Positions 1 through 64,000 of a stretch of 64,000 nucleotides of DNA are shown piece by piece. The stretch lies in contig KZ538319.1 in assembly GCA_000934665.2 (NCBI GenBank), positions 1 through 64,000 of the forward strand. The letters run 5' to 3'. Position numbers and translations under genes: made by a program. Position 1 is the first letter of the stretch. The number at the start of each line of letters is the position of its first letter. The notes beneath the pieces were generated by a model, which was not told the origin of the DNA, searched no databases, and saw only the letters and a program-made list of their open reading frames with translations. Source of the stretch: Catajapyx aquilonaris (lineage: Eukaryota).

Positions 1-1109
1 CGGGAACTGATATCCTAAAACGGAATATGCCAAAAAAATCCAAAAAATATGGGCGAATTTATTATGTAGTTTCCAAAATGAAGGCTAGTTCCCCATTCTC
101 ACAGACCATTATTCTGTTAATGTCTCGCTCACACTATAATGTCTTTTATTTGCTTAAAAACACCAGTTCTTGCAAGCTGGTGAACACACCATTTGAATGT
201 GCAATCTGGCTAGCTAGGGAAGTTGCCTTTGGTTGTAATAATATGGTATACACAACCAAAAGCAGCAATCTGTGTCAGTAGCTATGCAAGTTGCACATTC
301 CAAGGCCCCTGTGGAGGCATTTACACAGGCAAAACTGTCAGCGGGCAAATCTTCAAGACCAGAGAAGTCTTGTTGGGTCTCTTTTGTCATATCAATCTTG
401 TAATCAACCATGACAAGTCCTGTCATGCCTGCTTTGCACCAAGGAACAAAACCAAGAGGGCAAAGCTGGGTCTGATGGCAAGTTTGAGGTGAAATTATGG
501 TCTCACAACTAGCCCGCACACTGCCTACCCTCTCATGCTACTATATTCTGCAAAACTGCTCACGGAGACTTCCCTGCTGAAGGTATCACCTGGTGTAACT
601 ACCCCCTAATCAATGATGCACATAGCATTAAGAATTTAGAAAACGTGCCATTAAGTGTACCTCATAACAACCCATTTACATCATCAGTTTAATGACAAAT
701 GCAAACAGGCAACAATCCAGACAATGACAAGCATAATATGCCAAATCCAAATGCAGGACTGGTTAACTGTCATAAGCAGTAACTAAATCAATGTTGTGCA
801 TTGAGGCAAATGCAATTTTGCACATCAGTTTTTAAAAGTGTTCATTACAACATCCACAGCACCATCTATCAATTCTCTCAGAATTTACTGCCTACACCAA
901 TTCATAAGCATCATTTCCTTTTCAATTATTTATTCTAAGGCCAAACCCCTCCCGCTATGTAGGACAAATGCTGTAAAAGAAATTTAGTTAACTCGATGGC
1001 AACGACCCGCTGCCTTTTTGTCTGGCAGGCATACATGATCTCCATCCAACCGACGTCCGAACCAGTAACATCGTGCAGGGTACCCCATGCCTGCCCCACA
1101 GTGCAGTAC

Positions 1110-1200
1110 CTGTCTGTCCCTTCCCCAGGGTCTTCTCGAGTCGGTAAGGCCCGACGTACTGGTGGTGGTCCGAGCCCGCCGACCCCCCTTCCCTTTGCAT
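1110..1200 (-). CDS. BRSK: BR serine/threonine kinase (SAD-1/BRSK1/2 family), first coding exon; the gene continues off the left edge
   Basis: ATG at 1200 reads MQREGGSAGSDHHQYVGPYRLEKTLGKGQT-G, followed by a GTACTG donor at 1109 (phase 1). QYVGPYRLEKTLGKGQTG is the characteristic start of the BRSK/SAD kinase domain. Confidence 0.9.
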
Positions 1201-1751
1201 CTTGGTTCGCCCAGCCTCTCCACCTCCTCCTCCTCCTCCTCCACCACCGCCTCGTGCAGCCCCTCCTATGATCTTGCCCTTGTTCTGACTCGGGTCACCG
1301 GCCACCTCTGGTCCCGTCCAGCCTTCCCACCGTCAAGATCGGCCGCCCACCACCGGGACCGACCGCACTCGACACCAACTGAAAAAATATATCTACCCCA
1401 AAAAATGGTACACCCGACCTCCTCAGGCAGCCGCCATTTTGGAATTTTGCCCCTTTTCGGTCGAGGGGGGGGGAGGGAGGAGGAAAGGGGAGGCGGGGTT
1501 GCCCAACTGCACCCTAGGCGGAGTTGCCGCATACCACTTTCGGCCAAGGGGGCGGATGCATCTGCAGTGGAACAAGTGCAACGAAAAAAAGAAGAAGAAG
1601 AAAAAAAAAGAAAAACCAAGGAAAAGAAAGGGGGTTGGGGGGCGGGGAGAAGGGTAATAAATCACCGGTATTTCCATGCGGGGAGACTTGTCGTCGAACA
1701 TGTAGCCTACATAATTATGTTACGTACTATAGGTATACCGTGTGAGCCGTC

Positions 1752-1764
1752 AATAATAATAATG

Positions 1765-1844
<80 letters not shown>
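1752..1844. repeat. (AAT)n microsatellite
   Basis: Seen directly. Similar tracts lie at 11354-11425, 17991-18063, 46657-46714 and 51473-51539. Confidence 0.97.
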
Positions 1845-1845
<1 letters not shown>

Positions 1846-2483
1846 TAGCAGCAGCAGCAATAATAGCCTATGCTTTTGCCGCATTGGCACACCGTATTTA
1901 AGTTAGCCTACATTGCGTATAAAAGTAATCATGCAGGGTCTGGTGCGGTCTGGTGAATGTGAATAATTTTATGCTCCGATTAATAATAAAATATTACCGC
2001 ATCATACAGTATAATATATGTAGAGACTTTCAGGCGTAGCTGCATATATTAATAATTTAAAGGAGAAATAGCAGTTTTAGCAGGTTTTAGCTAGCGATTT
2101 TGGCACTAAGCTGCTTATTTTAAGCAACTATTTTTGAACATTTAGTTTAGTGGTTATGAAAAGTATTAGCTGCTAATATTAGGTTGTGGGTGACCCACCC
2201 CTCCAAGGGGATAACAACTTCCACAATCCGGTTACAACTTGTCGGATATTCCGGATTGTAATCCGACATTCCGCATTACAACCAGACAATCCACAATCCG
2301 GTGTACACTGACAATGTAGCGAGTTTTTACCCCCTTGCACCGCCCCTCCAAAATGTATCTACAAATTTCCGGTTCGAAATGTACATAATATGCGTATATT
2401 ATTCCGTTAATTTGCACCACTTCGTCCTAAATTCGCGTAATCTGGTATTTGATGAAGTTATGGAAAATCTCCGATTATGAATA

Positions 2484-3023
2484 CAGGGTGATCCAACTCT
2501 ATGGCACCAGTAGTTATTGAAAAAATCGCGCAAGCTGCTTGTTTATAAGCAAGTCGTTGCTAAGAGATGCTTTCTGGCTCTTTCTGGAGAATCGGGAATA
2601 GCACCTGCTGATATTAGGTCCAATGGCCATGTAACAATAATATTTTATTTGCTGGTAACTAAACAACGCTGCCTGTTGACCTGCCTCAGTTTTGCCAACT
2701 GCGGCCAACAATGAACAGACCAGAAGGCCTATTTATTGACACACCCGGGTCTGTCCAGTTCCGACGGATTAGACCTTTGGTTTGGCAGCTAGTGACCTCA
2801 TGTGAAACCCTCCAGCGAACACCAGAACAGCCTGTTTCCCACGGATGACCCTTTTTTCCCTCATTAATATTGTTACATGGGCATTGGACCTAATATCAGC
2901 AGGTGCTATTCCCGATTCTCCAGAAAGTATCTCTTATTGATCTCTTAGCAACGACCTGCTTATAAACAAGCAGCTTGTTGATTTTTCCAATAACTGTTGG
3001 TGCCACAGAGTTGGATCACCCTG
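2484..3023. mobile_element. Tc1/mariner-type MITE
   Basis: Long TIRs CAGGGTGATCCAACTCT...AGAGTTGGATCACCCTG, with TA on both sides. Confidence 0.85.
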
Positions 3024-4028
3024 TATATCAATTGTCCATTACTAATGCACTCTTTTGATATACATGCGGCACCACTGCATATAACACATTCCACCGTATC
3101 TGTAAAACTTCTAATTTTGTTCGTCAGATGGCAGGAGTGACCAGGTTTGCATGGTTTGCAGAGTTTCACAGTACTGTACATTGCAGTACATTGAAATACG
3201 GTATTCGACTACTTCTGGCAGATTATCTGACACTTGTTTCCAGTTACTCTTATCTTGAAGTGTTCCTGATCACCTGTTATTTAGAGACTTGAAAGCGTCA
3301 GAATCTATGATAGGAAATCTTCGAGACTATCATGAGTTGTTGAACTTGACTTATGATAGGGTGAAGGTAGTGGCAGTTCATGCCCTACGCAACTGCGGTA
3401 TAGTATCAGAATTGCATTTTAGGACTACACGCTGTCTTGACAAAAAGGATACCTATGATGCTGTACTGAACCTCACAGCTCGAATCACGTGGCTCGAATG
3501 ATAAAAATGCTTCATATTGCCAAGTCATTTATTGTCATAATAAGGGAAATTCTTGACTAGACTCAAGTGCCATATCATACTTTATCAAAGGCGGTTTCCC
3601 TTTTCTTCCCTTGACAATAATAAAACATTTCAGTTTCACAGGAATAATTTTAGCAACACCTCTTACATTAGCTGCAATAGGATTTCCATTATTATGAACT
3701 AATATGTAGGATTAATGCCTCTAGTGACACCCCAGTGTTCATGACCATAAGAGTATCATGATATTGACTCGATATCATGCAATTTAGGCCAGGATATAGG
3801 TCATAGGGTCACAATATTAGACACAATTGCACACAAAGAATGGGAGAAATGACGTACGACACTTTTAATGTGACTCCAGAATTTTCATCATCCTACAGTA
3901 CACGGGGTTTTGCAGGTTGGTGACGGTAATTATTTTGCAGATGACAATTCTGTAATCTCAAACTTTAAGCCAAACCTAGATGAGTGACAAGGTTTTGCAT
4001 TGTGAATGACATTTTATTCAAACATTTT

Positions 4029-4289
4029 TTTATTATTATTATTTTATTTATTTATTGGAAGAATCAGCACTTAATTAGGGGGGATGGAGTACCACCATTG
4101 GCTGGGGCCAAGGATAGGGAATGAAGGAAGAGGCTGTGGCCTATTATACGGAAACAACCCCGGAATTATCCTGGGGGGCCCGTGGAAAACCACAGAAAAC
4201 CACGGTCAAGGTTGCTGGCCCTGGGATTCGAACCCAGGACCTCCCGATTAGCAGTCGGGCTCCTTAACCACCACACCAACCTGCTTCGG
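4029..4289 (-). mobile_element. tRNA-derived SINE
   Basis: TSD TTTATTCAAACATTTT (4013-4028 and 4290-4305), B-box GGTTCGAATCC on the minus strand, and an A-rich tail. It shares its body with the copy at 15217-15552. Confidence 0.85.
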
Positions 4290-4934
4290 TTTATTCAAAC
4301 ATTTTAAAATTCAACATAACAACAATGGATCCCAACATGCAGTTACCAGCAGTATCCTCATATCTGCACAATCCATACATGCTAAATTATATCAAATTTG
4401 TGACACAAAGTCTATGAAAAGCCCAGATGATACATTACATGTCACCGACGTGAGCCTCATAAATCCTAGCATTCACTTATTGTGAGCCCATCATCACAAT
4501 TGATCACAATAATTGATATGTACACAACATTACAGACTGTTTTCAGCATCAGACTTGTCCACCAATATAACACTTCACAGTCTGTTAATAACAACATGCC
4601 TGCTATTAAATAATGTGTCACATGCCTACACCAGTAACCTTCTCATGAGACAATGCTTACCAGAAACTGGAAAATGTCCAAAGATCCTCTGGCATTTTGG
4701 CAGCTTATGTTTGTCCTGACATCCTAAACTGCACCGCCCTACAAACACGTCAACATACATAAAAAAAGGGGGACGCATCCAAACTTGGCTTCATCGCAAA
4801 AATCCAAACGCATCACATGACACTACCTCTTTTATTTACTAAAGGTGCATGTTTCATACCAAAAGACTTCAAAAAAACCCGCTTTCAAATCCCTCCCTCC
4901 AGACTCTGACCTCTCAATTTGAATACAATCCAAT

Positions 4935-7900
4935 TTACTTCTGCTCATAGTATCGCTTCTTCATGGTCCTGTACCTCCGCAGGTTGTACAGGGCCTCCAG
5001 CTCCTTTGCCACGTACTCTCCCTTTGCCAGCAATGACTCTATCTGCTTCGGGTCGCTCACGTCCTTGTTCTTGACAAATGCCATCTTCAACTTGTCGTGG
5101 AAATAGTCGTAACCCTTCGGGTAGTTGCGGCCAAGGTGCAACAGCTGAGCCGCAATTGTAAACGAGTTATGTGGGGTATTCTCAATTGCTGAACTGGCAA
5201 CATTGAACAACATCAAAATTACACATTGTGTCAAATTTTTGGGGAGGCAAAGAATTTCCGTAGGTTTTCATCCACATATTGGCTTGGCTAATAACAAATA
5301 AAGAGTTACCAGCTGGTTCAGTACTAGGGTTTATCTTGGGGACTTATGATGTGATTGTAACAATTGAAGGAGAGAAATTAAACAAGGCAAGCAAATTGGG
5401 AATAAATTGAAATCAGATTGGTTACCATGTTTTTAGTTTTCTCCCTCAATCATTGCACCCACAGACAGGACCCAGAGCTAATTTAATAATCTGGTGGGAA
5501 ATTGGGGTCATCTGGTGCGCATTGCTTACAAGAGAAAGAGAGGTGACATTCACTAACACCAGCACTATGTAATAAAATGTGGTCAATTCCTCTGTCATTT
5601 TCATCCTCAAGAACATAAAATATGACCTGGCCATCCACACCTTGACAATAATAATAATGCACCAATGGCACAAGCATCCAGTGTCGCCTTGCTTCTCAAC
5701 AGTACTGAGATCACAGTTATACATCTAATTCCAGACTGATTTAACCCATTTTCTCTAATTCTTCAGTGATGCAAACACTCTCATGCCAATGAGTGGTCTC
5801 AAAAACAAAAGCATATTCCAACTCATGCTGCGTATTTAGTACATGAACAGCAGCTGCAATTCCTAGTAATAATTGGTAACATGATGCAACCTCCCGACTG
5901 GCCTTGCAATTCCACTTTAACTGATACTGATGAGAATCAGAACTTCCCTATATTGGCATGAGCCACCGGAATTTAATTTGCTAGGCATTTTCCACTTCAA
6001 ACTACAGCCAATGAAGTCACATTAATTGGAACTCATCCACACATGATCATGCTTGCCTTCATGAACATGCATTAGTAGCCTGCAGTGTCCTTGGCCTCAT
6101 GTAATGAGTACTAAATACTACCTATTTTTAGACCCTCTGGACATAGACCCCATTGAACCCTGGGAGTCTGCTCAATTGTTATTTTTAAAGTATACTTTTG
6201 CCACCAGTGTACTAGCATTATCCTGATTTAAGTACGATTGCAATGACCTTTGATCAACATCTTGCCAAAGCATGGGGCTAATGATTTTCATCTGCCATTA
6301 ATGTGAGATAATTATAATATCCTTTTCATATTACCCCGACAGCACTACTTGCAGGTACTTACACATGGCATTTAAAAATTATAGGGTTTTTAATTATGCA
6401 CCAATTTCAAAAGTTTCAATCTAGACATTTCTGGGAGTATGTGAGCCCTGGAAGGAAATGCATTTTTCTCCTAAATATGGCTGGAGGGTTTGGGAGCTGC
6501 TAAATGGGTACATTAGTAGCAAGATAGCAAAATAAGTGGGAGTAAGTCTGGACTAAGAACCAATAGTTTCTGTTTCTTATATCCCTGCTGATTACAACTA
6601 CAGAGCACTTCATTTCCAAGACACATGACCTAGTTTAAATTATTTATTTTGATTAGTCACTTTGTAATTACACATTACTCAAAATTAATAGTTATGTAGT
6701 GCATGTAGCAAATGCTGTATGACCTAGTCCTGAGTTTCTGAACCTTTTTATCCTTGCGGAATCCTTGAAATAATGTTCATGTCTCAGGGAAGACCTACAT
6801 AAAAATTATTGCATGTCAATTAATGACTCAAAAATACATTTACATATGATTAGCCTCATAGACATTTTTAAAAAAACAAGAAAACCTGATAGGGCGGAGC
6901 CCTCTTAGCGGGGAAGGGGAGGTTCCCAAGGGAGGGCCCTGAATTTTTAGTCATTTCTGACTGTGAAATACACCAGACCTTTTCTGCTGGCCCCGGGCAG
7001 AGTAGGGAGTGCAATTCTGCCCCAGCATGTCGGGTGAAAAGCGGAAAAAGACCCGGCCAAGCAGAGATGACGGGGACGAGATTTGAACCCCGGCCTCCCG
7101 TTTGGCTGGCCAGTGGCATAACCACTGGACCACCATGCCTCCCCTGCCTCATAGACATTAAAGCTACCTTTAATATCTATGGATTAGCCTATTCATAGCT
7201 TTTTCTCATGGAACCCCTAGTGATGGCTCACGGAACCTGGTTGAGAAATTCTGCACGCGAGGGAAATCCAGACATTAACACCACAATCTTTGCAACTTGG
7301 CACATATTTTGTAATTGACACAAGTCACTTTGAGCATAAATATCATCTATTTTCTTCTCTGCTAATGACAGATGTCACACTTACAATCCAACCTGAATAT
7401 ATATGACATTCTAGATTGTACATGCCTCCATTGCCACAGAACATGCCAATAACAATAAGTTTACATTATTCTGTGTATTACATTTTATTTCATGAAAGCA
7501 CAAAAACATTATTCCTGTAGGTAGGAAAGAGAGGACATAATATGTGTAAGGCAAAAGGTTTTGAAGTAATCTCAAACCAGTTCACTGCCTTGACCCTAAC
7601 CTCTACCTTATCTACCACCTGATCTGAATTTGCACCCATTGACCTCTCATCCCTCCATCATTTATCAGTGAGAAATAATACAGCATACCATAGAAATCAA
7701 AACTTTCTAGTTGCATCAAAGAATTATTTAGGTCTTTTTGGTGTTATGTGGGCATGAGAAGAGAAACATGCAGCATGCTGTGTAAGAAGAATTATGTCAA
7801 TAGCAGCGAATGACATCATGCTGATGTCTGGGTATTAAAGGTTCTATTGTATTGCCTCTTTCTAAATATGAAACCATTATTTTAAAAATTGCAAACACAT

Positions 7901-9216
7901 CACTTACAAGGGAAGTGTCTGTAGTGCAATCGGCCAATTGGCCCGAAAATGACACTTCGGGTAAATCGCAGGCCAGAAATTCATTGGTGAAAATAAAAAG
8001 TGCCATTAGCCAAGCGTTTTCAAGATATGAGCGACGATAGGTGCACGGCAAACCTGCATGCAGTCGGTAGAGCATCCGCCTCATGTTCCAAAGTCTCCCC
8101 GTGAGTGTGCATATTTATAATTTTCGCCCTTCCCGGCTGTTTAGCAACACCGCAAACAGGTTGACTTTGATATTTCTTCTCTCATTTGTGTCCTTGTCAA
8201 CTCGCAATAACTGCTCAATGAAACCGCAACCGTAAATGAACGCATGTACAGGTAAACAAATCATTACGAAGGGACACGAATAATTTATTATTTACTGAGC
8301 TTGTGACTATTCATTTTTCCGAATATGAAGCCATGGAGAGAGTAGGTAAGCATCGGCAGAAGAAGAAAAAAGTAATGCACTTCCCAGCAAGATGTTTTAT
8401 TCCTGTTGATTGCAAAGGGGAAGATATGTGGTGATAAACGGTGAAGTTGGGATAAAAAGGAAAAGAGAAAGAAAAAGATGCTCCGAGACGAGAGAGGGGG
8501 GAAAAAGTCACTTTGTGCTGACTTGAACGGGGAGACTTTGGAACATGAGGCGGACGCTCTACCGACTGCGCGCAGGTTTGCCGTGCACCTATCATCACTC
8601 ATATCTCGAAAACGCTTGGCTAATGGCACTTTTCACCAATGAATTTCTGGCCTGTGATTTACCTGAAGTGTCATTTTCGGGCCGATTGGCCGATACCCCT
8701 ACAGACACTTCCTTTGTTAGTGTAAATGTCAAATGTTATCCACGAATAATGCGAGTGCTGCAAAACGAACACAAGTTTTCGGTGCACACATGTATTTTGT
8801 GAAATTTTCCTGCACATATTCTAAAGGCACTTTTTTTTTTTTTTTTTCTAAAACTTGCTATTGTCTCCCAAAAAGTCACCTACCCATTTTCCAGCCATTA
8901 CATAAGGCAAACCACACCTTCCACCTCAGGGAACTGCGTATGGATGGCCAGGAAACATATTTGTGATAAAAAGGTGCAACATAACAGCTCTTCTTAGTTT
9001 TTCGCATATGTGAGAATGCACCTTTAGGTGTTTACACATGAATAACCGATCTTTGAGGACATCTACATAGGCTACGTGTGAAGTCGTCACCACTGCACCG
9101 CCAATTTTTTTTGGCATTTGAGCAGCACCTCACATTTTTCATAATAATACAGAACACCTCAAAATTCTCACCGTCTTGTACAGTTGCACAACCCTAGATC
9201 GAGTATTGCTCGCCAT
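4935..9216 (-). CDS. ETFRF1: Electron transfer flavoprotein regulatory factor 1 (LYR motif protein 5), 84 aa, two coding exons
   Basis: Exon 9216-9172 ([15 protein letters not shown], donor GTGAGA) joins exon 5144-4935 ([15 protein letters not shown]...[29 protein letters not shown]) in phase 0. It has the LYK-type LYR motif and the KELEALY.LR.YR.MK.RYY C-terminus typical of LYRM5. Confidence 0.92.
6867..7145 (-). mobile_element. tRNA-derived SINE
   Basis: 14-bp TSD GCCTCATAGACATT (6853-6866 and 7146-7159) and A/B-box-like head. A related copy lies at about 49240-49460. Confidence 0.85.
7901..8722. mobile_element. MITE with about 200-bp terminal inverted repeats (CACT...AGTG ends) in the ETFRF1 intron
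   Basis: 7901-8101 is the reverse complement of about 8528-8722. No clear TSD, so the superfamily is uncertain. Confidence 0.75.
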
Positions 9217-9707
9217 TTGTGACCTCACACCCTCTCAGCACATCTGCATGGCAAACTGCAAATAAATAAAACTGTTATCACCATATTCTAATTATTAGTG
9301 AAACCTGCTTATAACAGAACCTGAGTACTTCTGGTCGCATAAAACCAGTTCTGCACACACAAAAAAAAGATCCGCTACAAACAGGTTTCACCACGTAGGG
9401 TCACTGTATTCTACTAGCAGCAGTGCACCGCCAAACATATATACCTTTTGTAGAAATTGGCTACTCTGTAACAATGGCAGTTGTACCCTGGGTTGTACTC
9501 GGAAGAGCAGCAATCAATGTCTGCGTCGGTCTGCGTGATATTCCACTGGCCTTGTGATTCTAAAACTGCGAACGACGGCACGTAACGGACCGGACCGGAA
9601 TGGACTGAGTTTAGAACAAGAAACGAACGGAGGGAACGGATACCGTTTCCGAACGAAAACGATGTGACGCATATAACGTTTCCTGAATGGCGCTAAACTT
9701 GTTTAGT

Positions 9708-9721
9708 GTTACCATGGCGAC
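9708..9721 (+). promoter_or_regulatory. RFX X-box in the bidirectional ETFRF1/DNAI7 promoter
   Basis: GTTACCATGGCGAC is a near-consensus palindromic X-box (GTNRCC-AT-RGYAAC, one mismatch) lying upstream of a motile-cilium gene. Confidence 0.7.
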
Positions 9722-10285
9722 TGTGCCCTTTGATCAAACAATCATTGTATATTTAAAAGAATTTCGGACGGACGTGACTCGATCGGTTCTGCTGATACGT
9801 ACACCAGACAGCTGCGGAGACAAAATTCCTTTTGATATCAACGGCCCAAACCTCCCAACACATTGGTGCTGGATCAAGGAAAATTACAAAGGCTGGCTGA
9901 ACAATAATTTTGATATCAACAATTCGGCTGAGGAACCTCTGAACACATCAGAATGGTACGAGTATGCAAATTTTGTAATCTGGACATCGGAGGTAACTTA
10001 CCCAATGTGGTAACTTCCATCCAAAAATGTTGGGATAAGTAAACAATCACGTCCGACGTTCAGACTAGTAGTAAGGTCATGTGGCATTGTTCTCGCATAT
10101 TTTTATTTTTATTTTTATCTGAAAAATGACCCGCTCTTTATTTAACATGCCAGATTCATATTTAATTATAATATAATATAATATATAATATTTAACGAGT
10201 TTTAATTATTACCGGTAGTTCATATGTTGGGTTAGCTTGCGTCTCCCTTCATCGCTGACTATACCCCTCATTAGGGAAATGTCGT

Positions 10286-10293
10286 GATGATGG

Positions 10294-10334
<41 letters not shown>
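10286..10334. repeat. (GAT)n microsatellite
   Basis: Seen directly. Confidence 0.95.
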
Positions 10335-10335
<1 letters not shown>

Positions 10336-10497
10336 GATTCATATTGATAAAGAGAATTAAAAGTTAGTCCTTATTACGCATATAAAGCGAGTATGGACAG
10401 ACGAAGCAGTTTAAAAAAATTGGTTGATTATATTCATGAGATTTTGCCATCACAATCTTAACTAGAGTGATCTTATGATAACAATGTTTTATTGCAG

Positions 10498-11353
10498 GGA
10501 CCAAAAGCAGCAGACAAAGGTGAGGGGAAAAAAGGAAAACTTTCGAAGAAGGAGAAGGATGATATGAAGAAGCAAGAGGAAGAAGCAACCCGGTAAGGAT
10601 AGAATAATCAATGCACATGCTGGCCTCAGGTTTTCGGCGTTGCAAGTCTAGCCATTAAAATTATGATTATACTAACGATTTTAACTTCAGAATGATCAGT
10701 GTATGATTGCAAAAAAGCTGGTCAAATATATATATAGAAATATTTATGTAATAGGTTTGAGAATTTCCGCTGTGGAGTTTTCCAGGTAGGCTAGTTGATT
10801 TCAAATATACTTGCCAAAATATGCAAAAATCAATATGGAAGATCTAATTAATATTATGACAGATACGATCGTATGAATGTCGGGTTATTTGCTCCAATAT
10901 GCGTGCAACTTACAAGAGAGGAGTAAAGTCATTTGCCAAAGGCATTATTTTGACGCTTTGAGAACAGTAGCCCGGTTTCTCAAAAGCTAGTATTAATTAG
11001 CACTTTTCATTTACAAATGCGAAGTCATGTAAATGAGCAGCACAAGACTAGATTTAACAGCAAAATATTTTTGCCAGAAATTATATTAACTTACTGAAAT
11101 TTTTGAGACCCAAAATCAGGATCGTTCAAGACTATCACTCAATGTGGATAGTGCATATGGCAGTATTTACACTAAATTGATACCAAATGGGATGTGCATT
11201 ATTTCTATCTCCATAATTTAGAAAATTGTGCTGTAAAACGGTAATTTGACACAAATTATAGGCTGTGCTGGTTCTGAGTGCTCCGCCCCCAGGACACTGG
11301 GCATCGGGTGGGATTATGTGAAAGATCTATTTACTTCCAAGCAGGGACACCTC

Positions 11354-11425
<72 letters not shown>

Positions 11426-13043
11426 GTGTTTTAAAATGTACGGGATGTAAGTCCCTCATTGCGCCGATGCAATGAGGTAAAATAAATTAATTGATTAATT
11501 AATTATACATATATATGATGAAACGTCGCGACATGACAGTAGGCCTATAATATTAAAACGAATAGTCATAGAATGCAGGAAATAAAATAATATTATTGTT
11601 GGAAATAACTTTTGTTGCCATACTCAATTTGACAATTTATCAAAATAATATTGCCCATATAACGAACATATATTGCATCGAAGGATTTAGAATGCTAATC
11701 TTAATGAAACAAATTGTTTTTTCACAGAAACAATGTCGGAACTTGACCTTTAACTTGTTGTTGTTGTTGTTGTTGTTTTGATGCGTGGGACCAGGATTGG
11801 TTATGATAATTATTATTATCCGACTGTCCCCCATTGGTTGATCTGTGCACGTGCCTCAATATTGCGCATCATTCTAAAAGCCAGGGAGCCTTTCCAACTC
11901 AAACAAACAAACCAGTTATTTTGCAATCCGATCCACTCTGCAGTGGTATATTTGAAGAATTATCATTCAAATGATCCAGAGTCTCGCCCACCTTTTTTTT
12001 TGTTGTCCACCATTTCCACAATTAAGGTCAGCTAACGTACATTGCGAAGGAATAGGGCCTATTGGAGGTGTTCCAAGTCAACAAATCCTAATGTAGGGCC
12101 TACCACTTCCTGACTCTCCCTTGCATTATTATTACTACCCTGTACTGTATAAGGAAATAATTTTTAAATAAACAGTCTAACATAACACAGCATACAGGCA
12201 TACATATAGATTGATCAAATGGAAACGAAAATTGTGCCACATTTTTAACTCGCCGTTTGGGATGTAATTACATAATTACAATGCAATTTTAGCCAGAAAG
12301 TAGAACAAGAAGAGCATGCTAAGTTGGAGCAAGAACGTCAAACGAAGGAGGCTAAGATGGATCTGGAGATCGAGGAGCATCTAGTAAGGTGCGAAGAACT
12401 GCTTAAGACGATGAGAAAAAAACAACGAAACAAACTGGAGATTCGTCCCTATTTCAAGGAAATTAAGGCGGAAATCGAGGTAGGAATCTAACTTGATTCT
12501 TCAACCTGAAAAATCGACTGGATAGGCCTAATTTTCTGAGAATATGACTGGTGGTACTTTCACATGTTATTATTTTTGATTATCACTAAAGATAGTTGCA
12601 CAGTGTAGCAACGCATAAGTAGTAACTATGAGCTAAATAATTTATTATGAAACACGCGGAATATATGTCGATACTGGCCAAATATGTCATACACCTTTAA
12701 AGGCGAATTTTTGGATGCAAATCAATAATCATTATTAGGTTCAGGAAGCAATAAAATATTATTCACTTTCCCATGAAAGTCTCTAACCCTTCCAACACAG
12801 GCACTAAATTATACGGACATAATAACCCGAATTATAGTAACTGAGGGGGAAACATAATTTAGTTAATTATGAGGGAAGATAATTATAAATTATCTGGTGT
12901 TGGTTTCATTCGCGGGAACATCACCTGGCCATCACATTGCATGTGTATGCCCTTCATTGCATCATACAGTTCATCACATTCGCTTCAAGATGGATTTTAG
13001 TTGCTCAATCACGAAAAGTTTTAACCTGATTCTCCCTACCATA

Positions 13044-13106
<63 letters not shown>

Positions 13107-16100
13107 TTGAAAATTCCAGTGGGTTGAGGTCATCCTGTGCCAGAATCTTCCCTGCCCGCACAGACTTCCTGAGATGAATTGCTACATAAGCGTCTGGGAT
13201 GAAATGATAGTACTTCCGACCTTTAAAGTAATCCTCACGAAGACCCAGGAAGTTCTCAAAGTAAGAGACACATTGTACTCTACATATGCGCGCATGGTTA
13301 ATTTCTATAGGAGAGGGTGTTTCAGAACACTACCGACAAACTCTTAGGGTGACCTAGCGAAAGCCAGATGATCACCTGATAGTATATAGGGAGGCCATTT
13401 TTTGGTCTACGTTGTCCAATTACCAAAATAACGGGCTATTGATCAAATAGTATAGGATGTGCAAAGCGCAAGATAGTGCAATGTCCGTAATGGTACATTT
13501 TGTGAACTCCCCCGGGTGGATTAGTCTAGCGGAGATTCCACCCGAGACGAAGCCAAAGACGACCCAACTCTGCACGAGATGAAGGGGGAAGACCCCGCGC
13601 TGGGATCGAACCCGGGACCCTTCCATCCGTGGGTGCATACGTTGCCGCAGCGCCCAATCTTACAATAGAGACTCTAATCTATTATTATATGTAAATAATT
13701 CCGAAATGTTATAACGATATTCATCCAGGTCAAATTCTTAGAGCACGGTCTGGATCACAGGATTTACAGCTCATTAAAATTATTGCCAGATATTATTTTC
13801 ACTGCAAACTTTCAATAACACTACATAATTAACGAAGAGGCTTTTAATGGGTCATCCAACACTTTTAATCTGAAAATATTGTGTTGCCAAGTATACGAAT
13901 GCAATCTCAAATAAGGAACCGCAAACGTCGCAAGATAAAAGGTAGGATAGGAGGGTAAGCCCAAATGTTACGATGGATCATATGGAGGAGGATGTGGGTC
14001 AAAATGGTCAAAAATTAATCACGTAATTTATGGACGCCCCCATTATAGTTGCTTGAAACATGTATGCAAAATATAGGCTATATACACGCTCCTTCATCAA
14101 CCAGCACATCTGTACTGTTACAGCTTATGTCCATGCTAATCACGGAGATGGAAACGCCTGATAAAGGAATAACCTTCCAAGAGATAGAAAACATGACCGG
14201 TGTCTTCTTGAATATGGCAGCGATGCAGCAAACAATGATAGATCGTTGCACCTATATGATGCTGACCGGTGTGAGATTCCGAGTGGAGCAGGAGCACATG
14301 CTGATGAAGATCTACAGGTAATTGCATAATAGTAGAGCACCTGCACAAACTTTCTTGCTTCATGAAACTTTCAGTTTAGTACATGATTATTTACATTGTG
14401 GTAGTGTGAAACAGCTTTACTCCAAGAAATTTTGTGCGAACCTGAGTGTTCAAAGGAGTGTCTACGCGTACAGCATGAGTTTAAAAAATTATTGTGAAAT
14501 AATTTATTCCTCACTTCAGATCAGGCGCAGGTATGGCCATGGCCCTATGGTGCAATACGACCTTAACTCCTGAGCACTACACCTGTGTGATTCCTGAAAT
14601 GGGCTTCACTTTCATTCTGCCTGAGGCACTTCACGATCTTGATACAGGAGTTAGGATTATGCATCTCAGATATGATAACTTCTCAAGAACTACAAAATCT
14701 TTCTTTCCTCCTCCGCGGATCCATGAGCGATCATTAGGTATGGGTACAACGTGATTTTATTACTGAATATCCTTTAACCTTCATACAACTTCGTAATTAT
14801 TCCAGACTTCGCGGACTATGTGGGCCGGACTTGGGCTAGTGAATTCATGGTAGATGGGGAGGTAGATATTAACCAGGTCAAGCCAGAGGAGGAACCAAAG
14901 GAGCCAGAGGCAGAGCCAACGATGCAGGCGGTTGGTTTACAGCCAGTTTGTGAGTATAGATTTTTAAAAGAATATACATTTTCGCATGCTTATTACCTAC
15001 TGCAGTCTAACATGATACTAATAATGAAAGACAAGGGGGAGAAAGTGGTTCTGGCTTGAGATGAGAATGGCCACATCTGACTACCAGTACTGGTAAGTTG
15101 TAAATATGAATGCAACAATATCTGGATTATGTCCACGTCATGGTAGCATGAATGGATTCCTAAAAACCAGAGGACTGGTAATCCTTGGAGCTGGAAGACA
15201 GTTCAAGAGGCATACTTTTTTTTTGTTACACTCCGTGCTAGGGCCCTAGGCTCTTAGGGGAGTGGAATACCACCATCGGTGCAGGGGACAGGATAGGGGT
15301 CGTGTGCAGTCCCTCGGGGGGCCCGTTCGCCAAGATGACTCCCTGGATGTGGGTCAGAGACTCCCCACCGCCACCGCACCTCCTCATGGACGGGACAAGG
15401 ATAGGAAAGGAAGGGAGCTGCCGTGGCCTTATTTAGAAAGCAATCCCGGAATTCTCCTGGGGGAACCGTGGGAAACCACAGAAAACCACGGTCAGGGTTG
15501 CTGGCCCCGGGACTCGAACCCAGGACCTCCCGATTAGCAGTCGAACACCTTATCAAGAGGCATACTAATGGATACCTGAAGCATTTGGGAAGGGTTTCAA
15601 GAACGAAATTGGTATAGAAGAGAGAAGATAAACTCGGTAGTGATAGTAATGTCTATGTTGCCTATTGCACACAAGAAAAGTAGTATCAAAAATTCTTCTG
15701 ATACCTGATCAGTGCTTGATTAATGTAAAGGCTATTCAAAGCACAAGAGGTCTGACATTTGCATAACACCAGGATTTGAGTGTCTATCCTAACCCTTCTA
15801 CACCTAGCATCCAGAATGGCAAGGGCACCATCATAACCATCTGCGAATATTGAGTATGCATTGTCTGAAGTAAGGATACTAATAATGGTTGTTGGGCCAA
15901 CTCACCATTTTTTTTAATTGTACCCCGTTCTCGGACCTTGGGCCCTTATTGGGGGAGTGGGATACCCCCATTTGTTTGGAACCGTACACTGGATGTGTTT
16001 AGTTGTTCCAAGGGTAAGTAGGAGGGGATGTGCAACGTGCAAGTGCAATGTCGTATATTGGTCATTTTGTGAACTCCCCCGGGTGGATTAGTCTAGCGGA

Positions 16101-17989
16101 AATTTCCACCCGAGACGAAGCCAGAGATGGCCCAACTCTGCACGAGATGAAGGGGGGGAACCCCGGGCTGGGATCGAACCGTGGGCGCGTGCGTTACCGC
16201 AGCACCACTCCGTCTCCCCGCAACTAACAAATATTAACATCTAGTAACACCTTCTCCATCATTACTACCCATATCACTTCCTGTCCATACATCATTGACC
16301 TTTTACCAATTGTTCTTCCCTCACATAATCTCCGAAGTCAAGGGTAAACCAAAAGGAAAAGGAAAAGGCAGGAGAGGCAGTGGCAAAAGAGGATCTTTGC
16401 AATCTGATTCACTCTACATGGATATGGATGATGACGGAATCTCTGAGTTAGGGGAGACTGTTTACCCGGGGACATCCAGGACGTCGCCCTCCCAGAACTC
16501 TCTGTCTATGGAGAGAATCACTGACGGGCAGCAGAATGATTTCAAGAGGAAGAGCAGAAGAAGCAGTGCTGGTAGTGGAAAGAGCAGCTCATCTGGAACC
16601 ATAGGTACTAGAGGCAAGAAAAATAAGAAGACCAACAAGGGATTCCTAGAACCACTTATTGAGGAAGTGATTCCGGAGGAAATTGACTGTGCGTTATCTT
16701 TTATTTTTCACTTGTTTAATTCTACAAAAGAACAATGCTGGTAATTATTTCTTAGACAGTGTCGACAGTGACCTGCATTGATGATAAAAATTCCCTGTTC
16801 AATTTACAGGAAATGATCCCAAATTAAAGGGACTCTGTTGAGGGTGAAATACTAGAGAGAAGCATAGTCGTTCATAACTCTTTGAATATCCTGTTTCATC
16901 CCCACAGAAATGTTTTGTGAGATAATCTTTCCTTTCCCTGCAAATATTATGGCTTGTCTAGTCTTTCACATTCAATCTGCAGTGTATGAATTAGTAGTTG
17001 TGTTGTACTTGCAGTCGGCAACTGATTTTTATTTAGTGATTTAAACTTAACATTAACATAATACTCAAATTCCCATATACCGTGCACAGTGGAAAAGGTC
17101 AAGGAAAATCAGATTCGTGAGTCGCTCACATACCACTGTCGACCAGGAGAAGTCAACCTTCGTAAGTGTTCTATCCTAGCAGGAGTTCTGCAATTCGACA
17201 TGCTACATCTTCCTATCCAGCCGATTAGGTACCATCGTTGGGTATCACTTCAAGGTGAGTGTTCATTAGTAATATACAGGTACTGCACCAACAAGTCCCA
17301 GACTTCTTGATTATTTAAATGATCTTCTATATTCTGACCTCAAATTGATAGATCGAGAAATATGCCTAACTGATTAAGTGGAAAAAACTTAAATCGGAAC
17401 CCTTCAAACCCTATATGATTACCAAATTGATATAGTATACTCTCATAGCATATGGGTGCATAGAAATATTAAAAGCAAAAGTAGTTTAGGTTATGGAAGA
17501 GTTGAACTTGCAGCATTATGCTGGTGTAAAGAGGCCTGGTGGCAAAAAAAAACAAAAAATGGCGGAGTCCAGGGTACCTTCGACATGTTCACCTTATTGG
17601 AAGTAGCATATCATCATGCAACATAATGAAAAATGTATAGTGAGGCTATTCTTGAGTCAATATAGATTCAGGCGGCGTGTACTGTACGTTCCAGCCTCAA
17701 GAAAATGAGGTGCTCAAAGGCAAAAGCCAAAAAAATCTAACAGTTGCTTCTGAGTCATGTGAGAAAAATATATGACATCAAATTAATATACTGTACTAGC
17801 AATTGAAGAGGGGAAGCGGAGTGGCGCTGCCGTAACGCATGCGCCCACAGATGTAAGGGTCCCGGATTCGACCCCAAGGCCGGGCGCCTCCCGCCTCGCT
17901 AAAGGTTCCAGCTGTGTACAATAATTTGTACAACAAGTAAATAATAAAGGTCCATGAAATACCCCAAGTGGGGTCTAAGCACTACCCGG

Positions 17990-18063
<74 letters not shown>

Positions 18064-21000
18064 AAGCAGTTGAACAATAACAGATTTATGATTCGAATGA
18101 CTCATTACATATTTTATCATTTTCACTTCTCTATATGGTACTGTATAATGTATTGCACCACAGCATATTTTGTGGTTAGGATTCTTGTCCTTTCTTTTGT
18201 TGCCTACTATACTAATACTAAAGTACGAGGTTTTAAAGGCAATGATCCAATTGTTTCATTGGCAATATTTAGAATACAATAAGTACTATATCGCTGAATT
18301 CTGGATAACAATCGGCTGAGTATAGTGTCTGCCACTCTCCTGAAGGCTGATAAAATGAACGGGTTTCTCAATCACTTGTAATCCAAAAGATTTGGCAGAG
18401 ATAAGCTGCACTTATCACCATTCTAATCTGCGTTGTTTTCCAATAACAAATTGAAACTACGATTGCAACGAGTTGCTGATGTCACACGGCACTTCGATAG
18501 TGATATCACCTCTCATCCTCCCTCACCTTCATTTGTTCCACCTACAATTATGTGACAGTGCTCTGTACGATGTAAAGATGTGGGTGATCCGGTTGTGCAT
18601 TTTTTCAATTGCGGTGACTCTTATTGCATCTGAATCGTGGATGCTACGTGAAAACGAGGCATTAAATAGAGGAGAAGACTATTTTAGATTCAACCCAGAG
18701 ACATTGGCGGAACAACTGAGGACTACATGTCTCCAATGTTCCTTTCATCGCGCCGAAGTGAAGCATTGTGAACTACTTGACGGTTTGATTCTCAACTGCA
18801 GCCAGTCAAATTCCCAGTATCATGGTTCAAACCGTATCAGTGAGAAAATTCACAAAAATACTTTCAGTGACCAGAATGCGAAAGCCATAATAATAAGTGG
18901 CTTCCGATCGTTACACAGTCTGGATCCAGGAGCATTCAATGGAACAAGCCTCAAAGTTCTCTCACTGGCAGGGAATGGTCTCCAGGAGTTCCAGTATGAG
19001 GATTTCCGGGGACTGCCAAATCTGATCTCGCTTGATATTCACGACAACAACATTTCCCTCGGCCAACTAAAATGGACTAATAGCACAAATGAGACTGTGT
19101 TACCCAATCTCAAGTTTCTTGGACTTGGGGTAAATCCCCTCCAGGAGTTACCACCTGGATTTTTTTATCCGCTGAGAGAGAGTAAATTAGCAGAACTATG
19201 CCTTGGAAATGGGAACCTGGAGAGGATTAATCATGGTGAGTTCATAATTATTCAACCTACATTGTGAGTCATGATGTCCCTAAGTGTAGGGAAAGTGAAG
19301 CAAAATATTATTAATAATAATTCGTGGCTATTCCAAACGTGAAGGATGATTTAATTTAGCCTACTATTAGCAGCTATAGAAATATTCTTCCAAAGTACCT
19401 GCTTAAAAATAAACAGCTGAGGGACAAAATAGCCATGTAAAATGGACATCTCAATTGGAGCATGCTGCATACAGGGCGTTACGTAATAATGATGACAACA
19501 TTAACTAAGGTGAACTCCTGGGCACCAGAAGGTCACTTTATGTAGAGGTAGCATTTTGGTCTCGCAGCTTCGTTTTTACTGCGGTAATTAGCCTTATTAA
19601 AAGAGTGAATTACACACCATCTTGCACGCAGCAAACACATCCTGTGACACTCACATTCATTCGAGCACTACCTGCTACACCTAATGAGGCCGCAATTTAA
19701 ATTAATATTGATATTGCATCTCAACACCCAACTAAATTTAAATTCAAATATTCAAATATCTGCTACAATAGTTATTTTGTACCTTGTACTTGGTATTTGC
19801 AGCCAATATTGGCAGGCAATGAGTCTGTGGAGACGAAATGACATCTCTTCAAAAGGTGATCCTCTAGTCCACAAGAGTTCAGAATAGGGTATTTTTTGTT
19901 AACTGTTGTCCCCAAATATGGCTTGCGTGTACAGCCAAAAATATGAAGATAACCCGTACGTTGCAAGACGCCAATGAGTTAATCACTGGAAAATAAATTG
20001 GTGATATTTCTCTGCGCCAATGCACAAATATGTAGCAGCACACTGTACTGTACACCATGCCTTATATACTAATAGCCTGCTAATAGCGCATATTCACAAT
20101 ATTGAGAAAGTCACCAGTGGGTTTTTAGACAATTTGTGGGGGGGTGGGGGGTGGGGAGCATTCCAACAAAAGTCGTCATCTTAAATTTTTTGGCCACAAT
20201 TCCATTTCGGAAATATTCCACTAAAATGACATATATTGACTTTCTGCTCCTTTTTTATGCTCTTGTTGCCAAATACGTACCTAGTGTGTGCCCTGAAAAT
20301 CTCATTCATAGTAACTCATAACTGTTAATCTCCTCTTCCAGACACCTTTGCACCACTGAAGTACCTGGAGCACTTAGACCTGCGTGAGAATTCAAAGCTG
20401 ATTCCAAACCTGGACCCCATGATATTCCAGCATTTACGAAATGGCAATTTCCGATTTCTCGGATTATGCTTGAACAATATAGACAACACCACCAATGTTC
20501 AGCTGAAGACTATACTTAAGCCCATTGCAGACAATCTTGAGGTGCTCAACTTAGGTGACAACATATTTGACGAGCTCAGGCCAGATATGTTTCCAGAAAA
20601 AATGCCAAATTTAACAAAGATCCAGCTGGTCGGGTGTAAAATATCAAAGATTTGGACTACATTCTGGAATGCCTGTCCATCATTAGAATACGTCTTCCTT
20701 GGCCAGAACTACCTAATCAGTGTTCCAGATGCAAAATCCAGTCCAGTTAAATATTTGGACATGAGCTATAATGGGCCACCCCAAACAAGTCTAAATAAAA
20801 ATCCATTCACAATTCCCAAAGGGGCATTTAAGGACTTTACCCATCTAAAGTACTTGATATTAAGTAATACGTGGATCCAGACGATTGCCAAGGAGTCCTT
20901 CAGTGGGGCAAGAACAATTGAGTACTTGGATCTTAGTGGCACTAAACTTGAGGAAATACAAGCAGGTGCCTTCCACCACTTATCAAACCTCCACAACCTG

Positions 21001-24000
21001 CAGCTGCACCAAAATCCAAAGTTGAAGTACACACCTGGAATGTTTGATGGACTTTTGAACTTAATAAACATGTCACTGTCTGGATGTAACTTGGATTTCA
21101 ACATTGTAGATACTGCTGAAAACCATCGTGTGAATAATGGCTGGAATTCGAAGAGTGAGTTCTTTAATAACTGGAATGAGGATGAGTGGAATGTGGGTAG
21201 TGACCTGAATGATGATTGGAATATTGATTCCAGTAACACAAACGAGAACTGGAATGTTGATTACTATTACCAGAACGGAAAGGGTAGCAACTGGAATACA
21301 TGGGTTGCACAACCTGGAACCATACCATTTGAGGGGCTCCATAACTTAACCCATCTTAACCTGTCCAACAATGCCGTTGATGTTGTATATTCAAAATGGT
21401 TTGAGGGACTCACTGGCCTGCAGGTACTGGACCTCAGCAACAACCGACTCACATCATGGCATCATGAGGCATTTACTCACAATACAGCTTTACACACTCT
21501 CAACCTGACCAACAACCAGGTGGCACTCATATCTGACAGCATGATGCAGGAATTCAACCGCATCCGATATGTGCGCTTATGTGCCAACCCGCTGATATGT
21601 GATTGCAATTCACAGAAATTCTTCTCTGTCAAGAAGTGTCGCTGTGACGAATATGCGACTGAAGAGGTACGACATCCAAACTACTGTGTGAATATACAAA
21701 CAAAACAATATGTGTATACACTACAGGATTTAGAACAACTGAAACTGTGTGAGATGCCAGAGTCACCATTCTTGATTGCTGGTATGGTGATTCTCTCCAT
21801 TTCAATGATGGCTGTGTTCTCAATATGGGTGTATCGGACTAAACGGTGGTACGTGAAGTACTATGCTCTTGTTGCACGTCAGAGGTTTTGTCGTCCGCGA
21901 ACTTTGTCAACAAACGTACAAACATGCGATTATGACGCATTCTTGAGCTACAGTGATGGAGATCGTACATGGGTCTTTGAAGAGCTGGTACCACGCATGG
22001 AACAGGAAGAGTCGATACGTTTGTGTGTGCGTGAACGTGACTTTTCCCCAGGTGATTCTTTAACAGCGAATGTGGTTGGTGGAATTGATCGCAGTGCATC
22101 GGTCATCCTGGTTCTTTCTGACACTTATGTTGATGACCCCTGGCGCCTTTTTGAAGTTCAGGTCGCACACCACCGTTTGCTTGAGGGTCAGTTAGAAGGC
22201 ATAGTTGTAGTGTGCTTGGCAACTCTTCCAAATTCATGGAGACAAGCCGGGAGTAAAGTGCTCGCGTTTGTGGCTCGTACACAAGTGAAATTGAGATGGA
22301 CAGAACATCCTGAAGGCAAGAATGTGTTCTGGAAACAGCTGGGGAGAAGGGTCAGGGAAGTTGCAGCACCAGAAAGGGTCCTGCCAGTTGTGACTTGAAG
22401 TGGTCAGACACTTCCACCACTACAATGATAAATACTCTATTCTCTCTATGACTATAAATCACATCTCAAGTGATGCCTAAAAGTGTTGTAGTACCTACAT
22501 GGTCTTGCCTTACCTACCAGCTTCACTATTCATATCATAATTTAAGCGTGCCCTATGATAACTATAGCACATATGTTCCTTTCCTTACTGACCAACACAT
22601 CATCTAGCCAAACATTAGCATCATAATATTATTACAACGGCTGAGGTCGGTGACTTTTCTCCGGGTGGTAGAAAAGTGAGAGTGCGCCTTCCTTCGGAGG
22701 GGAAGTGAAGCCGTCGGTCCCGTGTGCTTGTGACATTGCACGAGTGCACGTTAAAGATCCCCAGAGTGGCCAAATTTCCAGGAGGAGGACCACCCCCAGG
22801 CGTCGGTGTTGAGCCTAGCGGCAGAAATAGGGAGACGTTAAGCCCCCACTGAAGTTCCTATAACCTGAACAGTACACCCTGATCATATTTTGTAGCATGA
22901 CTTCCCCACCATAATACTAAAGGATTCTTTGAGTATCTAAAGCGTAATTTATTATTACTGTGCACCACTGTTACAGACTCTGAAAGTAATAATGAGGTAT
23001 GACCTGCCTCACCTGGCATGATACAACTGCATATGTTTGACTCTTCCATACAATAGCATGAGTATGTAATCGGCATATATCAAAGTGACTACACTTTTCC
23101 CCGGCATGCCTTTACCAATCCCATCAAGTGTCCATTTTTCTCCCTTACTCACTCCCAACCAGACGCAGATGAACCGTGGCTGAAGTACGTAAAATTTGAG
23201 GCAGACTACAAGCCTCCACCCTCTGTAGATGCCCAACAGTCTCTTGGAGCTAGAAAGGATCCTGAGGAACTAGAAAAAGAAATGAAGGCTCAAGAGGAGG
23301 AGCTTCTCAAGCTTATAGCTGTTCATATCAGGTAAGCAATAACCTTTTAGTTATTGCAAATTTCGCCCGAAGTTGTTATTTTTGTGTAGCTTTTTTTTTT
23401 CTCCGATCGAGGTGCTCAATTATTCCCACATTGATTATATCACCAGCTGCTATATTCGACCACACCTGAGAATAATAATATGTATCATAATTTAGCTTGC
23501 AGCAGTATCGGCTAAAATGTTGCGGACTGTTGCATCAAGTTGGTATTCCTGAGCGCGTCATTTTAATTGGTCAGAGCGTGGGTCACAAGAACCGAACACG
23601 CATCTTTCCTGCGCAGTCCCTCGGTAATTCTCTGATTTTCCTCCCTTCCAGGATGCCAACAGGACTTGTGTGCGTTAGTGACATTTATGCCGATACGGGC
23701 AGAAGCTAAATTATGAAACACAAGGTTTATATGGATTTAATAATATACATTTTTGTGTGCCTATTCACTTTTACAAAAAAATAGCTTGCCAAAGTACATC
23801 TTGTGGTTCGAGCCTCCAACCATCTGCCGTTGGAATGAAGAGGAAAAAATGTGGGATACATCCTGTTTCTATGACTACAAGTACAATGAGGAGACAATGC
23901 TCTTGTCTGTCAAATCCACTCAATTTGGAAGCTATGGCCTGATACAGAACCGATTTTTGAACCTGCCCTACCAGAGCTGGGAGATGAGGCCAGATCAAGA

Positions 24001-25699
24001 TGGGGTATCTGTTATTTTCTCCCTAATGGCGGCAATTATTGGGTTCGAATTTCAGTTCAAGGTACAAGTGAATTTCTATAAGTTCGATAAGTAACTTTCC
24101 TCACACGAAATGGAGGGAAAAGCCTAGTATTTAAGTCCAACTCAGGACCATTTTATCCATCTGCACATCCTGTTGCACTGTCATTCTTCTTCCCCAGTAT
24201 ATCATGTTTACATCATTTTAGGATTGAAAGTGCCTTATTGCTTGCAGAGTGTTCATAGTAACATATTTAAAAAGCAGTGTTGCATAATACAGGGCGTTCC
24301 AAGTGCGTGGGTAGTTTTTAGTTATCAGTGATATCACCCGAAGTAGTTATTTTTGTGTAACTTGTTGTGTCCCGATCCAGGTGCCCCATTACTACCAGGT
24401 CAGGGAGCATATACTACATAAGATGCGCAAACATTCGATTTTTGCGTCTCTCTGTTTGGGGCGTTGCCAAGGCTGGCGGCCATTTTGAAGTTTGTGGAAC
24501 GCCAACGAGGTATAAATAGGGTACAGGCAAAAATAAGGTCTGCCATCTTTGATTCGCGCGTGTTCTTGCCTTTCTTGCCATGCAGTTGCCATGGCTGCCA
24601 AAACCATCAAAGATGGCGGACCCTATTTTTTCCTGTACCCTATTTATACCTCGTTGGCGTTCCACACACTTAAAAATGGCCGCCAGCCTTGGCAACGCCC
24701 CAAACAGAGAGACGCGAACATCAAAGGCGCCGACAGAAGTTTGCGCCTCTTTATGTAGTATATGCTCCCTGACCAGGTGGTGTAACCTGGCTCAGTGCAC
24801 ACCAAGATACAAAAAAAAACACCTTCGAGCGAATTTCCTGTAACTAAAAGGCCCCATGAACTTGGAACACACTGTATTATAGTATAGACAGCCCAGAAAT
24901 GGGACGTAATGTGTCTCTTTTCTACAGGATGACTTAATCAAAATCAGAGACATGCAAGGAGCTCCAGGGGATGCACTTGACAGCTTGATTGGAGTGTATA
25001 TGACATATCCACAGTTAAAGAAGGTAAGTGAAGTTACACACATTAGTCAACTTTGACTTACTTAACGAAGTCCTTAACATAGCTTACTACATATAAAATC
25101 TACTTTGTAACATCTTCTCCCATTAGGTGTTCCAAAGAGCTGGACTGGACCTGTTCCCAGACTTTGACTCATATTGCTATGTGGAAGGAGTGACCACAAA
25201 GCATGAGCCATCTGAGTTACATCTGTATGACTGCATGGCAATGGTCTGTAAGGCAATGAACCTTAGTTCCAGCCGCTGGAACATGTTCGCTGGTCCGAAG
25301 AAGATGGTCATGCAATACAGGGAGAAAATTCCCCACGTACACCCTCTCAATTACAGGATGGTTGTTGTTACACCAAAGCGGTGTGTCAGTGTCACTTGCT
25401 CAGAGGTCAGCCCTGCATACTCGGAGACTCCTGTAACTCATGGAGTGAGTATTGCTCTAATTTGTTTGCTGCAACTTGATAGTAAGACATATTGTATGAT
25501 TGGATAATGTTGAAATACTCATATCACATCTCAATATTTTCTCGCTTATCAGGATATAGACTACAGTGGAGACTTTTTCAATTTCTGTATGACATCGGCC
25601 ACGCTAGCAGGGAAGGCGGTGATGAAGAAAACACCCAGAATCTTGATATACAACATGGCGCAGTTCCTCCGAGGGATCAAACTTCTCTCATACTCGTAA
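10498..25699 (+). CDS. DNAI7: Dynein axonemal intermediate chain 7 (CASC1/Las1), about 834 aa; the exon carrying the start codon lies upstream and is unresolved
   Basis: Phase-consistent exons: 10498-10592 (GPKAADK...), 12293-12479, 13120-13260 (W...C...P...EMNCYISVW), 14124-14317, 14520-14737, 14806-14949, 16338-16688, 17090-17254, 23163(or 23169)-23331, 23785-24061 (LWFEPP...RW...NLPYQSWEMRP), 24928-25023, 25127-25444 (AGLDLFP...SRWN), 25553-25699 (ends KLLSYS*). The GPKA N-terminus and LLSYS C-terminus match CASC1 as I recall it. Confidence 0.88.
13045..13106. repeat. (GAT)n microsatellite ending just before a DNAI7 acceptor
   Basis: Seen directly; the exon starts at 13120. Confidence 0.95.
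13478..13655 (-). mobile_element. tRNA-derived SINE, second family
   Basis: Shares the core TTTTGTGAACTCCCCGGGTGGATTAGTCT...CCCAACTCTGCACG with copies at about 15950-16220 and 49779-50102 (the latter has TSD AAATGACAT). B-box GGTTCGATCCC on the minus strand. Confidence 0.75.
15217..15552 (-). mobile_element. tRNA-derived SINE, 5'-truncated
   Basis: TSD TCAAGAGGCATACT (15203-15216 and 15553-15566), poly-A tail and B-box GGTTCGAGTCC. Confidence 0.85.
18578..22398 (+). CDS. Toll-like receptor (signal peptide, LRRs, single LRRCT, TM, TIR), 904 aa, nested in a DNAI7 intron
   Basis: Exon 18578-19235 (MWVIRLCIFSIAVTLIA signal peptide plus LRRs, donor GTGAGT) joins exon 20342-22398 in phase 1. It has many LxxLxLxxNxL repeats, LRRCT NPLICDC, TM FLIAGMVILSISMMAVFSIWVY, and TIR boxes YDAFLSY, LCVRERDFSPG and FWKQL. 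Confidence 0.95.
22645..22850 (+). mobile_element. SINE fragment with a Nin/Deu-domain-like core
   Basis: GGAAGTGAAGCCGTCGGTCCC...GCACGTTAAAGATCCCCAG...AAATTTCC...GACGTTAAGCCCC resembles, from memory, the Nin/Deu core of arthropod SINEs. Confidence 0.5.
24290..24874. mobile_element. Tc1/mariner-type MITE interrupted by a second fold-back MITE (24401-24771)
   Basis: Outer TIRs are TA-CAGGGCGTTCCAAG / CTTGGAACACACTG-TA. The inner palindromic element CAGGGAGCATATACTAC...GTAGTATATGCTCCCTG has a 7-bp TSD ACCAGGT. Confidence 0.8.
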
Positions 25700-25935
25700 A
25701 AAAATAACAACAAAAAATGTGGTTGTTGTGTGTTTTCATGCATGAAGTGCATCCGGAGGAGTCAGTCAGAAGATGCCCATCATATAACAATGGTCCTCAG
25801 CTGTACAAAATGGTTCAGTGAACCGATAAATTCTGACCATATTTGCCCGCATTATTTGTTTTAGTGCTTACGTGTTATTTTTGGTAAGAATGTGCAAAAT
25901 CCCACAATAGGACCTAAAGGTCTATTTTCATATCC

Positions 25936-26071
25936 GCGAATAGTCGAAAAATCGCGGCGAATTTGGCTTTTCACGCGCGTGCGAATCGCAAGGGGTGTTT
26001 TCATTTATTGTTGGCAACAATAAATGAAAACACCCCTTGCGATTCGCACGCGCGATTTTTCGACTATTCGC
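25936..26071. repeat. Fold-back palindrome with perfect 40-bp arms and a 1-nt loop
   Basis: 25974-26013 is the exact reverse complement of 26015-26054. Outer arms are GCGAATAGTCGAAAAATCGCG and its complement. Confidence 0.9.
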
Positions 26072-26987
26072 ATACATGAGAATATACCTTAAATGAGCTA
26101 GGGTAAAATTTGAGGCCACTAAGATGATTATTTTATTTATGGTCATACAAAAATTGGTCCTGGTAAGGATGAAAAATAATAATTGCAATCTCATATTGTT
26201 GTACCTGACTTACGACATACATACATGCTTGTAACGTGTAAGTGAGGGTGTAATGACGCCCATAATTATATGCTTGAAGGACAGGGTGTGTGTGTAAATT
26301 TTTCGAATGTATAGTAACTGAACCATGTAACACACCAAATCTTGCATGCAATGGTAAAGCCACTAATTTTGTTTTCGGAAATCATGAAAGTTCTGCATTA
26401 TTATTCAAGAGTATATTGAATTATGTGTTTTGTGCTGCACACTTAAAAGTGAAGACCTGAAATGGCTTGATGGCCGTCAGGTTTCTGTAAATTTATACAA
26501 ATTGCAGACCCTTAAAGAATTTTGCATCAAAATTCATCCCAATTATAATGTGACACTGATCATTCTGCATTTTAGGTCTTCGAGTGATCTTTCCTTGAAT
26601 CCCTAGTACTGTATAATTATGTAAGAATACTTTTGCAACAGAAATTAATTGCTGAAAAGCAGACAGGTGGTATGGCTACAACAATTTTCTGCTGTGTAGC
26701 TTTCAATATATTTAAATATACCAAGTGGTATGAATTTAATTTGCACATTATGCACACTGACCTTTCAAATTTAGACCACGTTCAGCATACATCTGCCTTT
26801 CACCAAACTACAAGTAAGTTGTAATAGTCTCTAGGACCAGTGCATATAGTGTATATCCACAGCAGAAACCAAGTCACCGAAATATATAGGGCACAGCTAA
26901 GGGTGGGGTTAATCGAGACAAGTGGTGAATAGATATTTAGCTAACGTAAGAATTTTCGAAACTTTGTTCCGAAGTAGTTACCAATAG

Positions 26988-27052
26988 AAGTCGAAATGGT
27001 GATAAGAACTTTAGAATTATCGATTCTAAAGTTCTTATCACCATTTCGACTT
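26988..27052. repeat. Perfect hairpin with 30-bp arms and a 5-nt loop
   Basis: AAGTCGAAATGGTGATAAGAACTTTAGAAT-tatcg-ATTCTAAAGTTCTTATCACCATTTCGACTT. Confidence 0.9.
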
Positions 27053-27436
27053 TGCATTAATGCAATTGGACACCGGTATTGTACATCACTGCAGACTGTA
27101 GTTATTAATGGTGGAGGTGTGGTGCGAAATGTTCGAAACTTCGGAATTCAATATTGATAAATAGTGCATATCAAAGCCTATCAAAGTGCATATCAAAGTA
27201 TAGCAATAATCCCTGACCTGTGCTAAACTTGGTTTTTTTTCTAAAATTGGCTTTTATTATAAGGCCTGGATTGAAATTTTGAATCAAAAATAGTCGTTAT
27301 TAATGTACAGGTAAGGGTCAAGAAAATGTCTATACACATGTAAACCAAGATTGTAATATGTATCATTATATCATCATATCAAAGTACAGCACAGTACATC
27401 TACCTAGCCATGTAAGTTGTAATATGTATGTAAATA

Positions 27437-28001
27437 TTAGCGTATCCGGAAAGTAAGGTCCGTTATTTATATTAAAAACCACAATGCACCCGCAAAATAA
27501 TTTTTAATTGCCCATCTAAAATCGACACTGTCTACTTTTTTTTTTCAAAATAGTTTCCAAACAAATCGAGGCATTTTTCATTGAGTTACACAAGATTTTG
27601 TGGGACTATGTTATGAGGTCTGCCGCCAGCCATTTCCGCGATTCCCGATGCAACTCCTCGTCCTCGTCAACTTTCTGGTTTGCAAGCCAATTCTTCCCAA
27701 GTTTCTTCCTGTCCATGGACAGGAATAAATGGCTTGCATAGCAGAAGGTTGACGTGACGATGACGAGGAGTTGCAATCTAGCGTTCAGGGATCGAGGAAA
27801 TGGCTGGCGGCAGACTCTATGACATAGGCCCACAAAATCTTGTGTAACTCAATGAAAAAATGCCTCGATTTGTTTGAAAACTATTTTGAAAAAAAAAAAA
27901 AAAGGTAGACAGTGGTCGATTTCAGATGTGCAAATAAACTTTTTGGGGGCACATTGCGGTTTTAAAAATAAATAACTGACCTTACTTTCCGGATGCGCTA
28001 A
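27437..28001. mobile_element. mariner-derived MITE with a decayed transposase C-terminal remnant
   Basis: About 175-bp TIRs TTAGCGTATCCGGAAAGTAAGG / CCTTACTTTCCGGATGCGCTAA with TA TSD. The internal minus-strand peptide HLFLSM...DEDEELHRESRKWL resembles a mariner C-terminus. Confidence 0.8.
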
Positions 28002-28954
28002 TACATTAATATTTAGCTGAATAAGATGCATATAAACTTGAAACATTTGTTTTATTGGTATGCAGTACGCTACATGCAAATTATCAAACTGGGTATTTGA
28101 AACTCACTACATTCCTTCAGCCCATGAATTATTGCAATTCCAGCTTAGGACATCCAGGATGACCACTGCATAGGGGTGAGTGTGACATACCGGTACCTGC
28201 ATATATCTCAACAATTTCCACACATCTGACTCACCATCTGCTCTATGGTAAAATCTCTGCAAACATAATATTTTCTTGGAATCCAGTTTTTTCGCTCATC
28301 GTGAAAATGAAGCAGGATTCACGGGGAGTCAGTCACCTGCGTCAGCTCGAAGGATGTTTTCGATGTCGGTGGGAAGAGGGACGGGGGAGGGGGGGGGGGT
28401 GCGTCTGGGTGAGTCTGGGAGGGGGTCACCCTTGCATGAAAAGTTGCGTGGGAAAGGGTCAGTGGGGCGAGACAAAACATATGCACCGGAAGCCATCCCC
28501 TTCAAGGGGGGTTGTGAAGGGAGGGATGGGAGGGGGGGGGGGGGTCACAACCAAGGTTACCAAGAAAATGTTTGGGTGAGGGCATCTCAGTTGTGAGACA
28601 AACAAGGGGTCACTTGGCTTGGTTTTTTTTTGTTATAAACACAAGTGTCGATAATTGTTATCGTAATAATCAGTGGTCATTCGCACTTTGGTCAGAGATG
28701 CACCGACCAGTATCCACGGTACGTATAACGATCCATATTATGTCATTCGCTTTAAAAAAAAAATCACGATCGTAACACGTGCAGGGTGACGTCACGGTGT
28801 GTCGATTTTAATCCGGATACCATACGTCACGAGGTTCGAATGTTTCGGCGTCGAAAGTGAAATGATTCAGATGAAAGGGAAAGCCGTCCGCATATTACAG
28901 ATGACCCCGAATGATACGAGCATTTGAGACACAAGCGACACAATACCTGCATAT

Positions 28955-29469
28955 CAGCGGTTATCAACCGGTGGGGCGCGCCCCCTTGGGGGGGGGGGGG
29001 GGGNGAAGGGTTGGCAGGGGGGCGAATCCAAAAATTATGTGACTCGAAACAGGCGCAAAAGTAGCACTGATTAGGTAAGAACTACTTCTCATAGCTTAAG
29101 CTGTAGAGTGCAGTTTTGCACAATTTGTACAGTTCTAAAGCCAAAACTGCAATTCTGCTGACTAAGGATTTGTGCAGTCAGAAAATAGCAGACAAGTATG
29201 TTATATCCGGATTCAACTGCACTTGCACATTAGCACTGCTGGAAATATGAAGGGACCGACCTTTCTACTTGCTTATATCCGATGTGCTTATACAGTATAG
29301 GAGGATTCCACTGTTCTTTGTCAGTTATTACATTCACCTAAGCTTGTGTGACCTTGAACCAAAAAATCGCCTGCGACGGACTTCTTTGTTTTGGGGAGAA
29401 GGGGGGGGGGGGCGATATCTGAAATTACTTTCCAGGGAGGCCCGATGCGGCAAAGGTTGATAACCGCTG
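28955..29469. mobile_element. hAT-type MITE carrying a pogo-like fragment
   Basis: TIR CAGCGGTTATCAACC / GGTTGATAACCGCTG with 8-bp TSD CTGCATAT/CTGTATAT. The internal segment at about 29100-29313 recurs inverted at about 33647-33835. Confidence 0.75.
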
Positions 29470-30115
29470 CTGTATATGATGAATTGGAATATGTATGGCT
29501 TTAGTTTATCTCGGATTCACCTGTAACCTTTCCTTCAAAAAGAAGTTATTGGCCTTAGAAGCACAGATCTATTAATATACTCGAAATAAATACTTTGGGA
29601 AGCCATAAAAAAACGGTATTGTTTTCTCATTCCGCGTTCACAAACTTGAAGACATACAAGCGCAGGTTATGTACCGATCATTTTGTCAGTTATTAACCTA
29701 TTTTTAAGGTGAAAAATTACGGAGTCTGATTAGATTGCAAAGGTGGCAGGAATATTCAGAACAGCTCTAATGTGATTAGTAACCTCATCAAAAGGTGTGG
29801 AAGTCATCAATTCTTGACGGCACGTGTCACATCGACCTTGACCCCTCTACTGACGGCGCCGACTTTATTTGCAAAGGGTTAAGCACATGCAGAATAATTC
29901 CGCCAGTAAATTATGCCCATCTGCTTACCATAATTACAAAAACCTGCACTTGCAGTACAATTTGAAAAAAAAAAACATTATTAGCTCCATATCTATTTTT
30001 TGTCACTTTACTCATAATTGACCCAAACTTTTGCATTGTTAAGCCAGCCAGTTGACACCTCCCCCTCCCACAGCCCTGGCGCACATACCCGATAAGAGCA
30101 GCCCCCCCCCCCCCC

Positions 30116-30200
30116 NNNNNNNNNNNNNNNNNNNNNNNNNNNNNNNNNNNNNNNNNNNNNNNNNNNNNNNNNNNNNNNNNNNNNNNNNNNNNNNNNNNNN
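30116..30200. other. Assembly gap (N run) flanked by poly-C
   Basis: Seen directly. Single Ns also occur inside several G/C homopolymers. Confidence 0.99.
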
Positions 30201-31582
30201 CCCCCCCCCCCCCCCTGCCGAAAGCGCGCTCTGAAAGTCGTGTGAATAATATGCGTGCGCCGCTGGGCTTCCCGAGTCTGTGAGTGAATCTGGGACGGAG
30301 CAGACCTCATCTCCTGTGCCTCGTCACTAAATACATCGGGGGTCTACAGTGTAACAAAATATCATCCGTGAGTCTTACAGGGTCACTCCTATAGGTCATT
30401 TCTAGGTCGTGCATTTTTAGATATCCAGCACCCCCTCTCCGGGTCCTTTTCACTTATATGGGTTCTAGGCCCTGCTCTAATACGCAAATTTATTCGTTTA
30501 TGCATACACCCTGTACTCTGTTTTTGGCAAACATGTCACGAGATTTCTAGGAAATATTTTCGGAATTTGTCCTTGTACCCGAATTAAAGCCGACTTTTTT
30601 TATATACATGTTCCTCCTCTCCCCACCCCCCTGTCTAAAGTGGTCTAATTATGAATGAGTCGGGTTCAGGAAATTTAATTTAAAATAATTATACATTGCC
30701 GGTACTTTTATATTTTATATTGAGTTGTACAAATGTGTGTTGTTTTTTTTTAAATATATATAGTTGGATCCAGTGTGTTGGAAGAAATGGCGACTGCCAG
30801 CAGAAAACGCTGGCTCCAGCTTCAGTTCGCGGTGTGGTTGAGGTACACATACAGATAAGAAGGAACAGGAGGAGGGAGGGAAGGGGGAGGAGACCGCCCA
30901 AGATGAAGGGAGGAGAAGACGACTTTCAGCTATCCCAACAAATCCCAAGAAACATAAACTGAGTGGTAAGTAATTTCTAAAAATATATGGGTATACCTTA
31001 ATTAACCACGTATACAAACTAGATAGATGACAGTAATCTTTACCTGTAGTTCAAATAGCGATATGGTATTTTTTTTTCCTGCATGTTTTTGGGTCCGTAT
31101 TGAGTGACGGCCAACATGAGATAAACCAGACCTTGAGGGCCAAAATGGCGGCGCCTATCGCGAAAATAAGACATGCTATCACTTCAGCCTGTTCATACAG
31201 AAGTAAAGGAAATCTAGCACTTTTTTTTTGTACAGTTTTATCAGCGATGACACGGTTCAACATTAGATTTACCAAGCTGACCCGATACAAAGCGTTTCAA
31301 AGCGACAAGTGTTACATAAAATGTTATGCAAATACTCAAAATCACAAGTGAAAATGCATGCACTGTATACGCAATGTAAATATCAATTAACCGGAGGTCA
31401 TTCGACATATAAACGCATGTACTTGCTCAACTATCAATTAGCGTTTGAATATTCGACCAACCATCAATTGGAGGCCAGCCCGCTGATTAGTCTTCATTTA
31501 AGCATAATAGCGTGGGTCAATCGAAGGTCAACTAGACAAATTCATTCTAATTTTTCCCCCCCTACTCTAACAGGCACCATAT

Positions 31583-31920
31583 GAGTAGGTCATTATCAAA
31601 ACCAGGCTATCTCATTTTGTCAACCCAAAGCTAAATTACTATTTCCAATATATGGAACATTTCCACCTCGTGTCTACCTCCCATTAGGCAAGGTCACCTG
31701 AGCCGTGAAAATACTAACTAATGGCCGGTTTCACCAAGCCCGGTTTTCATGAAAACCCCGTTTCTTTCGGAAAATCCCTGCAAATAGAACTATAGGGATT
31801 TTCCGAAAGAACCGGGGTTTTCATGAAAACCGGGCTTGGTGAAACCGGCCATAAATCTGAATTTCCTGTTTTCTGAAGTATTCGTACCGAAGATATCCTG
31901 GTTTTGATAATGACCTACTC
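31583..31920. mobile_element. MITE (GAG termini, ATAT TSD) containing a PIF/Harbinger-like palindromic MITE at 31722-31851
   Basis: Outer TIR GAGTAGGTCATTATCAAAACCAGG. Inner element TGGCCGGTTTCACCAAGCCCGG...CCGGGCTTGGTGAAACCGGCCA is flanked by TAA on both sides. Confidence 0.8.
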
Positions 31921-33860
31921 ATATTTCTAAGAAATGAAAACAGGATGACTCAACTGCATGAGAGCACCCCCCCCCCCCAAAAAAAAAACAACCTATATTC
32001 CACACCCTTTCAATCATTATTAGGTCGCGTGTCTTCCTCAAGATTAGTAGAAAGCACGTGAACCTATTATCGATAAACGTCCCGAGATTTCATCTCCGGT
32101 TGGTTCCGTAGATCCTTCATAGGGGGGTCCATCCCTTGAAAAATCTGGTTCGATACCAGGACTCAAGATATGGACCCGTAACCATGGGTTACCGACACTC
32201 CAGGGCGTCTGGTGGGAGGATTTGTTTGTGCCTAGATATCTTGATGATTTTCTCTGGTCTGCTCTGGTAATTACATGCACACGGGGTCCTAATCAGGCCA
32301 CCTATTCATGGCATCACAAGAGTTGAATTGAGATGTCAACGCCTGAAGCTATTCCAATTATCCTGATTGGTTAGCCAACACGCGCTATTCAATTGCCGTA
32401 CAGGACAGCATATATGGCAGGGGCATCTCTGCGACGTAGGTCTGAATGTGCGTCATGTTCCGGTGACATCCGGTTTCAAAGACATTTTTTTGACCTTGCA
32501 TCACTGCACTTTTCTTTTATTACGCAGGGACTCGGGGAAAATATAATTTGATTCCGGTTACTATGGGAGATCCGGATCTACGTAACACCATCGTCGCAGG
32601 ATACCCAGATCGATAAGCGACAAATAATAATGCGAGCACGCGGATTATTTTTATCCGCCGGACGTAAACAAGTGGGCGACATGCGGAGTTATTTTCGAAA
32701 CCTCAATTGCAACTAATGAACCCAGTGCTTATTAAATATTGTTTAAATTTTTTTTTGAAGGTATACCCCGTCTGGTCAATGTCCTTGGCACTGTCCTTAT
32801 TTTCTCAATGACTATACATGGGAATCTTACCAGCCATTAGGCTCCCATTAACACTTTTTAAGCTCTCTCTTTAATATTCTTAATCGGTCTGGATGACGTT
32901 GACACAACAAGTGCCCTGACCTCTAGGGCACGGGGAGGGGAGGGGGGGGGGGGGGGGNGCGAAAACTTATATGCATTCCCCACCCAAGGCGTGACATTCT
33001 CAATTGTAACCCAGCTGTTGTTATTTACTTCACGATTAAGAACCGGTAAATCCCTGCTATACTTTTAACTATTAAAGCTGCAATTCATCCAGAGAATGAG
33101 GTTAATATATAAGTGACGTCATTCGTAGGCCACTTTTGAACTCGGGTATTAACTTGGGTCCTCCAGATGAATAGCCGACTGAAGATGCAAAATACACTGT
33201 TACAGCAGCATGAGCTATTCACTCACAGTTTCAGCGATGGGTACATTAGACGAATACAACATATGGTCGATCATGGTACATATGGTGTATACTGTATAGG
33301 AAACCGAGGTTTTAGGTATGTGGCTCTTGGGATCAGATACACTATAAATATTTCGGGTTTCGAAATGGTTTTACAATGTGTACATAACAGCGGGGTAGCC
33401 AGGATTTGTGTGTGTTGGGGGGGGGGGGGGGNGGGGGGGGTCAGCCCAGAATACTCGAAAAACTCGGCCGACATAATTATGCACAGTATCAGAGCTTATT
33501 CAAATGAATTTTTAGAACTGCACAAAAGGAATGTTAAACTTGTAGTAATAGGGGAAATGAGCAAAGAGGCAAGAAGCCCGCCGCAGATGAATTTTTGTTG
33601 TTGTTCAAGGTCACACAAGCTTAGGCGAATGTAACTGACAAAGTACAGTGGAAGCCACCTATACCGTAAGCACATCGGATATAAGCAAGTAGAAAGGTCG
33701 ATCCCTTCATATTTCCAGCAGTGCCAATGTACAATAAGTATAGTGCAGTTGAATCCGGATATAACAGACTTTACAAATCCTTATTCAGAACTGCACATTT
33801 TAGAACTGCACATATTGTGTAGAACTGCACGCTACAGTAAGCCCTGCACAGTATACTGTA

Positions 33861-34665
33861 TGTGTTAGGCTCAAACCCCGAAAATGGCCATTGAGCAGGA
33901 AAAAAACGACCATTTCAGGGAATGCTCTTTCCAAAACGGGCAGATCGCGAAATGCTCCCTTTCAAGCCACCCATTTTGCGAAATGCTCTTTGGTCAGGTT
34001 GCGGAATGGACCTTTTCAAAACAGAACACTTTTCTGAGCTAAACAAAACCGCCAGGACGCGAATTTTGTGTCGTCGCTGGTCCAGAAAAAAGCCCATACG
34101 AGTCGTCCCAGTTTACTGTTTCACACTACCTCATGTAGATGCTGGAAATACTTAGAAATCACCCTGTTTCTGTTTTGCAAATGGTTGAAATACACTGTGT
34201 TCCTGATTATCCGTGCTAAATGAATGCACGGGTGTCGCCGGATAATCGAAAAACATGGATAATAATCGGGGAATTGTCCTAGACACCGTAAAAATGAGCA
34301 ATTCAAAGGTTTTTCATGTACAGTCTACGTACTACTCGATACAATCATAGTGTACGCTGCTTTAACTAAGGTTTAATAAAAATAATCAGAGACCAGATAT
34401 TTTTAGTTTGTCTTCTAGAAAAAGTATGTTATATCGGTATTTCTTCGTTTGCAAGCATCTGGCTGTTTTCAAAAGGTTCATTCCGCAATCTGGCCGTTTT
34501 AAATGTAGCATTTCGCGATATGCCTCTTATTTTAAAATGAGCATTTTGCAAAATGGATGCTTTGAAAGGGAGCCTTTTGCGATCTGCCCGTTTTGAAGAG
34601 AGCATTCCGCAATATGGTCGTTTCCCCCCGCTAAATTGCCGTTTTCGGGGTTTGAGCCTAACACA
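33861..34665. mobile_element. MITE with long imperfect TIRs
   Basis: TGTGTTAGGCTCAAACCCCGAAAA...TTTTCGGGGTTTGAGCCTAACACA, with subterminal repeats of the GCGAAATGCTC type. Confidence 0.75.
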
Positions 34666-35450
34666 AATGCATGAGGTGACATATAAACCCCCCCCTCCCC
34701 CAACCCATAAATTACTGAGTTATTTTTGATTTTGAATAGATTACTGACATCATCCACCATATACAAATATTTGTGCACGTGCTTTTTATACCTGAAAATA
34801 GCGGAAGTGTAACTCTAATTTCCTGGGTCCGGAGGGGGGGGGGGTGTTACAACCCCCCCCCCCTCCCCCCAAATAGCCCACCCTTCCCTACGCCCCTGGT
34901 ATACCCCATAATATACATCCTCGTATATCCCAGAGATAGGTCAACACAGCATCTGTAAACACCTGTATATTGATACGCAATGAGACGCATTACCCCCACC
35001 TCTTGGGGAAGAGGATGCATCGTTGTCATGGTGACCTTTGTCTTCAAGTTGGGGTATAGTATCAAAAGAAGAGGTGCGCAGGCGCCCTCTGTGAAAAAAC
35101 TTTCAATATTTTTGAGCTTGTCAGTTTTCATAGTTTCAGAGAAGAGATTTGTGTATCTGTACTTGATTTTTTTATGGGTAATTGAGAGATGGACCATTGA
35201 AGGTCCATTTTACAACGTTCCACACGACCATTCAAAATGAGCTAAAAATTGAAAATAAACACGCAATAGGTGCTTCTGTTGTTTTTCCTGGCGCATTTTT
35301 AGTCTCGTTTGACGACCGCGTTTTGAACCTAACCCCGTCGTAAAACGGGCTACATGTACCGTACAGTAGGCCCTACATCGAAAATACTCCGCAGGAGTCA
35401 CAGGCCACCAGTCGGTAATGGACAGTTTCCATTGTATACCAATAAATAAG

Positions 35451-35556
35451 GTACTATATCGCTCAAAAAGATAGAGACGATTGGCATTTGATTCAAGTGC
35501 AAGTTGCACTTGAGTCAAATGCAAAATCGTCTCTATCTTTTTGGGCGATATAGTAC
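35451..35556. repeat. Near-perfect fold-back palindrome (small MITE)
   Basis: GTACTATATCGCTCAAAAAGATAGAGACGAT...ATCGTCTCTATCTTTTTGGGCGATATAGTAC. Confidence 0.8.
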
Positions 35557-37672
35557 ATAGGTACATTATGATGAGTTACTGAACGCAAGCGTCCACTGTC
35601 CAGTATTGTGGACGTACCATATTATGAAGTCCTCAACACAATCAGGGAATAAGGTATTATCATTATCAGTTAATATCAAGAGCCATATACACGTGTCACA
35701 TGCAACAGCCGACCATTGCATTGTCATATGACATGCATCATAAAATCCTCACAAACTGACGCAATACATGGCGGTACACACTATATTGGGGGAAAGGGGG
35801 AAAGAGCAGTGGATTACTCGCTGCAGTGACTTTGTGACTCACCATGTGAATGCCTCAGTGGTCATAGAGGAAGTCCTCGTTATAAGCAGGGTTACGTTCC
35901 CGAAAATCGTTGCATATAAAGGCACATGGCGGAGTGGTTCCCCATAAGACCCATAAGGTGCGGTACGCCGGGGTGCCTTCGATTCTGAAACGCTGTCTAC
36001 AAGAATTTATAACCGAAAAGGCAAAGTTGAAGATTTTTGTCTGATCTAAGCGTCCGTAGCCAGTCATTCAAGGTGGCTGCCATGAACAAGGGTGGTCGGT
36101 GTGCGTTCATGTGGAAGAAGGGTAGTGTACCAAGGCTTCGTCCGCCGGATGAAACGTGATGAGCAAGCACCTTGCACACAAAAAATTTGTGTACATACAG
36201 GGTGGATGAGTCGTCTGAGGATCGACCCTAATCGAGCCATACCAGCGTGTCCTCCAGTCATGACTGGGTGTTTTCTGTCTGTCCTTCACTCCCCAGTCAC
36301 TGTTACAAGAACGCAGGAACCTGCATATTAATTATTAATTTTTTATCGACTTATCCGTCAATGAAGGCATGACTTAAATGAGAAAATATGGATGTCACAT
36401 CCTCACCGTCGATTTGCATAACCAATCACTCTATTACGGACAGCACCATTGGACGGATCATCCGGACACAACGTAATGGTTGTCAAGATGGTCGAATTCT
36501 GTTGACACAGCTATGGAACCGTTCTCATTACAACCAGCGGACAGGGCGTTATAACACTGGACAAAACGTTAGAAACTGTGTACAGTACGGTGTTTTAATC
36601 CTGCAATATATGCCTATACTCTACTGTACAGTCACTGTACCACAACTCCGTTAGACCCTGCTAAAACTGTGTGGTATGAAGTGGCGAAGCCTTATTGACA
36701 AAATTCATGCGAAAGAGTAATGGGACACGTTCAGTGCAGCGTGGAACATAAAGGACATCCGTATCGGCGGAAATGTCCCGGAAGCTCGGCCTTATATTGC
36801 CTACCCTTCTGGTTTGGCATGGCAGTGTGTTTCAATGGGATGTCGGTAGTGGTCAGCGAATTATTCACATTTCTAGTTTAGTTTTATCGGTTACTTTGAT
36901 GGTGTTTTTTTACGAGCTTTCAAAAATTTAACTGCTGTTATTAGGTTGAATTGTGATATTATTTTAGGCCCTGCATTGCTATTTTATCAGTAGCAGGAAT
37001 ATGAAATGACCCACTGTCATTTGATGTCAATTGTTGAACACCATTTTACAGCATACCTCGTCTACTTTCCTGAAGTAGTTTAAAAAGGACACAGTTGCAC
37101 CCATTATTACCAGCTAATATTGTTGAGACCAGCTAAAAGTAGCTGTTCCAAAGTAACTGCTTTAAATTATTAGTAATTATCAGTAAAAATACATGACAGT
37201 GGTCTTAAACTTTTTTCCTGTTGCATGGCCCTTTCGCCATATTCTTTGCAAGGACCATGTAAAACAATATAATGATACCGGTACAGTACCATATCACAGG
37301 GCTGTGAGGCTATATGCTGGGCCAGCCCCCGCCCAGATCAAATTTAACTTAATTAGTACCATATCATGAATACCCAATAACAGCATGGGACTGTCCTACA
37401 ATTTAACACATGCATGTGGCCACAGTTCCAGTTTATACATTGCTGACATGATAATAATGGACCCAACAAGAACTCCACATATTAATATTGGACCAATAAA
37501 CTCATTATTACCCCAAATATCCTCGGGAACCCTTTGGTCAGGCCTACAGAATGCTGTAGTCTGCGGGATACCAGTTTAATACTGTACCACTGATGTACTG
37601 TACACCATGCCATTAAGAATGTCATGCACCACTCTGACCTCCACGTTTCTTTTCCCAGTGTGAAGGCGAAGA

Positions 37673-38908
37673 ATGGGCTGTGTGGCAAGCAAGGCAGACT
37701 TGAACGACCGCCACCCAAACATATTCCAGGTGATGAACATTGACTGTCATGGCAGAGGACACATGCCAGGACAGTTGGAGATCACAGAGTCGGAGCTGGT
37801 GCTACACCAGCGCGGGCGTGAGGTCACCCGCTGGCCTCTACGATCCCTGAGGTGCTATGGATTTGATGCCGAAAAGTTCACTTTTGAGTCGGGGAGAAGG
37901 TGTCCAACAGGGCATGGTATATATTCCTTCCAGTGCCGGAGGGCAGAGCAAGTTTTTAACCTTCTGCAGGTAATGACTGTTGTCTTAATTTGATGTAAGA
38001 TTAGTTGCATAGAATTATCTATTATCTGCACACAAGAACACAAGATTATTAATAACAATTTGCTTGTGTGCCTCCCAACTCTTTTTCCCAATACATACTG
38101 TAAGACTAATTAGACATGCAAATGGCCTCGCCTACAGTAATCTTATGCTTCTAGATGACTCAGTGAGTTTGACTACCAGCATGTAAAGAGGAAGGTGTGG
38201 CATTTCTACTTTCAGGGCTACATCCAGATGCGCAATGATGATGCCACCTCCCGCGATTCCTTTGCCCAGCCATCTATTCCAAATAACAACAACAACGGCT
38301 ACCTTGAACCCTTGTCAGGACGTATTCCCAATGGCAGGGGCTCACTATCTTTACCTGGCAATGTTCGTGGCCCTATCAGTCCCACCACATCCCTCCCTGC
38401 CTCATACTATGCCAATGAGGATGTCTTTGATACTGACCCCAATGAACGAGCTGTAGATTCCCGGGTCACCAATGGTGACCTCCGCCCCTCCTACGCCAAC
38501 CTCACCCCATTCGAACCATTACCAGAAGAAGATCAGTCGCACTTGTACGTCAATGTGATGCCAGAAGCCTCAAAGGCACATTGTTATGCCAACTGTGATG
38601 CTGCTGACACTGAGGTTCAAGTGCGACAGGTCAATTACATCCTGCTGGACCTTGACCATGGGTCAGATTCAAATAACTCGCAGACCCTTCCAACAACCTC
38701 ACCAGCTGGATCAGTACCTGGATCAGGTCCAAGCTCTCCCCGAAGAGCTTCAGAAGGGTATGTGACTATCGACTTTGACAAGACAGCTGCACTGTCCAAC
38801 TCAGCATGCCCTAGTGTGGATCATGATGAGGGGTGCCGCAAAACAAGGCATAATTCTGCCATGAATGACCTCATGTTCAGCAGAAACAATTCGTCCATGA
38901 GTGACTGA
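37673..38908 (+). CDS. FRS2: Fibroblast growth factor receptor substrate 2/3-like adaptor, 329 aa
   Basis: Exon 37673-37969 has an MGC myristoylation start and an IRS-type PTB domain (WPLRSLRCYG...FTFESGRRCPTGHGIYSF). Exon 38216-38908 joins in phase 0 and carries YxN Grb2 motifs (YANE, YANL, YVNV, YANC), SHP2-type VNYILLDL and YVTIDF, and the FRS2-like tail RKTRHNS. Confidence 0.9.
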
Positions 38909-41900
38909 TTAGTGCTAAAACTGTGACCTGCACAGTGGTGACTGTTCATCCATGTGCAACTGAGGCTGTGTGTGAAAATATATAATGATATAAGCATTAG
39001 GGAAATAAATATGAGAAACCAGCCTACACTTAAAACAGTCAAGGATATCGTGAGATACCTATGGCTTCCATGGGAAACTGAACATCCAAAAAATTCTCAT
39101 TAATTAGGGTCTATAATAAGCACCCAAAAATCAATTGAAATCATGGTAATCCAAATGAACCCATGAAGATCCAAAAAAACATTCAAGTGTACACTAATTT
39201 CTCTGGTGATACTCCCTCTGTATTGTAAGGTGAAACACTGTTTCTAGACGTTTATCGTTGGGTGTGTTTGGAAAGGGTGAGGAAGTGAGGGGAATATGTT
39301 TAAGTGTGTGTGCCAATAACTGACCCTCTTGATATAGTGACTGGTGCAGTAAAAGAAACTATTCTCACTAGGGAGAAGTGACAACAAAGTGTTTTCCCAT
39401 GTCACCATGTACCTCCTGCACCATTCACACATGGATTAGATAAAACTTGAATCCGCCCACAAGCTGAAAAAAAATGTACACTCAAGAAACTTCATTATAA
39501 CCTGGACCTCATGTGATCTGATGACAACCTCCTTGTCAAAAAAAAAACCAACCAAATTTATAACTTCCACTTACATCACTTCCACTACCAAAGAAAACCA
39601 ATGACAGCTTAGGCTGAGTTCAAGTGCTCGCATTTGTTAAGCCTGCTCCACACTGGCCAAATATTCAGTACCGACTTTTCTCTATTTCAAACCAAGTAAT
39701 GCCTGGTAGTATAAATATTCAAGTGTGACATTTTACACTTCATTGAGAAACGTTAGGTGCCTATCCCTGAGAACTTGTTTCCTTTTAGCTATATTTCCTC
39801 TTACGCTTTGTTAAGCACTCACCAGAACTCATTTTCTCAATTTATTCCACCATCTCCTCAAGCGAAGTGCCGCTCCATAAAAATACAGGAGGTGGTTGAT
39901 AGTTGGAAGGGAGAAAACAAGCTTAGCATTGGCAAGAGTATCTTAAATGCTACTTCCACCTGCATCCTTTGAGTCACAAGTTCTCTGATGACATTCTTGG
40001 CAGGGAAAAGTCTCATGAAAACATTCAGCTAGTGTAGAACAGGTTTAGACTTCTTGAATAACTCATCACTTAGCGTAACATGTGGTATGAAGAGGATATA
40101 CGGTGAATATGGGTATAGCCTCTTCGAACATGCAGTGGCCTTTCTAAGTCACTTCAAAGTGGTTTCAGTTTGAGATAACCTTGAAAGGCTTCTGTGTTTA
40201 TGAATGGACTACAATCAACCTGTGGGCTTAGGGGTTGCCTCTAAAATACATGTTTCCATTTTTCATGATTTCTAACCCTCCCTTCTCCACAAGTAGTATC
40301 CACCATTGCTCAAAAGACTTTCCCACTGTTTAAAATTAATAATGTAAAGTAATGGGTAGCTTACCCTCTTCCAAGAGCATTATTGAATTTACACTCATCT
40401 TTGACCTATTTGCAACAGAAATGGTCACCTGAAAAAGGTTATGCTCTGAAATTCATCCAATTCTTAATTCAAAGATTAGTGCCAATTGAAATTCTAAGCG
40501 CTTCAGTTCTGCCAAATACTCTCGGTTCATCCTTACTCATGAGTTCAAGTTTATTTAGTCTGCCAATGAATACAATCACAAAGTGGTTTGATCATTAATA
40601 CTCATGAGATGATTCATGGAAGTTCATAACGGATGCAACTCATGACATGATTTGGAAAGGGTAGGGGTGGTAGTAATGGTTTCAATTTAGTTACTACTTT
40701 ATTCAACTCTCACATGCACAGAATGTGCTTTGGCATCAATTCAGTCAATTAGTTAAGTAAATGTGCATAACACAATGATTATTCGTACACTTCTGTCATC
40801 AAACACCTGTACCACAAGATTTTATGATAAAGTTTTGGCCCCTGAAAACTTACCAGAAATGATATTTGCCGCAGACACAATTTGTAATTAACTTCACTTC
40901 ATGACTGAAACCAGATATGGGATAATAATGAGAGGCATCTTGGCCTGCTACCATGTTATCAGTAATACTGAATACATTACTTGAAGAGTGACATCCAACA
41001 TAATTGCCAAATTATTTTAATAGACAATGTTTATCAAGTCAAGAGCTCAAATAGCTCATCTCAGGCATTTGGTTCAAGCGTGGATTATAGGCACATTAGC
41101 TTTTTTGATAAAAAAAACCATTTCAATTTACAATAGACCATGATACTACTCAGTCCATGAAAGTGACACTATGTGATAGCTAGGAAAGTTATTGAAAGTT
41201 CAACATTTTCCCCAGCAAAGACTCATAAACTCAAATTACAACTGTTAAGCAATTATCACTAATCTTTGCTGGAGGGATCAATCTGTAAAATCAGTTTTTA
41301 AAACCTTAGTAACCTGTCAAACTAGCTTGTCTGGAAGTTAATAACTGTTACCTCTTGCATGAACTTATAGCATGCATGAACTGGACTTAAAATGCACGAT
41401 TCACCATCACCATTTCGTTCTATCACCCTCTTCCTTGAAACATACCTTTATGTCTGATCATTAAAATGAACTCACTTATCCCCACACGTCTTCCTCTCCC
41501 AAAAGGCCCAACAAGTGATCTCATTTTCAAAGTGCAGTCAAGACACCTGAAAAGACTGTTTATCTGTTTGTTTCTTTGTCCCCTTCCAATCTTATTGTGT
41601 ATATACAGCTGTAAAGTATATAAGATGTAAGTTGTTTGTAAAATAATGGTGAAGAAATCAGTTGTTTGGCTATAAGTAAGTAGCCATGAGGCAGCCATGT
41701 TGTGATATTATTTACTGGATTTAAAAAAAAGTGTTGTACAGTAGTTGACACTGCCACTAGAAAGCAGACAGAAATACAGCTTACCAAAGAAACATTTCAA
41801 ATATGTCTCTGCAAATGAGACTGGTAATCACAGTAACAATTGAATCGACTCCTCTGGACTCAAAAATTTACCAATCCCCTTTTCTTTGTTTTGTAAACGG

Positions 41901-42431
41901 ACTGTGCAGAACTCTTTCTATGTAATACAGTTAATGGAAAAAAGGCCTTCACTGGCCACCATATTTTAAAAAACAGGCAAGGTAATGTAATAAAAAAATT
42001 ATGACGCCTGCATGCTTGTTTTCTTCTCTGGTAAACCAGGTGCACCGGGCCAATGCTTAAATGCCCATTCACATAAAAGCAATGAAGGAGTTTTCACGTA
42101 AACTTCATAGTTCACGCTTTTTATGCCACAATTAGAGGAAGAGACCAAGTATCCATTGCTTGCATACAAAACTCGTTGAGGGTGTCTCAAGAGCTTTCAA
42201 GAAAATCCCCCACCAACTGCCCAGGAAAAAAATAAAAAATAAATACAGGACTCCCATTTATGACGAATTGATGGAAGAATCTACTCACACTTGTGAATGC
42301 CAGGACAAATATCAACTGTGAGCAATGGATACATTGTCTCCTCCCCAATTCGTGATATCAAAGGAGCGAAACAGCAAGATATGAAGTTTGATGGATAATG
42401 CTTTCATTGCTTATAAGTGAATGTGGCTTAA

Positions 42432-43156
42432 CCCCTTCGCTACCAGACAGGCCCGAACCACATAGATTTTGGATTACGCGTACTCCGAAAATATGGACAA
42501 GATATTTTACAAATAATAATAACAGCTATACTTACCACGTTCAGGGAAAACGCTATATGAATGTGTCTGGAACAATATATTTTACTTGTCTAGAAGTCCC
42601 TAAATTAATTTCCAAAAAGGCTATAAAAACTGGATATTTGACTACTGCCGACCAACTGTTAGGCTGGTTTAATTATGAAATGCGTGATAATATGCGGAAT
42701 AACAACCTTGAGAACCATGCCAGACAAATTTGTTGAACTCGTCGTACTTTGCAAGAAATAAATTAATACTTATTTGCAGTTTTCTGGCACTTCGGAAAAT
42801 AGCACATAAATTTCCGAAGTGCCAGAAAGCCGCAAATAAGTATTAATTTATTTCTCGCAAAGTACGACGAGTTCAGCAAATTCGTCTGGCATGGTTCGAA
42901 ACGTTGTTATTCTGCATATTTTCACGCATTTCATAATTAAATCTGCCTAACAGTTGATTGGAAGTACTAGAATTTCCAGTTTTTATAGCCTTTTTTTGGA
43001 AATTAATTTCCAGACGAGTAAAATTGTTCCAGACACATTCATAGGGTTTTCCCTAAATGTGGTAACTATTATTATTTGTAAAATATCCTGTCCATATCTT
43101 CGGAGTACGCTTAAGCCTAATTCTACGTGGTTCGAGCCTATCTGGTAGCGAAGGGG
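42432..43156. mobile_element. piggyBac-type fold-back MITE (TTAA TSD)
   Basis: TTAA-CCCCTTCGCTACCAGA...TCTGGTAGCGAAGGGG-TTAA. The whole element is an imperfect palindrome centred near 42805 and is related to 57488-59315. Confidence 0.85.
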
Positions 43157-44073
43157 TTAATACTATACATATATAAGTAATGACTTTATATGAGGGTGGA
43201 AGATCAATCACAGCCAGTGCCTAATTATTATTGAAGCACCTAAGCATGTGCAATTAGCAATGCAGATAATTTGGAAGCACTGGTCAAATAAACTTGCATG
43301 GTATTGGCAGGGAAATATGACACAAAGCAATGAAACTAGAAACAAAAGGGAAGTAATATCCTTCCATCCACACTTGGCTATTTAAAATACGTGAAAAACA
43401 AGGAGAAAAGAGGCTGAGTTTCCTTCTACCTAAGACTCTCTGATTTTAAACTTTCTAGGCGGCCAAGAAGGTTGTCAACAAACTTTTGCCATCAATGGAG
43501 GTAATACTGAACATCATTGCTTCTGTTTGTCCAGCATTGCCACAACTCAGCTAAACTGCACCAGGCAGTGAATGATGGTCCTAGGCAGAAATAAATCACT
43601 ACCCTGTGACTAGCAGAATTCGCCTTCTCAAGTGACAGGACGCTGACAACCTCAACAACCAGCTGGCGATATCAAATGATACCACAACCATCAGGAATCT
43701 TGCATTAATTACTCCTTTATTTAAGCTTTAAGGCAATCTTCGAGTGATGGCTAGGGTCAAAGTGGGAGGAATTGTTTTTGTTTTTAGGTCCAGTGCATAC
43801 ACTACATGAGCTAAACACAATACAGGGTAGTACAATGCAGGGTAGTATTTCTACCAAGTGATAAAAACCAGTGAAGTTCATAATATATTATGTGGGCTCA
43901 GATGCTTCAATAATGACAGTGACCTTGACTTTGCTCCCAATCCTGCATGTATAATGATTATTTTTTCATCACAAGACCTGCAAGAGGGTCCACGTAGTAA
44001 TAATATATAAAAATGAAAATGAAGGAAGAAAGAACATTTCAGTTCAACAAGGCCAGGGGACCCTCTTGCTTAC

Positions 44074-46656
44074 TCACTGCTTGGTATCATAAATAAACTC
44101 TAGGTCCTTCCCATCCAAACTTTTGCGGGCCCACTTGTTGAATTTCTTCTCCAGGACCTCACTGAAGTAGCTCTTCCAGTCACCAACCACCCCTAAGTGA
44201 TAACCAGGTAATGATAATTACACACTCTGCACATACAAGTCATTAGGTCTATTAATTTAAGAGTATAGCATAAGTCAGCATCACTTACACCGGCATTACA
44301 CCCTTTAATCAGAACATGCACCAGAGCTTACATAACATGAAATAAACAAATGCAGTGCTAGAACTGGTGTTACACCAGAGCTACACTGGCCCATACACAA
44401 TAGACCTCTTAACATGAGGAAGAGATAACAGGCTTGAGTGTGGCTTCATTTGCCATCTCATAAGTGTCACTACTCTTCTGGCCTAGCCATAGTGAAGTAT
44501 GATTTGTACTCTGCTTCTTATAAACAGAAAATGATACGAAAGACATAAGGCACTCAGTAGCAACATCAAACAAATCCCCTTGACTAAGGGCCCTAGTCTG
44601 GTGTCCGGGGGTACGAGCTCCAGAAACAGTGGGGTTGCCTCATCCGTTGATTGGGGGGGGGGGGGGGGGNNNNGGGGGCGGCGGCGGCGGCGGCGGCAGG
44701 GATACCTGCCCCAAAAGTCTCCTCACTCGCTACCCCGCTGGGGAGCCCGGAATAGCGGCTAACACCCCAATCCACCCTTTCGTAGTTCATTTAAAACCCA
44801 TGGATAGCTCTTTTTACGGTATCCAGGGCTACGTTTGGATTATCCGTGTTTTCCTGACTATTCAGGCACACCTGTGCAATTAATTAGCCCGGATAATCGA
44901 GAGTACAGTGTTACTCGAATTTTCTGGCTTTACCATTGCATTCCCCAACCAAAGAAACTTCTGTGTACCAAAAATCTCGCCACGATCGACTTGAGACAAG
45001 TGCCTTATCCCTCGCTATCACACCTCCTGGGAGTGAATAGGTACCCCGGTTCTGGGGCAGCCGTGTGCCTGCGTTATAGAGCCCCCAAACCTGCCAGACT
45101 CGGAAGTAGCTGCCCCAACCATGACCACGCCCCATCGAGGAAGTTTGGTATGACTTTGGCTCATTTTAATTTGAATGACTCTTACACGATACCAACGTAA
45201 CAGCATTTGCACTGAATCCAAAGAAGTTACAAATTAGTGCCTGAAAGCAGTGGTAGTAGCAATATTTTCAATAAAACTCATGTGACAAATGTCACAACAG
45301 GTGACGATGGCATTAATTTGTCAGTTTGGGAATCAACTAACAGGTTTTTGGAAAAAAATATGCAGGTGGCCAGAACCGGTGCATGGCATGGCCAGAACTG
45401 GAGCAGGGGTGGACAGAACTGGCACATCTTGTCACTTTTTAATATGGAAGCCTTTTATTGAAACTTAAAATTTTCAGATATTTTTATAATGTGTATGTTA
45501 AATGGCCTACAACATAAATGCATTCATTTACCTGCATGAACTTTCAATTCGCAGTTATGAATTTCCAAAGTCAGAATTTCTCTGTAAGTGCTTTAACCCT
45601 TAACTACGTAGGTGGGTGAAACACCTTTAACTACGTAGGTGGAGCCTGAGTGGCTCCAACGGTATATTTAAATTTCGGCTTATCAACTAAATTGTTATAT
45701 TGGACTTTTCACATACAGAAAGTGCAGTTCAGATCATTAGGCTTCCGAAAATGTAAAAATCCCACGCTGAGTCAGCATATTCCGACAGGGAAAAATTTTT
45801 AATTAAAAGGTTACATCATGTTTGAGCCGCTCAGGCTTCACCTACATAGGTAGAGCTTGAGCATTTCCAGGAGGGACCTGTTCCTCGTTACGAATTTTTT
45901 TCAACCAAAGAATAGGGACTAAAAAAAATTTTCTTTCCTTTTCAGGCTTAGGAAGGTTTTTCTGACAAAGTCACGGAAGGACAGGGGAAAATAAAATTCA
46001 ATGAAAAAGTTACATGCATTTAAATAGTGCTTGGAGCCTCTCAGGCTCTACCTATGTAGTTAAGGGTTAATAAAACCTTTGGGGTGATATTTCCTATAAA
46101 ACTTATTGCAAGTTAAAAGAACCGTGCCCCCCCCCCCNCCCCCAACCCGGAAAAGGCTTTGCGATTTGACTAGAATTTGACCTAGAAGCAAATAACACTT
46201 CTCAATAAATAATATATCCTGGAGTTAAAAGTGTAAATTAGAGGTCAATTAATTTACATGCTCACAGATCACAGAAATTCATCAACAGCGCCAGTGCCTC
46301 ACCTTTCCTGAAAAAAGGTGCCTCAGTCCTGTTGCAAAATCCCAGCTCATCCCACTGGCTGTAGTTGACACTGGGATTTTCAGCCATAGCCAAAAAGTTG
46401 GTATGCCGAAGGAGTAGTTTGGTCTGGTCATCAGTCAATGGATGATCCAAGAAAAGAGCAATCTTCTTGATGGTCGCCTCAGGATCATGCTTCAGGTCCT
46501 CATAGAAGACGTACATCACGTTTGGGTCATCACGGTGTTCCCAGTAGCTTAGGGTATGTTTCATGTATGGTGAATATGGCACTGCGTGATATGAAAATAA
46601 ATGGAACATGAGCATTTACTTATGAATGTGCCAGTAAACAGCACATGGAAAATCAC

Positions 46657-46714
<58 letters not shown>

Positions 46715-49700
46715 TAAAAATTCAATTGGTGCAGTATAATTTATAGTGGAGTCACACTTTGTTCTAAAAAAGATCCTTTCTAAACCGGCTACCATCATAT
46801 ATAATTAACAAGATTGGCAAATCACGTGATCGTGATTTGAGTATACTTTTTCATATTTACTGCTATTGCCCCCAACGTCATTCACAGTAGTGGGATTGAA
46901 ACCAAAAGCACCCATAACTCATTTTCAGCCAAAACTGGACTTACCCTTTTTCCCCTCCCTCCTCCTACCCCCAGACCGCCCCTTTCCCCCCCTTTTTGTA
47001 AAAAAATCCTAGCAAACCCATCTTTTAGACCTTTTTCATCCATTGAAAAAAGTCTTATAGCAAGGCTCTGTCTGTCCGTCCGTCTGTCTGTGGACAGGTA
47101 TCAGGTATCATGGGGTAGGACGGAGGGATCTGGGGGACAGGGTGGTGGGGGGCAGGGGGCAGCCAGGGGAAAGGGGCGGATAGAGTGAACCTGGAACCCG
47201 AAAATCGAAAAAAAAAGTCTTATAGCATGGCTCTGTCTGTCTGTCTGATACCTGTCCACAGACAGACAGGCAGAGCCATGCTATAAGACTTTTTTTCTCG
47301 AAAAAGTCTAAAACTAGCAGTAACCCTGTGCTTTGCACTGGTCCACTTCACTCACAACATTTCTTCAGGCTTTTTTAAAACCCAAGAAAGTGGTTGGTCA
47401 TGGTCATGCGATGCCCAATGTTGGCCCATTTCCCATAGCCATACACAAAGAAAAGGACACAGGTAGTCCTGCAAAGCTGAGCTATTGTGAAACTATTTAA
47501 CAAATGGCAAACTGGCCCCAGGTTTGGTTGCGCAGTACTGTACTTCACTCTCTCACTAATTCTCTGATGGTATGTTGCCATGTGTCCTGCAGACAACACT
47601 CAGGAAGCCAATTTTGGGTAGAAGGAAGTCTTTTCCAGTGGTGCATATCCAAGAACTTGCGCTGAAGAGAAGCAGTATCACCATTGTACGGTGGTGATGG
47701 CAGTGGAGTATTGTTACTCATTAATTTTCTTTTTGCCTGGTCCTATCAAACTGCCTGTGTGTTGTCTGAGGACTACTCTAGGACACTAACCACCCTCAAA
47801 ATCTTGTATGAGTAGAGCCATTCTATTCTCCATTGTGGGCAAGCAAGGGCACAGTTGAGCTTCCTTATTGCAGATCTGCCTAGCATCCCCACTCCCTGGC
47901 CAATGGCTTCCTCCCCCACTCCCCCGCAAACAAGATTAAAATCGCATGAATGGGACATGTCAGTTCAGCCATGCATTGTGATTGAAATGTTGCAAATTTG
48001 AAATTTATTCAAAATTCAAATGGCCGTAGTTAGTGACTGAAATGTTCAGTATTTTTTCCCGCATTTATAGCAATGGTAGATGAGCCCCAATTCCCATAAT
48101 CACACTGTTCACTAAAACTTAATTGCTTAAAGACATTACATGAAATTATGATAAAATGCAATACTGGTTGTGTAGTATGGCATTACTTCAAATGGGGTAA
48201 TACAAAGGGCAATCTCAGTTACCTAATTCAAGTCAGTTTCAGTTGCCAATACACCACTGTAAAAATTGGCCTCCCATTGTACAGTTCTGGACATTAATCA
48301 TGTCATACCGGTGGCACCTTGAGCCGTTGGCGGCAAAAAAGTGAATCAAAGCAATAAAATAGCAACCAATACATCACTCCAATTTGTTCTTTTGCCACCA
48401 GCAGCTCATGGCGCTCCACCAGTAAGACGCCATTAATGTCCAGGACTGTGCTATTGTACTTGTCACATCAAAAACCTTGGTCTGGAAAGCAAAAGGAGGC
48501 TAATCACAGTTTCCCACTTTCTTTGGCAGGATCTTCAAGAGTTCCAGTATTTTAAAAACAAATGTCATGACTTTTGAATTAGGTCAGTTTTATACTAACA
48601 TTACCCAACACATTTCCAGCCTCAACCAGACTCACCTTCATCCTTGATGAATTTATCAAAGAACTCCTCAAAAGTTCCAACATAGTTTGTGAGAGCAAGG
48701 TAGCGAAGGAAGTGGTAGTAGGAGACTGCCACATCCTTTGGGTTGCGGGTGATATATATGACCTTTGCCCCTTTTTCAGTGATGCTGGAGGGAAGCAGCC
48801 AGTAAGGGAGATGTGACTTGATAAGTCGAGTTCCTTTGGTCTGCACAATGGTGCGCAGGCCAGGGTATGGATGTTCCAGAGTTGGAAACCGGGTCTCCAG
48901 GGTCTCATTGGCTGCCTTCTCAAAGTCAAGGTTGTTTGCCATCAAGTACACCAGTTCTTGCATCCACGTTATACCTGTGATAATTTGAAGGTTGTAATAT
49001 TTCCTGCCATAAAAGAACAACCTACCTACTAGAACACAACCAGCTATCTAGTTAGTTATACCTAAGTAAGCCATCTGCATTTACCAAAATCTGTAGCCAT
49101 CTCATTACTCCCCAAACACTGTTACTTTAAATATTGGGCAGTGCAGACCTCACATGAGGTATAGCAAGGATCATTATTTCAATGCATGCATAAAATATCC
49201 AGAGGAGATTGTTCTGCTGCAATGCCTTGGTCCATAGGCGAGTGGGGAGGAGGTTCCCAAGGGAGGGCTCTGTTATACAGTAGTTTCTAGTCATTTTGGA
49301 CAGTCCTTATGCCAGGCCTTTTCTTCTGGCCCTGGACAGAAAAGGGAGTGCAAGCCTTCCTGGACATATGTTGGGTGAAAAGCAGAAAAGCACCCGACCA
49401 AGCGAAGGTGACGGGGGACTGGATTTGAACCCCCAGGACTCCCCGCTGGATGGCCAGTAGCTTGGCCCAAAAAGTTTTGAAATGCTAGGGAAGCAAGGTG
49501 GCGTAGTGGCTAGCGCCACAGCCTTCCACCTCTTAGGTCCCGAGTTCAATCGCCAGGTCGGACAGAGGATGCTTATGTGGATCGAGTTTCGATGGGTTTT
49601 CTCTTGTTATTTGCGTGGGTTTTCTCGGGGCTGTCCCATTTCCTCCCACAATCAAAATCAATCACAATCAGAGCACAGGCAATGATTAAAGACAGTTTAT

Positions 49701-51471
49701 GAAAAGATGATCCCCTAAATCCTAAAAGGCCCAAGGAGGCATATCACCCACTATAAGCTTTTTAGAAGCAAATGACATTATTTTTTGAGTACCCCGTGAT
49801 GACCTGTTGGGTCTATAGGGGGGTGGATTACCACCATTGGGATTTGTTGGAGCGTGTTAAGAGAATCTTATTAGTTACTCCAAGGGTTGGTAGGAGGGGA
49901 TGTGCAAAGTGCATGTGCGCTGTCGTTGAGTGGTCATTTTGTGAACTCCCCGGGTGGATTAGTCTTTAGGATTTCCACCCCAAATGAAGCCAGAGATGGC
50001 CCAACTCTGCACGGATAAAGGTGGGAACCCCGGTTGGGGATTGAACCTGGGACCTTAATATCCGTGGGTGAGGGCTTTACCGCAGCGCCACTTCATCTCC
50101 CTTAAATGACATGAATTAATACAGCTGATAGAAATATCACAATTTATGCAATGGTGAATCATAATCATAATGTATGAGGGATAGTCAGAAAATAAGTTTC
50201 GCGATGCTACAGTTTCAACGCCCTCGTAAAGATGAGCATGAGCAGATATGCTGATCCTTCCTTAGTTTAGTTTATATACCCCGGTAGGCTTAACACCTTT
50301 ACATGGGGGAGCTCCCCTGAATATTTACATTAATTAAATACTCACACCTATTTACCTTACATATGCTGATCCTTCCTCTACTTATAGGATGGGTAGGCAC
50401 CTTCTTGCAACTCATGTGGAGGAGCAGCAGCCGTCGAACGAGACCGAGTAACGAGCCGAGCGTGGCCACCTACATTCCACCAGGAAATGTCATGCCAGGC
50501 AGAGAGTGTTGGTCACATGGACAAAGAAAGAAGTTAGGACACTTCAAGACACTGTTGGTAATTGCAGTGGCCGGTAGTAAGGGTCTCTGGTTGTCATTTA
50601 CACTCGCCAGCTTATTCTGGAATTGGTGGCACCATATTGCCGCACCATTTTCACTCAGACATGACACTCGGACCATACACTCCACTAGAAAGTGATACAA
50701 GTCATATGTGGTATGTCAAATGTCGACCACTGGTACGGAGCATCTGCCCTCACTTCTGCCTCAGTCCATGTGACCAACACTCTCTGTCTGGCATGACTTT
50801 CCTGGCGGCATATGGACAGGCATGCTCTGATTGCCACTCGGTCTCGTCTAACACCTGCCGCGCCTGCGGATAAGGTGCCAGCAGGCGCCTACCCGTCCTA
50901 CTAAGTAGAGGAAGGATCAACGTATCTGACCATGCTCGTTTTTTTTCCCTGGTGCGTTGCATGGTGTCGAAACTGTAGCATTGCGAAACTTATTTTTCGA
51001 CTAGCCCTCATAAATATTGCAATCTAAATCATTATAAGGGTGGCTGCAAATTGTTAGAGCAGAATGAGACCCATGCCCACAAGAAAGTTATAAATATTCT
51101 AATGTTCGGGAGGCAAGGACTGGTGATGATTTAATGTTCATCTGACAGCATGCCAAATCTCTTATATTTTTGCCATGAAAATTCAATATTGTTAGATTTT
51201 GGTGCAACTCAGACACATAAAAGTAAGCATGAACAGCCATATTTTGAGGTATGAATTGAAAACTTTATGTTCTTTAAGTCTGAAGAGATGACGGTCACAG
51301 GCAAAGTTGGGACTGTAAATTTAAGGGTGTTTACATATCCATGCAAAGTAAAGCATCTCCCAGTTCTAATATGCAGCAGGGGGGGGGAGCTTTTCTGCCT
51401 AGTGGAAAATCTGGTGCTGGGGATCCCCTGGAGAATTTTGTGAATTTTTAACTGATTTCCCCTTTATTTCC

Positions 51472-51539
<68 letters not shown>

Positions 51540-54086
51540 GCGCACGCAACCTGCAATGAGGAAGACATTGGTAATGAAAAAATGGAATGGGAGGGCTCGC
51601 TTATAGCTGGTCGTAATATGGGGTTGAAAAATTGAGTGGCATTGAATCAAACAACATACTGTACATTTCCTGAATCAGACATGAAAAAAGTTATCAAAAA
51701 ACCTCGCGATATACAACATTGTGTGTAAACACTGTTGTTGGAGAGCAATGTTCCGTGTTGAGCAGTAGGAGTAGTGAACACTTTGACCTGACTTGGGTTG
51801 CGAGACCGGGACAGTGCCACATGCAGCTGGCCATGATTGTGAGAAGACAGGTTCATCCAGAGATATGCTAACGTGCTGATGTGGCCCTGCGAGTTATTGT
51901 TGATCGTCATGGCATACGCTGGGATGACATTATGTCAATCAACGTAAGACTTTTGGATCCGGACCCAGCAGGCTATGATTAAGGCTAATAATAATAGCTG
52001 ATAATAGCTGATATGGGCATATTTGAGAGACGCGGCAACATGAGGGATGGAGTTGCCCTTTGTGTGGCTTTATGGTACCGCAACAATACTGTCATCTGTT
52101 GGGCGACACGGTGGCGGAGTGGTTAGCCCCGCAGCCTTCCACCTCTAAGGTCCCGTGTTTGATCCCCGGATCGGACAGAGTATGCTTATGTGGATAGAGT
52201 TTCGATGGGTTCTCTCCGTGTTCGCGTGGGTTTTCTCAGGGGTTCTCCCGTTTCCTCCCACAATCAAAATCCATCACAGCGCAGGCAATGATTAAAGTTG
52301 GTCAATTAAAAGATGATCCCCTAAAAAGCTCAAGGAGGCTTATCATGGGGTATCCATTATCTCCACTGTCATCTGTTGTGGCCCCGCCAGGCAGGGTTCG
52401 TCGCCCTCCAGGATATTTTAGGTAATGCGGAGCGGAAGCGCAGCTGGGAGATTTTTGTGGGTTTCGTATCCGCAACATTTACAGTACTGTCGGTCTTGTG
52501 GCGCCGGAGGCCAACGAATGTTATTGTGGCTTTGCCAATGTCCAATCCCCCTGCTGATCCCACAGCTGTTATCTTGTTTCCTTGCTCCAGGAGGTTCATG
52601 CGCCGCCGCCAAATAAGTCGTAAGGGTTTACTCTAAGCTAAGCTATCCGCTGAAAATCATAATAAGTAGCTAGATCTGGATCCATAGTTAGAAAGTGGGG
52701 CTGAAAGTAGCAGCGTATATGACAGCTTTCTGAATATTCTGAGGCGCAGATTGAATCAGTTGGCAGACCTGTATTGGCGGGTAAGGAAATAGGTGGCGGT
52801 TAGGACTTTTGGCGGGAAGGGAAAGTGGAGGGAAGGACTTTCGGCGGTAAAGGAAATTGGCGCTCAGGAGTTTAGGCGGGAAAGCAGGAGACCCCAGCCA
52901 CTATTCTCCCTGGCCTGATGATTTAGTGCCGTGATGAGAAGGTGGCAGCACTCACCAGGGGCCTGTATTGGCGGGAAAGGAAATAGGTGGCGGTTAGGAT
53001 TTTTGGTGGGAAGTGAAAGTGGCGGCCAGATGAATTAGTGCCGTGACCAAACTGTGGCAGCACTCCCTTGGCGGCCCCTTGGTGAGTGCTGTGCCACCTT
53101 TTGTTCATGGCACTAATTCTTCAGGCGGCCACATCTGGAGCGTTCCAGAGGCGAAAAAAATAAGGCTATTATTATAGGGGGATTATTATTATCATCATCA
53201 TCATCTTCACGGCGTTTCCCGAACAGATATGGGGTTGCCAGCGGATATTGAGGAGGAGGTCCTCAATAACCTCATATGACCAAATACATACAAAAAAAAT
53301 AATATCTGAAGCCTGGTCAGGTACTGGCAGATAATTGGGGAAAAAAAGGGGGGGGGGGGGGGGNGGGGGGATAACCCGGGACCTTAACATCCGTGGGCTC
53401 GTGCGTTACCGCAGCACCACTCCGCCTCCCTCATTTCCTATTATTGTAGCCTATTTAAAAAATATTTATTTCAACTTGCTGCTGCCCCTATGGTAAGTCC
53501 AGTGCTGCTTCCAGTCGTGTAATTATTTATTATTAATTTTTTGTTAATTTTTTTTTGTATGCCTAAATTTGCTGCCCCTTGAAATCTGCCGCCCTAGGCA
53601 AATGCCTAGGTTGCCTTGCCGTAAATCCGGCGCTGATTACTAGCCTTAGGTCACTACAATCCTGACCTTTAGAAGGCCTACTGTAATTGCCCAGTATCTC
53701 CTCTCACCTGTCCTAGGAAATCCAATGACAAACACATCAGTGTCCCTTGCTTCAAATCGTGTAAGCTCTTCCATGGTCCCACTCTTGATAGCATCCCCTG
53801 GCAGCACACATGATTGGAAGCGGAAAAACTCCAGAGGTTTGCGACTGGCGAAGTTTGGGTCATCTGGAAGTCTTTCACACCCCTCAAGCCTGTGCCTTAG
53901 TTGCTCTGCTCTCCCTTTGCGCATGTATACTGCCAGAGCAAAGGTACCACCAAAAAGGGATGCTGCAAAGAGGCGCTTTATCTGGCGTAACCGCACCAAT
54001 GCAGGGTCAGTGAATAGGTCAGCGTGCATCCGGCGGACCCCAGTTGTGACCAGCATGTGACGGCAGGTGCATAATACAGCTGCCAT
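44074..54086 (-). CDS. Cytosolic-family PAPS-dependent sulfotransferase with an N-terminal extension, about 371 aa
   Basis: Exons 54086-53708, 48974-48636, 46581-46303 and 44192-44074, all with phase-1 junctions. Motifs: 5'-PSB GFPRTGITW, catalytic IKSHL, 3'-PB RNPKDVAVSYYH, FYEDLK, and RKGVVGDWK. An alternative in-frame ATG lies at 54125, and a probable non-coding first exon ends at 55756 (GTAAGT donor). Confidence 0.9.
45597..46066. mobile_element. piggyBac-type MITE
   Basis: TTAA-CCCTTAACTACGTAGGT...ACCTATGTAGTTAAGGG-TTAA. Confidence 0.8.
47023..47313. mobile_element. Helentron/DINE-1-like non-autonomous element (inverted copies)
   Basis: TTTTAGAC...AAAAAGTCTTATAGC followed by (CTGT/CCGT)n, and mirrored at the right end. 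Confidence 0.55.
48282..48448. mobile_element. Small MITE
   Basis: TIR CAGTTCTGGACATTAAT / ATTAATGTCCAGGACTG. Confidence 0.6.
50175..51010. mobile_element. mariner-type MITE with internal inverted segments
   Basis: TA-TGAGGGATAGTCAGAAAATAAGTTTCGC...GCGAAACTTATTTTTCGACTAGCCCTCA-TA. Confidence 0.8.
51537..51928 (-). mobile_element. Helitron relic: frameshifted C-terminus of the Pif1-like helicase
   Basis: VIPAYAMTINNNSQGH...HGQLHVALSR and, in a shifted frame, NVVYREVF match the Helitron RepHel end (AMTINKSQGQ / HGQLYVALSR / NVVYxEV). A CTAA (CTRR)-like end abuts the (AAT)n tract. Confidence 0.8.
52100..52345 (+). mobile_element. tRNA-derived SINE, third family
   Basis: A-box TGGCGGAGTGG, B-box-like GTTTGATCCC and a GGGTTTTCTC core. 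A homologous copy lies at about 49490-49750. Confidence 0.75.
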
Positions 54087-54921
54087 ATTACGAGGGTTTG
54101 TGTGACGAAGGGCAATGACTAGCATCACTGTTGGCAGCTAAGTGGGAGAGCAGCCCTGACCCTGAAAAAAAATTAATATTCTTAAATCTGGACGACATAA
54201 TTATATTGGGCGTTTAAAATAGCATTGCAAAAACTATCTTTGGGTGCAATCACTTTTCATATCTTCCAACTTCATAACATTAACTAGATCTGGTTTACTG
54301 TCCTTTCTCTCTAATAAATTACCAGTACCACAGGTCTGACAGCCAGATAAAAGCATATCTTTGTAAGGAAAATGTCTCATTATACAAGTGGCATTGAGAA
54401 ATCTGGCAACCACTGATGGCCTTCCCACATTTAGACAACCTTAAGCATTACTTACAAGTGTATCACTACTTTACTCATCAGGATAAGCAGAGCAAATGAC
54501 TTGCAAGACTATTTGTTTAGGGTGTCATCTTGATTTATAACTCTCTAAATGTCAGCATGCTACCAAATAAATGTACATAGGTCATATGAGTCACTAATAA
54601 TGCAGAACGCGAGTAACCAAGAGAGTATGAAATGGTGCATAAGGCATGTGAGTGACAATTGTGACAATGGCCACGCGTCAGGATGAAAGGAACCAGTTAA
54701 CAGGTTCCTTTCATCCTGATGTGTGGCTGCCCGCTCGACGCGACGGGACAATTCTTTTTGAACTGTTGATACAAAGCAACAATTTCAGAATTATCCTGGA
54801 TGTGCTGGGGAGACCCCTACAAGCAAAATTTAAATTAGGATCTCCAAAATGGCAAGCTTTATCCTTAACTATTATACTTCGCACAAGCACATAATAGTGT
54901 GACTGGAAAAATGCTTGTTAA

Positions 54922-55204
54922 CCCTGGAACCGTGCCGTGGGGTCTTTTTGGACCCCAAGGAAAAAAATGCATTAAAATGATCATTACAATGAACTTTTGC
55001 CATTTTTTTACAGTATATAACAGGAAGTGCATGTTTATTTTGAATTTAGCGATCATTTTAGGCATTGTTCAAAGAATGATTGTATATAGTCAATACATTG
55101 AAAAGTATTATATAATAATTAATAAAAATTAAAATATGGTGCGGTCCGAAAAGACCCCACGGCACGGTTGCTGTAATACTCGTAGGCACAGCACGGTTCC
55201 ATGG
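54922..55204. mobile_element. piggyBac-type MITE
   Basis: TTAA-CCCTGGAACCGTGC...GCACGGTTCCATGG-TTAA. A partial second copy lies at about 56250-56365. Confidence 0.75.
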
Positions 55205-57238
55205 TTAAAAGATCAGGCTCAAACATTACAAGGTTTTAGTACAGTGCTTGCCACTCTATATGAAAACCATACTGATTCAAATGACATAGGTTGGCTGCAC
55301 AGCTTTTGTACATTCGCTGTGAATACCTTAGAGCAGATCAAATTATGAAGGGTGGGAACCATACCGATGCTCCATGCACGTTTTACACAATAAATCGTGC
55401 TTGTGCACATCATTATCGGACGTCCTTCAAGTCCTAATGTAGGAAATAATAATCACAGATGTGTCAACATCTCCCACCAAAAATAGCTCCCTAATCATCT
55501 CCACAAAAGGTCGTCGCTGTCTACGTACACGGTGCATCGACCCTCCTGACCTTGGCATTGAGCCAACCCAGAGTTTACCCACACCTTGCGACAATATCGA
55601 TCAACGTACGGGTTCAACGCCATCCCCAAAAAACCACGCCGTTTTCTAACTCCCCAAAAACACACCAAACATACCGCAACAAACGTTTCAAAATGTGACA
55701 CCCTCCCTGACAAGCCTCGGTCCACCAGTACCCGTCAACACAACCTGAAACTTACCACGAGCTTCTCTTCTCACGTACACGACAGTTGACGATTTAACCA
55801 AGGCCCGTCGTGCTCGCTGTTTACAAATAGTGGACCCTCAAAGTACTGGTACCTGGTGGTAGGGAGGTCACACTATTTCGCCTGGATAGTTCACTTTGTA
55901 CACTTGTCATCCTCTATGATACCCATACTCTCTCTAGATCAGATGTTGATCAAAACGTACGATGTACTTTGACTTCCAACCACTAGGGGTAGGATAGTGC
56001 CATCTGTTGACCATATTAAGAACCAGATAGTATGGCCGATTGGGAGGGCTCCAAATGTTTGTATGGGGCAAGGTCAGAAATATGCGCAGAAAATTGACGG
56101 AGCTTAGGGAGTACGTTTACCTTGAATGGGGTTGTCGACACAAAAGGTGAACCAGTTTGTTGCCTCAACTTGGCGATGCTTGGGGAAGGTCACTGCAGAG
56201 TCTGAGCAAATATGGCTTCAACATGCGGTAGTGTTTGTCTGATAAACAATTAAAAATATAGTCAATATATTGAAAAGTATTATAAAAATTAAAATATGGA
56301 TGGGGTCCTAAAAGACCCGATGTCACGGTTGCCATAACTTTCACTGTCCACTGTTCCAGGGTTAATTGGAATGCATGGGAAAGAAGAACAGCACATGTAT
56401 ATCTGAAACCTTTATATTTGAGTTCACTATTTACAAAATTTAATTCAATTCATCTCAGTTGAACGGCCATGTTCACATTGCAACAAGTACAAAATCTTCT
56501 GTACTCACGTCACGAACCTCCAACCGTTAACAATGGTATTGTCTGAAAGAACATACTTCACTCTTTTGTAAAAAATAACCACTCTATTGTTGCACTTATA
56601 CAGGATATGACAAAAAAAATGTTAATTCATTTTCATACGACATAAACCTTTAAATGCATTAATGTTTACAGACAGAGTAAGTGACTAGGGGACTAGAAAA
56701 CAAGCGGGAAGAAAAAAAATTACCCAGCCTATGTCATATTGCCCCAGATTTGTCTCATATTGAATGCTTTCTGCAAAATATACTACAAGCCGTAATAATA
56801 TTTATAAAAGAACAATCACCAAATGACACTACATTTTTGTATTGGTCCACGTAACTGGTTTCATTTATAGTACAGTTTTCCTTCCAAATATTTTTATATC
56901 ACATGACAAGTTCATATTTTTGTACATCTTGTCACACATTTAAAAAAGGTGTCATTTGAAGGCCTCGGGAGCAAACAATGGTAAGGGTATGGGTTTTACA
57001 TATCCCTTACCATTGTTTACTCCCGAGCCCTTCATTTCACACTTGGTTACACCAGTTTTTTTTTGTGATGAAAAATAACTATGAAAATTATTGCCTTTGT
57101 CAGGTCAATCACCAAAAGCACTGCCTCGCAAAACAACAACAACAAAAGTTGGCATCCTCCTCTGCTAGCTTCACCTATTGAGCGACAGTTGGGTGGAATA
57201 TCTTGCTTACACTGTGACCAGATTGGGAGGGGAAGCTT

Positions 57239-60200
57239 TCACCTGAGACGCTGCAAGAGTCTCTCGTTGCTTTCCTTTATGTCACCGACTGTGTCCGCTG
57301 CATGGAACTTTGTTTTGGTCTTGTTTGGGACCAGAAAATTTTCCATTTCTTCCATCATTGGGTCACTAAATGAATTATGAGAAACATTTTACTGCATTGT
57401 TAAGAAAATGACTTAAAATTAATGCATCATACTGTATACTAGTAGAACAGGGTGTCCCACTACTTACTTTACCTGGCATTTCTTTAACCCCTTGGGCCCC
57501 AGCTATACTCGCCATCGCCTAGTTTTCCACTTACGAGTACTCTGAAGATACGGACAAGATATTTCACACAAAATAACAGCTATACTTACACGTTCATGCT
57601 CTACGCTATGTATGTGTTTGGAACCATTTTCCTAGTCTAGAAGTCCCTCAATTAATTTCCAAAAGGATCGCCTCAGAGTATAGCTATACTACCATCACCT
57701 AGATTTTGGTTTGCACATACTCTGAAGATAATTATAAGATACAGTAAAACTTCTATAAGTCGAATCTCCATTGGACCGGGAAAAAACTTTGAGTTATAGA
57801 AGATTCAAGTGAGAGAAGTTTGGATTTTTTAAGCACAGAACTCTATAAGGAAGCCTACCTTTGTATCCAGCGACGAAAGATGTTCAAAAATTAAAAATAA
57901 CTGTCACTGTCACACTTACAATGTTCCTCGTTTTGTTGTAAAAGAAATCTCCTTTACGGACATTTGCCTACTGTTAGATTCAAGGATGCAATTGTCACAA
58001 TCGAGTCAAACACTTCTTCCGGTACGTCAGGTAGAAGGAGATCAGGAAATTGGGCCTTTCTGTACATGTGGCCTACTCTCGACCCTTCGGCTGGGAAATG
58101 AGAAAATTTTCCGTACTCGCCAACATGAACTTGGACTTAGGGAGACTGAAAATGCATTGATATCCCATCGTAAGGCCCTGCCAGCACTTCGAGTTATGGA
58201 GAACTTCGAGTTATATAAATTCGAGTTAGGAAGTTTATTTCCTATTATTTTACATTGTGACCAACCAAGCTCATCATTTTCTTCGACTTATAGAGAACTT
58301 TCATTTAGGGAAGTTCGATTTATAGAAGTTTTACTGTATTTTACTAATAACAACAGGTATACTTACACGTTCATGGAAAACACAATCTATATCTTGGAAA
58401 CAATTTTCCTTGTCTAGAAGTCCCTAAATTAATTTCCAAAAGAGATCACTGTAAATTCCATCACCCAGATTTTCACTTGCACTTACTCTGAAGATGAGGA
58501 CAAGATATTTCACAAATAATAACAGATACACTTATACATTCATGCTCTACACCATGAATGTGTTGGAAACAATTTTCACTCGTCTAGAAGTCCCTAAATT
58601 AATTTTCAAAAGTAATAATTTGAAATTCAAATACTACTTGCCTACCGTTAGGCCATCGCCTAGATTTTCCCTCACACGGACTCTGAAGTTAAGGACAATA
58701 TATTTTACAAAATAATAACAGCTATACTTACTTGTTCCTTGAAAATGCTATGAATGTGTTTGGAACAATGATTTTCCTCGTCTACAAGTTCCTAAATTAA
58801 TTTCCAAAAATATCGCTGTAAAAAAAACTCGAAATTCGAGAACTGCCGGCCAACTGTTAGGCTGATTTAATTATGAAATACATTCAAATATACGGAATAT
58901 TAACCTTGAGAACCTTGCCAGACGAAGTTGCTGAAATCATCGTACTTTGCAAGAAATAAATGAATTTGGGAGATTTCCGAAGTAACAGGAAAGCCGCCGA
59001 TAAGAAATAATTTATTTCTCGCAAAGGACGACGATTCCAGCAAATACGTCTGGCACTATTCTCAATGTTGTTATTCCATGTATTTTAACATATTTCAGAA
59101 TTAAATCAGTCAAGTAGTTGGCCGGAAGTACTCGAATTTCGAGCAATATTTTTGAAAATTAATTTAGGGTCTTCTAGACGAGGAAAATTGTTCCAGACAC
59201 ATTAATAGTGTTTTCCCTGATCTGGTAAGTATAGCTGTTATTTTGTGTAAAATATCTTGTCCATATCTTCATAGTAGGAACTAGGCGATGGAGGGTATAG
59301 CTGGGGCCCAAGGAGTTACTTGAACAGGAATGAAGATTTTGCAATGAAATTTGAACTGATCTAACCTCATTATGTGAGAAAGAAAATGGCATCAAAACAT
59401 GCGCTGGAAATGGCCACCATTTGTGTCCAGGCAGGCCTGAACATGACGCTCCATATTTTGGAGGTCCAGGCCAGCATGACCTCAGGCACTGCCTGAATTT
59501 CTTGGACAATGTTTTCTTTCAAGGCGTTGATGGATCGTGGTTTGTTTCGGTACACTGGCCCTTTCAGATAGCCTCTTAAGAAGTAATTAGGTGGCATAAG
59601 ATCGGGTGACCACAGTGGCTGAAGTCTCATCGAAATGACTTGGTCACCGAGGAAGGACTGAATTTCGGCCATGCTGACATGTGATGTGTGGAAAATGTAC
59701 CAAAACAAACCACGATCCATAGATGGCTTGAAAGAAAACCTCATCCAAGAAATTCAGGCAGTGCCTCAGGACATGCTGGCTAGGACCTTCCAAAATGTGG
59801 AGCATCGTGTTCAGGCCTGCCTGGACGCAAATGGTGGCCATTTCCAGCACATGTTGTGATGCCATTTCCTTTCTTACATAATAAGGTTAGTCCAGTTCAC
59901 ATCCCATTGTTAAAGTATTTTAAAATGCCAAGTAAAGTAAGTAGTGGGACACCCTGTAGTTTGAAGTGCTCAGTAAGGCACTTCCAACTTTCTGAGGTGT
60001 GTTATGTAATAATACATATATTAGAAATAAGACTCACTTGATGATCTCACGGCCTGATGGTGATAATACCGTTAGTCCAGACCTGGACCGGCTGCGATTC
60101 AGTTGGGCACGTCTCTCGGCTGTTGAAAATGAATAAGTTTTAGCATATATCTTAACAGAAAAGACTTCAGGTACCTCCAGAACATGCCAATGGTGTGACT

Positions 60201-63200
60201 CTATAAAATGGCCAGCAACTCCTGTACAATGGAAGGTAACGCAATTCATTGATTTATTCCGACAAAATACTCAACATCAATTTAGGCAGCCAATGGATCA
60301 TTTTAGTATGTGGCAGCATCACCATGTGCGTGAAAAGAAATATCAAATTGGTAATTCCACCCCCAACTGCTATGGCAACTGATAAGTTTAAGCTGAAGCA
60401 CATTTCCTATTATACATTTGGTGATATCACCAAAACTTACTTGCCACCAAACCAGGTCATAACACCTGCTACCCAACAATGGTGTCGAGTATTTTGGTCT
60501 TGGAATAGGTCGAGCAATTGCGTTATCTGTCCATTATGCAGCAATGACTGATCAATGTTTAACTTGGACAAATCCCAAGTGAGTGTCATGCCAGAAAACG
60601 TGCAAGAAAAGCTTATGCTCAAGGCTGGAAAAATGATCACAAATGTCAAAATAATGGTGCTTGTAATAAGTGTGCATGTAATATGCTGGTTTCATGTTAA
60701 CGCTTACCGAAATTGGTCTTGAAGTACCTTACCAGCCGCTGGCATAAAATAATAGGAGGTGGGAGGAAAAGAAAATAGAAAATGTCAGTGAGTTAAGCAA
60801 AGAGAAAACACACCTACTGTTACAGTCACATGCCGCACACTTCTATCTACTTAATCGTATTAATAAAACACTAGTAACCACTAACTAACAATCTACTAAC
60901 CCCAAACCGCTAACTCCAAACCACTGCCAAATAAGCAGCTTTAACCTGCCAAGAGCAAAAAATCCACTATGGGTTTAATCTGACTGCAACAATCAATGCT
61001 TGCTCATCCATGCTGAACAATGGCTGACAATTGACCATCTCAAACATTTTGTATTAATCACTGAGGGAATAACCAAATGTCATCACACTGTGGCATTTAG
61101 TTACTGTGGTTTAGTGACTGGGATAAAATGCTTCTTACAACTGCTATTCCAGTCCTGATGGAAGATTGAGTGAAATGAAAGCAGACCAGTGAACATATGA
61201 ACATGCTTACGAATAAGTCCAGGAACAAAAATGCTCCACATTCTAAAAAGTCCTATCTACCTGAGGCCCAATTCCACCCTAGAGGTGGGAGAGCCAGAAG
61301 GCATTTCAAAAGGGCCTCTTCAGGCCTAACAGCCATAAGAGAGGGTGACAACTGGGATACGCGAGAGACGGACTTAGGAAAAATGTCAATAATAATTGAA
61401 ATCATGGCTTATTTCAGTGTATTCCAGACAGTATATTGGATGTTTGGTCCAGCAGAGGGACAGTGTCTCCTCCATCTATCCCATCGAAGCTCTCACTATT
61501 TTAATGTGGGAAGGTGCGGTGGCCGAGATGGTAACGTCTCGGCTTGCTGTGCGAAAGGTCCCAGGTTCTAATCCCTGCCCGGGAGTTACCTTTCGCCTGC
61601 GTCAGTGGGTCTCTGACCCGCGCCTAAGGAGGCGTCTTGGCAACCGGCCTCCCGGGAGACATGACCCTTTTCCGACATTGCACGTGCACCTTTGTCCCCT
61701 CCCAATTCCCCCATCCTTACCCTACTTCCTTAATGTCCTTGCATGGAGTCTGAAGAAAAAAAGGAAAATTGGCACAGATGGTGGTAATCCACCCCCCTAA
61801 AAGGGTTTCATTCCCTCCAATGGGGTAAAACAAAACAAAACAAAAACTATTCTAATGTCAATCCTATGTGGCCCATGGGTGGAAAGGCTTTCTGGAACAT
61901 TTAGAATATTTTGCTCCTGAGCTTATTAGTAACTTTGTATGCATATGGTTCACTTTCATTTCTCAACTGCATAGTGTTTCCAGTGGATTACTCCAATACT
62001 CAACCAGATATGATCCTCACTATGACAAGTGTAATGAACAGACCCCAAGAAATAATCTGCCATTGAAGCTCAGCTGGTGACAAACAGCAGCATGAGGACC
62101 ATTTTGACCCAGCCACAACTGGTGTCACAAAAGTTGAACAAGTCTTCTTTACAAATGAGAAAGGAAAGGACGTGACAGACAAGAAAAAGAAAAGAAGTCA
62201 ACAGAAGTAGGAAGTATTCAACAATCAGAGAATTTGACATTCCATCCCTGACCAATTTGATTCTAAAGCCAATTTCACAAACTCGGCGTTGCGAGAGCGG
62301 GGCATGTGGAGTGCGGAAAACTTGTGAAGGGCTATTCACAAATGCTGCGTGCGATGGCCGAGCACGGGAGTTGCTCTGGATGGACTTTCTGTGGTCGGGG
62401 AGTGGCAGACTCTCTCAACGCAGAGTTGGTGAAACAGGCTTATGCTAATTTCAACTCTCCATATGAATTGTAATATGATTGAAACTTTACCTCCGGCAGC
62501 TCTGGGTGGCCTTTTCCTCTTTTGTTCCCTAGTGAATGCAGAACCATTCTTGAGTGCTTCAAGCAAACTGTCCATGACTCCTTCCTGATCGTCGTCTGCA
62601 TTGATATCCACCAGAGCTTTCTTCCTTGCCTGCCTCTCCGCCTTCTCCTTTTCAGCCTTCTCTTTTGCCTCCTTTGCACGCTTCATTTTTTCCTCCATTT
62701 CACGTTGTTTCAGATTGTCCTTATATGCTTTCTGAACACATACAAACATATATAATTTCCCACCTATACACACAGGCCACAAATTATCTTAAAAAGAGAG
62801 TAGATAACAAGACTGAAATTAAGTATATCCCTAATAGAACCTGATTTTCTGCCTCACACACAACAGCTTTTGAGAATTTCATGGGCACTTTCTTCAAGAT
62901 CAAGATGAGATTTTATTGCTTTGATTACTATCGGTTTATAGGGGCCATGGGCCCTTCTGGGTACCCAAGAAAAGAAAACTTTACATGGCAGAGCTCACAA
63001 ATTGTGCAAATGTAATTGGCAAGTGAGCAAAGGCTTATAAAACCGTAGAACTAAAAACTTCCCCCATCACCGGCAATTGGATGAGCTGCATTTCCTGTTT
63101 AGCTAAAATGATCAAAAAAAACTGACCTGAAACTCATCTTTGAAGGTCTTGATATCGCCAAAGAATTCCTCGAATGCATACTTGGCCCTGTCGAACACGA

Positions 63201-63291
63201 AGTAGTCAGCCAGATCACTGTATAATGAGTCCATTTTCTTGTACATATTTCGCAAGATATCACACTGCTCACGTGCTTCCTTCGAAAAACT
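57239..63291 (-). CDS. dia: Diaphanous-related formin, 3' exons (end of FH2, DAD and tail); the gene starts beyond the right edge
   Basis: Exons 63291-63127 (...FEEFFGDIKTFKDEFQ), 62731-62491 (DAD: EGVMDSLLEALKNGSAF plus basic region), optional 60738-60733, 60119-60038 (AERRAQLNRSRSR, as in insect Dia) and 57365-57239 (...LLQRLR*). Phases are consistent. Confidence 0.93.
57448..59956. mobile_element. Triple-nested DNA transposons in the last dia intron: Tc1/mariner relic > piggyBac-type MITE (57488-59315) > pogo-like MITE (57742-58336)
   Basis: Outer TIR CAGGGTGTCCCACTACTTACTTTAC with transposase remnant WSPDLMPPNYFLRGYLKGPVY. The middle element is flanked by TTAA/TTAC. The inner element is TA-CAGTAAAACTTCTATA...TATAGAAGTTTTACTG-TA. 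Confidence 0.85.
61508..61845 (+). mobile_element. Full-length tRNA-derived SINE
   Basis: A-box TGGCCGAGATGG, B-box GGTTCTAATCC, (AAAAC)n tail, and TSD ACTATT(T/C)TAATGT. Confidence 0.85.
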
Positions 63292-64000
63292 CTGCACTAA
63301 GAGTCAAGGAACATATCAGACACAAACACATTTCACTTATTTCTGGCCCTTCCATTTTCTACCATGAGGAACTGTTCATAACTTAACCAAAAAAATCTCT
63401 CTAAATTAACAAATCAATAATCTTAGTCTAAATATTTACCTACAGTCCTCCATGGACAGCTTTCTGCTCTTGGCTATTGCTCGACACACGAGCAATAACA
63501 ATATGCTTTTTAATACCAGAAGAAAGTCAACAAAATTTTCTGAGTACAGTATCTTTGGCTATATCCAGAAATATCCAATCACAAAATACTTTTTGATCTT
63601 GACCTCCCAAATTTGGCAAAAAGACCTTCCCCCAAATCTCAGCAACATAACACACCTAAACATAAGCTAAACAAGAGTTATTAGGTTTAATTTTAACCTT
63701 AATAAGACGGGCAGTTTTTTCGAGTTTTTGCAAGAATCTACAAGAAAATCGCTTGCGTTGTCACCACACGTAACTAATCTAGTGAGTAACATCGTGTAGT
63801 GTCTAGGCTTGATCCTGAGACCATTTATGGGACCCTCTTGGCATGCCTTGCGGAGATTTAAATTCTTGAATCTCTCAACAGATGCTGCAGGGGTGCGTTT
63901 CGCGCCGACGTATTTTTTTCTTAAATTTTTTGTCACTCCTGGGCTGACACGAAGTGTATCGATGTGTCGTGCTGGCGCTACTGAACAAACCAGTATGCAT

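Follow-up and report, generated by a model that had tools for sequence, protein, structure and literature searches.

Nested genes make up about one tenth of the genes in flies and mammals. In the sections of the published surveys on which we draw here, 71.3% of nested genes in Drosophila lie on the strand opposite to that of the host and about 29% on the same strand (PMC3814207, PMC5174743), and only a slight orientation bias is reported for mouse and human, where the two orientations are "broadly similar" (PMC11694760). The general statement of the first-pass annotation that most nested genes are antisense to their hosts thus holds for Drosophila but is weakened by the slight bias in mouse and human. 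In the same sources, nested genes sit in long introns, both in Drosophila (PMC3814207) and in mammals (PMC11694760). Same-strand, intron-containing nested genes are a known class, and table 1 of PMC3814207 lists 50 host genes that include such genes; of the same-strand nested genes of flies, 72.5% have only one exon, and mis-splicing is a recognized cost of same-strand nesting (PMC3814207, PMC5174743). A vertebrate example, as described in the part of the report used here, is OMP, a gene that occupies intron 2 of CAPN5 and shares the strand of its host; ORNs are reported to express OMP but do not express CAPN5, and the arrangement has been kept from Fugu to human (PMC6549253). Same-strand pairs with reciprocal expression have been described already. 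Judged by title and the start of the abstract, no paper found in our literature search concerned a nested Toll-like receptor (TLR) gene, and by the same measure no nested gene appeared among the listed matches on DNAI7/CASC1/LYRM5.

Here, we describe a TLR gene that lies within an intron of the axonemal dynein gene DNAI7, on the same strand. The window (the whole stretch of DNA that was analyzed) is 64 kb long. We established the anatomy of the locus, the open frames of both genes, and the identities of both. The reading that we consider probable is that of a same-strand nested gene pair whose members would be transcribed separately, with the host skipping the TLR.

The DNAI7 gene and the intron at 17255-23162

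DNAI7 is the IC97/CASC1 intermediate chain of the inner-arm dynein I1/f. We identified its relatives through a PDB search and Pfam. Our model of the host chains 13 exons on the + strand into 815 codons, in which the sole stop is the terminal one (TAA, 25697-25699). The upstream coding exons as modeled are 10498-10592, 12293-12479, 13120-13260 (Casc1_N), 14124-14268, 14525-14737, 14806-14949, and 16338-16688. They are followed by the exon at 17090-17254, which was placed by tblastn with DNAI7 relatives and ends in the phase 1 donor AAG/GTGAGT (slashes mark exon boundaries); this donor fits 9 of 9 consensus positions. The exon on the far side of the intron (23163-23331, also placed by tblastn) begins at the phase 1 acceptor CAACCAG/AC, and an alternative AG just after it would start the exon at 23169. 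The remaining coding exons, 23785-24061, 24928-25023, 25127-25444, and 25553-25699, contain the Casc1_C domain. The exons flanking the intron encode ...GEVNLRK... upstream and ...KYVKFEADYKPPP... downstream.

The identity of the host is supported by both domains and structures. Casc1_N was found at 13111-13344 (29.9 bits against a cutoff of 28.2) and Casc1_C at 25127-25504 (39.3 bits against 26.2), so that the two domains flank the TLR, one per side; a further Casc1_C match at 23744-24091 scored 26.0 bits, slightly below the 26.2 cutoff. The exon at 23786-24061 matches the solved DNAI7 chain 8j07_k3 (7.2e-12), the exon at 25127-25444 matches the solved DNAI7 chain 9fqr_Hn (1.3e-07), and the relative P0123 matches both solved chains at about 1e-60. 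A word-based search for longer relatives of the exon at 25127-25504 gave 219 candidates, none of which scored.

The intron that holds the whole TLR coding region (18578-22398) is 5,908 nt long and is the longest of the 12 modeled DNAI7 introns, the runner-up having 1,700 nt. By tblastn, 5 of 10 full-length DNAI7 relatives matched both flanking exons in ascending order; P0123, for example, aligned through residues 343-369 at 17143-17223 and then through residues 389-435 at 23189-23332. The two Casc1_C exons farther downstream were matched by all 10. Between the flanking-exon matches, 11 to 34 residues were absent, roughly the number (about 19) for which the unaligned exon ends code. Thus, the intron conceals no further exon of the host. 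This collinearity bears out the earlier placement of the TLR between DNAI7 exons ending at 17254 and starting at 23163 in the same orientation. The DNAI7 frame continues open from one side of the intron to the other, so that host transcripts that encode the full-length protein must remove the entire TLR as an intron, which upholds the first-pass claim that they splice over the TLR exons.

We asked whether the nesting could be an artifact of assembly that joined a TLR locus into DNAI7. There are Ns elsewhere in the window (29004, 30116-30200, and others). However, no N lies within 5.8 kb of the intron, there is no break in composition, and the TLR sits cleanly between splice sites in an intron that would otherwise be about 2 kb, an ordinary size. 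An assembly artifact is therefore very improbable.

A second alternative is that one partner is non-functional: either DNAI7 is decaying after its interruption, or the TLR is a silent, recent, still undamaged copy. For DNAI7, this alternative draws on our failure to locate the exon with the initiator ATG and on two middle exons, 14806-14949 and 16338-16688, which are the least certain of the model. Against it, all of the homology-supported exons are open, their splice sites are usable, and their phases match; the gene also retains the conserved C terminus ...LLSYS. DNAI7 thus looks intact, and taken over both partners, with the TLR evidence given below, we regard this alternative as unlikely.

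Upstream of DNAI7, on the opposite strand, lies a LYR-motif gene; the mouse Casc1-Lyrm5 arrangement offers a comparable neighbor, according to the part of PMC3990522 that we cite. A neighboring sulfotransferase exon was closest to those of arthropods (61% to Daphnia magna). Rfam and ARAGORN searches detected only a tRNA-Ser, far upstream.

Structure, identity, and possible origin of the TLR gene

The TLR gene has two coding exons on the + strand. Exon 1 (18578-19235) encodes the signal peptide, the N-terminal cysteine cluster, and the first leucine-rich repeats (LRRs). It opens with an ATG at 18578 (A at -3, G at +4), has 219 codons plus 1 base, and ends at the phase 1 donor ATCATG/GTGAGT. A 1,106-nt GT-AG intron of phase 1 follows (19236-20341). 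Exon 2 (20342-22398) begins at the acceptor CTCTTCCAG/AC and encodes further LRRs, the C-terminal cysteine cluster, the transmembrane helix, and the TIR domain before the stop (TGA, 22396-22398). The joined frame is 2,715 nt, or 904 codons plus the stop (904 amino acids). It has no internal stop, which confirms the complete two-exon open reading frame (ORF) reported at 18578-22398.

The encoded protein has the features of a TLR. Pfam LRR_8 was found in the ORFs of exon 1 (3.8e-12) and exon 2 (7.6e-43), and the exon 2 ORF also contains TIR (PF01582, 4.6e-16; TIR_2, 1.1e-14). A hydropathy scan places a signal peptide in the hydrophobic residues 1-19, after Arg5. The only other hydrophobic peak is the transmembrane segment at residues 694-717, which is also a helix in the AlphaFold2 model. 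The ectodomain contains about 19 LxxLxLxxN-type motifs, with cysteines at 51, 54, 64, and 74 and a second group at 633-689. YDAFLSY at 750, RDFSPG at 785, and FW at 882 are what we take to be TIR boxes 1 to 3. The best solved relative of the exon 2 product is TLR3 (3.1e-41). AlphaFold2 modeled this product with a mean pLDDT of 80.3, as a confident LRR solenoid and TIR domain, and the top Foldseek matches of the model were TLR5, TLR13, and TLR3. A Trp/Asn/Asp-rich stretch of the ectodomain (21100-21294, + strand, residues 253-317 of the exon 2 product) had a pLDDT below 50.

The sequence itself is very divergent, and we do not claim orthology with any named TLR. Among the 120 of 491 matches listed, the closest protein was 26% identical along most of the TLR, and the best named ones were TLR13 and TLR22 of Branchiostoma; the listed TLR matches point to deuterostome TLR13, TLR22, and TLR3, at 22 to 26%. 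With no listed relative above 26%, purifying selection is not measurable, which leaves some room for the TLR as the non-functional partner. However, 2,715 nt are open with all of the signature motifs in place, and 26% identity to the nearest listed relative marks an old and divergent gene rather than a fresh copy. A metagenome scan with the exon 2 product yielded 40 candidate stretches, of which 1 passed; this LRR match, at 27% on a contig of 1.5 kb, has no bearing on the nested locus.

We suggest that a fast-evolving single-cysteine-cluster TLR, own intron included, was placed in an ordinary DNAI7 intron through a DNA-level duplication or insertion, and that DNAI7 would have stayed intact after its arrival. 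As traces of an insertion, no direct repeats of at least 16 nt were found in the intron at 17255-23162, which has only four inverted pairs of 16 to 18 nt, and the window contains no second copy of the TLR. The intron has a single repeat in common with other parts of the window, 62 nt in length (17823-17884 versus 13654-13593, 82%).

Transcript ends and splicing across the locus

Wherever DNAI7 is expressed, RNA polymerase would read across the entire TLR gene, and the TLR exons would then be lost with the 5.9-kb intron as the spliceosome joins 17254 to 23163. The TLR is presumably transcribed separately from a promoter of its own, with a start between about 17.3 and 18.56 kb. A possible 3' splice site lies 19 nt 5' of the TLR ATG (18559-18577, + strand), where a pyrimidine-rich stretch at 18510-18545 is followed by GACAG/T; if used, this acceptor would imply an upstream non-coding TLR exon. 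A one-codon ATG-TAA start-stop lies at 18571-18576, upstream of the TLR ATG. Splicing of the host donor to 18559 meets an immediate stop. Thus, the TLR is not efficiently translatable from host transcripts in this way and needs its own start. Our motif scans of 17255-18577 found no TATA box, no kappaB-like site, Inr-like TCATTT at 18119 and 18531 (both without a DPE), and three GATA motifs at about 18348-18412; such motifs are too short to carry meaning.

The 3' end of the TLR was examined on the + strand. The first-pass annotation had listed only variant poly(A) hexamers after the TLR stop, and we found the same: GATAAA at 22427, TATAAA at 22453, and ACTAAA at 22916, with no AATAAA or ATTAAA in the 764 nt at 22399-23162. 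The window has 78 + strand AWTAAA sites, which gives 0.93 expected per 764 nt and a Poisson chance of about 0.39 of finding none. The missing canonical hexamer is therefore within chance. DNAI7's own 3' end likewise lacks AATAAA and ATTAAA for 320 nt, and the TLR intron contains AATAAA at 19408 and 19992 and ATTAAA at 19596. By general rules for poly(A) motifs, a plausible TLR signal is the TATAAA at 22453-22458, 55 nt past the TLR stop, with the GU-rich stretch GTGTTGTAGT at 22483-22492, 25 nt after the TATAAA. The TLR transcript would probably end at this weak, non-canonical signal and its GU-rich element, giving a 3' untranslated region of about 80 nt. Another candidate signal is the GATAAA at 22427.

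Exclusive expression of the two genes, which the first-pass annotation offered as one possibility, would not remove the splicing conflict, because host pre-mRNA carries the TLR splice sites regardless of whether the TLR promoter fires. The acceptor of TLR exon 2 is strong and its phase is that of the host intron, and host transcripts could well use it. Three features would favor skipping by the host: the poly(A) signal is weak, the terminal exon exceeds 2 kb, and the host donor is perfect.

A further alternative is that DNAI7 and the TLR are one transcription unit or routinely produce chimeras, either by splicing 17254 to 20342 and ending after the TLR or by reading through the TLR and splicing 19235 to 23163. 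The products would be the N-terminal half of DNAI7 joined to the TLR or the N terminus of the TLR joined to the C-terminal half of DNAI7. The two introns share phase 1 and interrupt an identical codon, G/AC, so that all cross-splices between host and TLR are in frame; the 17254-to-20342 joint (1,165 codons) and the 19235-to-23163 joint (554 codons) are open to their natural stops. In addition, the longest + strand gap in the window without AATAAA or ATTAAA runs from 21069 to 26018 and ends only past the DNAI7 stop, as TLR read-through to the host 3' end would also predict. However, we estimate that the phase match has a one-in-three chance of arising by itself, and a hexamer-free gap of such length appeared in 20 of 300 random sequences. 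The TATAAA and GU-rich element just past the TLR stop also argue against a single unit, and a DNAI7-TLR fusion would be without a signal peptide. LRR or TIR domains were found in none of the protein models of 25 DNAI7 relatives, and by this measure, which concerns proteins and not loci, fused models gave no sign of nesting elsewhere. We therefore consider this alternative unlikely.

A stronger form of this idea, in which the locus yields regulated in-frame chimeras or TLR read-through throttles DNAI7 output, is a long shot. The chimeras could be a secreted N-terminal TLR fragment fused to the C-terminal half of DNAI7 or the N-terminal half of DNAI7 fused to the transmembrane-TIR part of the TLR. 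If this were true, a single locus would couple a subunit of ciliary dynein to a receptor of innate immunity.

Comparison with known nested genes

The locus, on our favored reading of two separately transcribed genes, is a genuine nested gene of an ordinary kind and opens no new question. It is a clean case of the less common nesting, on the same strand and with an intron within the inner gene, and it offers a usable test case for how a host skips an internal acceptor that is strong and a poly(A) site that is weak. The in-frame cross-splices are an annotation risk, since the open 1,165-codon fused model is a trap for gene predictors, and they carry a small chance of real chimeras. The divergent TLR with its odd Trp/Asn-rich segment may interest those who study the diversity of invertebrate TLRs.

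Each partner resembles its known counterparts. As in known DNAI7/CASC1/IC97 genes, Casc1_N and Casc1_C lie in one collinear gene; the host here differs in its lineage-specific low-complexity exon at 16338-16688. The TLR shares its architecture, from signal peptide through TIR, with the vertebrate-type single-cysteine-cluster receptors TLR3, TLR13, and TLR22. However, it is only 22 to 26% identical to this kind over most of the length, and where those relatives have regular repeats it has the 65-residue Trp/Asn/Asp-rich low-confidence segment.

The pair as a whole also has precedents, insofar as the sections of the reports cited here describe them. Like same-strand nested genes of Drosophila (Lee and Chang 2013; Assis 2016), the TLR occupies the longest intron of its host, and it is likewise a fast-evolving gene within an older, conserved one; among those fly genes, it would belong to the intron-bearing minority. 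OMP/CAPN5 is a precedent in that a protein-coding gene lies in one host intron on the same strand, as the TLR does in DNAI7. OMP is single-exon, whereas the TLR has an intron of its own whose splice sites match the phase of the host.

A divergent Toll-like receptor gene in a DNAI7 intron

A two-exon Toll-like receptor (TLR) gene had been described in the first-pass annotation as nested, on the same strand, inside an intron of the axonemal dynein gene DNAI7. We confirmed every coordinate of the TLR reading frame and of the flanking DNAI7 exons. The nested feature is real, was correctly described, and is of a known kind. The window has a G+C content of about 42% and is eukaryotic DNA. On the forward strand, TLR exon 1 runs from an ATG at 18578 to 19235, where it ends in a GT donor (ATCATG/GTGAGT), and exon 2 runs from a strong acceptor at 20342 (CTCCTCTTCCAG/AC) to a TGA stop at 22396-98. 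Together the two exons form a frame of 2715 nt (904 codons plus the stop).

Pfam detected LRR_8 in the first open reading frame (3.8e-12) and LRR_8 (7.6e-43), TIR (4.6e-16), and TIR_2 (1.1e-14) in the second. Hydropathy and motif scans showed a stretch resembling a signal peptide (residues 1-19), cysteines 51, 54, 64, and 74, about 19 LRR motifs, a further cluster of cysteines (633-689), a single transmembrane peak (694-717), and the TIR box motifs YDAFLSY (750), RDFSPG (785), and FW (882). The protein is of the single-cysteine-cluster kind. In full-length TLR relatives, the alignment with exon 2 begins at about residue 200-300, which leaves space for the 219 residues that exon 1 encodes. The TLR gene is complete.

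An AlphaFold2 model of the exon-2 product (mean pLDDT, 80.3) combined a solenoid of LRRs with a helix and a TIR-like domain, with TLR5, TLR13, and TLR3 as the best fold matches. TLR3 was also the best solved sequence relative (3.1e-41, over the last repeats, membrane helix, and TIR domain), and the ESM Atlas placed the product among TLR clusters. A search of 5.8 billion clustered proteins gave 491 hits. Among the 120 of these that were listed, identity was at most 34%, with the top values covering only about one-fifth of the query; the best named hit was Branchiostoma belcheri TLR13 (26% identity over 73% of the query), and the matches leaned, at low identity, to deuterostome TLRs. By these comparisons the TLR is very divergent. 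A metagenome scan gave no relevant match.

A stretch rich in Trp, Asn, and Asp, in which WN motifs recur (21100-21294, forward strand; residues 472-536), occupies the place of regular leucine-rich repeats in 15 aligned TLR relatives. Its pLDDT is below 50, and we therefore read it as a likely disordered loop in the middle of the ectodomain, in a position reminiscent of the Z-loop of TLR7-9. No DNA-level tandem repeat underlies it.

The DNAI7 host and its surroundings

A Pfam scan of 102 of the 106 listed open reading frames left 98 without a hit; it identified Casc1_N at 13111-13344 and Casc1_C at 23744-24091 and 25127-25504, all on the forward strand. An exhaustive HMMER search with the last of these frames returned 134 relatives, ten of which, all full length, were searched against the window by tblastn. 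All ten matched both Casc1_C exons, and five (P0122, P0123, P0128, P0140, and P0145) matched both the exon that ends at 17254 and the one that starts at 23163; the other five matched one or neither of these short exons at the thresholds used. In all five relatives matching both exons, the order across 17254/23163 was ascending. The two matches were separated by 11 to 34 unaligned residues, close to the number (about 19) that the unaligned exon ends account for, so the intron conceals no further host exon. We consider it very unlikely that the arrangement is a misassembly. Against the DNAI7 chains of solved axonemes, P0123 scored about 1e-60 and the window's own exons scored 7.2e-12 and 1.3e-07.

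Taking splice sites from the sequence, we built a 13-exon DNAI7 chain of 815 codons that stays open as far as the TAA at 25697-99 and has the C-terminus usual for the family. The ATG-bearing exon was not found in this model, and the exons at 14806-14949 and 16338-16688 are its least certain. Both frames considered, loss of function in one partner, whether the TLR or DNAI7, seems unlikely. The large exon at 16338-16688 (forward strand) is of low complexity, rich in Lys, Gly, and Ser, and has no counterpart in relatives; with an alternative donor at 16343, almost the whole exon would be skipped without a change of frame. The TLR-bearing intron (17255-23162) is 5908 nt long, versus 68 to 1700 nt for the other eleven, and retains no repeat signature of insertion. 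None of 25 DNAI7 relatives had LRR or TIR domains, which weakly suggests that the nesting may be lineage specific. Another DNAI7 intron holds a near-perfect foldback at 24391-24781 (120-nt arms, 93% complementary, 52 nt apart) flanked by an additional 31-nt pair. The structure has the appearance of a MITE or foldback element.

On the opposite strand, upstream of DNAI7, sits the terminal exon of a gene for a LYR-motif protein (4938-5267; Complex1_LYR, 5.3e-09), probably the ETFRF1/LYRM5 orthologue. This echoes the Casc1-Lyrm5 neighborhood of the mouse (PMC3990522). A tRNA-Ser(GCT) gene (4213-4284, reverse strand; Rfam and ARAGORN) adjoins that exon. Upstream of the TLR are an (ATT)24 microsatellite (17990-18062) and a 62-nt piece (17823-17884) with an inverted 82% copy at 13593-13654; the piece is tRNA-like by eye and was called by neither Rfam nor ARAGORN. 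Elsewhere we found an IRS-type PTB domain exon (37664-37990, forward; 2.2e-17), two exons of a cytosolic sulfotransferase (46265-49047, reverse; 1.2e-24 and 2.4e-30), one of them closest to arthropod proteins (best identity 61%, Daphnia magna), and, at 62339-62788 (reverse), the autoregulatory DAD motif of a formin.

Splicing and transcript ends

The TLR intron (19235/20342) and the host intron (17254/23163) are both in phase 1, and each interrupts a GAC codon after its first base (G/AC). Thus, all cross-splices are in frame: host exons spliced to TLR exon 2 give an open frame of 1165 codons, and TLR exon 1 spliced to the downstream host exons gives one of 554. Gene predictors may output such fused models. 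As an account of the locus, chimeric or coupled transcription of the two genes nevertheless strikes us as improbable. A pyrimidine-rich tract and an AG found 19 nt upstream of the TLR ATG may serve as an acceptor, at 18559. Host transcripts spliced there would reach a TAA after five codons, so the TLR would not be made efficiently from host transcripts and would need its own start. Just past this site, two bases before the TLR ATG, is a one-codon start-stop (ATG TAA, 18571-18576, forward strand), likely within the TLR 5' UTR.

The first-pass annotation had proposed mutually exclusive expression or regulated splicing and termination. Exclusive expression guards against polymerase interference but not against the strong acceptor at 20342, because host pre-mRNA carries that acceptor whatever the TLR promoter does. 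This acceptor is the real conflict. Under exon definition and U1-dependent suppression of intronic poly(A) sites, its skipping could plausibly be aided by the length of the terminal exon (above 2 kb), by the weakness of the poly(A) signal, and by the perfect consensus host donor at 17254 (AAG/GTGAGT).

As had been reported, AATAAA and ATTAAA are absent from the forward strand between the TLR stop and 23162, where GATAAA (22427), TATAAA (22453), and ACTAAA (22916) occur. This absence carries little weight, for four reasons. With 78 forward-strand sites in the window, 0.93 is expected in 764 nt, and by our own estimate the Poisson chance of none is about 0.39. The whole-window count (164) resembles that of shuffles (167 ± 13). 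Canonical hexamers occur elsewhere on the forward strand of the host intron, three of them inside the TLR intron (19408, 19596, and 19992), so that the host intron evidently tolerates such sites. After its own stop, DNAI7 lacks canonical hexamers for 320 nt and has only AATAAC beside a GU-rich run. The TATAAA at 22453, followed 25 nt on by GTGTTGTAGT, is a reasonable if weak candidate poly(A) signal by the usual rules for cleavage sites. We consider it probable that the TLR and DNAI7 would be transcribed as two independent units, with the host discarding the TLR as part of its intron and the TLR transcript ending at this weak signal just after its stop.

The first-pass annotation had overlooked the longest forward-strand stretch in the window free of both hexamers (21069-26018, 4956 nt), which starts inside TLR exon 2 and ends 320 nt beyond the DNAI7 stop; its minus strand has four such sites. 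Since 20 of 300 first-order Markov simulations reached a gap as long, it is suggestive at most.

Comparison with known nested genes

A literature search found no paper on a nested TLR, judged by title or the start of the abstract. The view that most nested genes are antisense to their host holds in Drosophila, where 71.3% are on the opposite strand (PMC3814207, PMC5174743). In mouse and human, the frequencies of the two orientations are "broadly similar," and long introns house nested genes (PMC11694760). The Drosophila sources also state that nested structures include nearly 10% of genes, that single-exon genes make up 72.5% of those nested on the same strand, with a median of one intron among the multi-exon remainder, that introns with nested genes have a median length of 4826 nt versus 138 nt, and that mis-splicing is the proposed cost (PMC3814207, PMC5174743). 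OMP, in intron 2 of CAPN5, forms a same-strand pair with reciprocal expression (PMC6549253). The TLR/DNAI7 pair fits this picture point for point: the inner gene evolves fast, has one intron, and lies in the longest intron of a host that is old and conserved.
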